From the NCBI GenBank assembly GCA_028714375.1, contig JAQTMK010000001.1, positions 243,636-307,635 of the forward strand: a stretch of DNA of 64,000 nt, written 5' to 3'. How positions within the stretch are numbered: the stretch's first letter is position 1; the number at the start of each line of letters is the position of its first letter. This document shows, piece by piece, positions 1-64,000 of the stretch. Position numbers and translations under genes: made by a program. The notes beneath the pieces are model-generated. The model did no database searches, had not been told where the DNA came from, and was given only the letters and a program-made list of their open reading frames with translations. The stretch is from Candidatus Nanoarchaeia archaeon (GTDB lineage Archaea > Nanobdellota > Nanobdellia > SCGC-AAA011-G17 > JACPNG01).

Positions 1-2
1 GA

Positions 3-182
3 ACAATAAGAGGGATGGTTCCATACAAACAGGAAAAAGGTTTAAAAGCTTATAACAAAATAAGATGCTATAAAGGAATACCAGATCAGTTTAAGGATAA
101 AAAATTAGAAGTAATTCAGGAAACAAAATTAAAAAATGCAACAAAGTATTTGACTTTGGAACAAATATCAGCTTTAATATAA
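3..182 (+). CDS. rpl13: Ribosomal protein L13, C-terminal fragment (5' end lies outside the window)
   Basis: Frame-3 translation ends ...KGLKAYNKIRCYKGIPDQF..., matching the conserved L13 C-terminus; the gene sits directly upstream of S9, as in the archaeal L13-S9-RpoN cluster. Confidence 0.7.
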   Translation, partial: TIRGMVPYKQEKGLKAYNKIRCYKGIPDQFKDKKLEVIQETKLKNATKYLTLEQISALI

Positions 183-183
183 A

Positions 184-594
184 ATGACAGAACAAAAATC
201 ATTTGTGACATCAGGAAAAAGAAAGACTTCAATAGCTAAAGCTACTCTTAGACCTGGAAAAGGAATTATAAGAATCAACAGTCAATTACTCGATACTATT
301 GGAAATGATTTCACAAGAATGAAATTAAAAGAGCCAATGATGCTCGCTGAACCTCTAAGCAATAAAGTTAACATAAGCATTAAAGTTAAAGGTGGAGGAT
401 TCCAAAGCCAGACCGAAGCATCAAGATTAGCAATTGCTAAGGCATTGCTTAATTACTCTAATAATAGCATGGAATTAAAAAAGAAATTTTTGGATTATGA
501 CAGACACCTTTTGGTTGCTGACGTAAGAAGAAAAGAAATGTGTAAACCTAATGATTCCAAAGCTAGAGCAAAAAGACAGAAGTCATACAGGTGA
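184..594 (+). CDS. rps9: 30S ribosomal protein S9
   Basis: 136 aa; contains the conserved GGGFQSQTEASRLAIAKAL segment and a C-terminal basic tail (KRQKSYR), as expected for S9. Confidence 0.93.
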   Translation: MTEQKSFVTSGKRKTSIAKATLRPGKGIIRINSQLLDTIGNDFTRMKLKEPMMLAEPLSNKVNISIKVKGGGFQSQTEASRLAIAKALLNYSNNSMELKKKFLDYDRHLLVADVRRKEMCKPNDSKARAKRQKSYR

Positions 595-603
595 GGATAC
601 AAA

Positions 604-798
604 ATGATTATACCAATTAGATGCAAATCATGCGGAAAACCAATCGCCCATTTATGGGAAGAATTTGTAGAAAGATCTAAAACCGAAGACAAGAAAAAAG
701 TTTTGGATGATTTAGGATTGGAAAGAATGTGCTGCAGATCTGAATTTATAAGTAATGTGGATTTGATAGATACAGTAATGAAATTTAAGAAAGCTTAA
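604..798 (+). CDS. rpoN: DNA-directed RNA polymerase subunit N (Rpb10 homologue)
   Basis: 64 aa; N-terminal MIIPIRCKSCGKPI zinc-binding motif plus an internal CCR motif, typical of RpoN; lies immediately after S9. Confidence 0.9.
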   Translation: MIIPIRCKSCGKPIAHLWEEFVERSKTEDKKKVLDDLGLERMCCRSEFISNVDLIDTVMKFKKA

Positions 799-823
799 AA
801 ACAATTTCTTTTTATTTAATTCT

Positions 824-1255
824 ATGAGAGATAATTCCTTTTTGGCAGAACGTCTAGACCAGATATGGAAATTTTTATTCCCAGAGCTGGAAAGAAAAAA
901 TAATGTGATTATAAGATTTAAGGGTAGTTGGAGAAATAAGTTTGGTCATATAAAATTACTGAAAAACAAAGATACAGAAATTGCAATCAATGGTTTTTTC
1001 AAAAGTGATGTTATCCCAGAATATATCATAGATCTAACAATAGCTCACGAATTGATTCATTACATGCATGGATTTAATTCTCCTTATGAAAAAAAATTCA
1101 AGTATCCGCATCAGGGAAACATCGTAAATAAGGAATTAACAAAAAGAGGTTTTGGTGAAATGTTAAGAAAAGAAAAAGATTTTGTAAAAACCGAATGGCC
1201 TGTGATTGTCAAACAGAACTTTAAACCAAAAAGATATTCATTTAGGTTTTTTTAA
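824..1255 (+). CDS. Hypothetical protein with an HExxH motif (SprT-like putative zinc metalloprotease)
   Basis: 143 aa ORF; IAHELIHYMHG is a zincin-like motif. It occupies the position where rpoK/eno usually follow rpoN in archaea. Confidence 0.5.
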   Translation: MRDNSFLAERLDQIWKFLFPELERKNNVIIRFKGSWRNKFGHIKLLKNKDTEIAINGFFKSDVIPEYIIDLTIAHELIHYMHGFNSPYEKKFKYPHQGNIVNKELTKRGFGEMLRKEKDFVKTEWPVIVKQNFKPKRYSFRFF

Positions 1256-1561
1256 AACTGTTCTCATATACTTTTTGCAGTTTAAGCAATAGTAAATTAG
1301 TTTATTGTCTTTGGTTCTGACTCTGCAGTTTATCCCTGGTTTAAGAAAAGAATAACAGTGTTTACAGAAATTCTTTTTCAGATTAGAAGGAATCTTTGTT
1401 TTTGTTTTCATTGCAATATTTCTTGCAAGCTTGACATATCTGTTTGCCAAAGAACTGTCTTTTTTGAAAACTTCTTTTGCCTGTTTGAATAGTTCCTCAA
1501 TTCTTTCTTTTGCTATAGTCTTATCTTTTTCCTTTTTTTTCACGTAGAAATCTTTTGGCAT
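1238..1561 (-). CDS. rnp4: RNase P protein subunit Rpp21 (Rpr2)
   Basis: 107 aa; conserved ANRYVKLARNIAMKTKTKIP segment followed by a CKHCYSFL...CLNC zinc ribbon, typical of Rpp21. Confidence 0.8.
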   Translation of the reverse strand: MPKDFYVKKKEKDKTIAKERIEELFKQAKEVFKKDSSLANRYVKLARNIAMKTKTKIPSNLKKNFCKHCYSFLKPGINCRVRTKDNKLIYYCLNCKKYMRTVLKKPK

Positions 1562-1610
1562 AAGAATTACTTATTTTCTTTTTTTAAATATCTTTTGTAA
1601 GAAATATAAA

Positions 1611-1731
1611 GGTGGACAGCGAAACAGGCTTCCCGTTATATAACAGTATCACCTGAAACGTGGGTTTGTTTAACTATCCGAGTTCGAGATGGGATCGGGT
1701 GGGACCAAACCGCCATGGCCGTCCGAGTTTT
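1611..1731 (-). rRNA. rrf: 5S ribosomal RNA (stand-alone copy)
   Basis: GC-rich island in AT-rich DNA. Minus-strand sequence ggacggccatggcggtttggtcccacccgatcccatctcgaactcggatagttaaac... matches the universal 5S loop B/C signature (CCCGAUCCCAU.CGAACUCGG.AGUUAA). Ends are approximate (within ~5 nt). Confidence 0.8.
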
Positions 1732-1747
1732 TAGGTAAATTTTGAGT

Positions 1748-1757
1748 TTATAAATGT
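1748..1757 (-). promoter_or_regulatory. TATA-like box upstream of the 5S rRNA
   Basis: tttataaa (minus-strand orientation) sits about 20-28 nt upstream of the predicted 5S 5' end, consistent with archaeal TATA spacing. Confidence 0.3.
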
Positions 1758-1848
1758 TTTGCTAGTCACAGTAGATGGTAAAGTAGAACATACAAAATTT
1801 TTTAAAGAGTGAATTTTTCCCTTTTATTATGAGACCTAGAAGATCTGG

Positions 1849-2064
1849 ATGTATGGACAGAGTTTTGGACATTCCATAGCATCTAAAAAGGGATGGAATA
1901 AGAGTAAACTAAAAGAGGGAGCTATAAAGATTGCTAAAAAACAAGCAATTTCCTATGCTACAGGATATATCGTTAATCCAGTAGCAACCGATATCCTTGT
2001 TGGAAAAGGTGTGCCAAGAAAAAAGGCTAAAACCATTGTAGATATTGCAAGTAAATTTATCTAA
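1849..2064 (+). CDS. Hypothetical small basic protein, possibly part of the IS element
   Basis: 71 aa ORF with no recognisable motif; its stop overlaps the transposase stop codon (convergent). Confidence 0.25.
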   Translation: MYGQSFGHSIASKKGWNKSKLKEGAIKIAKKQAISYATGYIVNPVATDILVGKGVPRKKAKTIVDIASKFI

Positions 2065-3605
2065 GGTGGGTCTTCATAAGCTACCCTATAAAGAACCACA
2101 GCAAACAGCTTTGAACTAATCAGAGGTTTATCTATCAACCTTCCATAAATAGCTAGAGAAACGCAAAGATTGACCAAAACCCACAGATTGAATAGACAGG
2201 TTGAAAATAAAAAATAAAACAATCTAATATGAAAATTCTTTGAAGTCGTTCTGGGTTTGAAATCATGTTCTAATTGCCTATATTTAGTTTCAATACCCCA
2301 TCTTGCAGAATAAAATCTAAATAAATAATGTGTGAGTGGGACAGGCATATCCAAGTTTGTGGAGAAGGCTCTTTTTATTCCATCTTGATCATCTACTAAA
2401 ACTAAATTAGTGGTTTCATCTCCGATCTTAAAATCTTTTATTACTCTTGCCTTACAGTCTTCTGATTTATCATACCATTGTTTAACTGTTGGACTTTTTA
2501 TCTTAGGCATTAAATACTTAACATTATTTTGTTTTAGGATTCTTATTACGGATGGCTTATCAAAACCCCTATCAAGATATACTTTATGAATGTGTATTTT
2601 CTCTTTTGCTCTTTTAATTAATTTTTCAACTAAATCTTCTTGAGAGTCTACTGGATGGATCATTAAAGCATCTATCGTAAATCTTCTTCCAGCAACAACA
2701 ATTGAACAAGTCATAAACTTAAAGAAATTACTTGTTCCTTTGTCTTGCTTTCCACCCATAACAAATTGATCTGCTTTATCTCCATAATAAGGGATTTCAT
2801 GGATATCTATAGCAACATCTAACATCCGTCTATTAAGTAAATTATAATTTTTCTTAGAAAACTCAAAGATAACATCAAAAATATTTCTAAAAGTCTCTTC
2901 TATTCCTTCTTTTTGGTTTAATTTTTTTAAGTGATAAAGGATGGTTTCTCGTGCAGGGCATCCTATATCTGGATTTAATTCTTTAAAAGTTTCAACTCCA
3001 TTCGTACAAAAGTCATGAGTCTGAGCAATATGAACTAAAACATCTAATAGATCTCTTGTTGTGAACTTAGCATTATGTCTTAGCTTAATTTCTATTTGTG
3101 GGTAAACTAATCTCTTGACTAATCTTACTGCTTCTTTGAAAGCTTTATTCTTTTCATTAAGCTTATTTTTATGTTCTTTTATGACTTTGTTTACTAAGCC
3201 TATATCTAAAATGACACGATTTTGGGTAGCTATGGATAGTATTTTCTCAACAATTTTATCTAAAAACATAATTTTTTCCTTATCCAAACTCTTCTGTAAA
3301 AATTCATTAAATGTTCTTTTTTTAGGAAAGATTAAATTATCATTATCATCTTTAAAGAATCCTAGATTGTATGCTTCTCTTTTATTGTTGTTAAAATAGT
3401 CTTCTATTTGGGGGTATGTAGAAAATCCTTTAATCCTCTTGAACAGATATATCTTAATTAAGGATTCTGAAGAGAAAATATGGTTCTTAGCATCTAAGAT
3501 CGGTAAGGATAAATTTAGTTTAGAAAGAATATAGGAAATCTTAGTAGAATAACAACTACTAAGACTCCCAAAAATTTTATTAAGTTCATTTTCTATTCCC
3601 TCCAT
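2061..3605 (-). CDS. IS4/IS5-superfamily DDE transposase
   Basis: 514 aa; C-terminal YSARWGIETKYRQLEHDFK is the Y-R-E-K signature of IS4-family DDE transposases; acidic residues (DRGF, DALMIH) sit in the RNase H-like core. Confidence 0.8.
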   Translation of the reverse strand: MEGIENELNKIFGSLSSCYSTKISYILSKLNLSLPILDAKNHIFSSESLIKIYLFKRIKGFSTYPQIEDYFNNNKREAYNLGFFKDDNDNLIFPKKRTFNEFLQKSLDKEKIMFLDKIVEKILSIATQNRVILDIGLVNKVIKEHKNKLNEKNKAFKEAVRLVKRLVYPQIEIKLRHNAKFTTRDLLDVLVHIAQTHDFCTNGVETFKELNPDIGCPARETILYHLKKLNQKEGIEETFRNIFDVIFEFSKKNYNLLNRRMLDVAIDIHEIPYYGDKADQFVMGGKQDKGTSNFFKFMTCSIVVAGRRFTIDALMIHPVDSQEDLVEKLIKRAKEKIHIHKVYLDRGFDKPSVIRILKQNNVKYLMPKIKSPTVKQWYDKSEDCKARVIKDFKIGDETTNLVLVDDQDGIKRAFSTNLDMPVPLTHYLFRFYSARWGIETKYRQLEHDFKPRTTSKNFHIRLFYFLFSTCLFNLWVLVNLCVSLAIYGRLIDKPLISSKLFAVVLYRVAYEDPP

Positions 3606-3636
3606 TAAAGATTCTGTATTTACGGTACGGACTCCT

Positions 3637-3665
3637 GCCAGGAACAGTTATCTGTTCCTTGGCAT
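3637..3665. repeat. Near-perfect 12-13 bp inverted repeat (hairpin)
   Basis: tgccaggaacag-ttat-ctgttccttggca; overlaps the stop codon of the small zinc-finger ORF. Confidence 0.6.
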
Positions 3666-3809
3666 CTCTGATTGTATTATTGCAATTGCTTGCCATATGC
3701 TCTTAAGATTCATTTGTATATCCCTATGTTCTGGACATAACACTTTTCCTGTTAATGGATCCAATTTGCCTGGTTTTTTGCAATATTTGCATCGTTTATA
3801 TTTTTCCAT
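3648..3809 (-). CDS. Small zinc-finger protein (53 aa) upstream of the transposase
   Basis: Not on the ORF track (<60 aa). Translation MEKYKRCKYCKKPGKLDPLTGKVLCPEHRDIQMNLKSIWQAIAIIQSEMPRNR shows a CxxC...CPEH zinc-ribbon pattern. Same strand as, and just upstream of, the transposase. Confidence 0.35.
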   Translation of the reverse strand: MEKYKRCKYCKKPGKLDPLTGKVLCPEHRDIQMNLKSIWQAIAIIQSEMPRNR

Positions 3810-4011
3810 GATATATCCTCCCTTACATTATATTTTATACCATCTTTTTCTCTTATCAAATTCCACTAGCTTGTTTTAGACAACTTCTAATATTTTAGTC
3901 CTACTATTTTAGAATAATCCCATTTATAAATTTTTCTAAACAAATAGGACTAAAATTTTCACCTTTCAGTGAATAAGAATATTTAAGTATTAGTCCTATT
4001 TAATTATAGTA

Positions 4012-4290
4012 ATGAAAAAAAATAGTCTTAAGAATCGAGATATCCAATTTGCCAAAATTGGAGAGTATGAAACTATTAAAAAAGAAAAAAAGATTGGTGC
4101 AGAAAAAATCAAAGAAGAACCCCTAGAAAGCCTTATTTATTTTGATGGCAGACAATACTCCTGTAAGATCCCAAAAAAAGTTATGGATACTGTTGGGTTT
4201 AGGAAAGGAGATAAATTAAAATTTACCTTAATAAAAATCCCAAGAGAAGGAGTAATCGAATTGGAGGTAGAGTATGTTAAATCCAGATAA
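4012..4290 (+). CDS. AbrB/MazE/SpoVT-like (swapped-hairpin) DNA-binding protein
   Basis: 92 aa; the C-terminal IPKKVMDTVGFRKGDKLKFTLIKIP resembles the AbrB/MazE looped-hinge-helix motif. Its 3' end overlaps the next gene by 17 nt. Confidence 0.5.
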   Translation: MKKNSLKNRDIQFAKIGEYETIKKEKKIGAEKIKEEPLESLIYFDGRQYSCKIPKKVMDTVGFRKGDKLKFTLIKIPREGVIELEVEYVKSR

Positions 4291-4525
4291 TTTTTCTGAA
4301 ATTGAGTTCAAAATCTTGAAGATTTTATTTTCAGGAATGAGATTTATGTCTACCAAGGAGATTTCAGTTAAAACTGGTTATGCCTGGGAAACTTGTTTAT
4401 CTTATCTGAAGGAACTTTATGAAGGAGGATATGTTCTCGTAAAAAAAACAACAAAACAACAAAACACAAGTTTATTATGGAAATTTAACTATGAAAGATA
4501 CAGGGATCTTAAAAAGCAATCTTAG
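4274..4525 (+). CDS. Winged helix-turn-helix transcriptional regulator
   Basis: 83 aa; MSTKEISVKTGYAWETCLSYLKELYEGGYV looks like an ArsR/MarR-type wHTH; coupled to the preceding gene. Confidence 0.5.
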   Translation: MLNPDNFSEIEFKILKILFSGMRFMSTKEISVKTGYAWETCLSYLKELYEGGYVLVKKTTKQQNTSLLWKFNYERYRDLKKQS

Positions 4526-4600
4526 TTTATTCACCTTATGTATTAATTCTGACTTAATTAATTAAATCTTAAAAAATTAAAAAAAGGAGTTATTAACTCC

Positions 4601-5161
4601 TTATTTCCAGGCAAGTGTGCTTATGCCTACTCCTACACCTTCAAAGATGAAGTTAGTTCTCCATGGTTTGTAGCTTTTAATGTATTTATAGACATTTGAG
4701 TTACTTGCGAAATGGAATTGTGTTGTTTTCCATTTATCAACTTCTACAACAGGTTCTCCTTTAACCATTGTAGTATCACACTCTGTGTTCTCATCTACAA
4801 AAGAACCCACAACAAAGTCTTTATTTCCTATTTCAACACTCAGGTCAAAGCTGTCGTCTGCATCACATCTGTCTAAGTAAGTTACATAAACATTTGAGAA
4901 TGAAGCAACTTTCTTCTTATTCAAGATTAAGTCTAAACTTGCTTCTGAATCCTCAATTATTCTATAACCTACTTTATATTTTTCTACTCCACTCCATCCT
5001 GTTAGAGTTAGGTCTTTATTTCCTTTCAAGGAAATCATTGTGTTTATGTTTTTTTGGTTTGCTAACTCAAAAACACTTGCGTCTTTTGGGATTGTAACTG
5101 CACTAGCAAAGCTTACAAATCCAACTAAAAATATAGCCAATATAGCTAGAATTTTATTCAT
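4601..5161 (-). CDS. Secreted hypothetical protein
   Basis: 186 aa; N-terminal signal peptide MNKILAILAIFLVGFVSFASA. Confidence 0.55.
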   Translation of the reverse strand: MNKILAILAIFLVGFVSFASAVTIPKDASVFELANQKNINTMISLKGNKDLTLTGWSGVEKYKVGYRIIEDSEASLDLILNKKKVASFSNVYVTYLDRCDADDSFDLSVEIGNKDFVVGSFVDENTECDTTMVKGEPVVEVDKWKTTQFHFASNSNVYKYIKSYKPWRTNFIFEGVGVGISTLAWK

Positions 5162-5298
5162 TTTAATCCTCCATATTTAGTTACCCCTTTTATTGTTACT
5201 TTCTAACAATAGTGATAATATATAAAGCTTTTGGTATCCATTTGGTATGGATAACCAAAAAAGAATATATTTTGAAACGTGTTAGAGAGGTATGTCAA

Positions 5299-5457
5299 AT
5301 GGTTAGCAAATACACAAATATCGGACTCCCTGATGAATTAATAAAAGCAATAGATGACATTATCAAGAATTCTAAGTTAGGTTATAAGTCAAGAGGGGAA
5401 TTTGTCAAGGAAGCTGTAAGGGTTTCTCTAATGAAGATTAGAGAACATAAAAAGTGA
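5299..5457 (+). CDS. Ribbon-helix-helix (CopG/NikR-like) DNA-binding protein
   Basis: IGLPDELIKAIDDIIKNSKLGYKSRGEFVKEAVRVSL is a classic RHH pattern. The track ORF starts at 5212, but M at 5299 (MVSKYTNIG) is the more plausible start. Confidence 0.55.
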   Translation: MVSKYTNIGLPDELIKAIDDIIKNSKLGYKSRGEFVKEAVRVSLMKIREHKK

Positions 5458-5633
5458 TCTAAATAAGGATTGGATATTAGAACAATTAAAAAGAATCCAG
5501 ATATTTCTATGTCTTCTTTAGAAAGGAAGATTGGACGAATCCTTCTTCTTTGAGAGAACATTGTGAACAATTGGAAGAGCTAGGATTGATTAAGATTAAA
5601 AAAAGTGAAAAAGACTACAAGATTAAAGATTAT

Positions 5634-6473
5634 TTAATCTGTTGAAGATGCTCTAAGAAGAAATTCCTTTGGGGTAATTGGTTCTAAACCATAATATGCT
5701 TTTATCTCATTATGGACTTTAAAAAAGGTTTGATCGTCACTTCCTCTGAAAGGAATAAATATATGGTCACAAGAAACGAAATAGAAAGTAGGGGTAATCT
5801 TTAATTCATCTTTCATTTTATTGTAACAATATATTGCTTCAGCCAAAATTCTAAGATCATTTATTTTCTTATAATTTCCAAATTTATAAAATGGCTCTAA
5901 TAACTTTTTTAGATTTTGATATTCTGGATAATCTTTATCTTTTATTAAAAAACCTTCATTAACTCCTTTTCTCTCAAAGTAGTCTATTAAATAATCTTGT
6001 CTTATTTTGAGCGGTTTAAATATTTTACTAAATAATTCATCTCTCAATCCTTCAACAGAAACATCATCTACTGCTATAGAACCAAACTGATCTAAGATAT
6101 CATAAGTAATTGAGGGAAATTTAACAAAAAATATTTGAAAAAGAAGGTAATCAAACACTTTTTTATCCTCAATAGGTAATTTACTTATCCTTTTTGGTAA
6201 TTTTAATTTTTCAATAATCTTCTTTTCTAATTGCTCCTTTTTTTGTAATAAATTTCTAATCTCTCTCTTTACACCATATGAAACAAAGGGATCTAATTCT
6301 CCTTTTTTCTTCATTACATACTCTATTAATTCATAAGAATGTTTATATCTCTCGGGTTTAGATATTAATCCTTTTTCTATATCCATTTTAAGATAATTGT
6401 TGGATTCTAATAATTTGTATTGAGCTGCACCCAAAATAACACTTGTTTCAAAAAATAATTTGGCTGAAATCAT
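5634..6473 (-). CDS. Hypothetical protein (279 aa), downstream member of a coupled pair
   Basis: Long ORF with no confidently recognised domain. Its start codon overlaps the stop of the upstream gene (TAATG on the minus strand). Confidence 0.55.
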   Translation of the reverse strand: MISAKLFFETSVILGAAQYKLLESNNYLKMDIEKGLISKPERYKHSYELIEYVMKKKGELDPFVSYGVKREIRNLLQKKEQLEKKIIEKLKLPKRISKLPIEDKKVFDYLLFQIFFVKFPSITYDILDQFGSIAVDDVSVEGLRDELFSKIFKPLKIRQDYLIDYFERKGVNEGFLIKDKDYPEYQNLKKLLEPFYKFGNYKKINDLRILAEAIYCYNKMKDELKITPTFYFVSCDHIFIPFRGSDDQTFFKVHNEIKAYYGLEPITPKEFLLRASSTD

Positions 6474-7018
6474 TATAATTCAGAGATTAGTTCGTTAGTT
6501 TCATTAAGAACTTTAACTAAAATCTCTTCTCCTTCTTTATTACTAAACAGGATCCGATCTTCTTTATAGATTGCGTCTTCTTTGGAGAGTTTTATTAAAA
6601 TTCTAATAGAGTCATTTAATGTGACAAAACATTCATTTTCTATTTTATTTGAATCATATATATTTTTTAAAGAATCAATAATTAATCTAATAAAAACTAA
6701 ATAATCTCTATCTAAAATTCTTTTTGCAGCTATTGGGTTTTGATGAGCCATTTTTGCATTTGTCAAGTTATCTTTTAGATTTAAACAAATGTCTTTTGTA
6801 GTGATAGCCGCACCAAAAGTGATTATTTGATCCATCATTTTTTGATCAAATTTATTAAAGAAAACATTTCCCATTTCTTCAAAATCTTTAGCTAATTTAT
6901 CAAAACATTCGATCACTTGAGGTGAAATCTCTTTTTGTTCAATACTTTTTTTTAGTAATTCATCTATATGAAAAATTAAATTTTCACTTTGATCGAGATT
7001 ACATGTTTTATGATCCAT
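6473..7018 (-). CDS. Hypothetical protein (181 aa), upstream member of a coupled pair
   Basis: Long ORF; translationally coupled to the 5634-6473 gene. Confidence 0.55.
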   Translation of the reverse strand: MDHKTCNLDQSENLIFHIDELLKKSIEQKEISPQVIECFDKLAKDFEEMGNVFFNKFDQKMMDQIITFGAAITTKDICLNLKDNLTNAKMAHQNPIAAKRILDRDYLVFIRLIIDSLKNIYDSNKIENECFVTLNDSIRILIKLSKEDAIYKEDRILFSNKEGEEILVKVLNETNELISEL

Positions 7019-7220
7019 CTTTCAATTTATAAATAAAAGTGTATGAGAACATTTTATAGAAAGTAATCTCCAATGGATTACCCAACCCCTTTTTCATACA
7101 TATCTATAAAATATCCCCTTATATAAATGTAACATTATCACTTGATAGTTAATATTTAAACTTTTCGTTTATCCAAACTATATGTATTAAATTATTTCAA
7201 AATTAGATTATTTAAAAGAA

Positions 7221-7658
7221 TTGTTTGAGTTGAGAAAAATTTATCTATTTGGAGTTATCTGCCAAAAGATGAAATCCACTGAAAAAATTGCAGACTCTCT
7301 AGAAAAATTCTTGGTAAGATTACAGAGGGCTAACTCTTTGATTATAGAAAGAGAAAAACATCCAGTATTAAAATCTCAAGTTTGGGAATTAGCTAGGATG
7401 TTTATAAGGGTAATATTTTATTTTCTTCTTATCTTTGGAGGGTATCTACTCACTACACTGCCTCAAATTCTTAAGTCAAAGAGTCTATTTTTTGGATTTG
7501 CCTTATATGTGATCCTATTAATAGTTATGTATGAGGTTTTGATAATGTATTTAATGAAAAAATTAAAATGTTTATTAAGAAAGCTCATGAAACCTATGGA
7601 AAAGATTTTAAAAATCAAACCAATCAGCAAGAAAGTGGAGGCAAAAAATAAATGTTAA
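7221..7658 (+). CDS. Small membrane protein (2 predicted TM helices), partner of the Doc-like toxin
   Basis: Hydrophobic segments VIFYFLLIFGGYLLTTL and LFFGFALYVILLIVMYEVLIMYLM; the 3' end overlaps the Doc gene by 7 nt. Alternative start at 7269 (MKSTEK). Confidence 0.5.
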   Translation: MFELRKIYLFGVICQKMKSTEKIADSLEKFLVRLQRANSLIIEREKHPVLKSQVWELARMFIRVIFYFLLIFGGYLLTTLPQILKSKSLFFGFALYVILLIVMYEVLIMYLMKKLKCLLRKLMKPMEKILKIKPISKKVEAKNKC

Positions 7659-8083
7659 CTAATGAAGAAGTTATTAAACACAATAAACATATTATTGATG
7701 TTAGTGGAGGAGATTTTGGGGTACTCCAAAGAGGAGATCTAGATTTTATTGTAGATTCTTCAAATCAAGCAAAAACTATCATAGATAAGGCTACGAGTCT
7801 TCTTTATGGTATCGCAAATAGTCATTCATTTCTTAATGGAAATAAAAGAACTGCTTTTGAACTTTCAAAGGGAGTCTTGGAATCTGGAGGATACGCTTTT
7901 ACTGCTAGCCCAGAAAGTATAATTGGATTTATAGGGGGCATAGCCCAAGATCAAGTGTCTAAACCACAAGTCAAAGAATGGATTACAACCAATTCACATT
8001 TTACAGGAAGTACTTTAAATTTGACTAGCATAGTCACAGAAAACATTAATAAAGATAAGGAACTATTAAAAAAATTAGATTAA
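7652..8083 (+). CDS. Doc/Fic-family protein (death-on-curing-like toxin)
   Basis: 143 aa; HSFLNGNKRTAFELSKGVL matches the Doc-type Fic motif HxFx(D/N)GNKR. Confidence 0.7.
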   Translation: MLTNEEVIKHNKHIIDVSGGDFGVLQRGDLDFIVDSSNQAKTIIDKATSLLYGIANSHSFLNGNKRTAFELSKGVLESGGYAFTASPESIIGFIGGIAQDQVSKPQVKEWITTNSHFTGSTLNLTSIVTENINKDKELLKKLD

Positions 8084-8121
8084 GTTTATCAAATAAGTTG
8101 ATTAAAGATATAGAATAAAAC

Positions 8122-8382
8122 ATGGGAGACTGTTCTTGTGGAAATAGGACGAGGGGAAATAACCAATCTATTTGTGGTGTATGCAGACGAAAAAGAAGAG
8201 ATGTTCGTAATAAAGAAAGAGCTGAGGAAAAAGAGAGAAAATTAATGAAGAGATTAATCTCTTACCATCATTTTTTAAAAAACAATCGAGCTCCAAAATA
8301 TTTTCGTAAAGAACTCTGGAAAACTTTTAAACCAATTTTATCTAAAGAAACTAGAAAGGAACTAAAACAGGAAGGGTGGTAG
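8122..8382 (+). CDS. Small basic protein with an N-terminal Cys cluster (zinc ribbon)
   Basis: 86 aa; CSCGN...CGVCRRKRR followed by a K/R/E-rich tail. Confidence 0.45.
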   Translation: MGDCSCGNRTRGNNQSICGVCRRKRRDVRNKERAEEKERKLMKRLISYHHFLKNNRAPKYFRKELWKTFKPILSKETRKELKQEGW

Positions 8383-8979
8383 ATGAAACTAACAAAAGAA
8401 GAATTTGACAGATTTCAGGGAGAATTAAAAAAAATATCAATTTTAATGAATAAGGGAGAGATAACTAAACAAGAGATGGATAAGAGAGAAGAGGAGATCT
8501 TCCAAAAAATGCTTTCTTATGAAAATTATTTTGAATACGATAACCTCGAGGGTTATTATAGAAAAACAAAAAAGATTGTCCAAAGGCTTAGCAGAAAATC
8601 TGGAGATCAAAGAGTTATGCTTAAAATACATAGAGAGATCAATCATGAAAGAGAGCATGCAGAAGTCAATAAAAAATATAATCTGCCAACCACCTATTGT
8701 TTTTTTTATCATGAAAAAGAACTTAATAAAGATTATGGATTCCAAACTATGGTTCGTGTTAAAAATTGTTGTGAACTTACTAAAGAATGGAGTGAAGATT
8801 TACGATTTAAACATGATATTGATACTTTATGTGCCCCACAATCTATGAGCAAGGGGGATAAGGAAGATTTGATATTTCTAAAGGAATTAATCGCAGAGAA
8901 TAAGATTCTCAAAGATAATGAAAAAGAGGAACTGATTGAAACAATTAATAAACAGATAGAAAAATTTATAATTGTTTAG
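8383..8979 (+). CDS. Hypothetical charged protein
   Basis: 198 aa ORF starting immediately after the previous stop; no recognised domain. Confidence 0.5.
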   Translation: MKLTKEEFDRFQGELKKISILMNKGEITKQEMDKREEEIFQKMLSYENYFEYDNLEGYYRKTKKIVQRLSRKSGDQRVMLKIHREINHEREHAEVNKKYNLPTTYCFFYHEKELNKDYGFQTMVRVKNCCELTKEWSEDLRFKHDIDTLCAPQSMSKGDKEDLIFLKELIAENKILKDNEKEELIETINKQIEKFIIV

Positions 8980-8991
8980 TCTATCCCTATC

Positions 8992-9507
8992 GTGATGCTA
9001 CGATGCCCAAATTGTGGTTATCTCTTGGTGTTATTGCCTAAGCGAAATAAATACAAGTGTAGTAGGTGTGGTGGTTTATTTCCACAAAAAGAGATTGACA
9101 ACAAAGAGTTTAGAGAATGGGATGAAAGACAGAGACTACAAGATGTTGAAAACATAAAATCAGAGAAAAAGCCAAAAATAAAACTAAGTGAAGAAGAGAA
9201 GATTAAAAGAGCCAAGGAATCCAGAGAAAAGAACTACTACAAGAATCGGGATAAAATCTTAGTTAGGAAGAAGGAATATAGACGAGAAATAAAGGAACGG
9301 GAGAATGTAAGGAGAAAAGCCTACAGATATCAAGAAATTGAAAGGACAAGGCAATTATCCAGAATCCATTGGTTGAGGCAAAGGCAGAAGGCTTTAGCAC
9401 TAGGGTGGCTCAAAAACACAGAGGAGAAGGCTTATAATGCCAATATTTTCATTTCACCGCCCACTTCGTTACCTTACCATCTACTGAGTCAATTTTACCA
9501 AAATTAA
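8992..9507 (+). CDS. Zinc-ribbon protein with a highly charged K/R/E-rich region
   Basis: 171 aa; N-terminal CPNCG...CSRCGG zinc ribbon, then an RKKEYRREIKERENVRRKAYRYQE-type coiled/charged segment. Confidence 0.5.
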   Translation: MMLRCPNCGYLLVLLPKRNKYKCSRCGGLFPQKEIDNKEFREWDERQRLQDVENIKSEKKPKIKLSEEEKIKRAKESREKNYYKNRDKILVRKKEYRREIKERENVRRKAYRYQEIERTRQLSRIHWLRQRQKALALGWLKNTEEKAYNANIFISPPTSLPYHLLSQFYQN

Positions 9508-9905
9508 TCTACTACTTTTTTGCCTAAGCTTGAATTAAGTCCAGTCACAAAATAAGTTAAATCTATGGTTGATTTTAAATTTTTACCTTTCTTGTTTACA
9601 ATAAAATGAGATTTGATTTTTGAATCAATATCTTCTAAAATGTCTTCTTTTTGATCCCTGCTAGTACCATCTAATCCCTGGTAAGGTTCTGTTGTAATAA
9701 ATTCCAATTCTCCCTTAATGTTTTCAATAGCATCTAAAAATCCCCCTTTTGAAGATTTATAAACATAAATTGTAGCATAGGCTTCATTTTCATCAGACAG
9801 CCTTCCACACCAAATATTTCCAATCTCAAGAACATACGGAGAATTAACAGTCGGTTTCACTCTCTCGTTCACAATTCCTAGTCCACCCAATATCCTTTCT
9901 ACCAT
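9504..9905 (-). CDS. Hypothetical protein
   Basis: 133 aa ORF with no recognised motif. Confidence 0.45.
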   Translation of the reverse strand: MVERILGGLGIVNERVKPTVNSPYVLEIGNIWCGRLSDENEAYATIYVYKSSKGGFLDAIENIKGELEFITTEPYQGLDGTSRDQKEDILEDIDSKIKSHFIVNKKGKNLKSTIDLTYFVTGLNSSLGKKVVD

Positions 9906-9966
9906 ATTTTCTTTATGGAATTCTCATTTATAAACCTTTCGTTTTGTAACTACTAAAAAGAAATAA

Positions 9967-10305
9967 CTAAACCAACTTCAGATTCCTTGTAACAGAATCT
10001 ATTTTCTCATCCTCATCAGGACCAATACCAACACAGGTAATAGTTCCAGGTTCAACCTCAGTCCTGCCAGCGTCTTTAATTAAAGCAGTAACCAAACCAA
10101 CATCTTTAGCTAATTGATTATACTTCAATAAATCTTTAAGATTATCAGCTTTGAGAACAACTTTTTTCATGCCCTCTTTCTGCCAGTCATTAACTTTTTT
10201 CCTGTCTGATTTAAGAACAGCCTCAACAGAAGCATGACTGCACTGTGCACTCATCTTCCCTTTGCTTAATTTTAAATCATTTCTGACAATAATTGCTTGT
10301 TTCAT
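9967..10305 (-). CDS. pth2: Peptidyl-tRNA hydrolase, archaeal type (Pth2)
   Basis: MKQAIIVRNDLKLSKGKMSAQCSHASVEA...GLVTALIKDAGRTEVEPGTITCVGIGP is the Pth2 signature. The track ORF extends to 10434 only because it reads through the antisense of tRNA-Pro; the start is trimmed to M at 10305. Confidence 0.85.
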   Translation of the reverse strand: MKQAIIVRNDLKLSKGKMSAQCSHASVEAVLKSDRKKVNDWQKEGMKKVVLKADNLKDLLKYNQLAKDVGLVTALIKDAGRTEVEPGTITCVGIGPDEDEKIDSVTRNLKLV

Positions 10306-10358
10306 ATTATTCTTCAAGAAAAGCTTTATAAATACTTTGTGGTTGAAAACATCAAGAA

Positions 10359-10433
10359 GGGGCTGTGGTGTAGCCTGGTCCAGCATTAAAGGTTTGGGAC
10401 CTTTCGACCCAGGTTCGAATCCTGGCAGCCCCA
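10359..10433 (+). tRNA. tRNA-Pro (anticodon TGG)
   Basis: Acceptor GGGGCTG/CAGCCCC; T arm CCAGGTTCGAATCCTGG; anticodon stem AAAGG/CCTTT with loop TTTGGGA; discriminator A; no encoded CCA. Confidence 0.8.
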
Positions 10434-10480
10434 TTTCATAATAGAAACCTTTTTAAATGAAGTAAAAATCAATCTTTAAA

Positions 10481-10690
10481 ATGACAAAGAAAGTAGGATC
10501 AACAGGAAGATTTGGAGTAAGGTACGGAAGAAAGATAAGAAAGAGAGTTTTAGACATAGAAGTCAGACAAAAACAAAAACAAACCTGTCCTTACTGCAAG
10601 AAGAAACAAGTTAAGAGAATTGCATCTGGAATTTATAACTGTTCAAAATGCGGATCAAAATTCACAAGCAAGGCTTATGAGGTTGCATAA
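10481..10690 (+). CDS. rpl37ae: 50S ribosomal protein L37Ae
   Basis: 69 aa; GRFGVRYGRKIRKRV plus a CPYC...CSKCG zinc ribbon, typical of L37Ae. Confidence 0.88.
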   Translation: MTKKVGSTGRFGVRYGRKIRKRVLDIEVRQKQKQTCPYCKKKQVKRIASGIYNCSKCGSKFTSKAYEVA

Positions 10691-10692
10691 AC

Positions 10693-10848
10693 ATGGTTGC
10701 TAAAGAACAAGAAAAAACATACAAATGTTTGGATTGTGGAAAGCAGGTAAAATATGATTATGTAAGAAAAAAAATCAGATGCCCTTATTGTGGAAGTAAA
10801 ATTTTATACAAGGAAAGAAGTTTTAAAACAACTGTAATAGCAAGATAA
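10693..10848 (+). CDS. rpoP: DNA-directed RNA polymerase subunit P (Rpb12/RpoP)
   Basis: Not on the ORF track (51 aa). MVAKEQEKTYKCLDCGKQVKYDYVRKKIRCPYCGSKILYKERS carries the RpoP zinc ribbon (YxCxxCG...RCPxCGxKIL); it follows L37Ae as in many archaea. Confidence 0.75.
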   Translation: MVAKEQEKTYKCLDCGKQVKYDYVRKKIRCPYCGSKILYKERSFKTTVIAR

Positions 10849-10850
10849 AA

Positions 10851-11174
10851 ATGTCTTCAAAAAATCAAAAAGAGGTTCAGGAATTACAAATTCTAGAGCA
10901 AGGTCTACAAAATATTCTTATCCAGAAACAAACATTCCAGGCTCAGATGATCGAGATAGAAAATGCTTTGAAGGAATTAGAGCATTCAACTGGAGATTGT
11001 TATAAGATTGTTGGAAATATTATGATTAAATCTGATAAATCAACACTCATAAAAGATTTAAATGGCAAGAAGGAAATTATTGAACTAAGAATTAAGACTT
11101 TGGAAAAACAAGAATCAAAAACCAAAGAACAATTTCAGGAAAAACAAAAAGAGGCATTTAAAAACATAAAATGA
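10851..11174 (+). CDS. pfdB: Prefoldin beta subunit
   Basis: 107 aa coiled-coil protein; the order L37Ae-RpoP-prefoldin beta is conserved synteny in archaea. Confidence 0.8.
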   Translation: MSSKNQKEVQELQILEQGLQNILIQKQTFQAQMIEIENALKELEHSTGDCYKIVGNIMIKSDKSTLIKDLNGKKEIIELRIKTLEKQESKTKEQFQEKQKEAFKNIK

Positions 11175-11407
11175 TACCAGAAGCAATTGAATTGTTAAAT
11201 GAAATCTGTGAAGATCAAACAGTTCCAAAAAACATAAGGAGCAAGATTAAAAACACAGTTATTATTTTAAAAGAAGAAAAAGAAGATTCACTAAAAATAG
11301 ACCAGTCCTTACAAGAACTGGATGAATTATCTGATGATCCTAACCTTACAAGCTACACAAGGTCACAAATCTGGAATGTAGTAAGTATCTTAGAAAGCAT
11401 TAAATAA
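11171..11407 (+). CDS. Small conserved hypothetical protein, coupled to the prefoldin gene
   Basis: 78 aa; start overlaps the pfdB stop (ATGA). Confidence 0.5.
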   Translation: MIPEAIELLNEICEDQTVPKNIRSKIKNTVIILKEEKEDSLKIDQSLQELDELSDDPNLTSYTRSQIWNVVSILESIK

Positions 11408-11484
11408 TATGGATATTATCCAATAGAAATGTTTATATATAAAAATAAATTAATTTAAAACAATAAAACAAAGAGGCAAACAGA

Positions 11485-11877
11485 ATGGCGGTATTTTCAA
11501 AAATAAAGGACATCTTGTCCAAATCTACTGAATTTGACACAGATAATTACACAGAAGACTATCTAGAGATAGATACTTCTCAGGCTAAGACATCAAAGTC
11601 TAAAATCGTGGTAAGACCATTTACAATTACGGATTTCAATGATGTTAAACCAGCTTTGGATTGTCTAAGAGAAGGTTATACTATAGCCTTGATAAATATA
11701 AGGCCTTTAAAAGATAAAGATCTAGTTGAATTGAAAAGAGCAGTAAATAAAATCAAAAAGACCTGTGATGCTATTGACGGTGATATTGCAGGATTTAGCG
11801 ATGATTGGATTGTTGTAACTCCTTCATTTGCAAAAGTCCATAGAGGCGAAGAGATAAGCCAGGTTCAAGAGGAATGA
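11485..11877 (+). CDS. sepF: SepF-like cell-division protein (FtsZ membrane anchor)
   Basis: 130 aa; N-terminal amphipathic MAVFSKIKDIL, then ...KIVVRPFTITDFNDVKPALDCLREGYTIALINI...GDIAGFSDDWIVVTP, matching the SepF/DUF552 core. An ftsZ gene is present in the window. Confidence 0.6.
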   Translation: MAVFSKIKDILSKSTEFDTDNYTEDYLEIDTSQAKTSKSKIVVRPFTITDFNDVKPALDCLREGYTIALINIRPLKDKDLVELKRAVNKIKKTCDAIDGDIAGFSDDWIVVTPSFAKVHRGEEISQVQEE

Positions 11878-11891
11878 TCTTTTTCTAAAAG

Positions 11892-12071
11892 ATGGGTGAA
11901 TTGCCTCAATTTACAAAAGAAGAACAAGTCATGTTTGGCTTAAAGTTAATTAATCTAATCAGAAAAAGAAGTACGATTGCTTCTCCAAAACCAAAAAAGG
12001 CCCTGGAAGAAAGAATTTCAAAAGCCAGAGAAGAAATGACAGCAACTCTAAAAGAAAACGGATATTTATAA
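11892..12071 (+). CDS. Small hypothetical protein (59 aa)
   Basis: Not on the ORF track (59 aa, below its cutoff). ATG at 11892 to TAA at 12069-12071, between sepF and the ABC ATPase. Confidence 0.3.
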   Translation: MGELPQFTKEEQVMFGLKLINLIRKRSTIASPKPKKALEERISKAREEMTATLKENGYL

Positions 12072-12107
12072 AAAACTTTAAATACACTTATTTTTTATTT
12101 ATTCTAA

Positions 12108-12827
12108 ATGGGTAAAGCAGTAATAGAACTTCGTGATGTATGGAAAACCTATGTTATGGATGAGGTTAAGGTTAATGCGTTGCGTGGTTTAAATCTTCAG
12201 GTTGAAAAAGGGGAATTTTTAGGAATTCTTGGTAAATCCGGAAGCGGAAAATCAACAGCCATGAATATGATAGGCTCTCTGGATGTTCCTTCAAAAGGTT
12301 CTGTTTATCTTGATGGAATTAATATTTCCAGTTTATCAGAATCTGACCTTGCACAACTAAGAGGAAGAAAGATTGGATTTATTTTTCAGACCTTTAATTT
12401 GATTCCAAGTTTAACAACGCTCCAGAATGTAATGCTCCCTATGATGTTTCAGGATAAACCATATCCAGAAAGAGAAAGAATCGCTAAAGATATCCTCACA
12501 AGATTAGGAATGGCTCCACGTCTCGATCATGTTCCTGGAAAACTTTCAGGTGGAGAAAGACAAAGAGTTGCAATTGCCAGAGCCTTGGTTAATAATCCCG
12601 AAATGATCCTGGCAGATGAGCCAACCGGAAACTTAGATTCAAAAACCGGTCAGGAAGTAGTCCAGATACTAAAGGAATTAAACCAGAAAGATAAAAAAAC
12701 AATTGTTATAGTTACTCACGACGAATCACTGGTAAAAATATGTGATAGAATATGTTATCTAAAGGATGGGGAAATAATCAAAGAATTTAAAAAGGGAGAA
12801 AAATTAATTTTAGATACGTTAAGATGA
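12108..12827 (+). CDS. ABC transporter ATP-binding protein (MacB/LolD-like)
   Basis: Walker [13 protein letters not shown] signature [15 protein letters not shown], Walker [12 protein letters not shown]. Confidence 0.9.
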
Positions 12828-14194
12828 AAAGAGGAATTTATATTTTAATGCTGATTTTAATGTCCACGTTTTCATTAGCTTATACTACATTATTACAAGG
12901 GGGGAATATATCCCAGACTACTGGGGTAGATGCTTATGATACTTTTTCAGCAACAGCTTTAAGATATGAACCCTATCCGCTAAGACCTGGAGATAATTTT
13001 GAAGTCTGGTTAAGCGTAAAAAATCTTGGAAGTTCCACATCTAAAAATGTAGAAGTTGAACTTATTCAGGATGGCCCATTTAAATCAAGTTATGAAAGTA
13101 ATATAGTAGTGTCAGAAATACCACAATACCAAGAAGCAGTTTTTAATTTTAAGAAAATACAGATTAGCTCAGATCTTATGGAGGGTACTTATGATCTTAA
13201 GTTCAGGATTTATCACAATGGGTACTATGGAGAATACCAGACAATTTATGTTCCAATTTCAATAAGGGCAGTATACCCAATCATAGAATTAAAGGCTTAT
13301 TCAGATCCAGAATATCTTGAGCAGGGATCTAAAGGTAAATTAATTTTAGAGTTAAAAACAACAGAAGATTTATTGATGAAAGAAGTATCTGTTAATTTAA
13401 ATTTGCCTTCTTCATTTATTCCAATCGGTTCAACAACAGAAAAAAAGATCTCAACATTAAGTCCCGGTCAAACTTATAAACTAATTTTTGAAGTAATGCC
13501 TCTTTCAGATGCAGAATCAAAACCATATTCAATACCATTTGTTTTAAATTATTTTGACGAAGCAGGAATAAATCAAAACAAGACAGATTACTTTGGTGTT
13601 TTGGTCCAGAAACCAATTGATTATGAATTAAATCTTGAAGAAACAGATAATTTTGTCAGAGGAAAAACAGGAAAAGTTGTCTTATCAGTTTCAAACGTTG
13701 GTCCTACAGAAATTAAATATATGACCATGGAAATTTTGCCTTCTGAAGACTATGAAGTTATTGGAAACTCAAAGACATATTTAGGAAACTTGGAAGCAGA
13801 TGATTTTGAGTCTGGCCAGTTTACAATCAATGCTCAAGAGAGCAAAGAAATTAAATTAAGGGTTGAACTCAGATACAAAGACGGATTCAATAAAGATTAT
13901 TCTGAAATAAAAGAGATTCCATTAAGGATCTATTCTAACTCTGAGTTAAAAGTTTATGGATTGAGTGGAAGCAACGGAAACCCAATAATCTCATTTATAT
14001 TTATAATAATTGTAATTTTACTTGTTTACTGGACTTACAAAGCATGGAGAGAATTTAAGGATATAGGAAAAGCAGTAAAGATTGCATTCAGAAAATTATT
14101 AAAATTAATATTAAATCTCATTTCAAAATTAAGATGGAGTTATATTAAAAGAATTCCAAGAAAGATTAAGTTGTATATTCAATCACAATCATAA
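12824..14194 (+). CDS. Extracytoplasmic beta-rich protein with a C-terminal TM anchor (CARDB/DUF11-like), ABC-locus component
   Basis: 456 aa; signal peptide, repeated beta-strand-rich segments, C-terminal hydrophobic ISFIFIIIVILLVYW; coupled to the ABC ATPase and permeases. Confidence 0.6.
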   Translation: MKRGIYILMLILMSTFSLAYTTLLQGGNISQTTGVDAYDTFSATALRYEPYPLRPGDNFEVWLSVKNLGSSTSKNVEVELIQDGPFKSSYESNIVVSEIPQYQEAVFNFKKIQISSDLMEGTYDLKFRIYHNGYYGEYQTIYVPISIRAVYPIIELKAYSDPEYLEQGSKGKLILELKTTEDLLMKEVSVNLNLPSSFIPIGSTTEKKISTLSPGQTYKLIFEVMPLSDAESKPYSIPFVLNYFDEAGINQNKTDYFGVLVQKPIDYELNLEETDNFVRGKTGKVVLSVSNVGPTEIKYMTMEILPSEDYEVIGNSKTYLGNLEADDFESGQFTINAQESKEIKLRVELRYKDGFNKDYSEIKEIPLRIYSNSELKVYGLSGSNGNPIISFIFIIIVILLVYWTYKAWREFKDIGKAVKIAFRKLLKLILNLISKLRWSYIKRIPRKIKLYIQSQS

Positions 14195-15372
14195 TGATTA
14201 AAGATTATCTCACTCTAGCGGTTAAGAATATTCGGCATCGAAGTTTAAGGTCATGGTTAACAGTCATAGGTATAATTATTGGTATTGCTTCTATAGTTGC
14301 TTTAATTTCTGTATCCCAGGGTTTGGAAAATGCAATAAAAGTTCAGTTTGAACAGATGGGCTCAGATAAGTTGTATGTTATGGGAAACTCCGTGAGTGGT
14401 ATATCTGAATACCTTACCAACGATGATGTAGAATTAATGGATGGTATGGCAGAAATAGAATGGGTTAGCCCCTATATTATGGTCAGTGATACTGTTGAAT
14501 ACGGGAACTATAAGGGATTTATGAGTTATGTTCTTGGAGTTGATCCAGACCCTTTCAAAAAAACAATGGATGAATCTGGGTATGAACTCATAGAGGGAAG
14601 ATATCTTGAACCAAATGAAAAAAACTCAGTTGTGATTGGTTATAGAATATCAAAAGATTTTTACGACAAAGAGGTCCATGTAAACAACCAACTCATAATA
14701 AAAGATACAAAAATAAAAGTTGTCGGTGTTATGGATGAGGTTGGAAATCCTCAAGATGATTCTCAAATTTATATGAATATTGAAGACATAAGAACCCTCT
14801 TTAATAAAACTACAGAAGTAACAATGATCCAAGCAAAAGTTAAGCCCGGATATGATATAAATGTTGTTGCTGACAAGGTAACAGACAAACTAGAAAAACA
14901 AAAAGAAGAAAAAGAAAGTTTTATAGTCTCAACCCCCGAGCAATTATTGTCTCAGTTTGGAGATATTTTAATGCTGGTTCAGATTATACTTGGAGGGATT
15001 GCATCAATTTCTCTTTTGGTTGGGGGGGTTGGTATAATGAACTCAATGTACACTGCAGTATTGCAGAGAACAAGGGAAATTGGCGTAATGAAATCAATTG
15101 GTGCAACAAACAAGACAATATCATTACTTTTTTTGATTGAAGGCTCATTGTTTGGTTTGGTTGGAGGCTTACTTGGGATTGGGTTAGGAACCTTGATTGC
15201 TTACTTTGTAAAGTATGCTGCAGAGTTTGCAGGATATAGTATATTAGCTATAAAAATTAATGTTCCAATGTTATTATTTGTCTTATTGTTTGCAGTTGGA
15301 GTAGGATTAATATCAAGTTGGTTGCCAGCAAGAAGAGCTGTAAAAATGAAACCAGTAGAGGCACTAAGATGA
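14194..15372 (+). CDS. ABC transporter permease, FtsX/MacB-like
   Basis: 392 aa; N-terminal TM, large periplasmic-type domain, C-terminal 3-TM FtsX module (GGIASISLLVGGVGIMNSMYTAVLQRTREIGVMKSIGAT). Confidence 0.85.
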   Translation: MIKDYLTLAVKNIRHRSLRSWLTVIGIIIGIASIVALISVSQGLENAIKVQFEQMGSDKLYVMGNSVSGISEYLTNDDVELMDGMAEIEWVSPYIMVSDTVEYGNYKGFMSYVLGVDPDPFKKTMDESGYELIEGRYLEPNEKNSVVIGYRISKDFYDKEVHVNNQLIIKDTKIKVVGVMDEVGNPQDDSQIYMNIEDIRTLFNKTTEVTMIQAKVKPGYDINVVADKVTDKLEKQKEEKESFIVSTPEQLLSQFGDILMLVQIILGGIASISLLVGGVGIMNSMYTAVLQRTREIGVMKSIGATNKTISLLFLIEGSLFGLVGGLLGIGLGTLIAYFVKYAAEFAGYSILAIKINVPMLLFVLLFAVGVGLISSWLPARRAVKMKPVEALR

Positions 15373-16550
15373 TAAGAGACTATTTGACATTGATATGGAA
15401 AAATATCTTACACAAAAAAATAAGGTCATGGTTAACTGTTATCGGAGTTATAATTGGTATTGCAGCAATAGTCTCCTTAATTGCTTTAGGCCAGGGTCTT
15501 CAATCTGGTGTTGAAGAACAATTTTCAAGATTAGGAACCTCCAATCTTAGAATTGTTCCAAAAGGATTGATGGGTCCACCTGAAAAAGCTGATGTCCTGA
15601 CCGAAGATGACGTGAAAGTTTGTGAAAATGTTATCGGTGTTGATTATGTTACTCCCATGTTGGCTAAATCCATAAAAGTCAGTTATAATAATGAGGATAA
15701 GTTTAGCACAATTTATTCTATCCCATCTGATCAGGGTGAAAAAGGTCTTGCAAATTATGATGTTACTTGTGAGAAAGGTCGACCATTTAAAGATGGTGAA
15801 ACTAACGTGGTGATGATTGGCTACACCTTTGCCAACGATTTTTTTAAAAAAGAATTAATGTTAGGAAACAAAATTGAAATTGGAAATGATACATTTAAAG
15901 TAATTTGTATTTTTGGTAAGACTGGGAGCATAGATAGTAATGTTTATATCCCCCTTGAAAAAGCAAGAACAACTTTTTCTGAACCAAAAGGAGTAAGTGC
16001 AATAGTTGTATATGCTTTAGATGGGGTTGACATAGATGAACTTGGTAAAAAAGTTGAAAGAGATCTTAAAAAATCAAGAGATGATGAACTGTTTGAAATT
16101 TATACACCAAAACAATTATTGGAACAAGTTAACTCAATCTTAGGAATTGTCCAAATTATTTTGGTTGGGATTGCTTCAATTTCATTATTAGTTGGGGGGA
16201 TTGGAATAATGAATGCTATGTTTACTAGTGTTTTGGAAAGAACTACTGAAATTGGAACTATGAAAGCAATCGGAGCAACAAACAAAAATATCTTATCATT
16301 GTTTTTGATTGAATCTGGTTCAATCGGTTTAGTAGGGGGGATTTTTGGTGTAACCCTTGGATCATTACTTGCATACTCAGTAGAATTTATTGCCTCTCAG
16401 TTTGGATTTGGTTTGATAAGCATATCAGTAAGCCCGGTCTTGATTTTCTTTGCTTTAGCATTTTCATTCTTGATCGGGGTAGTATCAGGGATTGTTCCGG
16501 CAATAAGAGCTTCTAAATTAGTCCCTGTTGAAGCATTGAGATATGAATAA
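15369..16550 (+). CDS. ABC transporter permease, FtsX/MacB-like (second copy)
   Basis: Paralogue of the previous gene (GIASISLLVGGIGIMNAMFTSVLERTTEIGTMKAIGAT). Start trimmed to ATG 15369, which overlaps the upstream stop. Confidence 0.85.
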   Translation: MIRDYLTLIWKNILHKKIRSWLTVIGVIIGIAAIVSLIALGQGLQSGVEEQFSRLGTSNLRIVPKGLMGPPEKADVLTEDDVKVCENVIGVDYVTPMLAKSIKVSYNNEDKFSTIYSIPSDQGEKGLANYDVTCEKGRPFKDGETNVVMIGYTFANDFFKKELMLGNKIEIGNDTFKVICIFGKTGSIDSNVYIPLEKARTTFSEPKGVSAIVVYALDGVDIDELGKKVERDLKKSRDDELFEIYTPKQLLEQVNSILGIVQIILVGIASISLLVGGIGIMNAMFTSVLERTTEIGTMKAIGATNKNILSLFLIESGSIGLVGGIFGVTLGSLLAYSVEFIASQFGFGLISISVSPVLIFFALAFSFLIGVVSGIVPAIRASKLVPVEALRYE

Positions 16551-17012
16551 TTAATCACTGCAGTTCCAAACTCCTAGATTGTTCTTAATTGCATAAATTT
16601 CAAGTTTTTTTAGTTCAGCATATTTTCTTGTGTCTTCCTTATATTTATCGAAGACCTTAGCATATCCTTCTCTAACCATAACTCCATTGACTAAAATATC
16701 ATCAACATAAACATATCTTAAATATCGATTGTACTTATCTATATTCGTGTAATCCATCTCGATGTAAACATCTTTATTTAGAATTAATTCAGCCAATCTA
16801 TCTTTGGCCTCCTTATAATAACATTTTTTCTTTTCCGGAGTATTTATCCCAGAAAATCTTATCCTATAGCTATTGTTCAAATCCGCTGTGTCCCCATCAA
16901 TGGTTTTAATAACTTTAAATGGACCCTCTCTCTGATAGTCTGATTCTTTTTCGTAGACAGTCTGACTGCAACCAATAAAAAATATGATTAATATCAAACA
17001 AATTATTTTCAT
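16551..17012 (-). CDS. Secreted thermonuclease (SNase-like) lipoprotein
   Basis: Lipoprotein-type signal peptide with Cys (MKIICLILIIFFIGCSQ). DGDT...RFSGINTPE...YNRYLRYVY...NGVMVREGYA matches the staphylococcal nuclease fold motifs. Confidence 0.7.
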   Translation of the reverse strand: MKIICLILIIFFIGCSQTVYEKESDYQREGPFKVIKTIDGDTADLNNSYRIRFSGINTPEKKKCYYKEAKDRLAELILNKDVYIEMDYTNIDKYNRYLRYVYVDDILVNGVMVREGYAKVFDKYKEDTRKYAELKKLEIYAIKNNLGVWNCSD

Positions 17013-17063
17013 AAATCTAGTCTTAATCTTCGAATTAAAAACTTAACTAAGAATTTTCCGGAA

Positions 17064-17606
17064 TTATTTCAGGAATCTTACTTTATTTTTGGTTACAACA
17101 ATGTTTGGGATTATAAGTATATTTTCCCCATGCTTTAATTGAGTTTCAAACAACCCAATCTTGATAACTTTCCCTTCAAATTCCCTTATCCCCACTTCCT
17201 GCCCTTCTTTTATTATTTTTTTGATTTTAATCTTTATTCCAGCAAAAAAGTTTGGAACAATATCCATTAAATTGATAAATGATAAATATAACAAGAATAA
17301 TATCCCTAAAATTAATACAACAATAATAACAATTCTGTTTAGTTGTAGCTGTTTCATGGCAAATAAAATCGTAAGAACATAAACCACATATCTGGTAATC
17401 AAAACCACTTTGTTTTCCAGCTTTAACCTTATCTTTGTTTGTTCTTTTACAACACTATCTACCTCTAAATTCCTTAAGACTCCCCTTAATAAATTGCTTA
17501 AAACCCTCCCAAGTAGATATCCTAAGAACAATATAACTATTGCAGAAGTTACTCTGACAATGATTTCAGACTGGCTTATGTTCAAAGTTGCAATGTCAAA
17601 CATCAA
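17064..17606 (-). CDS. Small-conductance mechanosensitive channel (MscS-like)
   Basis: 180 aa; three N-terminal TM helices, then a beta-domain (GQEVGIREFEGKVIKIGLFETQLKHGENILIIPN) typical of MscS. Confidence 0.65.
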   Translation of the reverse strand: MMFDIATLNISQSEIIVRVTSAIVILFLGYLLGRVLSNLLRGVLRNLEVDSVVKEQTKIRLKLENKVVLITRYVVYVLTILFAMKQLQLNRIVIIVVLILGILFLLYLSFINLMDIVPNFFAGIKIKIKKIIKEGQEVGIREFEGKVIKIGLFETQLKHGENILIIPNIVVTKNKVRFLK

Positions 17607-17652
17607 AATAAATAAGAGAAAACTATTTAAAAAATTTTGCTAATTAAATAAT

Positions 17653-18489
17653 ATGCCAATTAATGCAGGTTTTGAGTTTGGGAAAGCAGAACGTAAGTTT
17701 CACGAAGCTGTAACTATCCATGAAAAGATGGAAGCTCTTAAGGAGATGTACAGGACTGCTCCCAAACACAAGTCTTCTGAAGGTTTGCTTAAAGAAATCA
17801 AAATCAAGATGGCTAAGTACAAGGAACTGATGGACAGGGAGAGAAAACAGAAAAAAGGTAAAGTAGCAAAATATTCAATAAAAAAAGAAGGTGCAGCAAC
17901 CATTACGTTGGTAGGTACAACAAATTCTGGGAAATCAACCTTATTAAAAAAACTGACAAATTCAAATCCCTTAATCTCAGAATATCCATTTACAACCCAG
18001 GATCCAGAAATTGGAACAATGGATTATAAGGGAGTAAAGTTACAGATTGTTGAACTTCCAGCAATAGTTAAGGATTTTATGCATTCCAAGAATGGCTTGG
18101 CTTTGATGTCAATTATAAGAATCTCAGATTTAATAGTCCTGATGTATAACAACGAAGAGGAAAGAAAATTATTATATAAAGAACTTGAAGATGAACAGCT
18201 AAATATTTTAGAGTATAAAAAACAAAACAATATAAAAGATTTAATGTGGGATCATTTGGATATGATTAAGGTTTATACAAAACAGCCAGGAAAAGGGAAA
18301 GATTACCCTCCAATGGCGCTTCCAAAAGGCTCAACTCTTAAAGACATAGCGCAAAAAGTTCATAAGGACTTTATCAAGAAATTTAAATTTGCAAGATTAT
18401 GGGGAAATTCTGTCAGATTCCAGGGAGCACAGGTTGGACTAAGTCATATTCTTCACGACGAAGATATTGTAGAATTTCATCTTAAATAA
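17653..18489 (+). CDS. DRG/Obg-class GTPase with a C-terminal TGS domain
   Basis: G1 motif GTTNSGKST, YPFTT switch region, C-terminal TGS-like segment; shorter than canonical DRG. Confidence 0.7.
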   Translation: MPINAGFEFGKAERKFHEAVTIHEKMEALKEMYRTAPKHKSSEGLLKEIKIKMAKYKELMDRERKQKKGKVAKYSIKKEGAATITLVGTTNSGKSTLLKKLTNSNPLISEYPFTTQDPEIGTMDYKGVKLQIVELPAIVKDFMHSKNGLALMSIIRISDLIVLMYNNEEERKLLYKELEDEQLNILEYKKQNNIKDLMWDHLDMIKVYTKQPGKGKDYPPMALPKGSTLKDIAQKVHKDFIKKFKFARLWGNSVRFQGAQVGLSHILHDEDIVEFHLK

Positions 18490-19333
18490 ATTTGTATTCT
18501 CCCTCATTATGTGTCGGAAAATTTTTTAAGTATGTATCAATTATAGACTCAAAAGCTTCAAGAGTTTCAATCAATAAATCTAGAGAGGTTTCTTTATTTT
18601 TCAAAGTTTTTTCAAAAAGCTTCGGATTTTTTAACATCTCAAAAGCTTTGTCTAAAGTTTTCAAATAAGTATCTGGACAATCAATATTCTTTTTTAATTT
18701 GCCTAGAGATATATTTTTTGAATCTACAATCTCTCCAGTTCTCAACAACAAGATACCTTTTGGAGATTTTGAAAGAGCTTCTACTGTTTTTCCAACTTTT
18801 AATTTAAAGTTTTCAGAATCATATTTTAATAATGTTTGAGATTCTAATACTAAATTTCTAATTTTTCTGAAATTAAATGATAAGTGATTTAAAGTACCTA
18901 CCTTGTAGTCTTTACCATCCATCTCAGATCTGTAATCTTGTTCAGAATAAAGAATAGATTTATTTTTTATCCAATCTGTAAAGTCTGTAGTGTAAGCTAA
19001 AAATCTCCCATCTTTAATTAAGACTCGATCTAAGAGATTTAACTGTAATGGAATTCTCTTTTTTTGGTCTTCTTTCATTATTTTTGAAATTTCCAATATC
19101 TCCTCTTTTGGAGTTATAATCCCAGAATTAAGGATTAACCCCCCATCTATATCGCTTCTTCCATAGTCACAATTGTGGAGATAAGAGCCATAAATATAAA
19201 AACATGAATCTGGGGAAATCAAATTTAAATCCTTAGAGAAATGCCTAATAAAATAATCATAGTCTTTCTTTTTTGGAAGTTTCATTTGATAATCAGAATA
19301 AGGTATCTGATTAACCATCACCCCAAAATTCAA
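18482..19333 (-). CDS. Nucleotidyltransferase-fold protein
   Basis: YGSYLHNCDYGRSDIDG is the minimal nucleotidyltransferase hG[GS]...D.D signature. Confidence 0.55.
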   Translation of the reverse strand: MNFGVMVNQIPYSDYQMKLPKKKDYDYFIRHFSKDLNLISPDSCFYIYGSYLHNCDYGRSDIDGGLILNSGIITPKEEILEISKIMKEDQKKRIPLQLNLLDRVLIKDGRFLAYTTDFTDWIKNKSILYSEQDYRSEMDGKDYKVGTLNHLSFNFRKIRNLVLESQTLLKYDSENFKLKVGKTVEALSKSPKGILLLRTGEIVDSKNISLGKLKKNIDCPDTYLKTLDKAFEMLKNPKLFEKTLKNKETSLDLLIETLEAFESIIDTYLKNFPTHNEGEYKFI

Positions 19334-19358
19334 CTAGCTATGCAATTTATAAATATTA

Positions 19359-20255
19359 TTATAAACCATTAACTATTTTATCCCATTCTTCAAAATTCTT
19401 GGATAAAGATATTTTTTGTCTGTATTTTGCACAGCCATTAAACCCCTTAACAACATACAAACTTAATGCCTTTAGACGATTAAAATTTTGGCAGTTTAAC
19501 TTTTCAGATAAATTCCAGTATTCATAAAGGACATTTATTTTTTTATTTAATTCAATTTCCTTCCCCTTTTTAATTTCAGTAAAAACTAAAGGATTCCCCA
19601 TAGCAGCTCTTCCAACCATGAAAGCATCCACGTTAGTCTCTTTCATTTTTTCTAAACTCTCTCTGTCTTTAATATCACCATTCCCAACCACCGGGATGTT
19701 TAAATTATCTTTAATATTTTTTATACCATCATAATTAACATTTCCACTATAACCCTGCCCGACAGTTCTTCCATGAACAATTATAAAAGAAGCTCCTCCG
19801 TCTTCAACCATCTTGGCACTTTTTAGTGAGTCATTTTTATCCAAAGCAATTCTAATTTTTCCGCTTATTGGTTTTTTAGAGTTACTAACTAAAAATTCAA
19901 CTATTTCTTTTATTTTTGCAGGACGTTTTAATAAAGCAGACCCAGATCCTTGTTTAATTACTTTGGTTGCTGGACATCCAAAATTAACATCAATAAAATC
20001 AAAATCATCTTCAGCAATTTTAAGACTTTTCTTATATGCATCAAGTCTTGTTCCGAATAACTGTATCCCAATTGGTTTTTCTTCATCAATTGTTTCAATC
20101 AATTTTAGGGTTGCCTTGTTGTCTCTTGAAAGAGCATTGACACTTATCATCTCAGTCATTACTATGTCTGCCCCGTATTTTCTGCACAATAATCGAAAAG
20201 CTATATCGTTTACTCCAGCCATTGGAGCAAGGAATAATTTATTTTTAATATTCAT
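19359..20255 (-). CDS. dus: tRNA-dihydrouridine synthase
   Basis: FLAPMAGVNDIAFRLL...DVNFGCP...cysteine...GRAAMGNP are Dus family motifs (TIM barrel, FMN-binding). Confidence 0.85.
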   Translation of the reverse strand: MNIKNKLFLAPMAGVNDIAFRLLCRKYGADIVMTEMISVNALSRDNKATLKLIETIDEEKPIGIQLFGTRLDAYKKSLKIAEDDFDFIDVNFGCPATKVIKQGSGSALLKRPAKIKEIVEFLVSNSKKPISGKIRIALDKNDSLKSAKMVEDGGASFIIVHGRTVGQGYSGNVNYDGIKNIKDNLNIPVVGNGDIKDRESLEKMKETNVDAFMVGRAAMGNPLVFTEIKKGKEIELNKKINVLYEYWNLSEKLNCQNFNRLKALSLYVVKGFNGCAKYRQKISLSKNFEEWDKIVNGL

Positions 20256-20364
20256 TTTATTATATTAATTTAGATAATTTATAAGTATTCTTACTAGTTT
20301 CAGATTATCGATAAATTTATAAATATGATATTTTTTTCAGAACAAAACCTTTGGAGGTAAAAAA

Positions 20365-20514
20365 ATGTCAGAAGAACTAAAAATCTTGTTAAAACATGAT
20401 GATGAAGATTATGACGAGCCTGATACTGGTGACGATGACACTAAGGACGATGACACTAGTGATGACGATCTTGAGGATGAACCTGAAGAAGAAGATTGGT
20501 CTGATGATTATTAG
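20365..20514 (+). CDS. Small, highly acidic protein (49 aa)
   Basis: Not on the ORF track. A GGAGGT ribosome-binding site lies 7 nt upstream of the ATG. Translation MSEELKILLKHDDEDYDEPDTGDDDTKDDDTSDDDLEDEPEEEDWSDDY. Confidence 0.4.
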   Translation: MSEELKILLKHDDEDYDEPDTGDDDTKDDDTSDDDLEDEPEEEDWSDDY

Positions 20515-20589
20515 TTAGAATTGCCCCAAGCAATTCTTGTTTTTTCTTTTAAACCAAAATTTTAAATACTATTTCTTTATCCAAATCTT

Positions 20590-21297
20590 ATGTTAAAGGC
20601 AGATTTACACATTCATACGAATTATATCCAAAAAGGAGAGGGAAAGTACTCCCCAAAATGGTTAATAGACCATATGGCTAAATGGGGGTATGAAGTTTTG
20701 GCAATTACAGAACACTCAACCCTTAATGGAGCATTTGTTAAGAAAAGCTATTCAAATGCGTTGGATACTTACTTTAAATTTAAGGATTATGCAAAAGAAA
20801 AGAATATCTTATTAATTCCTGGAGTTGAAAGACACATAGAGGGGGTTGAGGTTCTAATTTTAAATTATAATAATTTTGAAGAGATAAATACCTTTAAAGA
20901 TTTACAAAAAGTAAGGCAGAAAGGAGGGCTGATAATTGCTCCACACCCTTATTATCCCTGGGGATTAAATGGAAAACTTGAAGAAAACATAAAATATTTT
21001 GACGCATTAGAAAGGACAGTGCACTACCTTAAAGGATTTGATAGTTTAAATGAAAAAGCAGAAGAAATCGCAAAAAAATACAAAAAAACGATGGTAGCAA
21101 ACTCAGATGCACACTGGAAGTTTCAATTAAACAGGAATGCTACTCTTATAGATGCAGAAAAAAACATAGATTCTATTTTAGATGCAATAAGAAAAAATAA
21201 AGTTGAAATTCAAACTAAACCACTGACAACAAAACAATATTTTTTTACAACAATGTGGGTAATCAAATCAAAAATCAGAAAGTTATTTACTGTTTAA
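20590..21297 (+). CDS. PHP-domain metal-dependent phosphoesterase
   Basis: N-terminal ADLHIHTNY and AITEHS histidine motifs of the PHP family. Confidence 0.7.
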   Translation: MLKADLHIHTNYIQKGEGKYSPKWLIDHMAKWGYEVLAITEHSTLNGAFVKKSYSNALDTYFKFKDYAKEKNILLIPGVERHIEGVEVLILNYNNFEEINTFKDLQKVRQKGGLIIAPHPYYPWGLNGKLEENIKYFDALERTVHYLKGFDSLNEKAEEIAKKYKKTMVANSDAHWKFQLNRNATLIDAEKNIDSILDAIRKNKVEIQTKPLTTKQYFFTTMWVIKSKIRKLFTV

Positions 21298-22705
21298 GAT
21301 GTTTATTTAATAATTCAGAAGCTTTTTTACCATCCACCTTCCCACGGTATTTTTTCATTATCTCGCCCATCAAGGCCCCAAAGCTTAAGTTTTTGTTCTT
21401 GTGGATAATCTCCTTGATTTCTTTTTCAATTTCTTTTTCATCAACCTGTTCGTATTTTTTTAGATCAGCATCACCCTTGGTTGCAAAATCAACTAAAATC
21501 TCATAAACAGCATCTTTCCCAACTTTGCCTTCATTGTAATAACCCAAGGCATTTTCTATCATAGGTATCGTAACTTCTTTGTCAAACCTTGACTGAATCT
21601 CTTTTCTGACCTCAACCAAAACATTTGCAATGAATTCAGGGTTTACTTTGGAAAATTTATGAATATAACTTTCAAAATCAATATCCATCTTGATTAATTC
21701 TCTGGATAGTTCTTCACTAAACTTATATTTTTCAATAAATTTATTTGTTTTTTCAGATATTAATTCAGGTAACTCAAGTGAGTCTAACATCTTTTTGGTA
21801 ATCTTTATAATTTTTATATCAGTTTCAGGATACATTCTTGATGCTCCAGGCATTGGTCTCTGATATTCTGTTGTGAAATCCGGATTTGCTTTTCTTACAT
21901 GACCTTCTTCATTTTTGGTTTTTAACTGCCTGTGGATTTCATTATCAATTGTTCTTGGAATATTTTTTAGGTCTTGAAATCCTTTTATTTCAATTCTGTT
22001 ATGCCCCTTAATACTTACATTAACATCCTGTCTTATGCTTCCAATTCCTCTTTTTACTTTTCCAGTAGATCTTAAAATCATACCAATGATAGAAGCAACT
22101 TCCCGGGCATGCTCGCTGTCTTTGATCTCTGGCGCAGTTGCAATTTCAATTAAACCAACTCCCAGTCTATCTAACCTATAAGTTATGGAATTATTTTCTT
22201 CCTTTACTTTCTTAGCAGCCTCTTCCTCTAAACAAACAGTTTCAATATTAACTTTTCCTTTGCTTGTATTGATAAAACCATTAGTTCCAATCAAAGCAGT
22301 TCTTTGAAATCCAGAAACATTGCTTCCATCTACAACGGTTTTTCTCATAAACTGAATACTATCAACAACTTTGCAGTTTAATAATAAACAGATTTGCAAT
22401 GCAATATCCAATGAATCTTTGTTTAGTTCATGTGGTGGTTCTTCGTCATATTCAACCAAACAGCTGGAACTTGAACAGGCCTCGTAGATAACTTCTTTGT
22501 CCTTGGACATTTCAAACTCAGCAGCCCTGTCTATTTTTCCAGTCTCTCCGGCTATTGCTCTTAATTTTCTTTTAAACTTAATATTGGGTTCATTTTCATC
22601 ATTAACGATTGCAGGACATTTGCAGAATAACTTTCTTCCTTCAATCTGTTGATGGATCTCTAATCCAGATTTAAAACCCAGTTCTTTATAGTTAATCATT
22701 ATCAT
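21287..22705 (-). CDS. gatE: Glu-tRNA(Gln) amidotransferase subunit E-like (compact GatE/GatB-family)
   Basis: GLEIHQQI...KLFCKCP N-terminus typical of GatE; a C-terminal GatB/YqeY-like domain; adjacent to gatD. At 472 aa it is shorter than the usual ~620-aa GatE. Confidence 0.6.
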   Translation of the reverse strand: MIMINYKELGFKSGLEIHQQIEGRKLFCKCPAIVNDENEPNIKFKRKLRAIAGETGKIDRAAEFEMSKDKEVIYEACSSSSCLVEYDEEPPHELNKDSLDIALQICLLLNCKVVDSIQFMRKTVVDGSNVSGFQRTALIGTNGFINTSKGKVNIETVCLEEEAAKKVKEENNSITYRLDRLGVGLIEIATAPEIKDSEHAREVASIIGMILRSTGKVKRGIGSIRQDVNVSIKGHNRIEIKGFQDLKNIPRTIDNEIHRQLKTKNEEGHVRKANPDFTTEYQRPMPGASRMYPETDIKIIKITKKMLDSLELPELISEKTNKFIEKYKFSEELSRELIKMDIDFESYIHKFSKVNPEFIANVLVEVRKEIQSRFDKEVTIPMIENALGYYNEGKVGKDAVYEILVDFATKGDADLKKYEQVDEKEIEKEIKEIIHKNKNLSFGALMGEIMKKYRGKVDGKKASELLNKHLKQ

Positions 22706-22746
22706 CTTAGAATTATATTGGTTTATATTCTTTACTTTTTTGAAAA

Positions 22747-24018
22747 CTAAATAAATTCTAATCCAATTCTTTTATTAATTTCTCCTTTTAGGTTAGTAGA
22801 AATCATTTGTTTTACTTGATCTTTTTTGTAGTTCCCAAGCAACCACGCCAGTTTAATATAAGCAGTTTCAGTTGTCATATCCTCTCCAGAGATAACTCCA
22901 ATCTTTTGCAGTTCTCTTCCAGTAGAATAAACATTCATGTTAACTCTTCCAAAAATGCATTGGCTTGTCATAACAATAACACAGCTTTTGCTTAATTTTT
23001 TTAAGGCATTGAATATTTTTTTATTTTCAGGAGAATTGTCAATTGAAATATGTCCCAGTCCAGTCCCTTCAATAACCAATCCCTTATAACCTTTAAAACT
23101 TTCAATTTGTTTTGAATTTAAATTTGGATATGTTCTTAAAATTCCAACTTTTTCCTCAAATTTATTTTTTGATTTCCAAGCTCCTTTTTCATTCTTTAAT
23201 TCTTTAATCATTTTAATCTTATTTTTAGAATAATTTACTTCAGCAATAGCTTCATCATTAATAATCTTGAATGCATCTCTTCTGGAGCTGTGTAGTTTTC
23301 TGGTTTTTAATGCAGGCATGATTAGACAAGTATCATCGTTGATGTCTTTGTGCATACAGATTGCAACTCCAGTAAATTCAGTATTTGCAATAAAATATGT
23401 GGCATTAATCAGATTTAATGCAGCATCACTGCTCCCCCTATCACTTGATCTCTGAGAACCGACCAAAACTACCGGTACTGGCAGATTATCAAACATAAAA
23501 CTTAAAGCAGCAGCGCTATAATGCATAGTGTCAGTTCCGTGTCCGATAATAATCCCCTTTACACCGCTTTTAATTTCTTTTTCAATTGCTTTTGATATAT
23601 TAACATAGTCCTTGAATCTTAAATTTTCAGAAAAAACATTGGAAACAAAAATACTTTTGATATTAGCAATCTTTTCCAGTTCCGGAAACATTGAAACTAA
23701 CTCTTCAGGTTCAAATCTTGCTACAACTCCACCAGTATTATAATCAACTTTTGAAGCGATTGTTCCCCCAGTATGTAATATTGAGACTGTGGGTAAGTTT
23801 TTGTTGTGCTTAACCTTTACAGTTGAAGATTTTATATCAATTTTTTTGTCAAGAATTTTAACTTTTTTAATGTCTTTGATGTTTATTCCAACATTATATC
23901 CTGACTCTAGTTTTAAAAACAAAGTTTCTGAATCAGAATTAGGCATGACTATTCCTTTATAGACTTCATCCTTTAATTCAACCTCTATTTTTTCTAAACC
24001 TTTAAATTTTTTAACCAT
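22747..24018 (-). CDS. gatD: Glu-tRNA(Gln) amidotransferase subunit D
   Basis: Asparaginase-like motifs ILHTGGTIAS and GHGTDTMHYSAAALSF; 423 aa; adjacent to the gatE-like gene. Confidence 0.8.
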   Translation of the reverse strand: MVKKFKGLEKIEVELKDEVYKGIVMPNSDSETLFLKLESGYNVGINIKDIKKVKILDKKIDIKSSTVKVKHNKNLPTVSILHTGGTIASKVDYNTGGVVARFEPEELVSMFPELEKIANIKSIFVSNVFSENLRFKDYVNISKAIEKEIKSGVKGIIIGHGTDTMHYSAAALSFMFDNLPVPVVLVGSQRSSDRGSSDAALNLINATYFIANTEFTGVAICMHKDINDDTCLIMPALKTRKLHSSRRDAFKIINDEAIAEVNYSKNKIKMIKELKNEKGAWKSKNKFEEKVGILRTYPNLNSKQIESFKGYKGLVIEGTGLGHISIDNSPENKKIFNALKKLSKSCVIVMTSQCIFGRVNMNVYSTGRELQKIGVISGEDMTTETAYIKLAWLLGNYKKDQVKQMISTNLKGEINKRIGLEFI

Positions 24019-24387
24019 CTTTTGAATAAAAAATACAAACCTAATTAAAAATTATTTATATTTTATAATCTCTATATTATAAAACAATATTATCTAAAAT
24101 ATATATTACTCATAAAAAATATTTAAATACTAATATGTTATCTAAAAAGACAATTAAAATAATAGAATTAAATAAGTTCCATCATATTCAGCATTTATCG
24201 GGCAATAAAGGCTGATTGGGCGTTCAGGAACTTTCGGGCATGTATTGCGTTCCTAATTGAATTTATCTGTCGAAACAGTTATACTTGGGCAAGCTAAACT
24301 ATTTCTAAGAAACAATAATCATTACTCAAATATAAAGGTTTCGGTTTTGAGTAAAAAAAAACAAAAAAACAAGGGGGAAAAAGAAAA

Positions 24388-25458
24388 ATGGATTTTATTG
24401 TTCAAAGCGCAATTGAAACACACAAAGACACAATGCCAACATCACATGTTGGTCAGGCAAATATCAAAGTTATAGGTTGCGGTGGTGGAGGATCCAACAC
24501 TGTTAACTGGTTGTTTAAGAAAGGGGTTCAAGGAGCAGAAATTGCTGCACTTAACACCGACAAACAGCACCTAGACATAATTGAAGCAGACAGAAAAATA
24601 TTGATTGGAAAAGATCTAACAAGAGGACTTGGAGCAGGCGGTTATCCGAATGTTGGAAGAGATGCTGCCAAAGAATCATTACACGAACTAAGGGACCTAA
24701 TTAAAGATACAGATATGGTATTTATCTGTGCTGGAATGGGTGGTGGAACAGGAACAGGAGCAGCACCAGTAATGGCACAGATGGCTAAAGAAGCAGGAGC
24801 AATCGTAATTGGTACAGTCACTATGCCTTTCAACATTGAAAGAGCAAGAATTGACAAAGCTGAATTTGGTCTACAACAATTAAGAGAGGTCTCTGACACA
24901 GTTATAGTTATAGACAACAACAGGTTAGTCCAGATTGCAGGAAACCTACCAATTGAGCAGGCATTTGCTGTAGCTAACGAATTAATGAGTACAATGATAA
25001 AGGGGATAGTAGAAATTATCTCAGTACCTTCATTGGTTAACCTTGACTATGCAGATGTAAAAGCAATTATGGCAAACGGAGATGTATCTGTTATTGGTAT
25101 TGGAGAATCTGACTCTTCTCATAGGGTAGAAGAAGCAGTAAGAAGAGCCTTAACAAACCCACTACTTGATGTAAGTTATGAAGGGGCAACTGGTGCTTTA
25201 ATCCACGTTTCAGGTGGAGATGACCTTACATTGGATGAAGTAAGTAGAGTTGGTGACCTTATTACAGAAGCTCTGGATGCAGATGCTAACGTAATCTGGG
25301 GAGCAAGAATCAGTAAAGAGATGAAAGGAAGAGTAAGAGTTATGACCATCGTTACTGGAGTCAACTCACCATACATACTTGGTAAATCCCAAAAAGGTAA
25401 GATGAGCTCACAGTCAAAGCATCTAAGTAGGGAACTAGGTATAGACCTAGTACATTAA
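24388..25458 (+). CDS. ftsZ: Cell division protein FtsZ
   Basis: GCGGGGSN and [13 protein letters not shown] tubulin/FtsZ signature motifs; a GGGGGAAAAAG ribosome-binding site lies just upstream. Confidence 0.92.
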
Positions 25459-25561
25459 TGCTTTAAGGGCAAAGAATCCCCCTATGTTTGTTTGCCCTTA
25501 ACCTAAATCTTGCTGGTGCTTTATGCATCAGCATTATTTTTTTTAAAATTAAAAGAATTAA

Positions 25562-26197
25562 CTAATTGGATTTTTTCTTCTTTAAAACATTAATTACTTT
25601 TTCATAGAATGGTTTTGTTTTTTTCTTAATCTCTTCTTTGATTCTTTTTATGTCATGGACTGTTGATTTTTCTTTTACTCCCCACTCTTCATAATATACA
25701 AAATGTTCTAATTCCTTTCTTATTGGCTCTTTATGGTTCTGATTGGGATACCCAATTGGAACAACAAACAAAGGTTCAACATTATCAGGTATTTTTATGA
25801 TTCTCCTTACAGCATTCTTATCAAAACTTGCAACCAAACAACTGCCTAATCCTTTTTCATGTAATAATAATGTTAGATTTTGAGTAAACAAAGAAACATT
25901 TTCTACTGCATATATATTTCCTCTTTCGTTATAAACTTTAACAGTAACATCAGGCTCACTGCACATTACCAAAACCAAAGGTGCTTCACTAATCCATCTT
26001 TGTCTTAGGCATGCAACAGCCAGATTTTTTATTTTTTCAGAATCCTGGATTACAACCACTTTCCAGTTCTGCAAATTCCCAGAACTTGGGGCAAACTTAG
26101 AATTATCAATGCATTCATAAATGTCCTGAATTTTTATATTTTTATTTTTAAATGATCTTACAGACCTTCTCTCTGTTATCGCTTTTTTTAGTTCCAT
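25562..26197 (-). CDS. Nitroreductase-family protein
   Basis: RRSVRSF...SGNLQNW...LACL motifs of the nitroreductase fold. Confidence 0.7.
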   Translation of the reverse strand: MELKKAITERRSVRSFKNKNIKIQDIYECIDNSKFAPSSGNLQNWKVVVIQDSEKIKNLAVACLRQRWISEAPLVLVMCSEPDVTVKVYNERGNIYAVENVSLFTQNLTLLLHEKGLGSCLVASFDKNAVRRIIKIPDNVEPLFVVPIGYPNQNHKEPIRKELEHFVYYEEWGVKEKSTVHDIKRIKEEIKKKTKPFYEKVINVLKKKKSN

Positions 26198-26235
26198 ACA
26201 AAAACTTTAAATGTATCCTGTTATTTATAACTTTT

Positions 26236-27993
26236 ATGGATTATCTGGAACTAGCTAAATGTTATGATAATTTAGAAAAAACTACTAAAAGACTTGAAAA
26301 AACAGAAATCATAGCAGAATTAATCAAAAAAGCACCTAAGGAAGTTCTGAAACAGATAATGTATCTGATTAACGGAAAAGTTTTTCCGATTTATGATGAA
26401 AGAAAAATCGGTGTTTCTTCTAAGATTGCAATTAAAGCCTTGGCCCAGACAACAGGAACTTCAGCAGAAAAAATAGAGTCTATGATGAAGAAAAAAGGAG
26501 ATTTGGGATTGGTAGCAGAAGAATTAATTCAAACAAACAAACAAAAAACACTTTTCAGTAAAAAATTAACAATTGCAAAAGTTTTTGAAAATATTTCTAA
26601 CTTAGCAAACATGCAGGGGCAGGGAACAGTTAATAGGAGAGTGCAATTAATCTCAGAATTATACTCCAATGCTTCCCCCCTTGAGGCAAGATATATAACA
26701 AGAACCTTATTGGATGTTTTAAGAGTTGGTGTTGCAGAGGGAACAATACGTGACTCATTGTTATGGGCCTTTTTCCCAAAAATGGTATCATATGATAAGG
26801 AAAAACAGGAAATTGTGCTTACGGGTTCAAGAGATGAGTATAATGAATTGATGGATAAAATACAGCATGCCTATAATATGTCTAATGATTTTTCTGAAAT
26901 TGCTTTAGCTCTTAAGGAAAACAAATTAGATTCGCTAAAAAAAATAAAAATTAGTCTGGCCAAACCAATTAATCCAATGCTTGCTATTAAAGTAGAGTCT
27001 ATTAAAGAGGCCTATGAAATCCTTGGCAAAAAAGTTCTTTGGGAATACAAATTGGATGGTTTTAGGGGTCAGATTCACAAGCTCGGGAAGAATAAATATG
27101 AAATTTACACAAGAAGGTTAGAAAAAGTTACAAACCAATTTAAAGAATTAATCCCAAGATTAGAAAAACACGTTAAGGGAGATTCTTATATTTTGGATAC
27201 AGAGTTTGTCGGGTATGATCCAAAAACAAAAAGACCAAGGCCATTCCAGTATATCTCTCAGAGAATAAAAAGAAAACACAATATTGAGAAAGTTGCAAAA
27301 GAGTTTCCTGTGGAAATTAATGTTTTTGATGTTCTTTATCTTGACGGGAAAAATCTAATGGATCTAAGTCAGATTGAAAGAAGAAAAATATTGGAAAAAA
27401 TAATCAAAGAAGAAAAATTTAATATTATTCTGACAAAATCCCTGCTTACAGAAAATCAGAAAGAAGTTGAAAAATTTTATAAGGAATCTTTGAAGGCAGG
27501 CAATGAAGGTTTGATGGGAAAACAGATAGAAAAAGATTACAAGCCTGGCCGTCATGTTAATGGATGGATAAAATTAAAGCCAATTAAGGAACCATTGGAC
27601 TTGGTTATAACCGGAGCACAATGGGGAGAAGGGAAAAGAACTTCTGCATTTAGTTCATTTACTCTTTCATGCAGGTCAGATGGCAAATTTTTGGAAGTTG
27701 GAAAGGTTGGTACAGGAATTAAAGAAAAAGATGCAGAACTTACATTTGAATCTCTTACTAAATTATTAAAACCACTAATATTGAAACAAAAAAATCAATC
27801 TGCTGAGATAAAACCAAGGCTCGTTGTTGAAGTTAACTATGAAGAGATACAAAAGTCTCCAACCTATAGTTCAGGGTATGCTTTAAGATTTCCAAGAGTC
27901 ACTAGGATAAGATATGACAAATCAGAAAAGAATGCAAACACCGTCGAAGATGTCAAAAGAATATACACTAAACAAAATAAGTCTCTTATATAA
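26236..27993 (+). CDS. lig: ATP-dependent DNA ligase
   Basis: Adenylation motif EYKLDGFRGQIH (KxDG), downstream nucleotidyltransferase and OB-fold regions. Start trimmed to M at 26236 (MDYLELAKCY) to avoid overlap with the nitroreductase gene. Confidence 0.88.
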   Translation: MDYLELAKCYDNLEKTTKRLEKTEIIAELIKKAPKEVLKQIMYLINGKVFPIYDERKIGVSSKIAIKALAQTTGTSAEKIESMMKKKGDLGLVAEELIQTNKQKTLFSKKLTIAKVFENISNLANMQGQGTVNRRVQLISELYSNASPLEARYITRTLLDVLRVGVAEGTIRDSLLWAFFPKMVSYDKEKQEIVLTGSRDEYNELMDKIQHAYNMSNDFSEIALALKENKLDSLKKIKISLAKPINPMLAIKVESIKEAYEILGKKVLWEYKLDGFRGQIHKLGKNKYEIYTRRLEKVTNQFKELIPRLEKHVKGDSYILDTEFVGYDPKTKRPRPFQYISQRIKRKHNIEKVAKEFPVEINVFDVLYLDGKNLMDLSQIERRKILEKIIKEEKFNIILTKSLLTENQKEVEKFYKESLKAGNEGLMGKQIEKDYKPGRHVNGWIKLKPIKEPLDLVITGAQWGEGKRTSAFSSFTLSCRSDGKFLEVGKVGTGIKEKDAELTFESLTKLLKPLILKQKNQSAEIKPRLVVEVNYEEIQKSPTYSSGYALRFPRVTRIRYDKSEKNANTVEDVKRIYTKQNKSLI

Positions 27994-28164
27994 CAATTTT
28001 GTAGTGGTAACTTTTTAAAATGAACATTCGAAAATAAAAATCTTTAAATACTCAAGTATTTACTGTTTACTTAACTTTATATCCACATGCAGTAAGTAAT
28101 TAATTTCGAACCTTCAAGGTGGTTATAATAAAAAAGAGGTTTTATACCAGGAGGAAGATGGTTA

Positions 28165-28989
28165 ATGATTGTCAAAGAAGAATTTTTAAACAAGCTAAGA
28201 AGGTCTTTCAACCTTAACTTATACGAAGCAAGGATTTGGACAGCATTATTGTCCAGAGGAATATCCACTGCTGGAGAACTTTCTGAGATTGGTAATGTAC
28301 CAAGATCAAGAGCATATGATGTTTTAGAATCACTGGAGAAAAAAGGATTTGTGGTTATGAAATTAGGAAAGCCAATCAAATACCTTGCAGTAGATCCTGG
28401 TGAAGTTGTTGACAGAGTCAAGAAAAATGTTAAAATCAAGGCTGACGAAGATACTAAAAAATTAGATAATCTAAAAGGAACTCCGGTTTTGAAAGAACTT
28501 AATACTTTACATAAAGACGGAATCGAATTTGTAGAACCAACAGATTTGTCTGGTGCAATAAGGGGGAGACATAATATCTATACCCATTTGGAATTAATGA
28601 TAAAGAATGCAGAAAAGTCTGTAACATTGATTACTTCTTCAAAAGGATTGTTGAGAAAGTTTGATGCTTTAAAACCAGAGATGGAAAGATTAAAGAAAAA
28701 AGGTGTTGCAATTAAAATTGCTGCTCCAATGACAAAAGAAACTATGCCAATCTTAAAAGATTTGATGAAAGTTGCAGAAGTCAGGGATGCTAAGAATGTA
28801 AATGCAAGATTCTGTATCGTTGATGATAAAGATCTGGTATTTATGGTTTTAGATGACTCAGCTGTCCATCCAACCTATGATGTTGGAGTTTGGATAAATA
28901 CTCCTTTCTTTGCTTCTGCCTTAAATAACTTGTTTGGCGTTGCTTGGAAAGAAATGAAGTCAGCAGACAAGGTTACTTTTAAACCTTAA
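28165..28989 (+). CDS. TrmB-family transcriptional regulator
   Basis: N-terminal wHTH (YEARIWTALLSRGISTAGELSEIGNVPRSRAYDVLESLEKKGFV) plus a C-terminal effector domain, typical of TrmB; AGGAGGA ribosome-binding site upstream. Confidence 0.7.
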   Translation: MIVKEEFLNKLRRSFNLNLYEARIWTALLSRGISTAGELSEIGNVPRSRAYDVLESLEKKGFVVMKLGKPIKYLAVDPGEVVDRVKKNVKIKADEDTKKLDNLKGTPVLKELNTLHKDGIEFVEPTDLSGAIRGRHNIYTHLELMIKNAEKSVTLITSSKGLLRKFDALKPEMERLKKKGVAIKIAAPMTKETMPILKDLMKVAEVRDAKNVNARFCIVDDKDLVFMVLDDSAVHPTYDVGVWINTPFFASALNNLFGVAWKEMKSADKVTFKP

Positions 28990-30019
28990 TTTTTTTCATT
29001 ATTTTTTTTGATCTTTCTTTAATTGTTTGTGATTTTAATTGCTTAAGTTTTGCTGCTTCTGTATAGGGTCTTGGCCCAAACTTTGAAACATTGACTACTT
29101 CTGGTTTTATTTTTTCTATTAATTCCAAAGTTTTCTTGAAATCCTCTTCTGTCTCAGTCGGATAACCCACAATAATATCAGTTGCTATATTTATTCCTTT
29201 TACGCCTTTTCTGAATTTATTAACTAACCCAACAAAATCTCTTACTTTATATTTTCGGTTCATATCTTTTAAAACTTTATCAGAACCAGACTGAACAGGC
29301 ACATGTAAAAATTTGATGACCTTATCATTATTGTATATTTTAATCATATCATCAGCCATATTCAATATAAACTGGGGATTTGCCATCCCAATTCTTATCT
29401 TAAAATCTCCCTTTATTTTTATTATATCACTAAGCAAAGAAACCAGATTTTCATTTATATCAAATCCATAACAGCCAGTATCCTGGGCAGTTAAATATAT
29501 TTTTTTAGCACCACTTTTAACAACTTTTTTTATTTGTTTGACTATATCTTCTTTTTTATAAGATCTTAAATTACCTCTTACATTTTTCACAGCGCAATAA
29601 CCACATCGATTAACACAGCCTTCAGCTATAGGAATAATTGCCAATCCCTCTTCAGGAAATATTTTTAATTTATTTTCTTTTTTTTCTGAAAAGACTATTT
29701 TTTTATTGTCTTTCATCAATTTGATAAATTTAGTAATAGAATTTGTATCAAAAAGACCGTCTGCTTCTATTTTACCTTTTAAAATCTTTGGTAAACATCC
29801 ACCAACATAAACCTTTTTTCCAGATTCTCTTACTCTTTTAATATAACTCAACACCCTGTTCTGGGTTCTATCCTTAACACCGCAGGAGTTAACAATAGCT
29901 ATTTTGGCCTTAGATAAATCATTCACAACCTCAAAACCCTTGCTTCTAAGGAAATTAGCCATGAAATTGCTGTCTGCCTTGTTTAATGCACATCCAAACG
30001 TTTTAATATATATTTTCAT
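28979..30019 (-). CDS. Radical SAM methylthiotransferase (MiaB/MtaB-like tRNA modification enzyme)
   Basis: N-terminal MTTase domain (MKIYIKTFGCALNKADS), radical SAM motif CVNRCGYC, C-terminal TRAM-like region. Start trimmed to M at 30019. Confidence 0.8.
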   Translation of the reverse strand: MKIYIKTFGCALNKADSNFMANFLRSKGFEVVNDLSKAKIAIVNSCGVKDRTQNRVLSYIKRVRESGKKVYVGGCLPKILKGKIEADGLFDTNSITKFIKLMKDNKKIVFSEKKENKLKIFPEEGLAIIPIAEGCVNRCGYCAVKNVRGNLRSYKKEDIVKQIKKVVKSGAKKIYLTAQDTGCYGFDINENLVSLLSDIIKIKGDFKIRIGMANPQFILNMADDMIKIYNNDKVIKFLHVPVQSGSDKVLKDMNRKYKVRDFVGLVNKFRKGVKGINIATDIIVGYPTETEEDFKKTLELIEKIKPEVVNVSKFGPRPYTEAAKLKQLKSQTIKERSKKIMKKIKV

Positions 30020-30116
30020 AACCCCAAAGTCTAAAATAAAATTTATATACCTTCCTATGCTTTTAAGTATACAAATATTTAAAAAACTATCAGATATATA
30101 ATAAAAGGTGATATAA

Positions 30117-30338
30117 ATGCCATTGCAAGAAAAACCCCAATATAAAGACAAAGAAGGGAGTGTCCTTTATGGATTTTCCCAAACACATTTAGAAAAAACA
30201 AATAAACACCTAGGTCAGGTAGTTTTTGGACTAAAGATATTGATAATATTATTTGTTCTGATGCTTGTCGGTACAGCTTTATTGATAGGTTGGATATCCT
30301 ATAATGATGTTGTAACAAGAATTATATACAGGTATTAG
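30117..30338 (+). CDS. Small membrane protein (1 TM), hypothetical
   Basis: 73 aa with hydrophobic LKILIILFVLMLVGTALLIGWI; intergenic position upstream of the RSH gene; overlaps an antisense ORF. Confidence 0.3.
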   Translation: MPLQEKPQYKDKEGSVLYGFSQTHLEKTNKHLGQVVFGLKILIILFVLMLVGTALLIGWISYNDVVTRIIYRY

Positions 30339-30379
30339 TTTTGAATAAATTTATTAATTTTTCTTACCTTTAAAAATAC

Positions 30380-32284
30380 ATGCAACTACGAAATCTTTTA
30401 AGGAAAATAGAATCCTATAACAAAAATGCAGATTTTGAATTAATCAGGAAAGCCTACGAATTTGCAGATAAATACCATAAAAACCTAAAAAGAGCATCAG
30501 GTGAACCTTATATTCAGCATCCGTTAAATGTCGCATTTATCCTTGCAGAATTTAAGATGGATACAGAAAGCATTGTAGCTGCCCTCCTTCATGATACAGT
30601 TGAAGATACTCCCGCCTCCCTTGAAGAGATTGAAAAAGAATTCGGAAAAGAGATTAGGGAATTAGTTGATGGATTGACAAAGCTAAACCAGATAAAATCC
30701 AAGGAAATAAGGGATGCAGAGTCTATAAGAAAATTATTCTTAGCAACCTCTAGTGATATAAGGGTTGTTATAATAAAACTTGCTGACAAATTGCACAACA
30801 TGCGTACTTTAGAATACCTTTCAGAGGAAAGAAGAAAAACCATCGCAGAATCTACTCTTGAAATCTATGCTCCATTGGCCTCCAGATTGGGGATGTATGC
30901 AGTAAAAGCAGAACTGGAGGATTTAGCATTTAAGATGCTGCATCCAGATATCTATGAAACTTTTCTAAAAAAATTCTCAAACACTAAAAAAGAAAGAGAA
31001 AATGATATTAAAAAAATAAAGAATATTATTGAGAAAAAACTTGAGGAACAAAAAATTCCTGCAAGAATTTTTGGAAGACCAAAACACATTTATAGTTTAT
31101 ATAAGAAAATGATTCAGAAGAAAAGAACCTTCGAAGAGATTTATGACTTGGTTGGTCTTAGAATCATAACTGATAATGTAAAACACTGCTATGAAATTTT
31201 GGGGATAATACACAATGAATGGACTCCAATCCCAAAAGAATTTTCAGATTATATTGCAATGCCAAAACAAAACAGGTATCAAAGTCTTCATACTGCAGTT
31301 ATGGCTCTTAATCAACCAGTTGAATTTCAGATTAGAACCGAAGAAATGGATAAAGTAGCAGAAGAAGGAGTTGCTGCCCACTGGAAATATAAAGGACTTG
31401 AAATTAAAGATAAAAGTTTTGATAAAAAATTATTATGGCTTAGAGAATTATTGAGAATAAAAAAAGAAAAACTTCCAACCCAGGAATTTAATGATTTCTT
31501 AAAAACAGATTTATTTGGGGATGAGATATATGTCTTTACCCCAAAATCCGAGGTCATAGCTCTTCCAAAAGGCTCAACCCCCATAGATTTTGCATATGCA
31601 ATTCACACAGATCTTGGGGATAGATGTACTGGAGCAATTGTTAATGGGAGAATTGTTTCACTAAGGCACGAACTAAAACACGGGGATATTGTGAAGATAT
31701 TAGCTCAAAAAGAACCAAAACCAAAGATGGACTGGCTAAAAATTGTAAAGACAACAAAGGCAATATCAAAAATAAGGAAATTCTTTAGAGAACACGAAAA
31801 AATATTAGTATCAAAACCAAAGAAGACAGAGGCAATTAAAGAAGAAATATCAAAGTCATTATTTATTGTTGATAATATGGCATATAAAACAAAAATTGCT
31901 CAATGCTGCAACCCTCTTCCAGCCAACAAGGTTGTTGCTTATCTTAATGGGAGAATATATACAGTGCATAATGAAAATTGTAGCTCTCTTGATAGCAAGG
32001 ATAAATCCAAGATTAAGCCATGTTCCTGGAATAATATTAAAAATTTTGAATTAACTCTGAATATTTTAGTTAAAGAAAGAATTGGAGTTTTAGCAGATAT
32101 AATAAACACAATTGCATCAACAGAAACAAGCATACTCAAAGCTGTTGCAAAAAAACCAGTAAAAGAAAGGGCCCAGATTATGATAACAATTAATTTTGAG
32201 GATTTGGAACATCTAAAAGAAATCATCTCAAGAATACAAAAACTTATGGGCGTAATTTCAATAGGCTTAGAACCTAAATTTTAA
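30380..32284 (+). CDS. Long RelA/SpoT homologue: (p)ppGpp synthetase/hydrolase with HD, synthetase, TGS and ACT domains
   Basis: HD hydrolase motif HPLNVAFIL...AALLHDTVEDT; synthetase motifs GRPKHIYSLYKKM...YDLVGLRIIT...YQSLHTAV; TGS (GSTPIDFAYAIHTDLGDRC...NGRIVSL) and a C-terminal ACT-like region. 634 aa. Confidence 0.85.
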   Translation: MQLRNLLRKIESYNKNADFELIRKAYEFADKYHKNLKRASGEPYIQHPLNVAFILAEFKMDTESIVAALLHDTVEDTPASLEEIEKEFGKEIRELVDGLTKLNQIKSKEIRDAESIRKLFLATSSDIRVVIIKLADKLHNMRTLEYLSEERRKTIAESTLEIYAPLASRLGMYAVKAELEDLAFKMLHPDIYETFLKKFSNTKKERENDIKKIKNIIEKKLEEQKIPARIFGRPKHIYSLYKKMIQKKRTFEEIYDLVGLRIITDNVKHCYEILGIIHNEWTPIPKEFSDYIAMPKQNRYQSLHTAVMALNQPVEFQIRTEEMDKVAEEGVAAHWKYKGLEIKDKSFDKKLLWLRELLRIKKEKLPTQEFNDFLKTDLFGDEIYVFTPKSEVIALPKGSTPIDFAYAIHTDLGDRCTGAIVNGRIVSLRHELKHGDIVKILAQKEPKPKMDWLKIVKTTKAISKIRKFFREHEKILVSKPKKTEAIKEEISKSLFIVDNMAYKTKIAQCCNPLPANKVVAYLNGRIYTVHNENCSSLDSKDKSKIKPCSWNNIKNFELTLNILVKERIGVLADIINTIASTETSILKAVAKKPVKERAQIMITINFEDLEHLKEIISRIQKLMGVISIGLEPKF

Positions 32285-33374
32285 GGAATTTTTTTCTAAA
32301 ACTATTTGCAAACTTTCTTATAAAACCAGCTTTGAGATATAATGCGTGTTCTGGACACGCCTCAATACAGCAAAAACACCTTATACATTTTTTTGTATCA
32401 ACAGTAGGATAGGGATTTAATGTTATTGCCTGTTTAGGACATTTTCTCATACACACACCACATTTTATACATTTATCTTCACGGACAGTTATTTTTTCCT
32501 GTGGAATAAACATATTTATTATTCCAAGTATCTTCCTTGTAGAAAGTCCTGGAGGTTTTTTATAGTGAGTATGATGCATCTCCCCCTTTATCTCTATCTT
32601 TTCTGTGAATAATTTCTGTTCAAGTATTAGTTTGTTTGTTGGAACATCTTTTCTTTTCCATCCTATTATGTCTGTGACTAAAAGATCAATTGCAAACTGG
32701 GAATTGGATGCCAAGATTAATCCAGTGTGTTTTGCATCTCCTGCAGCAGGACCTTCTCCTTCCATTCCAATTACAGCATCAACAAGAGTTAAATCTGGCT
32801 TTACAATTTTATTTAGGTCAAGAAGTAATTGTGCAAATTCTTTTTCAGTTGGAGCATAGGCATGCAATTGTTGTTTTTTTGTCCCAGGGATTACCCCATA
32901 CATATTTTTTATTGCGCACGTCAATTTCATCAACGAATGTGTTTTTAATCTTGGAACATTGATTACATAATCTGCCTTAAATAATATCTCAGGCAAGTCT
33001 AACTCTTTTATAATCTTCCCGCCAGGAATCTTGACTTTTACAGATTTGACTTTTTCAAAATTAATGACTGTAGCATTATATTTTTTTGCTACGCCCAATA
33101 CCCCAGATTTTTCTATTGCTAAATCAGTATTTTGAAGAGAAGAGTCTCCAATTATAATTTTATTTTTATTTTCTTTTAGAACTCTGCATAAAGCATCAAT
33201 TATCGCAGGATTTGTAACAACTAAATGTCCTTTTCTGTATGCCCCTAATAAATTTGGTTTAATCAGAACGGTTTTTCCGTGAGGCAAAGTAAAATTACTT
33301 AAAATTTTATTTATAGCTTTATCAATTTTGTCTTGTTTATAACTTTCACAATTAACTATAAATACCTCAACCAT
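32274..33374 (-). CDS. DUF362-domain protein with C-terminal 2x[4Fe-4S] ferredoxin motifs
   Basis: CIKCGVCMRKCP and CIRCFCCIEACP cluster-binding motifs at the C-terminus. Confidence 0.65.
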   Translation of the reverse strand: MVEVFIVNCESYKQDKIDKAINKILSNFTLPHGKTVLIKPNLLGAYRKGHLVVTNPAIIDALCRVLKENKNKIIIGDSSLQNTDLAIEKSGVLGVAKKYNATVINFEKVKSVKVKIPGGKIIKELDLPEILFKADYVINVPRLKTHSLMKLTCAIKNMYGVIPGTKKQQLHAYAPTEKEFAQLLLDLNKIVKPDLTLVDAVIGMEGEGPAAGDAKHTGLILASNSQFAIDLLVTDIIGWKRKDVPTNKLILEQKLFTEKIEIKGEMHHTHYKKPPGLSTRKILGIINMFIPQEKITVREDKCIKCGVCMRKCPKQAITLNPYPTVDTKKCIRCFCCIEACPEHALYLKAGFIRKFANSFRKKFLKI

Positions 33375-33411
33375 TTAGTTAATTTATTTTATCAATATTT
33401 AAAGATTTTGA

Positions 33412-34095
33412 TTACTTTTGAATAAGCCTTACTCTTTTTACTATGAGTTTACCAACATTTTTATTTTCCATAATAATATTAGAATCTTCTATACTTAATC
33501 TATTTTTAAAAATTGGGCCATCAACCACCAAGGTCTCAGCCTCCCCCCCTTCAAAAGCAACATTCATTTTAGTTATTTTTTCTATTTTGCTTAATTTTTC
33601 CACTTCTTTTTCATCGATTACAATTCCAAGCCATGATTTATCCAACCCTTCTGCAGAGACGCTGGTGATAATAAATTTAAAACCATCTTTTACCATGCTT
33701 CTTAATAATCCAAGCTGATCCTTGCCCCAGAGAGGATTGATGCATGAAACTTTTAGATTGTCGCATATGTCCTGAATTCTTTTGGACTGATACGCAGAAG
33801 CAATCGCACCAGTAACAACCCCATCAATATTATATTTAATTATTGCTTCTTTAATCGCTTCAGCGAGATCTTTAAGTTCCTCTTCTTTTACCCCTTCAGT
33901 TTTGTATTGGATGATTGGAATTTCCATCGCTCTTGCCTGAATCTTGGTAAGATTTATATTTGGGGTATGGAACATATAGCTTTCTTTGTTTTTAGAAATA
34001 ATTGAAATTAAGCAAACAATCTCGTGTTCTTTCATGGCCTTAAATAAAGCATAACACGAATCTTTCCCGCCTGAAAATAAAACTCCAACTCTCAT
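33412..34095 (-). CDS. PP-loop ATP pyrophosphatase (diphthine-ammonia ligase/MJ0570-like)
   Basis: VLFSGGKDS PP-loop at the trimmed N-terminus (M at 34095); central core ...VSGAIASAYQ... Confidence 0.65.
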   Translation of the reverse strand: MRVGVLFSGGKDSCYALFKAMKEHEIVCLISIISKNKESYMFHTPNINLTKIQARAMEIPIIQYKTEGVKEEELKDLAEAIKEAIIKYNIDGVVTGAIASAYQSKRIQDICDNLKVSCINPLWGKDQLGLLRSMVKDGFKFIITSVSAEGLDKSWLGIVIDEKEVEKLSKIEKITKMNVAFEGGEAETLVVDGPIFKNRLSIEDSNIIMENKNVGKLIVKRVRLIQK

Positions 34096-34135
34096 AACTT
34101 TAACTAAAAGGTTTAATTTAAAAAGGTTTTTACAA

Positions 34136-35470
34136 CTATTTATGATATTCAACCAATTGTTTGATGCTTCTTACTGCAGTCTCAGGGTAATCAAAACAGA
34201 CAATTCCTCTTGACTCCAGAATTCTTTTGATTTTTTCAGTTGGAGATCCTCCTGTAGAGGCGACAATAATTGGTTTTTTATTTTTATATTTAGAAATAAC
34301 ATTAACAATGTTTGGAGTTAGTAATGGAGTTTGATAGTCAAGAGTTATTAGGATAATGTCTATGTTTTTATCTTTGACAGCATATTCCAAAGCCAGACCA
34401 TATCTTTCATCTGTTGCATCACCAATCAAATCCATTGGATTATCAACAATGACAAGTTTTGGGAATTTCTCCTTTAGTTTTTTCTTGGTTTCACTGCTAA
34501 GCTCAGCTAATTTAAGACCATATTTGATTATATTATCTGTGCCAAGAATACCAAATCCTCCGCCGTTTGTAATTGTTAGTATCCTATCTCCTTTTGGTTT
34601 TATACTTTTTTCTAAAAGTCTGGAATAATTAAACATATCCTCTAAATTCTCAGCATAAACAGTTCCTGCCTGTTTAAATGCTCCAAGGTAAACTCTTGGA
34701 TCTCCAGCTAATGCTCCTGTGTGACTTAACGTAGCTTTGTTTCCTTCATGGGTTAACCCTCCCTTGAGCACAATAACTGGTTTTTTGATGTTCTTGCAAA
34801 TCTCTAAACATTTTTTCCCATCCTTAACAGCTTCAATATAAACACATATGACTTTAGTGTTTTTGTCTTTTCCAAGATAATCCAAGTAATCTACCGAATC
34901 TAAATTTGTAGCATTACCAAAGCTTATGAACTTACTGACTCCATAATTTTTAGAAGCCATAAGATCCAAAATCGCTCCACCAATCGCTCCAGACTGACAT
35001 ATAAAACTTATACCTCCTTTCCCAGGCCTTTGAACTCTCTCAGAAGGTAAGAATATAGCATCAATTCCAGAATAAGCATCGTAAATTCCTAGACAATTAA
35101 CTCCAACAGCCTTGATATTTCTCTGATCTAATTCTTCTTTGAGTTTTAATTCTAGTTTATCATTCCCAATTTCTTTAAAACCAGCAGAAATAATTACCAC
35201 ATTCTTACAGTTTACAGAGGGCATCTCTTTAATAATATCTATTACAAAAGCAGCAGGAACTGCAATCACAGTCAGATCTATTTTTTTGTTTATATCTGAA
35301 AGTTTCTTGTATATCTTATTTCCATACAATGAATTAACATTAGGATTAACTCCGTACACATCCCCTTTAAAATTCCTGAGTAATTGATTGAATAAAATTG
35401 CTCCAACCTTGTTTGGTTCTCTTGATACTCCAACAACAGCTATTGACTTAGCTTCAAAGAAATTTTTCAA
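34136..35470 (-). CDS. ADP-forming acyl-CoA synthetase alpha-type subunit (CoA-binding / succinyl-CoA synthetase-like)
   Basis: N-terminal CoA-binding Rossmann (SIAVVGVSREPNKVG), the GILG... ligase-CoA domain, and a conserved His region (SHTGALAG). Confidence 0.75.
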   Translation of the reverse strand: MKNFFEAKSIAVVGVSREPNKVGAILFNQLLRNFKGDVYGVNPNVNSLYGNKIYKKLSDINKKIDLTVIAVPAAFVIDIIKEMPSVNCKNVVIISAGFKEIGNDKLELKLKEELDQRNIKAVGVNCLGIYDAYSGIDAIFLPSERVQRPGKGGISFICQSGAIGGAILDLMASKNYGVSKFISFGNATNLDSVDYLDYLGKDKNTKVICVYIEAVKDGKKCLEICKNIKKPVIVLKGGLTHEGNKATLSHTGALAGDPRVYLGAFKQAGTVYAENLEDMFNYSRLLEKSIKPKGDRILTITNGGGFGILGTDNIIKYGLKLAELSSETKKKLKEKFPKLVIVDNPMDLIGDATDERYGLALEYAVKDKNIDIILITLDYQTPLLTPNIVNVISKYKNKKPIIVASTGGSPTEKIKRILESRGIVCFDYPETAVRSIKQLVEYHK

Positions 35471-35501
35471 TTAACACCAATCACCTCAGAATAAAGATAA
35501 T

Positions 35502-35750
35502 CTATTTCTTTTTATTCTTTTTGGATTTTTCCAAAGCTTCATCAATTGCTTCTTTATCAAAACCAACAATGATTTCCCCATCAATATCAATGACCGGAAC
35601 TCCCATCTGTCCTGATTTTTCAATCATTTCTCTGGCTTTTTCTCTGTCTTCTCCAACATTAAATTCATTAAATTTTACGCCTTTTTCCTTTAGGTAAGCC
35701 TTTACTCTATGACACCACGGACACATATCTGTGGAATAGATGTTTATCAT
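35502..35750 (-). CDS. Glutaredoxin-like small redox protein
   Basis: 82 aa; CPWC active site, GVPVIDIDGEIIVGFD thioredoxin-fold C-terminus. Confidence 0.8.
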   Translation of the reverse strand: MINIYSTDMCPWCHRVKAYLKEKGVKFNEFNVGEDREKAREMIEKSGQMGVPVIDIDGEIIVGFDKEAIDEALEKSKKNKKK

Positions 35751-35767
35751 TTTTAAATCACCAAAAT

Positions 35768-36385
35768 TTAACCATGGTTAACATTATTTAAAAGTTTTGA
35801 ATTAACTAAAACAAGAAATAAACATATCAAGATAATATCCATAATCATCTCAGTAAATATGCTGTAAAAGAAAGTTTCTGGGAACATGACTATCAGATTG
35901 TCTTTTAGGGGATCAAGTATCCACAAATTATTGCTGAAAAAAAGCTCATGAAATTTGATAAATAAACTTGAAAAGTCAAAAATCAAAAATAAAAACAAAA
36001 TAAAAAATACAGTCAAGACAGAAAACCATAAGGAATTTTTTAATAATCTAAATTCTTTTTTCTTGATAAAATAAATTATATAAAAAACAATAAAAATCAA
36101 GCATAGATAAAACAAAACATTGGCAGCAACAATTAAATCTTTGACATCTTTTAGGTGCAATTTTTCTTTTTCATTGAAGAATTTAGTATCTAACTCTCCC
36201 TTTCCCTGCAAGTAATTTATCAAGTTATTATTTTCTTCAATAACCTTTTCTTTTCCAAAAGAATCATAAACCCCATTTTTGTCAAACTGTTTATCATAAA
36301 AATTTTCATTAAAAACCTCAAATTTAAATCCTAACAAGAATATAAATAAAACTGCAAAAATAATAAAATCTATTTTTAGCTTCAT
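35768..36385 (-). CDS. Integral membrane protein (DUF1461-like), hypothetical
   Basis: 205 aa with several hydrophobic helices. Confidence 0.5.
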   Translation of the reverse strand: MKLKIDFIIFAVLFIFLLGFKFEVFNENFYDKQFDKNGVYDSFGKEKVIEENNNLINYLQGKGELDTKFFNEKEKLHLKDVKDLIVAANVLFYLCLIFIVFYIIYFIKKKEFRLLKNSLWFSVLTVFFILFLFLIFDFSSLFIKFHELFFSNNLWILDPLKDNLIVMFPETFFYSIFTEMIMDIILICLFLVLVNSKLLNNVNHG

Positions 36386-37581
36386 CCTAATATTTTTGTG
36401 ACCTGTTTAAATCCATCAACTAATTTATTAGCGTCTTCTTCATTATTGTATAAATATAATGAAGCTCTTACGCTGCCTTTAATATTGTGTTTGTTAAACC
36501 ATGAATGCACGCAGTGTTGTCCAGACCTCATCATTATCTTTTTAGAATGATCTAACAATAAAGCAATCTGATGCACATCTTTGTTTTTATAGTTAAATGA
36601 AGTGATACCCGGCCTTAATCCAACATCTTCAGGACCAAGGATACTAACTCCCTCAATATTTCTTAATCCATCATCAATTATCTGATTTACTTTTAATTCC
36701 TGTTTCACAATATTGTCCATTCCAACTTTTCTTAGATATCTACATGCTTCTCCAAAACCAATTATTCCAGAATAATGTTGTAATCCTGCTTCAAATCTGT
36801 TTGGAACTTTTTCTATTTCATAACTGTTATAAGTGGAATTTGTTACAGTTTCTCCTCCAAGAATAAACTGTTCCATCTTATCTAAAATTTCTTCTTTCCC
36901 ATACAACATCCCTATACCTGTTGGACCTAACATTTTATGACCAGAACATGCAAACAAGTCAACATCCAATTTTTTAAGATCAATTTCTTTGTGTGGTGCA
37001 GACTGTGCTCCATCTAACATCGTTAAAGCTCCATTCTCATGCGCTATTTTGATTATTTCTTTTGCAGGGATGGTTGAACCATCTAAATTAGAAGTATGAA
37101 CCATGGATACTAGTTTGACATCTCTATTCATTTTTTCCTTAAACTCTTCCAAATCAAAAATCCCATCTTTGCTTCCAATAGTAGTGTGTTTTAATCCGTT
37201 TTTCTTGCATAATCTTATAACCGGTACTAAGTTTGAATTATGTTCTTTGTCTGTTGTGATTATTCCGCCGTTTATCTTTAATCCATTATAAACTAGATTT
37301 AATGATTCAGTAGTATTTTTAGAAAAAACAATCTGATCCTCTTTTTTTATATTAAGTAATTTTTGTATTTCCTTTCTTGCATTTAAAACTTCTTCATCAA
37401 CCTTTTTACTTATACTATGCATTCCTCTCCCACCACATCCAGGATACTCTTTGTAGTATTCATTTATTTTGTCTATTACTTGAATTGGTTTTAAACTCAT
37501 GCAGGCAGAATCCAAATAGGTAACTTTATTCAAAATTGGAAAATCCTGCCTTATCTTGTCAAAGTTCATAGAATTAAACAA
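36382..37581 (-). CDS. Cysteine desulfurase (SufS/NifS-type, class V aminotransferase)
   Basis: PLP-lysine region ACSGHKMLGPTGIGMLYG and a C-terminal catalytic Cys loop (RSGQHC). Confidence 0.85.
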   Translation of the reverse strand: MFNSMNFDKIRQDFPILNKVTYLDSACMSLKPIQVIDKINEYYKEYPGCGGRGMHSISKKVDEEVLNARKEIQKLLNIKKEDQIVFSKNTTESLNLVYNGLKINGGIITTDKEHNSNLVPVIRLCKKNGLKHTTIGSKDGIFDLEEFKEKMNRDVKLVSMVHTSNLDGSTIPAKEIIKIAHENGALTMLDGAQSAPHKEIDLKKLDVDLFACSGHKMLGPTGIGMLYGKEEILDKMEQFILGGETVTNSTYNSYEIEKVPNRFEAGLQHYSGIIGFGEACRYLRKVGMDNIVKQELKVNQIIDDGLRNIEGVSILGPEDVGLRPGITSFNYKNKDVHQIALLLDHSKKIMMRSGQHCVHSWFNKHNIKGSVRASLYLYNNEEDANKLVDGFKQVTKILG

Positions 37582-37603
37582 AATATAAAATTAATAAAGG
37601 TTT

Positions 37604-38050
37604 CTAAGGAACACATTGTCCATCTAAACAAGTACATTCCCCTTCTGGACAAGTACAATCTCCATCAATAGTACATTCACAATCAACATCCTCAGGATAG
37701 GTAGCTGGATTAAATATACATATATCATCCGAATCTGGACCATTACAGTTACCATGTGCAATTAAATTGTAAGCACCGATTCCAGAATAAATCAAACTTC
37801 CAATTAATAATATCAAAAAGAACCAGGAAAATACTTCAAAATGTTTGTATGTAAATGCAGCAACCTTAGGACTTTTCTTCATTAGTCTTCCTGTTATCTG
37901 TCCCTTTAATCTTTCATCCAATCCAGTTGTGCAGGGTCTGAATGTAATTCTTTTGAAAACACACTCAAAAGATTCTTTTGCAATAGTTCTGTATCTAACA
38001 GAAAAAATACCTAATATTCCAAACACAACCATTGCAATTACGCATATCAT
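37604..38050 (-). CDS. Membrane protein with a Cys-rich extracytoplasmic tail
   Basis: Two TM helices, then CNGPDSDDIC...CECTIDGDCTCPEGECTCLDGQC. Confidence 0.5.
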   Translation of the reverse strand: MICVIAMVVFGILGIFSVRYRTIAKESFECVFKRITFRPCTTGLDERLKGQITGRLMKKSPKVAAFTYKHFEVFSWFFLILLIGSLIYSGIGAYNLIAHGNCNGPDSDDICIFNPATYPEDVDCECTIDGDCTCPEGECTCLDGQCVP

Positions 38051-38101
38051 ATTTAATCTTCCTTTTTAATTATTTATAAACTTTATTAAAAAAAGAAAAA
38101 A

Positions 38102-39073
38102 TTAACTGGCACAGCCAGCATCAGCTGCTGCGTTTCCAGTTACACTATATCCAAAACCCGCTGAAGGAGTTTCTGAACTAAGTTTTGTGTTACATTCCTC
38201 TGGTGTTGTGTTGAAAGCACTACAGATTGTTGCAAGTAAACTTTCTGAATCTCTTGCACTCTTGACAACTGCACCGTTTATAACCAATGTTGGGCTTCCC
38301 TGTACACCATACTTAGTATTTTCTTCCTTGTAGATGTTAAACTGTGGATAAGTTCCACCAGACCAACTTGTTTTGTCTTCAAAGTTCTTAGTTATGTCAA
38401 ATTCAGTATCTGCTTTATCTTCACAAGCTTTTAACTTAGTTTTGTCAATTCCAACTTTGTCTAAACAGGTTTCTGTTGTGTCCCCTTTATCTAAGAAACA
38501 GGTTAAGTAATCAAAGTATTTATCATTGAACTCTTCCTGTATACAGTATTGTCTTAGTTGCTCATAAACTTCTTTTTCACCATGCATCGCATAGTCTACA
38601 AATTTAATCTTGAAGTCAATCTTGTCTTTTAATGTCTCAGCAACAGGAATTATTCCTTTTTCAATTTGGGTTCCATAAGGACAATGGCTCATGACAAATA
38701 ATTCTACAACGGGTTTATCTGATTTGGTGATTCCAGTAACTTCTGTTTCTTCAGGTGTTGATTCGGTTTCAACCATTTCAATTCCCTGGGGCAGTAATAA
38801 TGTTCCATCTTTTGTTACATAGGATTCATATTTACTTCCACCAATATCCATATTAAATTTATATAAAGATCCTTCATCACTTGAACTTACAATTGTTGCA
38901 GTTCCTTGACCTTTTAAAACTTCAGTGTTAATGTAGTTAATTGCTTTAGTTACTGCATCTTCTTTTGAGATTTTAGCTTTGCTAAAACCATCAGTAGTTA
39001 TAGAAGCAACAAGTAAAATAGCAAGAATAACTATTAACACTCTTTCAGCAATCATAATAGCTCTTCTGTTCAT
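38102..39073 (-). CDS. Secreted or anchored thioredoxin-fold protein (DsbA-like thiol-disulfide oxidoreductase candidate)
   Basis: N-terminal TM/signal; an internal CPYG motif (ELFVMSHCPYGTQ) in a thioredoxin-like context. Confidence 0.5.
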   Translation of the reverse strand: MNRRAIMIAERVLIVILAILLVASITTDGFSKAKISKEDAVTKAINYINTEVLKGQGTATIVSSSDEGSLYKFNMDIGGSKYESYVTKDGTLLLPQGIEMVETESTPEETEVTGITKSDKPVVELFVMSHCPYGTQIEKGIIPVAETLKDKIDFKIKFVDYAMHGEKEVYEQLRQYCIQEEFNDKYFDYLTCFLDKGDTTETCLDKVGIDKTKLKACEDKADTEFDITKNFEDKTSWSGGTYPQFNIYKEENTKYGVQGSPTLVINGAVVKSARDSESLLATICSAFNTTPEECNTKLSSETPSAGFGYSVTGNAAADAGCAS

Positions 39074-39252
39074 GTAAATCCCTCCCTAAATGATATCTTA
39101 AAAATCAATTAACACTTTAAATACATTTTGGTAGTTTCAAATAGGATTGTTTCATTTAATTTTTAGATGAATTTTTCATATTTTCTGGAAATCTTCCTAT
39201 TTTTCCTCGTAAATCCTTATAAAGAAAATAAGTTATAATAATCTAACCTAAA

Positions 39253-39684
39253 ATGAGACTTACAGCAAGAGAAATTCTAATCCTGAAAGAGTTAAGGAAA
39301 AACTCCAGATCTTCACTAGTTGAGTTATCAGATGCAACCGGTTATCCGATGAGTACCATTTTCTATAAGCTAAAAAAATTAAATTGTTTAATTGATAAAC
39401 ACACTTCCTTGATTAATTTTGATTCACTGAATTATTTAAAAGTTAATTTTATATTAAACTCAAAAAATAACATAAAAGATTTCTTAACTGAAAATAAAAA
39501 TCTAAATAATGCCTCAAAAATCACAAACGGATATCTAGTCCAAGGTGTTTTTAAAAATCTAAAAGAAGTGGATAGTTTTATTGAAGAACTTGCAAACTTG
39601 GATATTGAAGTTATTGAAAGGCACGATATCATTGAAACAATCCAGCAGGAAGAATTCTTAGTTAAAAAAATAGATTTTGAATAA
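39253..39684 (+). CDS. Lrp/AsnC-family transcriptional regulator
   Basis: N-terminal HTH_AsnC (ILKELRKNSRSSLVELSDATGYPMSTIFYKLKKL) and a C-terminal RAM-like domain. Confidence 0.7.
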   Translation: MRLTAREILILKELRKNSRSSLVELSDATGYPMSTIFYKLKKLNCLIDKHTSLINFDSLNYLKVNFILNSKNNIKDFLTENKNLNNASKITNGYLVQGVFKNLKEVDSFIEELANLDIEVIERHDIIETIQQEEFLVKKIDFE

Positions 39685-39687
39685 ATA

Positions 39688-39759
39688 TGCACCGGCTGGG
39701 AATCGAACCCAGATCAACAGCTTGGAAGGCTGCTATGTTAACCGTTGCACTACCGGTGC
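39688..39759 (-). tRNA. tRNA-Gly (anticodon TCC)
   Basis: Minus-strand GCACCGG...CCGGTGC-A acceptor; T arm CTGGGTTCGATTCCCAG; anticodon loop CTTCCAA. Confidence 0.8.
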
Positions 39760-39808
39760 ATATGAAAACCTCAAATTAGTTGAATTATAAACTTTTCTAT
39801 TAGAATTT

Positions 39809-40450
39809 TTAATACCCAACCTTCCTAAATCCTTCCTTAATATCACTTCTTTTCCAGCCTTTTTTTAGCAGGTTTATTTTAGCAATTCTTTTTTCAAGAT
39901 GAAGTTTTTTGCATTTATTTAGGTAATCTGTTAATTCCTCAAGATTTTTGCTTTGTTTAGGAGTTAGATCAATAAACACCTTTCTTTGGTCCCACAAAAC
40001 ATCATCGTAAGCATATTCAATTTGTTTTTTTGTCCAGCCCTTTTCAGCCAATTTTAATGTGATTTCTTTTAGTTTAATTCCATTACCTATTTCTTTCTTG
40101 ACAAAACTCTTAAGATTATCATAGTCTTTTATTGTTGTGTATGGACTTTTTCCTTTGGTTAACTCTCTTAGGTCTTTTCTGCCCTTATATAAATTGAAAT
40201 AAATCAAACCAACAATTAATAAAACTAAAACAATTATGATTAACCAATATGGGAATTTATTTTCTTTAAAACAGTCTTCAGGGCAGATAATTTCATCCTC
40301 AATAGGGCTGGTACATACATTGTCTCCGCAGTAAGCATTAGTATTATCCACAGCCTGCATCCCAATATAACTTGGACTGAAAAATACAAAAAATCCAACA
40401 AACAAAACTAAACTAATTATTATTACTAAATCAGACCTGTGAATTTCCAT
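39809..40450 (-). CDS. Membrane protein with a Cys-rich extracellular segment, hypothetical
   Basis: N-terminal TM, CGDNVCTSPIEDEIICPEDC cluster, second TM; 213 aa. Confidence 0.5.
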   Translation of the reverse strand: MEIHRSDLVIIISLVLFVGFFVFFSPSYIGMQAVDNTNAYCGDNVCTSPIEDEIICPEDCFKENKFPYWLIIIVLVLLIVGLIYFNLYKGRKDLRELTKGKSPYTTIKDYDNLKSFVKKEIGNGIKLKEITLKLAEKGWTKKQIEYAYDDVLWDQRKVFIDLTPKQSKNLEELTDYLNKCKKLHLEKRIAKINLLKKGWKRSDIKEGFRKVGY

Positions 40451-40523
40451 TGAAATTATAGTCCAAAATTAATATTTAAATCTATCCAAAACCTTTTTAA
40501 ATGCTCTAAAACTCCAAAAATCT

Positions 40524-41399
40524 ATGAAAATAACAGAGTTTTATTTTAAAAATCAGAAGAAACTAACAATTATACCGTTGATATTAATTATCCTAAGTGT
40601 TATTATCCTAACAAATTCTTATATTCAAACCGGAGATATAATGAAGAAAGATGTTACCTTAACCGGTGGAGCAACAGCAACCATATATACAGATAAAGAT
40701 ACATCTAATCTAATTCCAGAGCTTGAAAAAAGATTCAATACAGATTTTGTTTTTAGAAAACTAACTGATTTTGGAAGCGACAAACAAAAAGGATTTTCAA
40801 TTGAAGGTAAAGTAGATTCTATGGAATTTAAGAATGCAATATCTGAAATAATGGGATTAGAGCTTACAAGTGAAAATTCTTCATTTGAAGAAACCGGTTC
40901 TAGTCTTGGTTCAAGCTTCTACAAACAAATGATAATTGCAATCTTATTTGCTTTTCTTTTTATGGGAATTGTTGTTTTCATAACCTTCAGAAACCCAATT
41001 GCAAGTTTGATAGTTCTTTTCTCTGGTGTTTTTGACATGCTTGTTAATTTAGCAATCATAAATCTTTTGGGAATAAGAGTCTCAACAGCAGGGATTTCAG
41101 CTTTGCTATTAATCATTGGATATGGAATTGATACAGATATTTTACTTACAACAAAAGTGTTTAAAAGAAGAGAAGGTTCAATAAACGAAAGGACGCTTGC
41201 TTCAATAAAAACTGGATTAACAATGACCGCAACAACAATGGTCGCATTGTTATTTGGTTATTTCCTTTCCAGCTCATTTGTTATTAAAGAAATGTTTTTG
41301 ATTATTATGATAGGATTAATTATAGATGTTATTGGGACATACTCGGTTAACTCATACTTAATAAATTGGTACACAAGGAAGAAATTTAAAGATGAATAA
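40524..41399 (+). CDS. secF: Protein-export membrane protein SecF
   Basis: 291 aa with six-TM SecDF topology; immediately followed by and overlapping secD (archaeal secF-secD order). Confidence 0.8.
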   Translation: MKITEFYFKNQKKLTIIPLILIILSVIILTNSYIQTGDIMKKDVTLTGGATATIYTDKDTSNLIPELEKRFNTDFVFRKLTDFGSDKQKGFSIEGKVDSMEFKNAISEIMGLELTSENSSFEETGSSLGSSFYKQMIIAILFAFLFMGIVVFITFRNPIASLIVLFSGVFDMLVNLAIINLLGIRVSTAGISALLLIIGYGIDTDILLTTKVFKRREGSINERTLASIKTGLTMTATTMVALLFGYFLSSSFVIKEMFLIIMIGLIIDVIGTYSVNSYLINWYTRKKFKDE

Positions 41400-43122
41400 A
41401 CTAAAGAATTTAGGAGTCAGAATCTGGATTTTAATCTTTTGTTTAATTATATGTATATTGGCAATTGCTCCAAAACCCTGGGCAACCGGAGTTGAGATTA
41501 AATCTGTAATCCCAGGAACAATATATTCAGAACAAAACTTGGCAGAGGGAGAAAAAATATTGGCAATCAACGGAGTGGATATTTCAACCCTCGAAGAATA
41601 TGCTGAAGCAGTGAAATATTTAGATAAATCTGCTGTAAAGTTAAATATAAAAACCGATTTGAAAGAGTATACTTATGAATCTGTTCAGGATATAGGGTTT
41701 GTATCAGAAAACCTTACCGTAACCTCCAGTAAATTCGTAGATAAGAATGCAATCATTATAAGCATAAATAATCAGGAAGTTAAAACTCAGGAAGATTTGG
41801 ATAAAATTGAAAAAGAATTATTTTCTAAAGAAAAATTAGTCATTAAGACAAATAAAAAAGAAGTTGCATTACTGGCAAGAGGATTGCCACAAATTACTGT
41901 AACAAAAGCAAAAACCTCAAACCTAATCAAAGGACTTGATTTGCAGGGTGGAACAAGAGCCTTATTAAGACCGGTTGGAGAAGATATCCAGCAAAAAGAC
42001 ATTGAGGATTTAATATCTGTCTTGACAAACAGATTAAATGTTTATGGTTTAACTGATATGACAATTAGACAGGCATCAGATTTAAACGGACAAAAATATG
42101 TTCTTGTTGAAATTGCAGATGTAACTTCAGATGAAATCTCTAACCTAATAAAACAACAGGGTAAATTTGAAGCTAAAATCGGAGATCAGATTATATTTGA
42201 GGGTGGAAAAGAAGATATTCCATTTGTATGTAGGGATGATGGTTCTTGTGCAGGAATAAGAAATTGTGAAGAAGCTGAAGATGGTTATTACTGTACATTT
42301 GAATTTTCAATAAGATTAAGTCAAGATGCAGCAAAAAAACAAGCAGAAGTAACCAAAAATCTAAATGTTATCTTAGAAAATGGTAAGGAATACTTAGATA
42401 AAAATCTTGACTTTTATTTAGATGGAAGGTTGGTTGACTCATTAAGAATATCTGAAGGTCTTAAGGGAGTTGCAACTCAGGATATAGCAATTTCTGGACC
42501 CGGATATGGAGCAACAGAAGCAGATGCATTTGGGGCAGCAACTTATAATATGAATAATCTCCAGACAATCCTGATTACAGGTTCTCTGCCTTATGAAATA
42601 AAAGTTGAAAAACTGGATTCAATCTCTCCAATACTTGGAAAGGATTTTGTTAGAAATGCAATATTGGTAGGGATTTTAGCATTTATTGGAGTCTCATTAG
42701 TTATCTATTGGAGATACAGATCCTACAAAATTTTAATCCCGGTTATGATTATTTTATTCAGTGAGGTATTGATGACTTTGGGTGTGGCAGCAATGATTAA
42801 ATGGAATCTTGATATTGTTTCAATTGCAGGAATTATTGCGGCAGTTGGTACAGGAGTAGACGACCAAATTGTTATGATTGATGAAATTATGAAAGGAGAC
42901 AAGGAAGAAAGATATTATAGTTGGAAAGAGAAGATAAAAAGATCATTCTTTATTATTACAGCAGCATATGCTACTACAGTAGCAGCAATGATACCTTTGA
43001 TCTGGGCCGGTGCTGGATTGGTTAAAGGATTTGCAGTTACCACAATTATCGGAGTATCAATCGGAGTATTCATAACAAGACCAGCATTTGCAGTCATCGC
43101 AGAGAAAATTCTAAAAAAGTAA
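41392..43122 (+). CDS. secD: Protein-export membrane protein SecD
   Basis: 576 aa; N-terminal TM, large periplasmic-type domain, C-terminal SecD/SecF TM bundle (GIIAAVGTGVDDQIV). Confidence 0.8.
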   Translation: MNKLKNLGVRIWILIFCLIICILAIAPKPWATGVEIKSVIPGTIYSEQNLAEGEKILAINGVDISTLEEYAEAVKYLDKSAVKLNIKTDLKEYTYESVQDIGFVSENLTVTSSKFVDKNAIIISINNQEVKTQEDLDKIEKELFSKEKLVIKTNKKEVALLARGLPQITVTKAKTSNLIKGLDLQGGTRALLRPVGEDIQQKDIEDLISVLTNRLNVYGLTDMTIRQASDLNGQKYVLVEIADVTSDEISNLIKQQGKFEAKIGDQIIFEGGKEDIPFVCRDDGSCAGIRNCEEAEDGYYCTFEFSIRLSQDAAKKQAEVTKNLNVILENGKEYLDKNLDFYLDGRLVDSLRISEGLKGVATQDIAISGPGYGATEADAFGAATYNMNNLQTILITGSLPYEIKVEKLDSISPILGKDFVRNAILVGILAFIGVSLVIYWRYRSYKILIPVMIILFSEVLMTLGVAAMIKWNLDIVSIAGIIAAVGTGVDDQIVMIDEIMKGDKEERYYSWKEKIKRSFFIITAAYATTVAAMIPLIWAGAGLVKGFAVTTIIGVSIGVFITRPAFAVIAEKILKK

Positions 43123-43167
43123 AATATTTAAACTAATCTTATTATATATTTTCCAGAGGTGATATTA

Positions 43168-43335
43168 ATGGATGAAATAATGATTGCTCTTTATGTGGTT
43201 CTTGGTGCTGTGGTAGGTATGATATACGGATTGAGAAGAATATTTATTCTTGAAAAAAGAATCTTGTTACTGGACGCAAAAATATCAAGACTACTAGGAG
43301 AAAAAACACATATCAAAAAGAAAAAGAGAAGATAA
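43168..43335 (+). CDS. Small membrane protein (55 aa), hypothetical
   Basis: Not on the ORF track. GAGGTGAT ribosome-binding site upstream; hydrophobic IMIALYVVLGAVVGMIYGL, then a basic tail. Confidence 0.3.
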   Translation: MDEIMIALYVVLGAVVGMIYGLRRIFILEKRILLLDAKISRLLGEKTHIKKKKRR

Positions 43336-44037
43336 TTAATATTCTTTTCTTGCTTCTCTTAGGTTTGAATCTGTTCCAACATCAAACCATTTTCCTTCAA
43401 ACTTATGTATATAAACCTCATTCTTATCCTTGAAATAATTTATTAGATGCCCTAAATCATTTCCATCTTTTTCCTGTATAAAAGAATCAACGAACTTAAT
43501 GGATTCTTTAGGTAAATAATAACAGGCAGTACTTATCAAGGTACTTTCTGCTTTTTCAGGTTTTTCCTCAAGTTTTTTTATCTTGTCTCCTTCAATCTCT
43601 ACAACCCCATAATTTACTGCTTCATCTATGTCTTTGATGTCATAAACTCCAATCTTGATCTTGTTTTTTTCATTAACCAGAGAATGCAAACTGAAATTAA
43701 ATAAATTGTCAGAGCCAACCACCAATAGATTATCATTGAGATTTTTGTTTTTAATCAGGAAATTCAAAGAACCAACAGCACCCAACTGTTCCTTTTTATC
43801 TTTAGTCAAGTCGCTTATGATTTCTACTTTTGGATCATTAAACCAGGCCTGATACAGTTTTTTATATTTTTCATTGGTAACCAGATAAATCCTGTCTACT
43901 CCCCTTAGTTCTCTTATCCTGTCTATTATATGCCCAACAATGGGTTTATCCTTAATCAAAATTAGGCCTTTAGGTCTATCTCTCATTAAAAGAAATTTTC
44001 TTCCAGAATAACCAGCTGCTAATATGACAGCTTTCAT
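43336..44037 (-). CDS. Sugar-phosphate nucleotidyltransferase
   Basis: N-terminal MKAVILAAGYSGRKFLLMRDRPKGLILI resembles the G-x-G-x-R pyrophosphorylase motif. Confidence 0.65.
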   Translation of the reverse strand: MKAVILAAGYSGRKFLLMRDRPKGLILIKDKPIVGHIIDRIRELRGVDRIYLVTNEKYKKLYQAWFNDPKVEIISDLTKDKKEQLGAVGSLNFLIKNKNLNDNLLVVGSDNLFNFSLHSLVNEKNKIKIGVYDIKDIDEAVNYGVVEIEGDKIKKLEEKPEKAESTLISTACYYLPKESIKFVDSFIQEKDGNDLGHLINYFKDKNEVYIHKFEGKWFDVGTDSNLREARKEY

Positions 44038-44117
44038 GACTTTTTATAGGATAATAATATATTTAAGGTTTGTTGTATAACTTTAGTGTAATTCTAGAAA
44101 ATATTAAATTTGAGTAG

Positions 44118-45569
44118 TCAATTTATGATTAAAGGATATTTCTCATCCAGCTCTTCTAGGGCAAATTGCAGCTTTTTTGAAGACTCAGCATACATAGTGA
44201 ATAATGGTTGTTTTTTGCTTACTTTGTGGCCTTTTTTGACATTTAAGTATATCCCAGCCCCTTTGTCTTCAGGGCTTCCAAGTATTCTCGCTAACTTGGA
44301 TAACCTACCATTGTCAATCTCAGTAACAGCCCCAGATTTATTTGATTCAATTATTTTGAAATATTTTCCAACTTTTAACCTATGTACATTTTTTCCCTGA
44401 GCTCGAATTATTTGTTTCATTTTTTCATAGGCTTTACCAGAATCTAAAATTTCCATAACTTTTTCTTTTGCATTTTTAACACCTGCCAACTTTAATAATT
44501 CAGTAGACAGAAATATTGATTTATCCATCAAATCTTTGGGACCATCTCCTTTTAAAACATTCAAAACATCTATGGCTTCCAGAACAGGGCCAATTCCATT
44601 ACCAACTGGCTGAGACCCGTCTGTAAATACAACTTTGATTTTCATTCCAAGCATTCTGCCAATTTTAATAAATCTTCTTTTTAGCACTCTCGCTGATTTT
44701 TTATCTCTGATTTTAGCAGTTTTTCCTATTGGAATATCAATAATGACATATTTAGCATTTACAGATTTTTTCTTTGATAAAATACTAGATAGCAGCATAG
44801 GTTGGATATCTAACATCAAGAATCTTTCAACTCTTATTATCGACTGGTCAGCATTAGCCAATTCCAAAGCTCCCCCCCACACTAAACAGGCATTTGTTTT
44901 TTTAATAACTTTCATAATTTTCTCTTTGCTTAAGGAAACATCAGCCAAGGTTTCCATTGTGTCTGCAGTTCCAGAAGGACTTGTTATAGATCTTGTTGAG
45001 GTTTTAGGCATGATATATCCTGCAGATGCAATTATTGGTGCCATAATCATTGAAGTCCTGTTTCCAGGAATACCACCAATACAATGTTTATCCAAAACTT
45101 TCTTATCTCCAAAACTCAATGTCTTTCCGCTCTTTAACATAGCATTTGTCAGATGGACTACTTCCCGGTCATCCATTCCTTTTGCATAACATCCAGAAAT
45201 AAAATAAGCAATTTCAGCCTCGTTTAATTCATTTTTTGTGATTTCTTTTATTATTCTTTCAATTTCCTCTTTGTTTAATTTTTTTCCTCTTAATTTTTTT
45301 TCAATATATTCAATCCCCCTTGGTTTTGCAGTTGTTTTTACATCAATCAAATTCCCGGGTTTTAATTTTAATTCTCTTAAACTTTCTTCAAACAAACCAA
45401 TAGTTCCGCTGCCAATTCCTTTGTGGGAAATATTTACTATAACTTTTGTTCCTTTGATATCTATCCTGTCGTTGGCAGAAACATCTAATCTCTTTGCATC
45501 TTCTTTGCTCAGGACAGCAACTAATACATGACCTGTAGAAAGTCCTACCTCTTTTACCTTTAACTTCAT
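44118..45569 (-). CDS. AMP phosphorylase / archaeal thymidine-phosphorylase family
   Basis: 483 aa with an N-terminal extension plus a glycosyl-transferase family 3 core (HCIGGIPGNRTS...ASAG...); matches the archaeal AMPpase (DeoA-like) layout. Confidence 0.7.
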   Translation of the reverse strand: MKLKVKEVGLSTGHVLVAVLSKEDAKRLDVSANDRIDIKGTKVIVNISHKGIGSGTIGLFEESLRELKLKPGNLIDVKTTAKPRGIEYIEKKLRGKKLNKEEIERIIKEITKNELNEAEIAYFISGCYAKGMDDREVVHLTNAMLKSGKTLSFGDKKVLDKHCIGGIPGNRTSMIMAPIIASAGYIMPKTSTRSITSPSGTADTMETLADVSLSKEKIMKVIKKTNACLVWGGALELANADQSIIRVERFLMLDIQPMLLSSILSKKKSVNAKYVIIDIPIGKTAKIRDKKSARVLKRRFIKIGRMLGMKIKVVFTDGSQPVGNGIGPVLEAIDVLNVLKGDGPKDLMDKSIFLSTELLKLAGVKNAKEKVMEILDSGKAYEKMKQIIRAQGKNVHRLKVGKYFKIIESNKSGAVTEIDNGRLSKLARILGSPEDKGAGIYLNVKKGHKVSKKQPLFTMYAESSKKLQFALEELDEKYPLIIN

Positions 45570-45599
45570 ACTATTATCTTGGAATTTATATATTTAAAT

Positions 45600-46121
45600 T
45601 TAATGTTTTATTTCTTCTAGGTATTTCTTCCTTAATTCAAGAAAAAATTTCTTAACAAAATCCTGTTTAAAATCTGGGAAAGTATGTTTAAAATCAAAGA
45701 CCTCATTTTTTCCAAACACGTAAATCATATCTGCATAAATTCCTTTTCTTAGATAAACCCTGTGAGGTCTTGGCTTTGCACTAGGCAATATCAGATGTTC
45801 AGCATTCAGATAACCAGGATCAAGATTAAAAATTCTTTTCCCATTAATGGAATATTTATTTTCTAATTTGTTTGTAAATAATTTTACTTTAACAATCTCT
45901 TCAGGATCAATCAAATCCCTGAAAATAATAAACTTCTTTTTTAAATCTGTTCCAATCTCATCAGTGTAATAATCTGTAAAATTAAAAGAAAATTCATCAG
46001 AGATAGACTCAATCTTTCCAAATTTTTTCTCAAGTCTTTTTAGGATTACCTCAACCTCTTTCATATCCCTGTGGGTCATACCACAAAATAATTTTACTTT
46101 TTTAGGTCTTAAAGGTTTCAT
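45600..46121 (-). CDS. Hypothetical conserved protein
   Basis: 173 aa ORF; no confident motif. Confidence 0.45.
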   Translation of the reverse strand: MKPLRPKKVKLFCGMTHRDMKEVEVILKRLEKKFGKIESISDEFSFNFTDYYTDEIGTDLKKKFIIFRDLIDPEEIVKVKLFTNKLENKYSINGKRIFNLDPGYLNAEHLILPSAKPRPHRVYLRKGIYADMIYVFGKNEVFDFKHTFPDFKQDFVKKFFLELRKKYLEEIKH

Positions 46122-46375
46122 CCCTTTGAGAAGTAAGTTGAAAGATCAATCTTACCCATCAATTCCTGCTGTCTTTTAGCTGCTTCTGCTGCTTTAGATA
46201 ATGGCTCGTTGGATTGTGCTGCTGCTGTTGTTTTAGGAGCATCAATTCCGATTTCATTAAAGCCTTCTGTTAAGGGTTTATTATTTTCTCTGTTATATTT
46301 TGCCCTTTCAAGGATTTTGATTGCCTTACCTAAATCAGATAAGCTGTCGTTTTGTATGTCAACTACTAGTTTCAT
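46118..46375 (-). CDS. Hypothetical small protein
   Basis: 85 aa; coupled (4-nt overlap) to the downstream gene. Confidence 0.4.
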   Translation of the reverse strand: MKLVVDIQNDSLSDLGKAIKILERAKYNRENNKPLTEGFNEIGIDAPKTTAAAQSNEPLSKAAEAAKRQQELMGKIDLSTYFSKG

Positions 46376-46428
46376 AACAACTTTTTATTAAAACTTATTT
46401 AAATTGTTTTCGTTACTGCAGTCTTACT

Positions 46429-46647
46429 TTATTTCTTTTTTTTGTCTTGAGATCTTTTCGGTTTGGAAAAGAATAAAACATATATCAAAGGCAGTATACC
46501 TACTGTGTTTAGTACCATTAAGGCTATAAACCAGGCAGTATGCTTGTTATTTGCTGCTTTCCATAGCCCTATACCTCTTATAATAAGATCCCATACAACT
46601 AACAATATGATTAATACCCAAATGATTGGGGCAATTCCATAGTACAT
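46429..46647 (-). CDS. Small membrane protein (2 TM)
   Basis: 72 aa; hydrophobic IIWVLIILLVVWDLII and FIALMVLNTVGILPLIYVLFF. Confidence 0.45.
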   Translation of the reverse strand: MYYGIAPIIWVLIILLVVWDLIIRGIGLWKAANNKHTAWFIALMVLNTVGILPLIYVLFFSKPKRSQDKKKK

Positions 46648-46689
46648 AATATCACCTCTAAATAATATATATTTTATTAATATTTAAAC

Positions 46690-46968
46690 CTATTTCTTTT
46701 TTAGTTTTGCAACGGTTTTTTTAAAAGCTTCAATCTGCTTTTCACTTAAAACTCCATAAGCAAGATATTTTTTCTTAATATCCCTTAAAAAAGAATTTTC
46801 TTCATAGAATTTCTTGTCAATATCAAACATCTTCTTGAATTTAGGATCTTCAATGTCATCATTAATTTGTTTCATCTCGCATTGGACACAGATTGGAAAT
46901 CTTTTTCCATAAGTCATTATAACCATGTTCTTCTTACACAATCCACATCTTTGTTTGTATTTTACCAT
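46690..46968 (-). CDS. Zinc-ribbon small protein
   Basis: 92 aa; CGLC...CVQC pattern. Confidence 0.45.
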   Translation of the reverse strand: MVKYKQRCGLCKKNMVIMTYGKRFPICVQCEMKQINDDIEDPKFKKMFDIDKKFYEENSFLRDIKKKYLAYGVLSEKQIEAFKKTVAKLKKK

Positions 46969-47603
46969 TATCTAAAAATTTCATAAATATAGAATGTTGC
47001 ATCGTTTAAATTATTTTTGATTCTAAGGGTTGTTTTTATTTTATGTCTAAATCCTTGTTTTTTGATACATTCATTTAAAATATCTAATCTTCCGAATGAA
47101 GCATACGCAAGTATTATTTTACCACCTTCTTTTAAGTAGTTTCCGACTTCTTTAAAAAACCTTTGAAGTAGTCTAGCATCTTTATCAAAAGTTGCAATTT
47201 CTAGAAGGTCTTTAGCCTCCTTTTCAGGATTAAACGGAATGTTAAAAATAATTATATCAAATTTACCATTAATGTTCTCAAAAAGATTACTCTTAATTAC
47301 TTCGATTTTATTTTCTAATCCTAATCGTTTAACATTTAGCCTTGCACATTCTACTGCCCTGTCCAGAATATCCGCAGCAATTACTTTTTTTGCATTTTTT
47401 GAAGCTACAATAGCTAGTATGCCTGAACCAGTTCCCATATCAAGAACCACTGCATTTCGGGATATATCTAAATTTTTAGCTAAGAACTCAGAATCAAAGT
47501 AGTAAAAAACTTCAGGCAGGATTTTAAGTTTTAAACCTTCAAATTCAACCCAATACTCTCCCTTCTCTTTTAGGTGTTTAACAACTAGGTCGGTCCTGTT
47601 CAT
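46968..47603 (-). CDS. SAM-dependent methyltransferase (HemK/PrmC-like, N5-glutamine/N6-adenine type)
   Basis: SAM motif I DMGTGSGILAI and motif IV NIPFNP (NPPY-like). Confidence 0.65.
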   Translation of the reverse strand: MNRTDLVVKHLKEKGEYWVEFEGLKLKILPEVFYYFDSEFLAKNLDISRNAVVLDMGTGSGILAIVASKNAKKVIAADILDRAVECARLNVKRLGLENKIEVIKSNLFENINGKFDIIIFNIPFNPEKEAKDLLEIATFDKDARLLQRFFKEVGNYLKEGGKIILAYASFGRLDILNECIKKQGFRHKIKTTLRIKNNLNDATFYIYEIFR

Positions 47604-47613
47604 TTTAAAATAC

Positions 47614-47697
47614 GCCGAGGCTGGGATTTGAACCCAGATATCCTTGCGGAAACAGGATTAGCAATCCTGCGCAGTACCAGGTTGTGCCACCTCGGCA
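47614..47697 (-). tRNA. tRNA-Ser (anticodon GCT)
   Basis: Minus-strand GCCGAGG acceptor; anticodon arm CAGGATTGCTAATCCTG; long variable arm (TTTCCGCAAGGATATC) typical of tRNA-Ser; T arm CTGGGTTCAAATCCCAG. Coordinates within about 2 nt. Confidence 0.75.
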
Positions 47698-47731
47698 ACA
47701 AGAAAAAGAACCTTAAGTTTATTTATAAGGT

Positions 47732-47998
47732 TTACTCCTTCCTGTTTTTATATAAAAAATAGCTAATAACTACAGATAAGGTTCCGATTAAACCAGTAGC
47801 ATTTGCAGCAATTATTGGGATGTTGTTTATAGAAAGTCCATAGATTAACCACACACCAACTCCAATTGTAAATATTGAGTAAGTTATTAATGAAACATCT
47901 GCAGAACTTTTTCTTTTTAAGATTTTATAGGTTTGTGCAAAATGACCAAAACTCATAATCACCCCCATAAAGGTTGTGAGTCCCTCTAAGAAAATCAT
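47732..47998 (-). CDS. SemiSWEET/PQ-loop-like small 3-TM membrane protein
   Basis: 88 aa, three hydrophobic helices, FAQTYKI motif resembling the PQ-loop. Confidence 0.45.
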   Translation of the reverse strand: MIFLEGLTTFMGVIMSFGHFAQTYKILKRKSSADVSLITYSIFTIGVGVWLIYGLSINNIPIIAANATGLIGTLSVVISYFLYKNRKE

Positions 47999-48225
47999 TT
48001 TTCAGCTCTTTTGATCATTGGTTTTTTTAGGGCTATGAAAACTCCCCCGTCTTTTCCTTTCACAAAAGTTATCTCCCCTTTTTTTATTATTTTAGAAATC
48101 TCTCTGCCTTCAATATCCAGATGAGTAACAGAAGCATTTGATTTTCCTTTTTCATGGACATAAACCTTAATGCCCTTTAACAATTTTTTACCTTCACCAG
48201 GACCTGACATGATAATAAAAAACAC
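47995..48225 (-). CDS. Hypothetical small basic protein
   Basis: 76 aa; overlaps the upstream gene by 4 nt. Confidence 0.4.
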   Translation of the reverse strand: MFFIIMSGPGEGKKLLKGIKVYVHEKGKSNASVTHLDIEGREISKIIKKGEITFVKGKDGGVFIALKKPMIKRAEK

Positions 48226-48288
48226 TCTCCTTATTTAAAATTTTTGATTCAAAACCTTTAAAAACAGCCAAGAAGTACTAAACCATAT

Positions 48289-48363
48289 AGCGGGATAGAG
48301 CAGCCAGGAGTGCTCGTCGGGCCCATAACCCGGAGGTCGGTGGTTCAAATCCACCTCCCGCTA
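48289..48363 (+). tRNA. tRNA-Met (anticodon CAT), initiator-type
   Basis: AGCGGGA/TCCCGCT acceptor with an A1:U72 pair; anticodon stem with three consecutive G:C pairs (GGG/CCC) flanking the CCCATAA loop; T arm GGTGGTTCAAATCCACC. A1:U72 plus the GGG/CCC stem are hallmarks of the archaeal initiator. Confidence 0.75.
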
Positions 48364-48368
48364 TTCTT

Positions 48369-48569
48369 TCAACTTTTTATAATTTTATAATTAATTAATT
48401 TTGACTCAAGATTATTGTGATTGTCTAGAATCTCTCCGACAACATTGCTCTGGTTTCTCATCTTGTACTCTTTAACTGTTTTATATTCCCCATAGCAAGA
48501 GCCCATCTTAAATGCCAAAAGCATAGCTAATCCATATTTTACTGTTCTTCCAAGTTTTCCCATTTTCAA
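48369..48569 (-). CDS. Small hypothetical protein
   Basis: 66 aa; coupled to the upstream lipoprotein gene. Confidence 0.35.
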   Translation of the reverse strand: MKMGKLGRTVKYGLAMLLAFKMGSCYGEYKTVKEYKMRNQSNVVGEILDNHNNLESKLINYKIIKS

Positions 48570-49051
48570 AAGCCTCCATTGTCAAGTATGAATAAAAGAT
48601 TTTTACCTTCGCCACCAATTTTGTCTAGCTTGTCCAGCAAACTCTCAGAACCGTTAAATATCTTTTTTGTTACTTCTCTTTTAAGTCCCCTAAATCTGTG
48701 TTTAAAATCACCTAATTGGGTTGTGCCATCAACATACATTATTCCCAACAATTCATTTGTATTGCCGTTTCTTATCATCAAATAATCTCCCTCTCCAGAT
48801 TTTCCGTAAACAAAAGAAATATCCGAAGGATTAACATAATCTGGTTTTACAAAATGCCCCTTGTTTGCTTTGATTTTTAGCTTGTAGAGTTCGTTTATAG
48901 TAGAATCAATCTGTGCCTCATACTTTTTAGGGTCTGCCCTGAATTCATCAAGCATGTCTTTTTTGTTTTCTTCAATGTCTTTAGAACAACCAGTCAGATA
49001 AGGCATACTTGCAAGACTAAGATATAACCCAAATTTAACCAGCTTATTCAT
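48566..49051 (-). CDS. Putative lipoprotein
   Basis: Signal peptide with a lipobox-like LTGC (MNKLVKFGLYLSLASMPYLTGCSKD). Confidence 0.55.
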   Translation of the reverse strand: MNKLVKFGLYLSLASMPYLTGCSKDIEENKKDMLDEFRADPKKYEAQIDSTINELYKLKIKANKGHFVKPDYVNPSDISFVYGKSGEGDYLMIRNGNTNELLGIMYVDGTTQLGDFKHRFRGLKREVTKKIFNGSESLLDKLDKIGGEGKNLLFILDNGGF

Positions 49052-49154
49052 AATCCCTAAAATATAAAATCCTTAAATAATATTTAGCCTAAAATTCCGT
49101 AAATTTTCTGTTTGAACTCGGAATGTTTATAAATAGCTTATTTTTACCAGTTAC

Positions 49155-49802
49155 ATGAAAGTTGTAGGTATTGATGAAGCAGGCAGAGGCCCAGTTATTG
49201 GCCCATTAGTTATAGTTGGATCTATGATTGAAGAGTCAAAAATGGATAAATTAAAAGAATTAGGAGTCAAGGACTCAAAACTTATAACACCCAAAAAAAG
49301 ACAGATTCTTTACAAAAAAATACTGGAACTAACTGAGAATCATATCTTAATTATTGAACCAAAAGAAATTGATGAAGTTTTGGAGTCAGATACTTTAAAC
49401 CTAAACTGGTTGGAAGCAATAAAATCAGCAGAAATTATAAATGTCTTAAAACCAGAGAAGGCAATATTAGACTGTCCATCCCCAAACATAAAAGCTTATG
49501 AAGATTATGTAAGAAAACATCTTATAGATAAGGCAACACCATTGCATTGTGAGCATAAAGCAGATGTCAACCATGTTATTGTTGGTGCAGCTTCAATATT
49601 GGCTAAAGTAACTAGGGACAATATCATAGAGGAATTAAAGAAAAAATATGGGGATTTTGGTCCAGGTTATAGTTCAAATCCAATAACCCAAAAATACGTT
49701 GAAGCCAACTTTGAAAAGCATCCGGAAATATTCAGAAGAACATGGGCAACATGGAAAAATCACGATAATAAAAAAAATCAAAAAAATTTAGATGAATTCT
49801 AG
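49155..49802 (+). CDS. rnhB: Ribonuclease HII
   Basis: MKVVGIDEAGRGPVIGPLVIVG N-terminus with the catalytic DEAGRG motif. Confidence 0.9.
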   Translation: MKVVGIDEAGRGPVIGPLVIVGSMIEESKMDKLKELGVKDSKLITPKKRQILYKKILELTENHILIIEPKEIDEVLESDTLNLNWLEAIKSAEIINVLKPEKAILDCPSPNIKAYEDYVRKHLIDKATPLHCEHKADVNHVIVGAASILAKVTRDNIIEELKKKYGDFGPGYSSNPITQKYVEANFEKHPEIFRRTWATWKNHDNKKNQKNLDEF

Positions 49803-49845
49803 AAAATCAATAAATTTATAAATCAATATTGGAATTTCTTAAACA

Positions 49846-52800
49846 ATGACATTAATAAAATCCATGACTGCACGTGGTTTTAAGTCTTTTGCAAAGAAAA
49901 CCGACATAGTCTTTGGTGAAAACTTTAATTGTGTTTTAGGTCCAAATGGTTCTGGAAAATCTAACATTGTTGATGGATTGTGTTTTGTTCTTGGAAAATT
50001 ATCTGCTAAGGGACTAAGAGCAGAAAAAACCTCGCACCTAATCTATAATGGTGGTAAAAAAGGAAGTCCAGCAAAGGAGGCAGAGGTATCCTTGGTTTTT
50101 GACAACTCAAAAAAAGCATTTCCGATAGACAATAAAGAAGTAAAAATTGCAAGAGTTGTAAAAGAAAATGGGACATCTATTTACAAGTTAAATGATGATA
50201 CAGTCACAAGACAGCAAATTTTGGAAACTTTATCGCATGCAAAAATTGATCCAGATGGTCATAATATTATCCTGCAAGGAGATATAATTAGATTCATGGA
50301 AATGAAACCAGAACAAAGAAGAGAAATAATTGAAGAGGTTTCTGGGATAGGAGTCTATGAAGAGAAAAAACAAAAATCATTGTTGGAGTTAAATAGGGTT
50401 CAGGAAAAACTAAACGAAGCAGGAATAATAATGCATGAAAAAGAGATAAATCTTAGAGAGTTAAAAAAAGACAGGGACCAGGCATTAAAATACAAGGAAC
50501 TTGAGGAAAATATTAAAAAAAACAAAGCTACATATTTAAATTTCCAGATAAAAGAAAGAGAAACAAAAAAGGAAGAGATTGATAAAAAAATTAGTTCTAG
50601 TCAGGAAGAAATTGAGAAATTAAGAAAAATAGTTCTGGATCTAAAAACCCAGGTTGAAACTCATAAAAAAGAAATAGAAGATATCAATAAAAACATAGAA
50701 GAAAAGGGAGAGATAGAACAGAAAAAACTTCATTCAGACATTGAAGAATTAAAAATTAATTTGGTTAAGGATAAGACTAGGAAAGATACCTGTGAAACAG
50801 AAATACAAAAAATAAAAGCAAGAAAAATACAGCTGGATAAAAACATAACTGAACTAAGTGAAAAAATAAAGGAAATTGATTCAGAAAAAACAAAATTCCA
50901 GAATCAGATTAAATTATCAAAATCAGATGAGGAGCAATTAAAGAAAGAATTGGGAACCATAAAATCAAAAATAAATGGTTTTGGTAATCTTGAAGAGATT
51001 GAAAAGAAATTTGATGAATTACTTGCAGAGATTGAGACATTAAAAAACAGTCAGCAGGAAATGTTGAGGAAAAAAGATAATTTAGAAAACCAAAAACTAC
51101 AATTAAACTTTGATGATTCTTCTGATGCTCTTTCAAAAGTTTCAGATCTAAGAAATAATTTCAAGAAAGTAACCTCAGACCTAACAAAAGAACTTAATGA
51201 AAGTTCAAAGATCAATTCTCAGTTAGGAAGCGCAAGGGAAAATTTGGTCAAATTAAATGAGGAATTAACACGATTTAATGCTAAACAATTGACTCAGACA
51301 GTTCTGTCACAGCAGAACATTGCAATCCAGAATATTATGAAGTTAAACAACAAGGGGGTTCATGGAACTGTTTCTGATTTGGGTGAAGTAGATCCAAAAT
51401 ATAACACCGCCTTGTCTGTTGCAGCAGGTCCAAGACTGACAAGCATAGTTGTGGATAGTGATAAGACTGCCCAGGATTGCATTGAATATCTTAAGAAAAC
51501 AAAATCTGGGGTAGTTACATTTCTTCCATTAAACAAAATAAAAGGAAATTCAATAACAAACTCAGACAAGCAGTTTACTAAAGAACCTGGCGTTGTTGGA
51601 TTTGCAATCGACTTAGTTAAATTTAATCCAAAATACAAGGATGTTTTTTCCTATGCTTTAGGCTCTACATTAGTTGTGGATAATATTAATAATGCAAGAA
51701 AGATTGGAGTTGGAAATATTAGGATGGCCACATTAGAGGGAGATTTATTGGAATTAAGTGGAGCAATGGTTGGAGGTTATAGGAAAATAAATACTTCATT
51801 CAAGGAAAAAGACTTTAGCCAGAACATTGCCAAACTTGAAGAAGAAACCTCAAGATTCAAGGAACTTGTAATGTCTCTTGAACAAAAAAGAGTTGAAAAT
51901 GAAAACAAAGTATATGAGTTAAAAAATCTTAAATCAGATTTGGAAGCAGAATTAATTAAACTGGAAAAATTAACAGGAAGCAACGACCTTGGTGAATTAA
52001 AGAAAAAACAAAAAGAACTTGTTCAGGAACTTGATAAAACAACAAAAGACTTGGCGAAGTCTGATAAGGAAATTAATTTAAAATCTCAGGAAATTGAAAA
52101 ATTAAAAGTCCAGAGATCAGAACTAATTGAAAAAACAAAAAATACAAAAGAAAATCAGCAATTGACTGACCTTGAATCAAGAAGAGACGAGATTACCTCA
52201 AAAATACTAAAATTAAGCGCAGACATAGATGGATTTGAAACCCAGAAAGGAATTTATCTGAAAGAAAAAGAAAGCACTTTGAAAATAATTAAGGATTCAG
52301 AAAAAGAGCTTGAATTATTCTCTAAAGAGATTACAGAATTAGCAGAAAAAATAAAGAAAAATGACTCTGACCTTAAGGAAAAAGATAAGGTTGAGAAACA
52401 ATTCTATAATAATTTCAAAAACATGTTTGAAAAGAGGAACAAGATTAATGAAGTAATAAACAAAAAAGACAATAACAGACTAAGAGAAGAAGAAAAAATC
52501 AAAGCAGTAGAATACAGAATAAATAATATTAGTATAGACAGGGCAAAAGTTGTTGCTGAACTTGAAAGTATTAATGAAGAGTACAAAAACTATCTTGATG
52601 TTCCTTTGAGAAGAGGAGTTGAGATTGAAGAGCTTAAATTTGAAATCAAGAAATTTGAAGGATTAAAGAGCCAGATGGGTAACATAAATATGAGAGCTCT
52701 GGAAGTCTACGACAAAGTTGATGAAGAGTACAAGAAAGTTTTAGATAAGGTAGAAGTACTTAAATCTGAAAAAGAAGACGTTGTTTTACTGATGAATGAG

Positions 52801-53262
52801 ATTGAAGGAAAGAAAAAATCCTTGTTCATGAAAACATATAAAGTCTTGGCTGAAAACTTCAGAAGAATATTTGCTTCTTTGTCCACAAAAGGAGATGCTC
52901 ACTTAGAAATTGAAGATGAGGAACACTTGTTTGAAACCGGAGTTGATCTTAAAGTTAAACTTACAGGAAACAAATACTTAGATATAAAATCTCTTTCCGG
53001 TGGAGAGAAAACATTAACTGCCTTGGCATTCATATTTGCAATACAGGAATATAGTCCTGCTTCATTCTATTTATTGGATGAGGTAGATGCAGCACTGGAT
53101 AAGAAAAACTCTGCTTTGCTAAGTAAACTGATTGCTAAATATTCCCAGAATGCACAGTATATTGTAATTTCCCACAATGATTCTATAATTTCAGAAGCAA
53201 ACACAATCTATGGGGTTTCAATGCAGGAAGGAATAACAAAGATTGTAAGTTTGAAAATCTAA
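49846..53262 (+). CDS. smc: Chromosome segregation protein SMC
   Basis: 1138 aa; N-terminal Walker A GPNGSGKSN, long coiled coils, hinge (GVHGTVSDLGEVDPKY), C-terminal signature LSGGEKTLTALAF and Walker B LLDEVDAALD. Confidence 0.92.
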   Translation: MTLIKSMTARGFKSFAKKTDIVFGENFNCVLGPNGSGKSNIVDGLCFVLGKLSAKGLRAEKTSHLIYNGGKKGSPAKEAEVSLVFDNSKKAFPIDNKEVKIARVVKENGTSIYKLNDDTVTRQQILETLSHAKIDPDGHNIILQGDIIRFMEMKPEQRREIIEEVSGIGVYEEKKQKSLLELNRVQEKLNEAGIIMHEKEINLRELKKDRDQALKYKELEENIKKNKATYLNFQIKERETKKEEIDKKISSSQEEIEKLRKIVLDLKTQVETHKKEIEDINKNIEEKGEIEQKKLHSDIEELKINLVKDKTRKDTCETEIQKIKARKIQLDKNITELSEKIKEIDSEKTKFQNQIKLSKSDEEQLKKELGTIKSKINGFGNLEEIEKKFDELLAEIETLKNSQQEMLRKKDNLENQKLQLNFDDSSDALSKVSDLRNNFKKVTSDLTKELNESSKINSQLGSARENLVKLNEELTRFNAKQLTQTVLSQQNIAIQNIMKLNNKGVHGTVSDLGEVDPKYNTALSVAAGPRLTSIVVDSDKTAQDCIEYLKKTKSGVVTFLPLNKIKGNSITNSDKQFTKEPGVVGFAIDLVKFNPKYKDVFSYALGSTLVVDNINNARKIGVGNIRMATLEGDLLELSGAMVGGYRKINTSFKEKDFSQNIAKLEEETSRFKELVMSLEQKRVENENKVYELKNLKSDLEAELIKLEKLTGSNDLGELKKKQKELVQELDKTTKDLAKSDKEINLKSQEIEKLKVQRSELIEKTKNTKENQQLTDLESRRDEITSKILKLSADIDGFETQKGIYLKEKESTLKIIKDSEKELELFSKEITELAEKIKKNDSDLKEKDKVEKQFYNNFKNMFEKRNKINEVINKKDNNRLREEEKIKAVEYRINNISIDRAKVVAELESINEEYKNYLDVPLRRGVEIEELKFEIKKFEGLKSQMGNINMRALEVYDKVDEEYKKVLDKVEVLKSEKEDVVLLMNEIEGKKKSLFMKTYKVLAENFRRIFASLSTKGDAHLEIEDEEHLFETGVDLKVKLTGNKYLDIKSLSGGEKTLTALAFIFAIQEYSPASFYLLDEVDAALDKKNSALLSKLIAKYSQNAQYIVISHNDSIISEANTIYGVSMQEGITKIVSLKI

Positions 53263-53625
53263 TTACATTACCTTATTACTCCTCGGGTATGATAACGCAA
53301 CTTCTAATTTTCCAGTATCTCTTCTATTATTAAAAAGATAGACTAATTTATCTTCAAATTGAATATTGTCTCCTAAATAAAACATTGCTAAATCGGGATG
53401 TATACTTTTTTCTTTGATATTATCATATAAGGTAAGATCTGCCCCATAAAAAATAACAATGGGTCCCTTTGGAGTTTCATAAATCACTGCTCCATCTTTT
53501 TCTCTTTCAATAATAATCTTTGAACCAAGTCTATCAAGTATTTTTTCTATTGAGTTTCTGGTTTGAAGAATAGTCTCATCTTGATATTTTTTTAAAACCC
53601 TCGGTTGTTTTATAGAATAATCCAT
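53263..53625 (-). CDS. Hypothetical protein
   Basis: 120 aa ORF abutting the smc stop. Confidence 0.45.
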   Translation of the reverse strand: MDYSIKQPRVLKKYQDETILQTRNSIEKILDRLGSKIIIEREKDGAVIYETPKGPIVIFYGADLTLYDNIKEKSIHPDLAMFYLGDNIQFEDKLVYLFNNRRDTGKLEVALSYPRSNKVM

Positions 53626-53662
53626 TTTTTATAAATATAAAAATAAAAGAAAGAAAAAAGGC

Positions 53663-54925
53663 TTAGTAATATTGCCTTGGTTCTTCTGCTTTGCCTCTTC
53701 CAACTAAAACAGCAACACCTAAAATTATTAGGATTACTACCAAAATAACAAATCCAATTACCAAATAGTTTTGGGTTGAACTTGTTTCTTGTCCACTAAC
53801 TTCCAAGTTTAAAGTATTTTCACTTATCAAGCTGTTTTCCTTTAATACTTTTACACTGAAGCTGTGTAATCCTAGTGTAGCTGAATCTTTAGCTTTAAGG
53901 TAAACATTTACAGTAGCAGCGCCTTTTCCAGGAACTGATACAAATGCTGGGTCTACTCTTGAAGTTGCAAATAAGTCTGCACCGCTAACTTCTACAGAAT
54001 AAATTCCTGCTTCATCATTTAGATTTGCAATTGTTACTCTGTATAATGTTTCTTCTCCAACAGCAGCAACTTTTGAAGTTGAATCAAAGTTAACTAAAGG
54101 TTTTTGTTCAACAACTGTTGCTTCTTCTTTGTTAATGTAGATTGTTCTTGTGGTTGAAACAATTTCATTACCTCTGCTGTATTCTACATCAACCTTTAAT
54201 GTGTAGACTCCTGCTGCAGCATTTTCTGGCAATCTTAAGTATAACTCATCACTTGAAGCTGAATCTTCTTCGTCTTCATTGTCTTCATCTAAGTCAGAAT
54301 CTTCATCAGCTGCTAATTCATCAATGTAGTCTCTTACTGAAATTCCCAATTCTGGGATTGTAGCAGTAACTTTAATATCTTCTTCCTTTTTCTGTCCAAG
54401 GTTTTCAACTCTTACTGTAACAAATAAAGGATTTCCTGCTTCTGCATTTGAATCAGGTCTTATAATAACATCCTGAATCTTTAATGAATGTCTTTTTGGT
54501 TGTACTCTTAGTTCAAGTGGGAATGCTAATTCTGGTGCTGAACCATCTTTACCATAAGCTTCAACATGTAATGTGTAATCTTCTGCGCCTTCCATATCAT
54601 CAGGCAACTCTACATTTAATGTTTTTTTGTATGTAACGCCTGGCTCTACCAAGAATGGACTTGTTGTTTCTTCAACATCAGCGTATTCGTATCCACCAAT
54701 CCATGCTTTGACTTTAACATCATCATAGGATGTGGCTCCACCAAGTACGAAAACTTCCACTTCTAAGGTATTGTCTGTTTCTGCATAAACGACTGTTCCT
54801 AAAGCAGCCTCAATGCCATCTATTTTAACTTTGTTAATCTCATAATCAACCGCAGCTGAAACCAAAGTTGTAGCAAATAGGGCAAATACTAAGCTTGCTA
54901 GGATAAAATTTAGTTTTTTCATCAT
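53663..54925 (-). CDS. Cell-surface protein (signal peptide, Ig-like/CARDB-like repeats, acidic linker, C-terminal TM anchor)
   Basis: MMKKLNFILASLVFALFATTLVSA signal peptide; DEDSDLDEDNEDEEDSASSDE acidic stretch; C-terminal LVIGFVILVVILIILGVAVLV plus a basic tail. Confidence 0.6.
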   Translation of the reverse strand: MMKKLNFILASLVFALFATTLVSAAVDYEINKVKIDGIEAALGTVVYAETDNTLEVEVFVLGGATSYDDVKVKAWIGGYEYADVEETTSPFLVEPGVTYKKTLNVELPDDMEGAEDYTLHVEAYGKDGSAPELAFPLELRVQPKRHSLKIQDVIIRPDSNAEAGNPLFVTVRVENLGQKKEEDIKVTATIPELGISVRDYIDELAADEDSDLDEDNEDEEDSASSDELYLRLPENAAAGVYTLKVDVEYSRGNEIVSTTRTIYINKEEATVVEQKPLVNFDSTSKVAAVGEETLYRVTIANLNDEAGIYSVEVSGADLFATSRVDPAFVSVPGKGAATVNVYLKAKDSATLGLHSFSVKVLKENSLISENTLNLEVSGQETSSTQNYLVIGFVILVVILIILGVAVLVGRGKAEEPRQYY

Positions 54926-55033
54926 AATTCCCCCCTAATAGTTGAATTTGTTGTCATTCTGGAGTCGGAATAGTATTTAAACATTTATCAATTAAAATAC
55001 ATATATTATAAAAAAGATATTAAAAAGAAAAAA

Positions 55034-56275
55034 TTAAATAACTGAGTAAGTTGTATACTCAGATACTTCGTTGTTATCGTTTCCAACAATAACTTTTAAG
55101 ATGTGTTCTCCATCTTCCTGACCATAAGGAACTCTGAAGTAATAATCAAACCATCTGCTCTGGAATCTGTCCAGTCTTAAGTTATTTGAAACAATTTCCA
55201 TTTCTCCAGAATCTAAATCCTGAATTTTAACCTGGATTTTCTTTTCATCAAAGCAACCAAGGTTTTTTACCTTAATCATAACTTCAAGTTCATCTCCAGC
55301 TCTTACCTCTTCAGTTTCTGGGAATAAACTAAATATTGTGAACTCTGAAGAATCACAATAGCTGATTACAGGTTCTTCATTATTAGGATTGTATTCATCA
55401 TTGTCTTCTGGATCATATGTTGACTCATTATCTGCATTGTAGTCAGAATGACATCCTGGGTCATATGAGTCTATTAAACCATCATGATCATTGTCCAGTC
55501 CGTCTGAACACACATAACGTGGTTCATCATTACACTGGCCGCTTGTACATCCATATTCACAATGACCTATGTAGTAAGGCATAGTCCAGTCATCACAGAA
55601 TGAATTCCATTTTCCTTTATTCATACATATATAAGTTTTGTAATCTCTGTAGACATTGTCTCCTATGCAATAATTTTGACCAATAAATCCAGATGTTCCG
55701 CACTGTCCATCAGTGCAGCATGTGATATCACAACCTTCATCTACAACACCATCACAATCGTTGTCTTTTCCATCACAAATCTCTTCTGTAGGTATGCATT
55801 GGTTTTTCTTTGTTACATCAACTAAATATGCATAGAATGTGCATCCTCTTTCTGAACTGTCCAAAGTTCTCCAGTCTAACTGGTAAGTTCCTACTTTTCT
55901 AGGTGTGAATGAAATTGGGAATTCAGTTAATGTTTCTCCAGGCTGTATTGTTACCTGTTTAAACAAAGCAAACTGAGGATTGTCATTACATGGATTTTTG
56001 TGAGTTGTACAGTAGAATATTTGATATTCAATTGTAATTGGCTCAGAATTTCCATTGTAAATCCCTTCAAATGAAATGGTCTGTGTTTGACCCTTTTTCA
56101 TTGTTTGGTATAAAGTATTCCAGCCGTTTGTAACTACGTTACTTGCTGAAACTAAGTCAGTATTATCTATTCCATTACAGTCTCCATTGTCTCCAACACC
56201 AATATGTGCTGAAACAGAAACCATGCTAAGAACAAATACTGCTAAAAAAAGTGCGATTTTGTTTAAATTCAACAT
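55034..56275 (-). CDS. Secreted Cys-rich protein with CxDGxDNDCDGxxDEGC-type putative metal-binding repeats
   Basis: Signal peptide; repeats CDGKDNDCDGVVDEGC and CSDGLDNDHDGLIDSYDPGC; beta-rich C-terminal domain. Confidence 0.6.
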   Translation of the reverse strand: MLNLNKIALFLAVFVLSMVSVSAHIGVGDNGDCNGIDNTDLVSASNVVTNGWNTLYQTMKKGQTQTISFEGIYNGNSEPITIEYQIFYCTTHKNPCNDNPQFALFKQVTIQPGETLTEFPISFTPRKVGTYQLDWRTLDSSERGCTFYAYLVDVTKKNQCIPTEEICDGKDNDCDGVVDEGCDITCCTDGQCGTSGFIGQNYCIGDNVYRDYKTYICMNKGKWNSFCDDWTMPYYIGHCEYGCTSGQCNDEPRYVCSDGLDNDHDGLIDSYDPGCHSDYNADNESTYDPEDNDEYNPNNEEPVISYCDSSEFTIFSLFPETEEVRAGDELEVMIKVKNLGCFDEKKIQVKIQDLDSGEMEIVSNNLRLDRFQSRWFDYYFRVPYGQEDGEHILKVIVGNDNNEVSEYTTYSVI

Positions 56276-56544
56276 CTTATGCCTCCGATTTGTATTTCAT
56301 GAAATATAGTTACCATTACTAGATAATAAATCATTTATAAAGCTTTCTATTTTGTAACCACTCTTAAGTAAAGCTTATAAATATTGGGTCTTTGAATTCT
56401 TTGAAACAATTTAAAGGATTTTCCATAATTCAGCCAACAGGAGGCTGGAAAACCAATTCTAAAATTTATCTTAGTTAATCAAAAAACTAATCTAAAAATT
56501 AGAATGAATGGAAAACCTAAAATTTCTGGAAAGGAGAAATTTCC

Positions 56545-57126
56545 ATGGAAGAAGCACAAAGGAGAAATAAAATTATCTTGAGGTGGTCAATTCTGACCGC
56601 CGGGTTGATTGCCTTGTTTTGGGCAATTTGGTATCTCATTACTGGAAATGTCCCAATTGTTAATAAAATAGAGATGACTGGACACTGGAACTTGGCCCTA
56701 TCTTTTGGTATTTCCCGTTGGTGGGATATACTAATTGGACCAATATGGTCAACAATCCTTATAATCATCCTGACAAACAAAAGAATAAAAAATCAAAAGA
56801 ATTTCAAGGAAAACTTGTTTGTTTTTGGATTGAATTCAGGAATCGTGTTAATTTTGGCCCTTAGTGGGATAATGAGTAACTTCAATTTCCATGTTCTTTC
56901 ATTAGGCGTTGCAGGTTTGTTCTTTGGAATAGCGGAGGGTTGGAGTAAACACAATTTTGAATTTGGTTTAGGCCTAGTTCTTGGTTCTTTCCTAATCCTT
57001 ACTCTGGTCTCCGGAATCGCAGTCACCTTGCTTCTCTGTTTGATTTCTCTTACTCTTATACTATTCTTTAAGACCTTTGTAAGACTATGGAGATGGTTAT
57101 CAGCTGAAGACTACGGAGATATCTAA
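56545..57126 (+). CDS. Integral membrane protein, hypothetical
   Basis: 193 aa with five or six hydrophobic helices. Confidence 0.5.
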   Translation: MEEAQRRNKIILRWSILTAGLIALFWAIWYLITGNVPIVNKIEMTGHWNLALSFGISRWWDILIGPIWSTILIIILTNKRIKNQKNFKENLFVFGLNSGIVLILALSGIMSNFNFHVLSLGVAGLFFGIAEGWSKHNFEFGLGLVLGSFLILTLVSGIAVTLLLCLISLTLILFFKTFVRLWRWLSAEDYGDI

Positions 57127-57164
57127 CAGCCCAATAAGACCAAGAAATTTAACCAAGCTTTCAG

Positions 57165-57189
57165 CCAGTTCTCAACGAACTGGTTTTTT
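57165..57189 (+). terminator. Hairpin plus T-tract terminator-like element after the 56545-57126 gene
   Basis: ccagttc-tcaac-gaactgg followed by tttttt. Confidence 0.4.
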
Positions 57190-57220
57190 CTCCTCTAAGT
57201 ATATATAAGTATTGAAAATA

Positions 57221-57316
57221 TGGGGATGCCAGGATTTGAACCTGGATCAATCGGTCTGGAGCTTTGGCTTAATTTTGGATTAATCGACCACTCTAGCCGA
57301 GTTGAGCTACACCCCC
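57221..57316 (-). tRNA. Intron-containing tRNA (96 nt); isotype unresolved, possibly Trp(CCA) with a non-canonical ~22-nt intron
   Basis: Minus-strand GGGGGTG/CATCCCC-A acceptor, D arm GCTC..GAGT, T arm CCAGGTTCAAATCCTGG; about 22 extra nt in the anticodon region. A CTCCA / TCCAAAA motif suggests CCA, but the cloverleaf cannot be closed unambiguously by eye. Confidence 0.55.
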
Positions 57317-58342
57317 GAGCTCATCTTTAGTTAAAACAAAAATCCTATTTCCATCTATATAAAAGTTGCTTTTTTTGCCTTTAATCCTACAAACCAAAAT
57401 TCCAGCATTACAATCATCTAAAGAATTAATATACCCATTTAGTTGTTTTATATCTGAAAGAGAGATTGGTTTAGATTGGTAATCCTTTATCTCAACGAAA
57501 TACTTAGTATTCTCAATAATTAGTAGGGCATCAGCAATCCCAAGTTTAGTTTTAAAGCCGGGAATGACCAGTCCAACATTCTTTAAAATTGTAATTATTT
57601 CTTTTTCAAAATCCAAAGCCCTCTTTTTTATATCCATGTTAGAAGCTCCATAAAGAGTTTTTCTTTCAATTGGGTACTCAACTCCTGCTCTTTTGTAAGC
57701 TTCAGTTATACCACCAGTAAAAATTTCTTGTACATGAGTTTCACATTTTTTGTTAATTTCATACTGAGTTGGATTTGAGTTATTTTTTATATATTCTAAA
57801 ACTTGATTTTGTTTTTTTATTAGTCGCTTTTTACCTCCAGATATCTGGTCTAAATTTGCTTTGTTATATAATTCTCCCATATCCTTAAAATAAGAATAAA
57901 TATTTAATCCAATCTGATTTTTAATTTCTTTAGAAGTTAAAAGAGGATTTGTTTGAATTAAATTTACAATTTTTTTCGTATTAATATTCCGATAATCAAT
58001 ACATTTAATTCCTGCAACTTTATATGCCTTACTTATTGTTCCAAATATTTTTGGGATATCAATCCTCAGCTCTTTTTTAATTGAGATTGTATTAGCGCAA
58101 GCATTAGAACGAATAAACTCAATAACTTCATTGACCATTTGTTCTCTTGTTCTTTTTTGTAATGATTTTGAGAACTGAATGCCTGCCTTAATATATGCAG
58201 ATTTCATTCCATTTTTGGGATATAATCTTTCAACTTTAATTTTAGTATCCTGTCTAATCCCCCTATATGTAGCGTTAGGATTTTTTCTTAAATAATTAAT
58301 TAACTCTTCTTCTTTTTTATTAAAATTTTTGTATAGATTCAC
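57293..58342 (-). CDS. Triple HTH-like repeat protein with a C-terminal PD-(D/E)xK (Hjc/Mrr-like) nuclease domain
   Basis: Three ~50-aa repeats ending in ..AYK.AG.. (ISKAYKVAGIK, MGELYNKANL, ITEAYKRAGVE), then C-terminal FEKEIITILKNVGLVIPGFKTKLGIADALLIIENTKYFVEIKD resembling the Hjc/restriction-endonuclease core (E...D...E.K). The 3' end overlaps the tRNA gene. Confidence 0.55.
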   Translation of the reverse strand: MNLYKNFNKKEEELINYLRKNPNATYRGIRQDTKIKVERLYPKNGMKSAYIKAGIQFSKSLQKRTREQMVNEVIEFIRSNACANTISIKKELRIDIPKIFGTISKAYKVAGIKCIDYRNINTKKIVNLIQTNPLLTSKEIKNQIGLNIYSYFKDMGELYNKANLDQISGGKKRLIKKQNQVLEYIKNNSNPTQYEINKKCETHVQEIFTGGITEAYKRAGVEYPIERKTLYGASNMDIKKRALDFEKEIITILKNVGLVIPGFKTKLGIADALLIIENTKYFVEIKDYQSKPISLSDIKQLNGYINSLDDCNAGILVCRIKGKKSNFYIDGNRIFVLTKDELGGVAQLG

Positions 58343-58402
58343 ACACTATTAAAGACTTAAGAGTTTATATTTTCTACTCCGACCAACTCGGAAATTATTC
58401 AA

Positions 58403-59104
58403 CTAACGGTAGTATTTCATGATATCTTCAATCTCGTCTTCAGAAATAGCACATCCTCTTAATTTTAATCCCCATAATAAACCCTCTAGAAGATTTTTTT
58501 TAAGGTCTATCTCAACCTTAGCCCCGTTCTGTTTAAGATAATCATCAAGAACTCCAATCTCAAAACCAACAGACATTAACTCAGTAGATCTTAGAATATT
58601 AATTTTTTTAAATTCATCTTTGAAAAAATCAAGATTATCTTTGTTTACCTCAATCTTGCTGTGTAATTTTCTTTCAAATAATTTAACCAAATCCTTAGGA
58701 TCTTCAACCAATAACCTTAAAGTTCTCTCATCAACAATCAAAGCATCTGAATTAAGGTATTCAGCCAAGGCCAAACATTCCATATCATTCTGACTTACCA
58801 AAGTTATCCAATTTCCTCTTGCCCTAATTAAGTTATTTGCTCTGTCAGCTATCTGTTTTGCTCTTTCTTTAACTCTTGGATTAGAATAAATCTCCAAAAT
58901 CCCTTTATTGACTTCAGACAAAACCTGAATCGCTTCTAATTTATATTTTTTAGAATCAAGTGGTTTAATTATAAGTTCTTCTTTAATGCCTTCAGGAATA
59001 TAAAACTGTCCTTTGAATTTTTCTTTTAGTTTTGAAAGACTCCAGAGTAAATCATTTGTTACTATGCTTATTATTGCACTTGAGTCAAAAACAAGCGATT
59101 TCAT
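58403..59104 (-). CDS. PIN-domain nuclease with a C-terminal extension
   Basis: LVFDSSAIISI (first Asp), ECLALAEYLNSDALIVDERTLRLL (third/fourth acidic motifs) match the PIN/VapC pattern; 233 aa; start overlaps the upstream gene by 4 nt. Confidence 0.55.
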   Translation of the reverse strand: MKSLVFDSSAIISIVTNDLLWSLSKLKEKFKGQFYIPEGIKEELIIKPLDSKKYKLEAIQVLSEVNKGILEIYSNPRVKERAKQIADRANNLIRARGNWITLVSQNDMECLALAEYLNSDALIVDERTLRLLVEDPKDLVKLFERKLHSKIEVNKDNLDFFKDEFKKINILRSTELMSVGFEIGVLDDYLKQNGAKVEIDLKKNLLEGLLWGLKLRGCAISEDEIEDIMKYYR

Positions 59105-59670
59105 ACTTCAAATATTCTCCTTGCTATTTCAAGTCTCTCTTTTGTTTTTTTTGTAACAAGGGGTTCAGCATCAGTAATGTCTATGTTTCCAAGATAGCTC
59201 ATCAGGTCCCAGGTGGATATTCCTAGAATTTGTGCAGCTCTTGAAGCAGATACTCCATGCTCATAAATTTTAGAACCTTTCTTGACTCTTGCACTGTTAA
59301 TCACAGAAATAATATATTTACCCAACTGGCTTTCAATCTTGGACATGCTTTTAAGTATCAGGCTTATTGAATTGTTGTATTTTATAACATCATCTCTTTC
59401 AAGACCTTCTTTTGCCTTTCCAAGATATAAAACCAAATCCTTGCTAAATCTTTCCCACTTCTTACTGTGAGTTAATTCAGGATTGTTGAAAATTTTGTAC
59501 AAAGAATAAACAACAATGGTGATACTTATTGAAGAATCATCCTGGCTTGTTGTGGCATTATGGATAGTGTGATCAGAAATTTCCTTTAAAGCTGTAACAT
59601 CGTTCTTTGAAATTGCTACTAAGGCTTCATTAATAAGATTTATTATATCCTTTTTTATTAGGTCATTCAT
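59101..59670 (-). CDS. HTH-containing protein upstream of the PIN gene (antitoxin/regulator candidate)
   Basis: 189 aa; C-terminal GVSASRAAQILGISTWDLMSYLG helix-turn-helix; its start lies 1 nt after the lgt stop. Confidence 0.5.
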   Translation of the reverse strand: MNDLIKKDIINLINEALVAISKNDVTALKEISDHTIHNATTSQDDSSISITIVVYSLYKIFNNPELTHSKKWERFSKDLVLYLGKAKEGLERDDVIKYNNSISLILKSMSKIESQLGKYIISVINSARVKKGSKIYEHGVSASRAAQILGISTWDLMSYLGNIDITDAEPLVTKKTKERLEIARRIFEV

Positions 59671-59671
59671 T

Positions 59672-60418
59672 TTATCTCTTTTTTATTAAAAGGTATATAG
59701 ATATTAGGAACAAAGGAATATTTAAAAGTTGCCCTAAAGTTAAACCACCAATCAGTCCTATCTGAACATCTGGTTCTCTGTAAAACTCTAGGATAAATCT
59801 CAAAACAGAATACAAGAACAAAAACAATCCAAAATTAAACCCGTCTTTGTGCTTATTTTTCCTTGTTGAAAATAAAACAATAAAAATAAACAGATTTTTT
59901 AATGATTCATAGATCTGTGATGGATGTCTGTATCCCTCTGCGTTTGGAAACTTAACAGCCCATGAGACATTGGTTACTCTTCCGTATAATTCTCCGTTTA
60001 TGAAATTACCAATCCTTCCTAAACACAACCCTAAAGCCAAGGGTATTACAGAAATGTCTGCTAGTTTCCAGAAATTTATTTTTTTAATTCTGGAATAAAT
60101 AAGGCCAGCAACTATTGCTCCAGCTAATCCCCCATGGAAAGATAACCCCCCTTTCCAAAGCATGATTATTTCTTCTGGATTTAATATGAAATAATTTAGA
60201 TTGTAAAACAAAACATAAAATATTCTTGCTCCAATTATTGCTCCTATAATCCCATAAAATAAAAAGTCCTCTACGTTTAGGTTAAGTTCCTTTTCCCTTG
60301 AAAGTTTTTTTAGTATAAAATAAGCCAAGATTAATGAAATAACATAGATTAATCCGTAATATCTTATCTCTAATCCAAAGACTGTCAGTAAGGTTGGATT
60401 TAAATTATGGATAAACAT
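59672..60418 (-). CDS. lgt: Prolipoprotein diacylglyceryl transferase
   Basis: 248 aa polytopic membrane protein with the Lgt signature LCLGRIGNFINGELYGR (G-R-x-x-N-F-x-N-x-E-x-x-G). Confidence 0.75.
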   Translation of the reverse strand: MFIHNLNPTLLTVFGLEIRYYGLIYVISLILAYFILKKLSREKELNLNVEDFLFYGIIGAIIGARIFYVLFYNLNYFILNPEEIIMLWKGGLSFHGGLAGAIVAGLIYSRIKKINFWKLADISVIPLALGLCLGRIGNFINGELYGRVTNVSWAVKFPNAEGYRHPSQIYESLKNLFIFIVLFSTRKNKHKDGFNFGLFLFLYSVLRFILEFYREPDVQIGLIGGLTLGQLLNIPLFLISIYLLIKKR

Positions 60419-60505
60419 AAAAAAATAAAGAAGAAGTTATTTATAGAGTTTTGGTTCGAATGGATAGGGTTAGAAGGTAATAAATGGTTGGAATTGATTA
60501 AACTC

Positions 60506-60988
60506 TTATCTTTTTAATGAATTCATTACTTGCTTAAGTTCTTTATAATTAATCAAAATAACCAAAATAATATATAAAATTTCCATTATAGCAAGTAACC
60601 CAACAACAATTAAGAAATAATCTTGCCACACATCAAAGAGGGATTGATAATTTTTTATAATATAATCTATTAAGGCAATTATAGAAAATATTAAATTCCA
60701 AAAAGTAAAATATACGAAGATGAAAGCAATAAGGTTATCATTAATGAATATTTCTTTAAGTTTTTGTGAAAGTTCATCTCCTTTACTCTCTCCGAGTTTA
60801 GATTTCCATCTATCTTTAATGACTATATATCCTACTGAAATGATTGCTGAAATAAAAAGAAACATAGAACTACTAAAAGAAAATCTATCTATTATAGCTA
60901 AAATTAAGAATATGGATGTTGGAGCAAAAAGCCCATATTTTTTAATTCCTTTCTCTAAATCTAATATTTTGAATATTTCCTCACTCAT
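60506..60988 (-). CDS. Integral membrane protein, hypothetical
   Basis: 160 aa with four hydrophobic helices. Confidence 0.5.
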   Translation of the reverse strand: MSEEIFKILDLEKGIKKYGLFAPTSIFLILAIIDRFSFSSSMFLFISAIISVGYIVIKDRWKSKLGESKGDELSQKLKEIFINDNLIAFIFVYFTFWNLIFSIIALIDYIIKNYQSLFDVWQDYFLIVVGLLAIMEILYIILVILINYKELKQVMNSLKR

Positions 60989-61094
60989 TATAGCTAAAAT
61001 TAGCCATTTCCCCTTTATATTTTTTGTTTTCTTATTTCTTATATTTTCTACCTTTTAAGTCCCTCTTACTTAACAATGCACGTCTACACAGGGA

Positions 61095-61664
61095 TTAAGG
61101 CTCTAATAATTTTTTTAATTTCAGGTGAACTTTGATAACTACTTCTTTAAAATCACTAACTAACTCCTGAATATTATCATATTCCACAAATTTTTTTTGT
61201 ATTGAACTAAACTTTACACCCCCCTTACATAGCTGAACCATTGCTTCATCATAATCAAGATTGTGGTGAAAGGCATTTCTTATAGCTCCAATTACGTTCA
61301 AATCATTAAATAAATCGTTATCAATTAGATTAATCTCAATATTCTTAGTTGGATGATTAATATGAATCATCTTTAAAAGAATTATTTTCCCAAAATAATC
61401 AATATATCTAGTTTTTAAAAAATCAGCAAAATCTGAATATTCCAGAAGAGTGGACTTTCCAGTTAAAGTCTTAACCAATAATTCATCAATTTTAAGTTCT
61501 ATATGGAGATGACCATTAAGAAATACATTTCTAGGATTACTTTGTTTTAAGGCTTCATAAAGATTATATCTCTTAGAAGTGTAACGACCAATTTTTATTT
61601 TTTTGAGTCCATCATAGTAATCGTGGGTGACCTCACCAACATCTATTTTGTTTAATCCTTTCAT
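61095..61664 (-). CDS. HEPN-domain protein
   Basis: 189 aa; C-terminal GAIRNAFHHNLDY contains the HEPN Rx4HH motif in a helical context. Confidence 0.5.
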   Translation of the reverse strand: MKGLNKIDVGEVTHDYYDGLKKIKIGRYTSKRYNLYEALKQSNPRNVFLNGHLHIELKIDELLVKTLTGKSTLLEYSDFADFLKTRYIDYFGKIILLKMIHINHPTKNIEINLIDNDLFNDLNVIGAIRNAFHHNLDYDEAMVQLCKGGVKFSSIQKKFVEYDNIQELVSDFKEVVIKVHLKLKKLLEP

Positions 61665-61669
61665 CTTAC

Positions 61670-62047
61670 CTAAACCACTTTAATCTCAGGCTCATCTGGA
61701 GTCTGTTTTGAATCTGGTTGTGGGAAGTTAATCAAAATTCCTTTTTTAATGCCTAAAACTTCCATATACTTTTTTAGCTGGACTTCTTCTTTATTACTTA
61801 ATTTAGTTCCAACAGCTTTAAGCTCAATAATCATCTTTCCGTCTTTGCCTTCATTAATAATTAAATCTGGTATTCCCTGACCTACATTATACTTTTTGTA
61901 GAAAATGGGAACTATCCTTTGGTTTTCATAAGGTATCTTGTTTAATCTTAAACCAACTTCCATAGCCTTTTGATAAATACATTCTGTGTGACCTGAGCCT
62001 AATTCATTAAACACATCTTTTGCTATTTCTTTTATCTTGTTTATCAT
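61670..62047 (-). CDS. GxxExxY-family protein (PD-(D/E)xK-like)
   Basis: 125 aa; GHTECIYQKA matches the GxxExxY signature; followed by a D...E.K-like segment (IPDLIINEGKDGKMIIELKAVG). Lies 5 nt upstream of the HEPN gene. Confidence 0.5.
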   Translation of the reverse strand: MINKIKEIAKDVFNELGSGHTECIYQKAMEVGLRLNKIPYENQRIVPIFYKKYNVGQGIPDLIINEGKDGKMIIELKAVGTKLSNKEEVQLKKYMEVLGIKKGILINFPQPDSKQTPDEPEIKVV

Positions 62048-62088
62048 TTAAGCCTCCTAAAACCTCATTTTTGGTGGGTTCTGGGTGT

Positions 62089-62493
62089 TTATATAGGTTT
62101 ACTTACTCTCAGATTTTTTTCCTTTTTCTCAGTTCTTTCATCAAAAAAATCTTTAAGTTCTTTTTTTAAGGAATTAATCTTATCTTTATGATGGGTTTTA
62201 TTTATAATTTCATTTTTTAACAGATTATCAAATAACTCTTTTTTCTTAAAAATAATTTCTAATTTTCTCAGTTCTCTTTCTTCTTTATAATTATTATACA
62301 TTTCACCCATACCCCAAAGGGTTAAGGGCACACCAAGAACGTATAGATAAAGAACTGGGCAAGTTTGAGTTAATCCAATACATATATTCTTAATACTAGC
62401 ATAATACCAAGCTCCCCCCAAACACAAGAGTCCAATAAAGGTTATTAAAAAATCGTATCTGACATATTTTGGTGGATTAAACAAACCATTCAT
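62089..62493 (-). CDS. Membrane protein, hypothetical
   Basis: 134 aa; two TM helices, then a charged C-terminus. Confidence 0.45.
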   Translation of the reverse strand: MNGLFNPPKYVRYDFLITFIGLLCLGGAWYYASIKNICIGLTQTCPVLYLYVLGVPLTLWGMGEMYNNYKEERELRKLEIIFKKKELFDNLLKNEIINKTHHKDKINSLKKELKDFFDERTEKKEKNLRVSKPI

Positions 62494-62497
62494 ATTA

Positions 62498-62728
62498 CTA
62501 CCTCATAATTTTGGATAAACTAAATACAAGAGTTGCAAATAATAAAATTGCACTTATATATTTTAAAGGTTCTATATCTTTAGTTACGCTAAAAAACATA
62601 AAAATAGTTGTCAAGGTCGCAGAACCTAATATCATTAAATCCCTTATCTCAATTTTACTCATATTCAAATTTAAATGTATTATTCCTTTAAATTCCTTTT
62701 CTTTGGGTTTTTTCCTCATTTTCACCAC
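62498..62728 (-). CDS. Small membrane protein, hypothetical
   Basis: 76 aa; two hydrophobic helices. Confidence 0.4.
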   Translation of the reverse strand: MVKMRKKPKEKEFKGIIHLNLNMSKIEIRDLMILGSATLTTIFMFFSVTKDIEPLKYISAILLFATLVFSLSKIMR

Positions 62729-62831
62729 CTTCCTGCTTTAAGCCACGCATTTGACACCTCTTTTTAGCCACGAATTTTGGACGAGACCCTCAAAAGAAAA
62801 TCTTTTAAACAAAGACTATTATTTAATTCTA

Positions 62832-63467
62832 ATGAAAAAAGAGGTAATATTTATAATCTGTGCCCATTCAGATGATGAAGCCATTGGCATGGGCGGAACC
62901 ATTTTCAAATATCTTGAAGAAAAAAAACAGTTGGTAAAAATAATATTCTCTTTTGGTGAACAGTCACATCCACATATAAAAGAAGAGCACACTAAAAAAA
63001 CAAGAGTAAAAGAAACAACAAGGATAGAAAAAAGACTTGGAATTAAAACTTATTTCTTGGGTGTTAAAGATTTTAAAATTAAAGATGAAATCCATAATAG
63101 TAAGCTAAAAGAAAATCTCTCAAATCTTATCAAAAAATACAAACCACAAAAAATATTTATGACTTCTTTGAATGATATTCACACAGATCATAGGGCAGTT
63201 GCAAATATAACTCTCGATACATGCAGGAAAATTAAATATCCTGGGGAGATCTACACCTATGAAGTTTGGGCTCCAAAAAAAGAAAATAACCCTTACATCT
63301 ACGTTGATGTTTCAAAATATCAAAAAAAGAAAATAGAACTAATAAAAGAATTTGTAAGTCAAAAAATATACACCTATCCGTTGTTATTCCTTTATTTTTT
63401 AAGATCAAGAAGCTATGGTAAAAAAATTCAGTCAAAATATGCAGAGAGGTTTTACAGAATACAATGA
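62832..63467 (+). CDS. PIG-L/LmbE-family N-acetylglucosaminyl deacetylase
   Basis: IICAHSDDEAIGMGGTI is the PIG-L AHPDDE zinc-binding motif. Start trimmed to M at 62832. Confidence 0.75.
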   Translation: MKKEVIFIICAHSDDEAIGMGGTIFKYLEEKKQLVKIIFSFGEQSHPHIKEEHTKKTRVKETTRIEKRLGIKTYFLGVKDFKIKDEIHNSKLKENLSNLIKKYKPQKIFMTSLNDIHTDHRAVANITLDTCRKIKYPGEIYTYEVWAPKKENNPYIYVDVSKYQKKKIELIKEFVSQKIYTYPLLFLYFLRSRSYGKKIQSKYAERFYRIQ

Positions 63468-64000
63468 AAATACTTTTTGTTGTTACAGGATTTGGATACG
63501 GGGATTCTGTCAGGACAGATGCAATCATAGATGAAATAAAAAAACTAAATCCAAAATCCAAGTTTTTAATTTTAGGGTATTCGAAATCCTATGCTTACTT
63601 TAGCAAAAAATATCACACCCTGGAAGTTGAGGGTTATAATTTCCCAGATAAGGACATGAAATTCAGTGCTTCAAAGTTTTTGCTGAGAAATTTTTATCTC
63701 CCAAAGAAATGGTTTAATAATTTTAAAAAACACAAGACAATAATAGAAGATTTTAACCCAGACATCGTTGTTTCTGATTTTGAACCGCTTGGGATAATCA
63801 TTGCAAGAAAGTTAGGTATAAAATGTATCTCCATATTTGGATTTGATCCTTTAACATACAAAGACTATCCCAATAAAAAAGGAATTTTGAGTTTGCAGTC
63901 AACCTATATCAGCAGGGTTTACCATGAATCTGATCTGGTAATCATTCCTTCATTTAAAAAACAAAAGGCCCACAGCAATATTATCTATGTAAACCCAATA
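63464..64000 (+). CDS. Glycosyltransferase (GT1/MGT-like, MJ1255 type), N-terminal part; 3' end outside the window
   Basis: MKILFVVTGFGYGDSVR N-terminal Rossmann glycine-rich motif; start overlaps the PIG-L stop (ATGA), so it is coupled to the deacetylase. Confidence 0.65.
   Translation, partial: MKILFVVTGFGYGDSVRTDAIIDEIKKLNPKSKFLILGYSKSYAYFSKKYHTLEVEGYNFPDKDMKFSASKFLLRNFYLPKKWFNNFKKHKTIIEDFNPDIVVSDFEPLGIIIARKLGIKCISIFGFDPLTYKDYPNKKGILSLQSTYISRVYHESDLVIIPSFKKQKAHSNIIYVNPI

Follow-up and report, generated by a model that had tools for sequence, protein, structure and literature searches.

PIN-domain toxins make up the largest group of prokaryotic toxin-antitoxin effectors and are nearly always recognised by sequence models; the nuclease activity of PIN-like proteins depends on divalent metal. 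In VapBC type II modules the antitoxin gene precedes the toxin gene and overlaps or abuts it, the antitoxin blocks the active site of the toxin on binding, and unbound toxin inhibits growth. In the PIN fold itself, five parallel strands (S1-S5) and a crossover helix (H4) make up a Rossmann-like alpha/beta/alpha sandwich. Its active site consists of near-invariant acidic residues at three places, one following S1, one at the N-terminal end of H4 and one following S4, together with a fourth that usually follows S2 and that, in VapC-type proteins, sits on the helix after S2 (PMC5499597). Matelska et al. (2017, PMC5499597) describe divergent VapC-like PIN families, found only by remote or structural methods, in which helical regions adjoin the active site; DUF1308 is classed as a VapC-like PIN in the same work. 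HARP, of the PIN_5 family, is a minimal protein-only RNase P in which the PIN domain is split by an internal helical domain (PMC10941002).

In the present study, we analysed a gene pair, A and B, in a stretch of 64,000 nucleotides from a Candidatus Nanoarchaeia archaeon (hereafter the window; all positions are counted from its first letter). The best reading of this pair is a mobile VapBC-like toxin-antitoxin or defence cassette, which combines an atypical toxin with a novel antitoxin.

Results

Genes A and B are real and tightly coupled (Table 1). The plus strand at their junction reads CATTA and the minus strand therefore TAATG, in which the stop codon of A (TAA, 6475-6473) and the start codon of B (ATG, 6473-6471) have one base in common. 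Because stop codons occur at a frequency of about 0.097 per codon at the local composition, both ORFs are far longer than expected by chance (P of no stop, 4.6e-13 for 279 codons and 1e-8 for 181 codons), and conserved homologues of both exist elsewhere. Coordinates, junction, length statistics and homologues all agree with the preliminary description of this DNA, which had taken the two overlapping minus-strand ORFs for real genes. It had also regarded the overlap as strong evidence; overlaps of one and four bases are common between neighbouring genes within the window, and the A-B overlap therefore points to an operon yet is not unusual in itself. The start of the region, placed there at 5212, turned out to be merely that of a GTG-extended version of a ribbon-helix-helix (RHH) ORF outside the pair. 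At six loci, A and B overlap by as much as 4 nt or lie up to 24 nt apart, and the junction is comparably tight in L013 and L014. Neither paralogues of A or B elsewhere in the window nor an Rfam element in or beside the pair were found.

Table 1. Positions in the window of the A-B pair and of its features
Feature	Position	Strand	Description and basis
Gene A	6473-7018	-	181 aa ORF, MDD5331484.1; acidic all-alpha protein, proposed antitoxin/partner
Gene B	5634-6473	-	279 aa ORF, MDD5331483.1; predicted PIN-like (VapC-type) metallonuclease, proposed toxin/effector
TAATG stop/start, A-B translational-coupling junction	6471-6475	-	Read directly from the sequence
A residues 93-100, motif (E/D/Q)-N-P-I-A-A-E/K-R	6719-6742	-	Opens short helix 94-103; alignments and model
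B E9 codon	6447-6449	-	Asp/Glu in all members with the N-terminus; acidic, directly after S1
B E71 codon	6261-6263	-	Glu on helix 66-77 after S2 (60-65); kept in 7/7 covering members
B residues 79-198	5880-6239	-	Helical insertions 79-127 and 137-198 flanking S3 (131-133); model secondary structure
B D206 codon	5856-5858	-	Invariant 8/8; N-terminus of crossover helix (H205-223), motif D-x-x-I-L-x-E-A
B D236 codon	5766-5768	-	Invariant 8/8; after S4 (229-233), motif F-Y-F-V-S-x-D
Intergenic region common to A-B and the divergent membrane-ORF/Doc operon	7019-7220	.	Sequence

The structure of B, predicted from an 8-sequence alignment (pLDDT 88.9, pTM 0.86), takes the form of a PIN-like sandwich, with strands S1-S5 at residues 4-8, 60-65, 131-133, 229-233 and 264-266 and a crossover helix corresponding to H4 at 205-223. 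Its best neighbours in a Foldseek search of the PDB were VapC toxins of several organisms (5ecw, 3zvk, 6a7v and 5k8j; for 5ecw, prob 0.99 and TM 0.64 normalised to the target), and the PIN proteins PAE2754, AF1683 and HARP (7e8j, prob 0.77; 8ssf, prob 0.80) were also among the best. In BFVD the top match was DUF1308 (prob 0.97). All of these matches, in both libraries, had E-values of 0.03 or worse, and Rossmann-like cyclodipeptide synthases were also present among them.

B matched none of the Pfam, NCBIfam, PADLOC and PHROGs models and none of the PDB sequences. The search of Pfam with all eight B-family members and with core-only constructs gave no match even at E<=10, the family likewise had no match in NCBIfam, and profile searches of the PDB with the full and core-only B profiles returned no PIN chain and nothing relevant. 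Comparison of the B core by hhalign with a small VapC/FitB/PAE0151 profile, whose member sequences were verified against the PDB, reached a probability of 1.3%, which is not significant; the sole segment paired in this non-significant alignment placed the D206 motif of B against the motif of the VapC catalytic residue D98. With no sequence-level tie to any PIN family, the fold assignment therefore rests on the structure predicted from the eight aligned sequences.

Assigned relative to the secondary structure of the model, the four acidic positions E/D9, E71, D206 and D236 fall at the sites of the PIN active site and are kept throughout the members in which they are covered. From the predicted structure together with these conserved acidic residues, B is predicted to have a PIN-like nuclease fold. 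Two helical insertions, together about 110 aa long, interrupt the PIN core and carry the conserved residues R144, D145, P154 and R158 and the invariant E184. B has a pI of 8.9 in the window and of 6.5-8.9, basic to neutral, among close members.

For A, the model built from a 3-sequence alignment (pLDDT 83.8) contains a confident six-helix bundle at residues 8-147, followed by a C-terminal helix (161-180) that is conserved and models with low confidence. Foldseek, which pointed to PIN-like nucleases for B, returned for A only scattered, low-probability generic helical bundles and no informative neighbour, and no meaningful match was found in Pfam, NCBIfam, PADLOC, PHROGs or the PDB, the last of which was also searched with the A profile. 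Thus the initial judgement that neither protein has a nameable domain stands as far as sequence models are concerned, but no longer for B once its predicted structure and acidic residues are considered. Within the A family, no internal residue other than N94 and P95 is invariant. The protein is acidic (pI 4.9 in the window; 4.7-5.4 in close members) and roughly as conserved as B, and no AbrB, RHH, Phd/YefM or HTH DNA-binding domain was found in seven A-family members. Taken together, the size of A, its conservation and its lack of a recognisable DNA-binding domain form a pattern which suggests that A does more than act as a passive plug.

The family is very small, with only seven credible relatives of B among 1.84 billion representative proteins. 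Two further candidates of this search (P0009 and P0011) were rejected as repeat-protein false positives. In each of the nine distinct loci that include upstream sequence (9/9), B is immediately preceded by an A homologue, A and B diverge in parallel across the family, and no other neighbour gene is conserved with the two, the context being different at every locus. The hosts are Nanoarchaeia, Micrarchaeota and Thermoproteota, that is, DPANN archaea and one Thermoproteota MAG as far as sampled. Some of the neighbourhoods resemble defence islands, containing a restriction-modification methylase, a PDDEXK protein and an IS in one case (L002) and a TaqI_C protein in another (L005); others consist of plain core genes, such as MCM and L1 (L010), aIF5A (L013) and RIO1 (L008). 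In the window, the GC content of A-B is 0.256 against 0.315 in the flanks, at the 1st percentile of same-sized windows, and the corresponding pairs of values at other loci are 0.283/0.359, 0.281/0.399, 0.367/0.507, 0.456/0.554 and 0.371/0.598; in L014 A-B is likewise below its flanks, and the pair is more AT-rich than its surroundings wherever the flank is informative. A-B is a rare cassette, found in DPANN and Thermoproteota archaea and moving horizontally, and its sporadic occurrence, variable contexts and low GC content mark neither a housekeeping nor a syntenic core pair, in keeping with the accessory nature first proposed for it.

B is frameshifted in two loci (L013 and L019); in L013, the only one of them with A on the contig, A is intact. 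These frameshifts could be assembly errors, and the one in L013 falls in a G6 run. Additionally, A has an in-frame deletion of 20 aa in L016, where it adjoins an intact B. The available A-B variants gave no usable dN/dS, as some are identical above 99.9% and the rest saturated. A viral or plasmid origin found no support, with no relatives in IMG/VR, among the INPHARED phages or among the PLSDB plasmids.

The window also encodes Doc, AbrB/MazE-like and RHH proteins and an IS, and the pair lies in an accessory low-GC stretch together with an IS transposase and other toxin-antitoxin-like genes. Its divergent neighbour is the membrane-ORF/Doc operon (7221/7269-8083, plus strand). The promoter of the A-B operon is presumably located in the intergenic region between the two, where TATA-like TTTCTATAAAAT and TTTATAAAT stand 5' of the A ATG; a search of 6990-7300 for operator palindromes or repeats yielded only AT-rich chance repeats and no convincing palindrome. 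The RHH gene (5299-5457, plus strand), which had been thought divergent, is in fact convergent, tail to tail, with the pair, and a frameshifted wHTH gene (5470-5645) separates it from B. This RHH gene was rejected as a regulator of A-B on account of its orientation, the broken gene in between and its absence beside the pair in any other locus. Of the original picture of a regulator with two undescribed defence or toxin genes, the regulator has thus to be dropped, and an undescribed toxin or defence pair is still the best reading. Furthermore, the host encodes the RNase P protein subunit Rpr2/Rpp21.

Discussion

The reading that we favour, as somewhat more likely than not, is that of a self-contained cassette of two genes, A and B, that has spread by horizontal transfer and acts in the manner of a VapBC-type (type II) toxin-antitoxin module; on the predicted structures, a PIN-type nuclease encoded after an acidic helical partner is most likely a new kind of toxin-antitoxin pair. 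In such a module, A would be translated first from the common mRNA and would bind B, keeping it inactive, probably by means of the parts of A that are most conserved, namely the short N-P-I-A-A-E-R helix and/or the C-terminal amphipathic helix, the latter modelled with low confidence. We infer B to be a Mg2+/Mn2+-dependent PIN-like endonuclease, most likely RNA-cleaving, with a putative active site made of E9, E71, D206 and D236 and with two conserved helical insertions that probably provide the substrate-binding surface and the cleft receiving A. Once A is lost or titrated, whether the cause is stress, infection or loss of the cassette, unbound B would degrade RNA and arrest the cell.

The same two proteins could also be read as a two-component defence against viruses or plasmids, with A as the sensor or specificity subunit and B as an effector nuclease triggered by infection in the manner of abortive infection. 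We regard this as unlikely, although it would suit the defence-island-like sites (L002, L005 and, with Doc, the window itself), the strong signature of horizontal transfer and the large, well-conserved A, whose size, conservation and invariant motif fit an active role; neither protein matches any PADLOC model (PADLOC-DB 2.0, E<=1), and several loci (L010, L013 and L008) lie between core genes without defence neighbours. Since many toxin-antitoxin modules also act in defence, sequence alone cannot tell this reading from the toxin-antitoxin one. A bolder proposal, to which we give little credence, would make the pair not a passive toxin with its plug but a new two-subunit RNA-targeting system specific to small-genome archaea, where the helical domain of B selects structured RNA and A is an active sensor or regulator. 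By analogy with the spike-helix of HARP, the split helical domain would then measure a tRNA or rRNA site, and A, a fold without known relatives bearing an invariant N-P helix cap motif, would join B in a new defence or toxin-antitoxin class made of two previously unrecognised families.

It is highly improbable that B is an RNA-processing enzyme akin to HARP or Nob1, assisted by A as an accessory subunit and engaged in RNA maturation rather than toxicity. HARP does stand among the top structural matches and is likewise a split PIN with an inserted helical domain (PMC10941002), and the insertions of B are conserved; a maturation role, however, sits badly with an extremely rare family that is sporadic across phyla, has variable contexts and foreign-looking GC and is apparently frameshifted in two loci, with the lack of any PF08745 (PIN_5) match and with a host that already possesses Rpr2/Rpp21. 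Distinctly doubtful, too, is the idea that B has been wrongly assigned to PIN or that its domain is catalytically inactive, so that A-B would be a conserved mobile cassette of unrelated function, for example a structural or regulatory complex. The absence of a significant sequence or profile match to PIN, the weak Foldseek E-values, the cyclodipeptide synthases among the matches and the shallow alignment behind the B model all speak for it, but PIN proteins dominate the high-probability matches in two independent libraries, the same procedure produced no comparable signal for A, and it is hard to account in any other way for acidic residues being conserved at all four canonical PIN positions.

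The toxin-antitoxin reading, if confirmed, would enlarge the catalogue by a new antitoxin fold and by a VapC-like architecture that is likewise new, and would offer a handle on the RNA-targeting conflict systems of episymbiotic archaea. The B family was missed by every sequence model tried, has an unusually large split helical insertion and is accompanied by a partner without known relatives; its hosts have tiny genomes, in which a selfish or defence cassette that has been kept is conspicuous. In practice the gain is modest, namely a testable annotation for two families of "hypothetical proteins".

Among the described systems, the C-terminal domain of DUF1308 and HARP come close to B in predicted structure. 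DUF1308, the best BFVD neighbour, differs in being mainly eukaryotic, cyanobacterial and giant-viral, whereas B is archaeal; as a rule it occurs in fusion with a PD-(D/E)XK domain, its set of acidic residues is probably incomplete where that of B is full, and B has no match to its Pfam model PF07000. HARP and, by prediction, B are VapC-like PIN proteins split by a helical domain, a resemblance that is structural only; the insertion of B is much larger and in two parts, B always occurs with A whereas HARP is described as a homo-oligomer without partner protein, and the distribution of B resembles that of a mobile cassette.

VapBC and FitAB differ from the pair in size and in sequence. B has 258-288 aa, twice the length of the compact single PIN domain of VapC (about 130 aa) because of the helical insertions flanking S3, and it matches neither PF01850 nor a related model. 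The all-helical A, with 155-194 aa, is two to three times as long as a typical VapB and has none of the N-terminal DNA-binding domains (AbrB, RHH, Phd/YefM, HTH) of such antitoxins, and no VapB or VapC sequence model matches either protein. The likeness to VapBC and FitAB extends over several levels: the leading gene resembles that of an antitoxin and shows translational coupling to a second gene, which encodes a predicted PIN-type nuclease, an arrangement that recurs with tight spacing at all other loci; an acidic partner stands beside a basic nuclease; in its model, B arranges its active site as VapC does, the catalytic Glu being placed on the helix that follows S2; and the cassette is mobile and sporadically distributed.

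The gene pair and its surroundings

A Candidatus Nanoarchaeia MAG is the source of the window; in it, A (181-aa protein) and B (279-aa protein) are carried on a 382-kb contig. The two overlapping minus-strand ORFs of the preliminary description were borne out: positions 6471-6475 are CATTA on the plus strand, so that the TAA stop of A and the ATG of B have one base in common. At the composition of the window, such open frames would occur by chance at about 1e-8 (A) and 5e-13 (B), and both are real genes, since conserved homologues exist for both proteins. Short overlaps are frequent among neighbouring genes of the window; the A/B overlap therefore points to an operon, yet is unexceptional.

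Features of the window and of protein B
Feature	Position	Strand	Remarks
5S rRNA	1611-1726		Limit of accessory stretch
DDE_Tnp_1 transposase	2061-3605	minus	514 aa
Nested inverted repeats	3889-4000		AGTCCTA/TAGGACT cores; 30-nt arms, 83% complementary
AbrB/MazE-like gene	4012-4290
wHTH gene	4274-4525		Overlaps the preceding gene
Ribbon-helix-helix (RHH) gene	5299-5457	plus	RHH_1 E = 0.0014, 19 bits against a 20.5-bit cutoff
MarR/HTH_24-type winged-helix gene	5470-5645	plus	Directly after RHH; frameshift at ~5534/5535
B	5634-6473	minus	PHE43_01510 / MDD5331483.1
A	6473-7018	minus	PHE43_01515 / MDD5331484.1
Membrane-like ORF	7221/7269-7658	plus	129-145 aa, hydrophobic segments; overlaps Doc start by 7 nt
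Doc/Fic toxin gene	7652-8083	plus	Fic E = 8.4e-7; HSFLNGNKR motif
Pth2 longest ORF	9967-10434	minus	Peptidyl-tRNA hydrolase
tRNA-Pro(TGG)	10359-10433	plus
B E9 (Asp in some members)	residue 9		Immediately after strand 4-8 (S1); kept in all members with N-terminus
B E71	residue 71		Helix 66-77, after strand 60-65 (S2); 7/7 members covering the position
B helical insertions	residues 79-127, 137-198		Flank short strand S3 (131-133)
B D206	residue 206		N-terminus of helix 205-223 (H4); conserved 8/8
B D236	residue 236		After strand 229-233 (S4); conserved 8/8

The RHH gene, a borderline Pfam match, had been taken for a divergent regulator of the pair, in a stretch beginning at 5212; it is convergent with A-B, and 5212 is merely its GTG-extended start. 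The winged-helix gene behind it overlaps the B stop by 12 nt at its 3' end and is broken, which makes it a pseudogene unless the assembly is wrong here; its merged translation matches HTH_24 (E = 1.2e-6), and MarR is also above the Pfam cutoff. Neither gene was found with the pair at other loci, so the proposed tie to RHH falls. The real divergent neighbour is an operon of the membrane-protein ORF and Doc/Fic (7221/7269-8083), an unusual arrangement because the usual partner of Doc is a small Phd-type antitoxin. The accessory stretch is bounded by the 5S rRNA and by Pth2/tRNA-Pro (from 9967). The longest Pth2 ORF overlaps the tRNA gene; translation probably begins instead at the Met at 10302, since a protein starting there still matches the whole PTH2 domain. 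Additionally, the inverted repeats just upstream of the AbrB/MazE-like and wHTH genes look like an operator.

Rarity and mobility

No match was found for either protein in Pfam, PADLOC, NCBIfam or PHROGs, or in a profile search of PDB chains. A word-indexed search of 5.8 billion proteins returned the query itself and one 48%-identical B relative, and nothing else, while HMMER, run exhaustively with the B profile over 1.84 billion cluster representatives, gave seven credible members (P0001, P0004-P0008 and the distant P0010); two further returns were repeat-protein false positives. The B family is very rare.

Relatives of B occupy ten distinct loci. Nine retain sequence upstream of B (window, L001, L002, L005, L008, L009, L010, L013 and L014), and in 9/9 an A homologue lies directly upstream, the two genes overlapping by up to 4 nt or standing up to 24 nt apart; at the tenth, L019, the contig stops short of the expected position of A. 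The identities of A and B drop in parallel from locus to locus, and the identified hosts are Nanoarchaeia, Micrarchaeota and Thermoproteota/Verstraetearchaeota. All-against-all comparison of neighbouring ORFs revealed nothing else conserved except an IS transposase, of which the window and L002 carry related versions. The two transposases are 38% identical, that of L002 (10940-12346) lying 4 kb from the pair, so that at two loci unrelated in other respects the cassette is accompanied by related IS elements.

Neighbours and GC content of the A-B loci
Locus	Neighbours	Pair GC	Flank GC
Window	Doc, AbrB-like, RHH, IS	0.256 (1st percentile of same-sized windows)	0.315
L002	Restriction-modification methylase, PDDEXK protein, IS	0.283	0.359
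L005	TaqI_C protein, EF-1alpha	0.281	0.399
L008	RIO1 kinase	0.367	0.507
L009	DUF234 protein	0.456	0.554
L010 (60%-GC Micrarchaeota)	MCM on one side, ribosomal protein L1 on the other	0.371	0.598
L013	aIF5A
L014	FtsZ, HNH endonuclease	A 0.239, B 0.283	0.30-0.46 (neighbouring genes)

At every locus with an informative flank, A-B is much richer in AT than its surroundings; the neighbourhood comparison showed a pair moving as a unit through contexts that all differ. Such a picture is not what a housekeeping pair would give. No relatives were found in IMG/VR viral contigs, phage genomes or plasmids. Judged by its pattern, A-B is a presumptive small, selfish, laterally transferred cassette. In L010, the MCM helicase gene directly upstream (4250-7402, 1050 aa) appears, from its translation only, to hold an intein-like insertion whose middle segment is LAGLIDADG/Hint-like.

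Predicted structures

The AlphaFold2 model of B, built from an 8-sequence alignment, is confident (pLDDT 88.9, pTM 0.86). In Foldseek against the PDB no E-value was better than 0.04, and the high-probability matches were nearly all PIN-like: VapC toxins of Shigella (prob 0.99, target-normalised TM 0.64), Rickettsia, M. tuberculosis and Caulobacter, the PIN proteins PAE2754 and AF1683, and also HARP, a minimal protein-only RNase P. The top match in a viral library was DUF1308 (prob 0.97), whose C-terminal domain is a VapC-like PIN according to Matelska et al. (PMC5499597). The PIN core comprises a crossover helix and five parallel strands, with near-invariant acidic residues after S1, at the N-terminus of H4 and after S4, and a fourth usually after S2, for which VapC-like proteins have a Glu in the helical insert that follows S2 (PMC5499597). 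E9, E71, D206 and D236 match this definition point by point, and in its model B looks like a PIN-like nuclease. The helical insertions contain conserved R144, D145, P154 and R158 and invariant E184, and are thus probably functional rather than decorative.

For A, the same Foldseek procedure gave nothing informative, only scattered low-probability helical bundles. Its model (pLDDT 83.8) is a bundle of six helices over residues 8-147, followed by a C-terminal helix (161-180) conserved in sequence and of low model confidence. N94 and P95, the sole invariant internal residues of the family, open a short, highly conserved helix, (E/D)NPIAAE(R/K). No DNA-binding domain was detectable, and A is predicted to be a new helical protein. 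Its pI is acidic (4.7-5.4 in closer members), that of B basic to neutral (6.5-8.9). In one Micrarchaeota-type contig (L016, 316-786), A has an in-frame 20-aa deletion relative to L010 (7463-7990), removing FYTTLQHNLTAQIIAYGASE and with it the conserved segment Q-x-I-x-(F/Y)-G-A; the rest of the cassette is 99.9% identical, with B intact.

Possible function

The most likely reading, which we hold at somewhat better than even, is a VapBC-like toxin-antitoxin module, as suggested by gene order, coupling, charge asymmetry, VapC-type active-site layout and mobility signature. A, translated first, would neutralise the PIN-like nuclease B, and freed B would cleave RNA. B is frameshifted in two loci. 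In L013 (4653-5497) the frameshift falls within a homopolymer of six G (4826-4831), while the A homologue upstream of it (4126-4656) is intact and the cassette adjoins aIF5A; in L019 (3-807), whose contig starts inside B, the break lies near residue 150. Broken B beside intact A in L013 fits toxin-first decay, although assembly error is also possible.

A sensor/effector defence system, which overlaps conceptually with the toxin-antitoxin reading, seems rather unlikely to us. The weak point of the PIN assignment, derived from the model, is that sequence methods give no confirmation: core-only B profiles against Pfam and PDB still found no PIN, and hhalign with a small profile of VapC, FitB and PAE0151, checked against PDB, reached a probability of only 1.3%, its sole aligned segment pairing D206 with the VapC D98 motif. 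That the assignment is wrong or the domain inactive is improbable in view of the residue match. Given the HARP match, B might instead be a HARP-like RNA-processing enzyme with A as accessory subunit; the rare family, foreign GC and variable context disfavour this, and we think it very improbable. The undescribed toxin or defence system of the preliminary description thus stands as the best reading, without its RHH link; likewise, its finding of no nameable domain holds for sequence models but not for B, the one protein of the two to which a fold can, by prediction, be assigned.

The diversity of PIN toxins is well known, and such a family would interest specialists more than surprise them. The antitoxin of VapBC and FitAB has a C-terminal helix that is received in a cleft made by the helical insert (PMC5499597); by analogy, this role might fall in A to the conserved C-terminal helix of low model confidence or to the NPIAAER helix. 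Unlike VapBC, however, B is double-sized with a split core, A is large, well conserved and devoid of a DNA-binding domain, and neither is similar in sequence to VapBC families. For these reasons we do not class the pair with VapBC; it would rather represent a previously unrecognised PIN-like family of unusual architecture, with a partner without known relatives and a logic that appears VapBC-like.

Follow-up and report, generated by a model that had tools for sequence, protein, structure and literature searches.

A compact, putatively bifunctional RelA/SpoT homologue of a DPANN archaeon belongs to a monophyletic archaeal clade with a shortened helical domain

We describe a long RelA/SpoT homologue (RSH) encoded in a 64,000-nucleotide stretch of archaeal DNA (hereafter, the window), which is probably a compact bifunctional Rel, native to DPANN archaea and belonging to a monophyletic archaeal clade that would descend vertically from one old bacterial transfer. 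We give this reading a probability of about 0.7. The RSH open reading frame is real and intact, and the catalytic residues of both predicted active sites are complete; the gene is native to its host, a DPANN archaeon of Woesearchaeota/Nanoarchaeia type.

Results

Domain organization of the archaeal RSH

The gene, its domains and a small upstream open reading frame (ORF) are located in the window as follows:

30117..30338, plus strand: small conserved ORF, 73 aa, for which a single hydrophobic helix is predicted, 41 nt ahead of the RSH gene
30380..32284, plus strand: long RSH (Rel-type) gene, 634 aa, ATG start (ORF, TIGR00691 and PDB matches)
30452..30895, plus strand: HD (p)ppGpp hydrolase domain, residues 25-172 (Pfam HD_4, E 2e-48)
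31073..31393, plus strand: SYNTH (p)ppGpp synthetase domain, residues 232-338 (Pfam RelA_SpoT, E 1e-41)
31526..31702, plus strand: TGS domain, residues 383-441, with H409 (Pfam TGS, E 2e-24; 6yxa alignment)
31712..31879, plus strand: remnant of the AH domain, residues ~445-500 (alignment, model and segment lengths)
31880..31999, plus strand: ZFD/RIS domain, residues ~501-540, with C509/C510, H530 and C534 (alignment to the RelA CTD)
32039..32263, plus strand: C-terminal ACT/RRM domain, residues 554-628 (Pfam ACT_4, E 3e-12)

The protein scores 694.7 bits with TIGR00691 (spoT_relA, NCBIfam), above the family cutoff of 499.2, and stays below the cutoffs of both equivalog models, NF008124 for RelA (413 vs. 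728) and NF008303 for SpoT (522 vs. 947). Solved Rel/RelA structures in the PDB match it at E ~1e-145. The motifs HDTVED (residues 71-76), GRPKH (232-236) and YQSLH (300-304) are all present, together with the hydrolase residues H47, H71-D72, E75-D76, D136 and N140, and the synthetase residues R233, K235, D256, Y300, S302, H304, E315 and Q317. Moreover, H409 in the TGS domain aligns with H420 of Bacillus subtilis Rel (6yxa alignment), the sensor of the tRNA CCA end (PMC7797070). The domain matches, the TIGR00691 score and the intact motifs of both sites bear out an earlier note on this DNA, which had described a long, apparently bifunctional RSH. Its list of domains (HD, synthetase, TGS and ACT) was right as far as it went and omitted the Cys3His zinc-finger/RIS domain; a precomputed match to PF28438 (RelA_RIS) is faint for this protein and is listed for clade members.

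Conservation and predicted structure

Clustered at 90% identity, homologues of this RSH make up a clade of 80 or more clusters, with members of ~630-645 aa that share 43-64% identity. All eight synthetase residues named above are invariant in 80/80 members, as are H47, H71-D72, E75, D136 and N140 of the hydrolase site; D76 of the HDxxED motif is kept in the query protein and in 64 of the 80, and its replacement in the other 16 suggests that some clade members may lack hydrolase activity. H409 is likewise invariant (80/80), and so are C510, H530 and C534 across the clade. Invariance of catalytic and sensor residues at such overall divergence points to purifying selection on both predicted activities. 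Compared with the nearest species, the SYNTH core (82% identity) and the TGS domain (92%) are the best-conserved parts of a protein that is 63% identical as a whole, and among the folded domains the ZFD and ACT show the lowest conservation (35-53%).

The AF2 model of the RSH has a mean pLDDT of 84, and the predicted fold agrees with those of full-length RelA, Rel and SpoT. The N-terminal half superposes on Thermus thermophilus Rel with a TM score of 0.87 (2.7 A), and the ACT domain is modelled with a beta-alpha-beta-beta-alpha-beta pattern.

A shortened helical domain and an acidic synthetase motif

The earlier note's term "full-length" does not apply to this protein, since the alpha-helical (AH) domain, which joins TGS to the zinc finger in bacterial Rel, is ~75 residues shorter here and a Pfam search gives no match to PF19296 (AH domain). 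The deletion is common to the whole archaeal clade: the segment from W452 to C510 measures 59 aa in the RSH, 57-62 aa in the clade and mostly 120-150 aa in bacteria. The remnant consists of a conserved first helix (helix 459-472 in the model; W452, A461 and I465 invariant), followed by a variable linker of 8-26% identity that is modelled with low confidence (residues 476-490, pLDDT <50). As far as alignment and model indicate, the AH domain is thus cut to one conserved helix and a flexible linker. In bacterial Rel, the AH together with the TGS domain contacts the A-site tRNA (PMC7797070), so that the loss of most of it may weaken or change ribosome- and tRNA-dependent activation.

A second departure concerns the synthetase domain. 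Residues 287-290 read EFSD in this RSH, unlike the RFKD of bacterial Rel (RxKD type), which is kept in 37/40 of the closest bacteria. Across the clade, the basic RxKD motif has given way to an acidic E-x-[D/S/N/K]-D, most often EFDD (42/80), with RFKD in only six of the 80 members. The RxKD motif has been assigned to the bifunctional class and the acidic ExDD to monofunctional RelA (Sajish et al., 2009, PMC2666561); most clade members combine an intact hydrolase motif with an acidic ExDD-type synthetase motif. In the literature searched we found no prior description of the AH deletion, of the ExDD/HDxxED hybrid or of the monophyly of the clade.

Archaeal genomic setting

The window carries the following archaeal markers, all confirmed:

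604-798: RpoN
1238-1561, minus strand: Rpp21
10481-10690: L37Ae
10693-10848: RpoP
21287-24018, minus strand: GatE and GatD

These were among the markers from which the earlier note had called the DNA archaeal, and that reading stands, with the exception of Pth2, for which the ORFs scanned gave no match. The neighbours of the RSH gene encode GatDE, FtsZ, an ATP-dependent DNA ligase, TrmB and diphthine-ammonia ligase. A protein from a 'Ca. Nanoarchaeia archaeon' matches the DNA ligase with 100% identity, and the named relatives of the ligase all belong to Woesearchaeota, Nanoarchaeota or 'archaeon'. Other bacterial-type genes in the window are Lgt and Lit.

Long RSHs are overwhelmingly bacterial, as are the closest solved structures and many of the database matches, and a bacterial RSH might in principle have been joined to, or binned with, archaeal sequence. 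The probability of such an artefact is negligible, given that archaeal genes lie directly on both sides of the RSH and that an independent assembly (a Logan contig) agrees with 100% identity over 10,104 bp spanning both of its junctions. Furthermore, a 13-kb collinear block with 74% nucleotide identity is kept on a 509-kb contig of another species, and GC, GC3 and codon usage of the RSH gene are typical for the window. Counting this RSH, six clade members have archaeal neighbours. The check for a chimeric contig recommended in the earlier note therefore revealed no chimera.

Gene prediction in both other assemblies includes the 73-aa ORF upstream of the RSH gene, and its positional counterpart in the related genome (L081:9720-9959) is 71% identical; no Pfam family matched the ORF, which may be co-transcribed with the RSH. 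An AT-rich, TATA-like element, TTTATTAA, precedes the RSH start by 23-30 nt. A promoter claim for it was dropped because in a genome of 32% GC an AT-rich element is no evidence.

Phylogeny and distribution of the archaeal clade

The clade was monophyletic with a neighbour-joining bootstrap of 100/100 in a set of 189 sequences that included 108 bacterial Rel; it stayed exactly monophyletic when 150 library representatives were added (198 sequences), with a bootstrap that fell to 50/100 under this denser sampling of bacteria. A single indel, the 57-62 aa segment described above, is common to its members. All members with an informative context or organism name are archaeal, including four further ones (46-51% identity) that adjoin genes for Rpp30, deoxyhypusine synthase, aIF2-gamma, S6e and TrmB, and the archaeal contexts differ between members. 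One protein (P0157) is a divergent short member. Proteins of 661-685 aa were considered as stepping stones to the short form and rejected, as they are not sister to the clade and the two checked are bacterial.

A scan of GTDB genomes with single-protein peptide patterns, unsuited to measuring phyletic breadth, returned one archaeal locus (L002) and 78 bacterial loci, which served as an outgroup set. When only the C-terminal 191 residues served as query, for which the word index offered few candidates, the homologue search recovered two weak fragments. Published genome frequencies of RelA/SpoT are 69% in Diapherotrites, 41.7% in Woesearchaeota, 21.3% in Pacearchaeota and 19% in Nanoarchaeota (Li et al., 2021, mSystems, PMC8407392); the same authors predicted a bacterial source for the DPANN genes. 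Frequencies of 19-69% in four DPANN phyla are at odds with a sporadic gain by a single archaeon.

The earlier note had suggested horizontal acquisition by a small-genome archaeon, which we take here as a recent, lineage-specific event. The RSH family is indeed of bacterial type, the window holds the bacterial-type genes mentioned above, and DPANN carry a high load of cross-domain lateral transfer (Li et al., 2021). Nevertheless, we regard a recent acquisition as extremely unlikely: the best bacterial match reaches ~51% identity vs. up to 64% for archaeal relatives, and the composition of the gene is fully ameliorated. The phylogeny, named beforehand as the check that could speak against that reading, places the RSH inside a broad monophyletic archaeal clade with a shared indel, which, together with the published distribution, argues against a one-off event. 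Moreover, the RSH has diverged to 63% identity in the species with which the 13-kb block is shared, and this synteny points to vertical inheritance within the lineage.

The opposite view, that the RSH is ancestral in archaea and has come down vertically from the last common ancestor without any bacterial transfer, could draw on the age, diversity and monophyly of the clade and on the lack of an identifiable donor; no node joining the clade to a specific bacterial group exceeded a bootstrap of 30, and we therefore leave the donor unnamed. However, the members identified by name or context are only Nanoarchaeota/Woesearchaeota-type or 'archaeon', and long RSHs are absent from the other archaea surveyed (PMC3153485). 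The clade shares 47% identity with some bacterial Rel, which among themselves average 49% with a minimum of 22%; being as near to some bacterial Rel as bacterial Rel are to each other, it looks nested in bacterial diversity. An ancestral archaeal RSH is accordingly very unlikely, and an ultimately bacterial origin, as the earlier note had supposed and Li et al. (2021) predicted, is the most plausible.

Discussion

For the compact Rel of DPANN archaea, both (p)ppGpp synthesis and hydrolysis are predicted from residue conservation only. As in bacteria, the enzyme would switch between two conformations, one compact with the hydrolase on and one extended with the synthetase on; in synthesis, pyrophosphate would be transferred from ATP to the 3'-OH of GDP or GTP. 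The switch would be triggered when the C-terminal domains engage a signal of the translating machinery, most likely uncharged tRNA on a stalled archaeal ribosome; the TGS histidine equivalent to the deacyl-tRNA sensor, the Cys3His zinc finger and the ACT/RRM domain are all kept. Such a system could let metabolically dependent archaea monitor their amino-acid supply by means of an alarmone. A point against this mechanism is that Rel is adapted to the bacterial ribosome, from which that of archaea differs.

It is also conceivable that the RSH is a real enzyme operating outside a ribosome-coupled stringent response, either by mainly hydrolysing or scavenging (p)ppGpp, for instance nucleotides acquired from a partner or host, or as a synthetase obeying other signals, such as metabolites sensed through ACT or free tRNA, with C-terminal domains that only autoinhibit. 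The truncated AH would fit, since AH and TGS are needed for tRNA recognition in B. subtilis Rel, and Rel off the ribosome is a net hydrolase (PMC7797070). In addition, the model resembles compact full-length SpoT best (TM 0.53), ZFD and ACT are the folded domains that vary most, and DPANN depend on partners for nucleotides (PMC8407392). On the other hand, the synthetase core is highly conserved with all of its catalytic residues invariant, and the invariance of H409, of the Cys3His finger and of the first AH helix is difficult to account for if the protein senses neither tRNA nor the ribosome. We therefore consider this alternative rather unlikely, and continue to favour a bifunctional Rel coupled to translation.

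RSH and (p)ppGpp signalling have been called absent or negligible in Archaea in reviews and primary papers up to 2026 (PMC10249747, PMC11646218, PMC12934967). In contrast to these publications, a long-RSH clade that looks catalytically intact is widespread in Woesearchaeota-type DPANN genomes. That the DPANN archaea carrying it run a real (p)ppGpp stringent response, contrary to what textbooks and reviews now hold, is a tentative proposition, possible though still short of an even chance. If true, the loss of most of the AH and the ExDD-type motif beside an active hydrolase would represent an adaptation, either of a bacterial stringent factor to reading uncharged tRNA on an archaeal ribosome or towards an altered product spectrum. 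The RSH gene by itself is nothing categorically new, since the group was reported in 2021 and is routinely annotated by NCBI. Even so, the AH deletion and the ExDD/HDxxED hybrid amount to experiments of nature with two features held functionally important by bacterial biochemistry, and the clade offers a compact, clonable candidate (634 aa) with which to ask if an archaeal lineage produces alarmones and whether a Rel sensor with a minimal helical domain can work on an archaeal ribosome.

Comparison with known systems

The bifunctional bacterial Rel set comprises the B. subtilis (6YXA/6HTQ), RelSeq (1VJ7), T. thermophilus (6S2U) and mycobacterial (8FR8) proteins, the last deposited as 'GTP pyrophosphokinase RelA'. 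The archaeal RSH shares with them the domain order HD-SYNTH-TGS-(AH)-ZFD-ACT, the intact HDxxED and synthetase residues, the H420-equivalent histidine and the Cys3His finger, and is 47% identical to B. subtilis Rel in the Foldseek alignment. It departs from them in lacking ~75 AH residues, in having EFSD for RxKD, and in its archaeal host and ribosome.

Escherichia coli RelA (5IQR, 5KPV), the best full-length Foldseek match to the RSH model, has in common with it the acidic ExDD-type motif and the C-terminal sensor domains. However, E. coli RelA has a degenerate, inactive HD and a full AH, whereas the RSH has an intact HDxxED and an AH that is mostly missing. SpoT (7QPR) is similar in its bifunctional architecture, and the RSH model lies near compact full-length SpoT (TM 0.52-0.53), but identity in the structural alignment is only 23-25%.

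Shortening of the connector between TGS and ZFD is also seen in two bacterial Rel, P0146 (671 aa) and P0187 (672 aa), in which it measures 70-92 aa and which the clade profile matched in one stretch. Both lie among bacterial genes, P0146 near flagellar hook genes and Rnf and P0187 near bL27 and a response regulator, and they share 47-53% identity with ordinary bacterial Rel vs. 43-47% with the archaeal clade, to which they are not sister. Their AH shortenings are independent, smaller deletions.

Finally, the RSH is a member of the DPANN RelA/SpoT group of Li et al. (2021), whose account of these proteins consists of presence percentages and the transfer prediction. Its nearest relatives are 63-64% identical, and those with an NCBI annotation are entered as 'RelA/SpoT family protein [Candidatus Nanoarchaeia archaeon]'.

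Identity of the gene and integrity of its contig

The RelA/SpoT homologue (RSH) is considered here, with a probability of about 0.9, a native and functional long RSH of a DPANN clade. An earlier note had placed the open reading frame exactly, and the domains recognised in it are as follows.

Gene and Pfam domains of the RSH
30380-32284 (+): RSH gene, ATG start, 634 aa
Residues 25-172: HD_4 (E 2e-48)
Residues 232-338: RelA_SpoT (E 1e-41)
Residues 383-441: TGS (E 2e-24)
Residues 554-628: ACT_4 (E 3e-12)

The protein scored 694.7 bits against TIGR00691, the NCBIfam RelA/SpoT subfamily (cutoff 499), and solved Rel/RelA structures were matched across residues 6-493 (E ~1e-145), with a second match covering the C-terminal zinc-finger and ACT region. 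Since these family, domain and structure matches lie far beyond chance, the identification as an RSH is confirmed. The exact protein was absent among the homologue-search matches, the best of which reached 64% identity; it is recorded only in a Logan contig, though NCBI does contain a 100% match to the neighbouring ligase.

The gene lies downstream of GatE/GatD, FtsZ, a nitroreductase, an ATP-dependent DNA ligase, a TrmB regulator and a MiaB-like radical-SAM enzyme, and is followed by DUF362/ferredoxin, diphthine-ammonia ligase and an ADP-forming acyl-CoA-synthetase-like protein. Farther away in the window, Pfam recognised RpoN, Rpp21, L37Ae, RpoP, prefoldin beta, S9 and SepF. The archaeal markers named previously, GatDE included, were recovered except for Pth2, which was not found among the scanned ORFs. 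The ligase, 2.4 kb upstream of the RSH, is 100% identical to a protein of an NCBI 'Candidatus Nanoarchaeia archaeon' MAG (382-kb contig), and its named relatives are all Woesearchaeota, Nanoarchaeota or 'archaeon'.

The contig is not chimeric, a possibility for which the earlier note had advised a check. The RSH has the composition of other window genes (GC z = 0.14; GC3 z = 0.12) and typical codon usage (rank 12/39); a 10,104-bp contig of the Logan assembly (SRR22315509), 100% identical to window 27513-37616, crosses both RSH junctions; and a 509-kb contig of a related species (L081) has the same order, GatE-GatD-FtsZ-nitroreductase-ligase-TrmB-rSAM-small ORF-RSH-DUF362, over 13 collinear kb (74% nucleotide identity; RSH proteins 63% identical). 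Together, these data exclude a mis-join for practical purposes. Collinearity is broken solely between DUF362 and the acyl-CoA-synthetase-like gene, where L081:13088-16057 carries GlmS, a second nitroreductase and an Fe/Mn superoxide dismutase, and window 33412-34152 the diphthine-ammonia ligase instead.

Other features of the window were recorded as follows.

Additional features
1611-1726 (-): lone 5S rRNA gene
2061-3605 (-): DDE_Tnp_1 transposase, 514 aa, adjoining the 5S rRNA gene
7221-7658: 145-aa ORF without family match
7652-8083 (+): Fic/DOC-family match (E 8e-7)
17653-18489 (+): DRG/YchF-like GTPase, MMR_HSR1 with C-terminal TGS
30117-30338 (+): small ORF, 73 aa, 41 nt upstream of the RSH on the same strand
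35768-36385 (-): Lit, lipoprotein intramolecular transacylase (E 7e-34)
57221-57316 (-): tRNA, 96 nt (Rfam 46.9 bits)
59672-60418 (-): Lgt, prolipoprotein diacylglyceryl transferase (Pfam LGT, E 7e-74)

The small ORF, without family match, has one hydrophobic helix near its C-terminus; its identity to the related species' copy is 71%, above the RSH's own 63%, and more distant RSH loci lack it. The 5S rRNA gene and transposase are flanked by the ribosomal-protein/RpoN/Rpp21 cluster on one side and by several unannotated ORFs on the other. The Fic/DOC ORF overlaps the preceding 145-aa ORF by 7 nt, and the two may form a toxin-antitoxin-like pair. The tRNA, missed by ARAGORN in default mode, has about 20 extra nt past the anticodon region, which suggests an archaeal intron-containing tRNA. 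With Lgt and Lit, this archaeal genome encodes two lipoprotein-modification enzymes of bacterial type, and Lit keeps its syntenic place in the related species (L081:17770-18390). An LspA-like protein was not recognised beside Lgt. Bacterial-style lipoprotein acylation may occur in this DPANN lineage.

A widespread archaeal clade

Homologues fell into two clearly distinct groups. The short group (612-662 aa; the best ~78 clusters plus two lower down the list) covered the whole query at 45-64% identity without a match to the helical domain PF19296, and members with a legible organism name were all 'Candidatus Nanoarchaeia archaeon' or 'Nanoarchaeota archaeon'; the bacterial group (716-739 aa) had PF19296 and aligned well only across the N-terminal ~75%. 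Four remoter short members (46-51% identity) come from four distinct neighbourhoods, all of which contain archaeal markers.

Archaeal markers around the four remoter short members
Member 1: Rpp30, deoxyhypusine synthase
Member 2: TrmB, signal-peptide peptidase
Member 3: aIF2-gamma, S6e
Member 4: Rpp30

A neighbour-joining tree was built from 81 short and 108 bacterial sequences, using Kimura distances over 628 well-occupied columns that excluded the deletion region. In it the short group formed a clade in 100/100 bootstraps; the tree rests on corrected p-distances rather than maximum likelihood, and its bacterial sample leans towards nearest matches. Identity inside the clade was 43-100% (mean 54%), against a mean of 41% and a maximum of 51% with bacterial Rel. 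A library of 1.84 billion proteins was also searched exhaustively with a profile; once its 150 best representatives had been added, the short set was still exactly monophyletic, with bootstrap falling to 50/100, and this enlarged tree supported no bacterial sister.

Long RSHs were not found in archaea in 2011 (Atkinson et al., 2011; PMC3153485). Later, RelA/SpoT was reported in 69% of Diapherotrites, 41.7% of Woesearchaeota, 21.3% of Pacearchaeota and 19% of Nanoarchaeota genomes, with a predicted bacterial origin (Li et al., 2021; PMC8407392). The earlier proposal of sporadic transfer into one archaeon fails, as the query lies inside a widespread archaeal clade; that note had held that such a clade would make the gene less remarkable, and the clade evidence together with the published distribution lowers the interest in this way.

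Helical-domain deletion and conserved residues

Relative to the closest bacterial Rel, the 80 short proteins share one deletion of a ~75-residue block after query residue 488 (alignment of the query and 120 matches), which removes most of the alpha-helical (AH) domain. All clade members have 57-62 aa from invariant W452 to C510, where bacteria mostly have 120-150 aa. A conserved first helix remains (P448, W452, A461 and I465 invariant), and the linker behind it is highly variable (8-26% identity). AlphaFold2, run on the clade alignment, gave a model (mean pLDDT 84, pTM 0.63) with a helix at 459-472, a low-confidence stretch at 476-490 and then a beta-rich zinc-finger domain (ZFD) and a beta-alpha-beta-beta-alpha-beta ACT/RRM. 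Structural matches of the model are 70S-bound RelA, B. subtilis Rel and full-length SpoT, and its N-terminal half fits T. thermophilus Rel (TM 0.87, 2.7 A).

A few proteins (661-685 aa) have intermediate TGS-ZFD connectors of 70-92 aa. They are not sister to the clade in the tree, and the two with a readable context, P0146 (locus L086) and P0187 (L088), are bacterial; these independently shortened connectors imply that bacteria, too, seem to tolerate partial AH loss.

All the residues required for hydrolysis (H47, H71, D72, E75, D136, N140) and synthesis (R233, K235, D256, Y300, H304, E315, Q317) are invariant in 80/80 clade members, and D76 is retained in 64/80, including the query. [quoted passage not shown] Against the nearest species, the synthetase (SYNTH) core (82%) and TGS (92%) are the best-conserved domains (whole protein, 63%). 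As read from the alignment, both catalytic centres of the protein are intact and conserved, as are its Rel-type tRNA/ribosome-sensing elements, minus most of the AH domain, and selection has kept the protein across a deep archaeal clade.

Proposed mode of action

Following the bacterial paradigm (PMC7797070), the RSH would be compact and a net hydrolase when not activated. Uncharged tRNA on a stalled ribosome would be the activator, engaged by TGS, the residual AH helix, ZFD and ACT/RRM, and this engagement would open the enzyme for (p)ppGpp synthesis from ATP and GDP/GTP. Most of the amino acids and nucleotides used by organisms of this type come from partners (PMC8407392), and for them a means of sensing how far tRNAs are charged would make sense as a restraint on growth.

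In bacteria, (p)ppGpp classically acts on translational GTPases; consequently, the DRG/YchF-like GTPase is a candidate effector.

In vivo, the enzyme is probably active in both directions, making (p)ppGpp and degrading it. Activation dependent on ribosome and tRNA is a more tentative proposal, drawn by analogy, with odds slightly below even. In the main alternative, judged unlikely, the C-terminal domains would only autoinhibit or sense metabolites, leaving mainly a hydrolase or a ribosome-independent synthetase; the truncated AH and the fact that ZFD and ACT are less well conserved favour such an enzyme, and the very high conservation of SYNTH, TGS and H409 counts against it.

Comparison with known RSH enzymes

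Close relatives are already annotated as RelA/SpoT family in NCBI MAGs, and the DPANN distribution is published (PMC8407392). In the searchable literature, we found no description of the clade-wide AH deletion or of the ExDD/HDxxED hybrid pattern, nor an explicit demonstration of clade monophyly and vertical inheritance. The clade is under-recognised, since the wider field still states that the alarmone system is absent from Archaea (PMC10249747, PMC11646218, PMC12934967), and it is directly testable through heterologous expression.

RxKD has been associated with bifunctional Rel and acidic ExDD with monofunctional RelA (Sajish et al.; PMC2666561). Of the 40 closest bacteria, 37 have RFKD at this site. 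The archaeal clade, unexpectedly, has EFDD in 42/80 and a leading E in 61/80 (EFSD in the query), and 31 members combine ExDD with an intact HDxxED, outside that dichotomy. By most criteria the predicted enzyme is, and would work like, a bifunctional Rel; however, it differs from the typical one in lacking the full AH domain and the RxKD motif, and from E. coli-type RelA and SpoT in scoring well under both curated NCBIfam equivalog cutoffs. It is best assigned to the DPANN long-RSH clade and regarded as a compact structural variant of Rel.

What the first reader, a model, noticed from the sequence alone, without database searches (positions are those of the whole stretch)
57221..59670. tRNA-adjacent nuclease cluster: triple-HTH plus Hjc/Mrr-like PD-(D/E)xK protein, a PIN nuclease and an HTH partner
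Three co-directional genes lie immediately next to, and overlap, an intron-containing tRNA. (i) A 189-aa protein with a C-terminal HTH overlaps by 4 nt (ii) a 233-aa PIN-domain protein with a non-canonical C-terminal extension, i.e. a VapB/VapC-like arrangement but with both partners much larger than classic VapBC. (iii) 60 nt downstream, a 349-aa protein combines three ~50-aa HTH-like repeats with a C-terminal Hjc/Mrr-type PD-(D/E)xK nuclease core (..ADALLIIEN..VEIKD). Its 3' end overlaps the tRNA 5' end, the typical footprint of integrated elements. I do not recognise a triple-HTH + REase-fold fusion paired with a PIN/HTH operon as a named system. It could be a novel toxin-antitoxin or anti-phage module, or a tRNA/rRNA-processing complex.
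Basis: partly seen in the sequence, partly recalled or inferred. Interest (0 to 1): 0.7.

Follow-up and report, generated by a model that had tools for sequence, protein, structure and literature searches.

The report
Endonuclease gene cassette inserted in tRNA-Trp
The three genes are not one system: two form a conserved toxin-antitoxin-like pair of DPANN archaea, while the third is a small selfish nuclease gene that has inserted into the neighbouring tRNA-Trp gene and arrives together with a new tRNA intron, which bears on how archaeal tRNA genes gain introns.

Summary
The three ORFs, the 4-nt and 60-nt spacings, the PD-(D/E)xK motif and an intron-bearing tRNA overlapped by the third ORF are all present. 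The HTH repeats number four, not three.

The "trio system" reading does not hold. Genes A (189 aa) and B (233 aa) are an enlarged UPF0175-HTH / COG2405-type VapC-PIN pair. They are adjacent in 76 of 80 Woesearchaeota/Nanoarchaeota loci, inside a conserved housekeeping neighbourhood.

Gene C (four winged-HTH modules plus an Mrr/FokI/Hjc-like nuclease) is in only 1 of those 80 loci. The closest relatives read Lgt-A-B-tRNA-Trp, with no C and no intron.

In every one of about 21 C-family loci, in at least six genomic contexts and mostly without A-B, the C ORF runs into a tRNA-Trp(CCA) gene. That tRNA almost always carries non-canonical introns in its 5' half. A decayed copy of the tRNA 5' end often lies upstream of C.

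The window's 22-nt insert is a covarying bulge-helix-bulge intron at position 30/31.

Best reading: C is the endonuclease of a one-gene, tRNA-Trp-specific mobile cassette that rebuilds the tRNA with an intron. The mechanism is inferred, not shown. One analogous case was published in 2012 (Caldiarchaeum).

The parts
59101..59670 (-). Gene A, 189 aa. An N-terminal helical domain plus a C-terminal UPF0175-like HTH (about res 135-170). It is the antitoxin-like partner of B.
   Evidence: ORF. A lies directly upstream of B in 76/80 loci. Alignment A7 shows the conserved motif KKGSxxYEHGxSxGRAAELLGISxWELMxYxG. UPF0175 matches 9/25 members, best 2.1e-5.
58403..59104 (-). Gene B, 233 aa. A VapC-type PIN nuclease of the COG2405/DUF3368 lineage with a helical C-terminal extension of about 70 aa.
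58347..58384 (-). A decayed remnant of the original tRNA-Trp 5' end (GGTCGGAGTAGAAAA...), followed by an A/T-rich promoter-like stretch upstream of C.
   Evidence: Alignment with L001 pairs the window's B-C spacer with L001's spacer plus tRNA nt 1-15. Clearer cognate remnants occur in L081, L082, L087, L088 and L093 (p <= 0.005) and in L102. In the window itself the signal is weak (p about 0.05).
57293..58342 (-). Gene C, 349 aa. Four winged-HTH-like repeats (about res 6-58, 64-114, 115-166, 167-224) plus a C-terminal PD-(D/E)xK nuclease (about res 236-348; D271, E284, K286). It has no stop codon of its own and uses TAG inside the tRNA D-arm.
57221..57316 (-). tRNA-Trp(CCA) gene, 96 nt. The anticodon is at 57257..57259.
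   Evidence: Rfam 46.9 bits. It aligns with the intronless tRNA-Trp of L001-L004. After in-silico splicing ARAGORN calls tRNA-Trp(cca).
57263..57284 (-). A 22-nt bulge-helix-bulge intron (AUUAAUCCAAAAUUAAGCCAAA) at tRNA position 30/31.
   Evidence: It is an insertion relative to L001-L004. The minimum-free-energy fold shows the two 3-nt bulges. The 4-bp central helix and the inner helix are 100% paired, with compensatory changes across six homologous introns, and 0 of 500 shuffles reach the observed score.

Best explanation
The interval holds two unrelated units.

(1) A-B. This is an enlarged, chromosomally fixed version of the predicted UPF0175(COG2886)-COG2405 PIN toxin-antitoxin pair. B is a VapC-like Mg-dependent RNase with an intact acidic site. 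A is its HTH partner. By analogy, A binds and restrains B and represses the operon. This pair is inherited vertically in Woesearchaeota/Nanoarchaeota.

(2) C is the only gene of a roughly 1.1-kb selfish cassette that has inserted into the tRNA-Trp gene. The cassette's 3' end supplies a new copy of the tRNA 5' part, here with a 22-nt BHB intron at 30/31, so a functional tRNA-Trp is rebuilt downstream. The host's original 5' end is left upstream of C, where it decays.

Inferred mechanism. The four wHTH modules read the tRNA-Trp gene. The Mrr/FokI-like domain cuts alleles that lack the cassette. Repair or recombination against a cassette-bearing copy then installs C plus the intron-bearing 5' half. 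The intron does one or both of two things: it destroys the nuclease's own target, or it breaks the homology between the two direct repeats so that C is not deleted.

Shown: the anatomy, the strict C/tRNA-Trp linkage, absence from close relatives, the BHB intron, and the nuclease fold with intact catalytic residues.

Inferred: DNA cleavage, target specificity, the mobility mechanism and the role of the intron.
For: A-B:
- The pair is adjacent in 76/80 loci.
- UPF0175 matches and the VapC fold.
- UPF0175 is reported exclusively next to COG2405 PINs (PMC5499597; PMC2701414).
- The pair sits in a conserved neighbourhood of OapB/OapC/GTPase genes and a surface protein.

C cassette:
- The relatives L001-L004 have B followed 40-60 nt later by an intronless tRNA-Trp, with no C.
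- In all C-family loci with sequence available, the C ORF ends inside, or no more than 20 nt before, a tRNA-Trp(CCA) gene on the same strand. These are the window, L081-L094 and L096-L102. L028 is the exception: only a tRNA 3' portion and a CUCCAAA anticodon-loop-like stretch lie at the end of its C-like ORF, and no complete tRNA-Trp could be reconstructed.
- These loci fall into at least six unrelated flanking contexts.
- 5'-half introns occur in 14/18 C-linked against 1/19 C-less tRNA-Trp genes, Fisher p = 6.7e-6.
- Upstream tRNA 5'-end remnants are present.
- The window's tRNA differs from the identical L001/L002 tRNAs at 6/32 positions upstream of the intron and at 1/42 downstream, p = 0.038.
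- D...ExK is invariant in all 16 family members examined.
- The fold is that of a restriction endonuclease.
- The insertion contains no integrase or any other gene.
- A published case has the same architecture for tRNA-Thr in Caldiarchaeum (PMC3293823).
Against: - No biochemical or population evidence for cleavage or mobility was available.
- C proteins are as diverged between genomes (42-62% identity) as B proteins are. No recent transfer is visible, so old vertical inheritance with many losses is not excluded.
- L097 has an intact C-like nuclease next to an intronless tRNA-Trp, and L091/L092/L102 have only the canonical intron. A 5'-half intron is therefore not obligatory.
- Remnants are individually significant in only 5 of 15 loci. 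In the window the signal is marginal.
- No C relatives were found in viral or plasmid collections.
- The exact junction, about nt 15 to 33 of the tRNA, is not resolved.
- The loci are phylogenetically non-independent, so the p-values are optimistic.
- For A-B, toxin or antitoxin activity is untested, and the fixed syntenic distribution is atypical for TA modules.
Confidence: 0.6

Rival explanations
1. C is passive cargo, or the last survivor, of a larger integrative plasmid or virus. That element would have entered tRNA-Trp by a tyrosine integrase acting on an attP that contained an intron (the pNOB8-type model of Sugahara et al. 2012). C itself plays no part in mobility.
For: The architecture matches the published tRNA-Thr case: a 5' tRNA fragment, an inserted ORF on the same strand next to the rebuilt tRNA, and a new intron. 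Direct-repeat-like remnants are present.
Against: In the window the insertion is C alone, with intact synteny on both sides. About 21 loci in at least six contexts retain exactly the same single gene with invariant catalytic residues, and none shows an integrase. Random decay of large elements would not always leave the same gene.
Confidence: 0.15
2. C is a host-beneficial guard of the tRNA-Trp locus. It acts as a restriction-like nuclease that cuts intronless tRNA-Trp-like sequences, such as the attP sites of integrating elements. The host gene is protected by its intron, which would play the role that methylation plays in restriction-modification.
For: C co-occurs with intron-bearing tRNA-Trp. 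It has an Mrr/FokI-like nuclease with a DNA-reading HTH array. The published idea that tRNA introns block integration fits this reading (PMC4090602).
Against: It does not explain why C must sit inside the tRNA gene with a displaced 5' remnant and no stop codon of its own. PADLOC gives no match. C is very rare, at 1 of 80 A-B loci, and L097 lacks the intron.
Confidence: 0.12
3. A, B and C form one three-gene toxin-antitoxin, defence or RNA-processing module.
For: The three genes are co-directional and tightly spaced in the window. C lies within 2 kb downstream of A-B in L081, L082, L084, L085 and L028.
Against: A-B lacks C in 79/80 loci, including the nearest relatives. C lacks A-B in L083, L086-L094 and L096-L102. 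In L081 and L082 other genes lie between B and C. The shared factor is tRNA-Trp.
Confidence: 0.04
4. C acts on RNA or on expression of the locus. For example, it could process or regulate pre-tRNA-Trp or its intron. Its position would then reflect co-transcription rather than mobility.
For: C and the tRNA overlap on one strand, so a joint transcript is plausible. EndA-type splicing nucleases are distant PD-(D/E)xK relatives (own knowledge, not tested here).
Against: C has the metal-dependent D...ExK DNA-nuclease signature and Mrr_cat, FokI and Hjc neighbours, not EndA. Close relatives manage tRNA-Trp without C. The introns are ordinary BHB substrates.
Confidence: 0.05

Closest known systems
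Caldiarchaeum subterraneum tRNA-Thr(GGU) insertion (Sugahara et al. 2012, PLoS One, PMC3293823)
   Same: A 5' tRNA fragment lies upstream, an inserted ORF sits on the same strand immediately before the rebuilt tRNA, and the rebuilt tRNA carries an extra non-canonical intron that belongs to the insertion. Intron-free alleles exist in relatives.
   Different: That report is a single locus of 1.87 kb with a repeated 545-bp region and an uncharacterised 813-bp ORF. It was interpreted as pNOB8-type integrase-mediated. Here there is a family of about 20 loci in DPANN, always at tRNA-Trp, with one defined wHTH-array plus PD-(D/E)xK protein and no integrase. Whether ORF 'b' is homologous to C could not be tested.
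I-Ssp6803I and other PD-(D/E)xK homing endonucleases; free-standing homing endonucleases with 'collaborative' introns
   Same: All are restriction-fold nucleases encoded at the conserved gene they are presumed to target. Their distribution is sporadic, endonuclease-free alleles exist, and an intron interrupts the target. I-Ssp6803I resembles Hjc (PMC3384342), as does the nuclease domain of C. I-Ssp6803I targets a tRNA anticodon region (own knowledge).
   Different: C is not inside a self-splicing intron. The host gene is rescued by a duplicated 5' part rather than by splicing out the endonuclease gene. The intron is a protein-spliced BHB mini-intron. DNA recognition would come from a wHTH array, not from a tetramer of nuclease domains. 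Cleavage is untested.
UPF0175 (COG2886) - COG2405/DUF3368 PIN predicted toxin-antitoxin pairs (Makarova 2009; Matelska 2017)
   Same: An HTH partner gene overlaps a downstream VapC-group PIN gene. UPF0175 similarity sits in A's C-terminus, and B has the VapC fold with an acidic active site.
   Different: Both proteins are much larger (189 and 233 aa). A has an added N-terminal helical domain, and B has an insertion and a C-terminal extension. The pair is apparently fixed in a conserved chromosomal neighbourhood across at least 76 species-level genomes rather than patchy and mobile.
FokI / Type IIS and Mrr-type restriction endonucleases
   Different: There is no methyltransferase partner, no defence-island context and no PADLOC hit. 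The recognition part is four tandem wHTH repeats, and the gene is locked to a tRNA gene.

Membership tests
VapBC-like UPF0175/COG2405 toxin-antitoxin pair (A-B) | The toxin has a PIN fold with conserved acidic active-site residues. | tested here: met
VapBC-like UPF0175/COG2405 toxin-antitoxin pair (A-B) | A UPF0175-type HTH partner is encoded immediately upstream on the same strand. | tested here: met
   The overlap is 4 nt. A lies upstream of B in 76/80 loci. UPF0175 matches 9/25 A homologues; the window copy itself reaches only E = 0.08.
VapBC-like UPF0175/COG2405 toxin-antitoxin pair (A-B) | Small proteins with a patchy, mobile, often multi-copy distribution. | tested here: not met
   The proteins are 189 and 233 aa, of uniform length, and sit in a syntenic core neighbourhood. 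Copy number per genome was not measured.
VapBC-like UPF0175/COG2405 toxin-antitoxin pair (A-B) | The toxin arrests growth and is neutralised by the antitoxin. | not testable with these tools
   Needs expression assays.
Homing endonuclease gene (C) | The nuclease domain belongs to a class known to include homing endonucleases, with catalytic residues intact. | tested here: met
   PD-(D/E)xK fold. D...ExK is invariant in 16 members. PD-(D/E)xK is a recognised homing-endonuclease class (PMC3384342).
Homing endonuclease gene (C) | The gene is encoded in or next to a conserved target gene, is sporadic among relatives, and empty alleles exist. | tested here: met
   C is always at tRNA-Trp. It is absent from L001-L004 and from 79/80 A-B loci.
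Homing endonuclease gene (C) | The gene is embedded in a self-splicing intron or an intein. | tested here: not met
   C lies upstream of a complete tRNA, and the 22-nt intron does not contain it. At best C is a free-standing type.
Homing endonuclease gene (C) | The enzyme cleaves the endonuclease-free allele at a long specific site and is copied into it. | not testable with these tools
   Needs cleavage assays and population data.
Archaeal integrase-type integrative element (SSV / pNOB8 type) | Encodes a tyrosine recombinase integrase. | tested here: not met
   The insertion holds only C. Pfam and NCBIfam show HTH and Mrr_cat and no integrase.
Archaeal integrase-type integrative element (SSV / pNOB8 type) | Flanked by direct repeats of part of a tRNA gene, with the tRNA reconstituted. 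| tested here: inconclusive
   A complete tRNA lies downstream. Upstream 5' remnants are clear in L081, L082, L087, L088, L093 and L102, but weak in the window and absent in some loci.
Archaeal bulge-helix-bulge tRNA intron | A 3-nt bulge, a 4-bp helix and a 3-nt bulge at the splice sites; removal gives a canonical tRNA. | tested here: met
   Fold. The helices are 100% paired, with 3 of 4 central pairs compensatory. The spliced sequences are called tRNA-Trp.
Archaeal bulge-helix-bulge tRNA intron | The intron is actually excised by EndA in vivo. | not testable with these tools
   Needs RNA data.
Known anti-phage defence systems | Match to a curated defence-protein model. | tested here: not met
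   PADLOC gave only sub-threshold PDC-S70 hits for A and B (E = 0.009 and 0.022) and none for C.

The most novel reading that the evidence does not exclude
C-family cassettes are vehicles that deposit non-canonical BHB introns into archaeal tRNA genes.

The proposed sequence is:
1. The nuclease targets tRNA-Trp.
2. The cassette installs itself together with an intron-bearing replacement 5' half.
3. Later recombination between the displaced 5' remnant and the new 5' half deletes the nuclease gene but leaves the intron behind.

The expected product is an 'orphan' intron such as the 30/31 intron of L044. This would give a concrete, enzyme-linked mechanism for tRNA intron gain, a process whose mechanism the reviews describe as unknown.
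Probability: 0.3. Interest if true: 0.85.

Novelty: new variant of a known kind. Interest (0 to 1): 0.62.

Why it matters
How archaeal tRNA genes acquire protein-spliced introns at non-canonical positions is an open question. [quoted passage not shown] The only mechanistic clue so far was a single Caldiarchaeum locus (PMC3293823).

Here a defined protein family is found only at tRNA-Trp genes, in at least six genomic contexts. It comes together with 5'-half introns and displaced tRNA 5' remnants, while sister genomes carry the empty, intron-free site.

That turns the question into an experiment: does this wHTH-array/PD-(D/E)xK protein cut intronless tRNA-Trp DNA and spare the intron-bearing allele?

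It would also add a new way for a selfish nuclease gene to avoid killing its target gene. Instead of hiding in a self-splicing intron, it carries a spare 5' half.

Separately, the A-B pair shows a toxin-antitoxin-type PIN module that has become a fixed core gene pair of a DPANN lineage.

Tried and rejected
- Direct Pfam, NCBIfam, PADLOC and PHROGs scans of the three window proteins gave only sub-threshold or generic HTH hits.
- Sequence and profile searches against PDB sequences found nothing useful for A, B or C.
- No C relatives were found in IMG/VR, PLSDB plasmids or INPHARED phages, so a viral or plasmid donor could not be shown.
- I compared C with B divergence to look for recent horizontal transfer. 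The result was inconclusive, because the identities are similar.
- I looked for the sequence of ORF 'b' of the Caldiarchaeum insertion to test homology with C. It is not in the supplements that are held.
- The afdb50 structure library was unavailable.
- Foldseek against the PDB found no full-length analogue of C.
- I considered that the 5' tRNA half plus the 3' half could enclose C as a giant intron, as ARAGORN proposed for L088. I rejected this because a complete, self-consistent tRNA-Trp lies downstream.
- Nucleotide-level intron maps for L093, L094, L096 and L028 were not resolved.
Full report
**Observation**

The minus strand of 57221..59670 carries three ORFs exactly as described:
- A: 59101..59670, 189 aa.
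- B: 58403..59104, 233 aa, overlapping A by 4 nt.
- C: 57293..58342, 349 aa, starting 60 nt after B.

ARAGORN in default mode sees no tRNA here. Rfam's tRNA model matches 57221..57316(-) at 46.9 bits, with a 27-nt unaligned insert in the anticodon arm. The last 24 nt of C, including its stop codon, lie inside the tRNA.

The host is a "Candidatus Nanoarchaeia" MAG. Identical A and B proteins are deposited as PHE43_01865 and PHE43_01860 on a 382-kb contig.

**Genes A and B**

B has more than 150 homologues of uniform length (about 225-238 aa, 40-80% identity) in Woesearchaeota/Nanoarchaeota assemblies. Most carry a precomputed DUF3368 (PF11848) hit. D7, E43, D125, E126 and E134 are invariant.

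A scan of species-representative genomes found 133 relatives. In the 80 loci kept, tblastn finds an A homologue immediately upstream of B in 76.

A's conserved C-terminal motif hits UPF0175 in 9 of 25 homologues, best 2.1e-5. [quoted passage not shown]

Unlike classic TA loci, this pair sits in a conserved neighbourhood. OapC-like, OapB-like and GTPase genes lie upstream in about 25 of 67 loci. A surface protein lies downstream in 24 of 72.

I therefore read A-B as an enlarged, fixed derivative of that TA family. Its activity is untested.

**Gene C is not part of that module**

Only 1 of the 80 A-B loci (L028) has a C-like gene.

The four nearest relatives are L001-L004, with B identity of 82, 72, 55 and 53%. 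They keep the order Lgt-A-B and then, 40-60 nt later, an intronless 74-76-nt tRNA-Trp(CCA). Downstream synteny continues. Relative to them, the window has two extra things: the C gene, and a 22-nt insert in the tRNA.

**C is tied to tRNA-Trp**

C has few relatives. The word-indexed search found 9. A full HMM scan of 1.84 billion cluster representatives found only 232 at E <= 1e-3.

I retrieved about 21 loci: L081-L088, L089-L098 and L099-L102. In every locus where sequence is available, the C ORF runs into, or stops within 20 nt of, a tRNA-Trp(CCA) gene on the same strand. L028 is the exception: only a tRNA 3' portion and a CUCCAAA anticodon-loop-like stretch lie at the end of its C-like ORF, and I could not reconstruct a complete tRNA-Trp. 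The ORFs generally have no stop of their own. The conserved C-terminal "GGV" is simply the translated acceptor stem.

Flanking genes fall into at least six unrelated groups. Most of these loci lack A-B. The occasional B...C proximity (L081, L082, L084, L085, L028) therefore reflects tRNA-Trp lying downstream of B in that clade, not a functional trio.

**The intron**

By alignment, the window's insert is AUUAAUCCAAAAUUAAGCCAAA, between tRNA positions 30 and 31. By hand, from the fold, it forms a canonical bulge-helix-bulge:
- central helix UGGU:GCCA;
- bulges CG|A and AA|G;
- inner helix UUAAU:AUUAA.

Homologous introns sit at the same position in L082, L083, L084, L086 and L089. They keep both helices 100% paired. 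Three of the four central pairs and several inner pairs change by compensation. None of 500 shuffles reaches the observed score. After in-silico splicing, ARAGORN calls all of them tRNA-Trp(cca).

Other C-linked tRNA-Trp genes carry inserts elsewhere in the 5' half:
- about 7/8 in L087;
- the D-loop in L088, L093 and L094;
- about 23/24 in L099;
- about 26/27 in L100 and L101.

L085 has its insert in the T-arm.

Counting resolved, non-redundant genes, 14 of 18 C-linked tRNA-Trp genes have a 5'-half intron. Only 1 of 19 C-less genes does (L044). Fisher p = 6.7e-6, with the caveat that lineages are not independent.

There are exceptions. L097 has no intron at all. L091, L092 and L102 have only the canonical 37/38 intron. 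All of them keep intact catalytic residues in C.

**Signs of insertion into the tRNA gene**

Upstream of C, 25-60 nt before its start, many loci carry a degenerate copy of the cognate tRNA's 5' end. Examples (remnant vs. functional tRNA):
- L082: GGGGATGTAGC vs. GGGGATATAGC.
- L088: a 35-nt 5' half reaching the anticodon loop.
- L087: a remnant that lacks the intron present in the functional copy.
- L102: GGGGGTGTAGTCTAACAAGGCGGTAC...

The similarity is individually significant (p <= 0.005) in L081, L082, L087, L088 and L093. A shared motif, AAAGGCTT(A/T)AAT, follows the remnant. It probably serves as BRE/TATA for C; this is inference.

In the window the remnant is weak. Alignment with L001 pairs the B-C spacer with L001's spacer plus tRNA nt 1-15.

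L001 and L002 have identical tRNA-Trp genes, although their B proteins are only 69% identical. The window's tRNA differs from them at 6 of 32 positions upstream of the intron but at 1 of 42 downstream (p = 0.038). This is what one expects if the 5' part was replaced.

**What C is**

The model (pLDDT 88) shows four three-helix modules and an alpha/beta nuclease domain. The repeats are mutually similar.

Across homologues, Pfam gives HTH_24 in 7 of 9, Mrr_cat in 4 of 9 and HTH_Tnp_Tc3_2 in 2 of 9. D271, E284 and K286 are invariant. PADLOC has no match.

**Interpretation**

The simplest account of all this is that C is the sole gene of a small element specific for tRNA-Trp genes.

The element carries, at its 3' end, a replacement 5' part of the tRNA, usually with an intron. 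The host's original 5' end is left upstream. This is the same anatomy that Sugahara et al. described once, for tRNA-Thr in Caldiarchaeum. There they proposed that a mobile element brought the intron (PMC3293823).

The differences here are that the pattern recurs across a protein family, the insertion contains no integrase, and the only protein is a DNA-reading nuclease. I therefore favour a homing-endonuclease-like mechanism: cleavage of empty alleles followed by recombinational repair. PD-(D/E)xK homing endonucleases are a recognised class (PMC3384342).

The intron may abolish the nuclease's own site, or may break the direct repeat that would otherwise delete C. The varied intron positions fit the second idea, or a long recognition site. 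None of this is demonstrated.

Recombination between the remnant and the new 5' half would remove C and leave an orphan intron. L044 looks like such a product. This is the most novel reading.

**Rivals and limits**

- C could be relic cargo of integrase-driven elements.
- C could be a host guard of the tRNA att site.
- C could act on RNA.
- The trio could still be one system. This last option is essentially excluded by the co-occurrence data.

Divergence of C between genomes is as deep as that of B, so no recent transfer is visible. No viral or plasmid copy was found.

**Verdict**

The trio interpretation is mostly wrong. The overlap with the tRNA is the interesting part.

Novelty: A-B is a new variant of a known predicted TA family. 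The C cassette is a new variant of tRNA-targeting mobile elements, with one published analogue.

Noticed in passing
window 59672..60418 (-): A bacterial-type prolipoprotein diacylglyceryl transferase (Lgt, PF01790, E = 7e-74) lies directly upstream of A in this DPANN archaeon. It is syntenic in L001, L002 and L004. This is an unusual enzyme for an archaeon.
   Followed up: no
window 61095..62047 (-): A GxxExxY/PDDEXK_3 nuclease-fold protein (125 aa, E = 3e-27) lies next to an unannotatable 189-aa ORF. It is a second small PD-(D/E)xK gene close to the finding but unrelated to C.
   Followed up: no
L044 about 6720..6870: This A-B locus has no C, yet its tRNA-Trp carries three inserts. One is a short 14-nt intron at 30/31 ending in AAGCCGAA, like the C-linked introns. 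It is a candidate 'orphan' intron left after loss of a cassette.
   Followed up: partly
L092 471..5884: The block protease-dCTP deaminase-tRNA-Val-tRNA-Trp is duplicated. One copy has C inserted between tRNA-Val and tRNA-Trp and the other has no C. Both tRNA-Trp copies have different canonical introns.
   Followed up: partly
L096 1150..1463 and L098 520..1500: The tRNA-Trp downstream of a C homologue is interrupted by at least three inserts. One is a long insert in the T-loop region, at least about 110 nt in L096 and several hundred nt in L098. Neither Rfam nor ARAGORN resolves it correctly.
   Followed up: no
L001-L080, upstream of the A-B pair: In about 25 of 67 loci, A-B follows a conserved set of three genes: a GTPase, OapB-like (PF09846) and OapC-like Zn-ribbon (PF09845). 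A 420-aa surface protein lies downstream in 24 of 72, which corresponds to window 53663..54925.
   Followed up: partly
L083 3238..4365, L089 2772..3911, L099 1833..2945: A class Ib aminoacyl-tRNA synthetase gene (PF00579, the TyrRS/TrpRS family) lies just upstream of the C-tRNA-Trp unit in several loci. I did not determine whether it is TrpRS.
   Followed up: no
L088, L091, L093, L102 (canonical tRNA-Trp introns): The canonical 37/38 introns contain (A)TGATGA near their 3' end. This may be a box C/D guide like the one in the Haloferax tRNA-Trp intron mentioned in PMC4090602.
   Followed up: no
window 1611..1726 (-): A 5S rRNA gene (Rfam 59.4 bits). The other four tRNAs in the window (Pro, Gly, Ser, Met) are intronless.
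   Followed up: no
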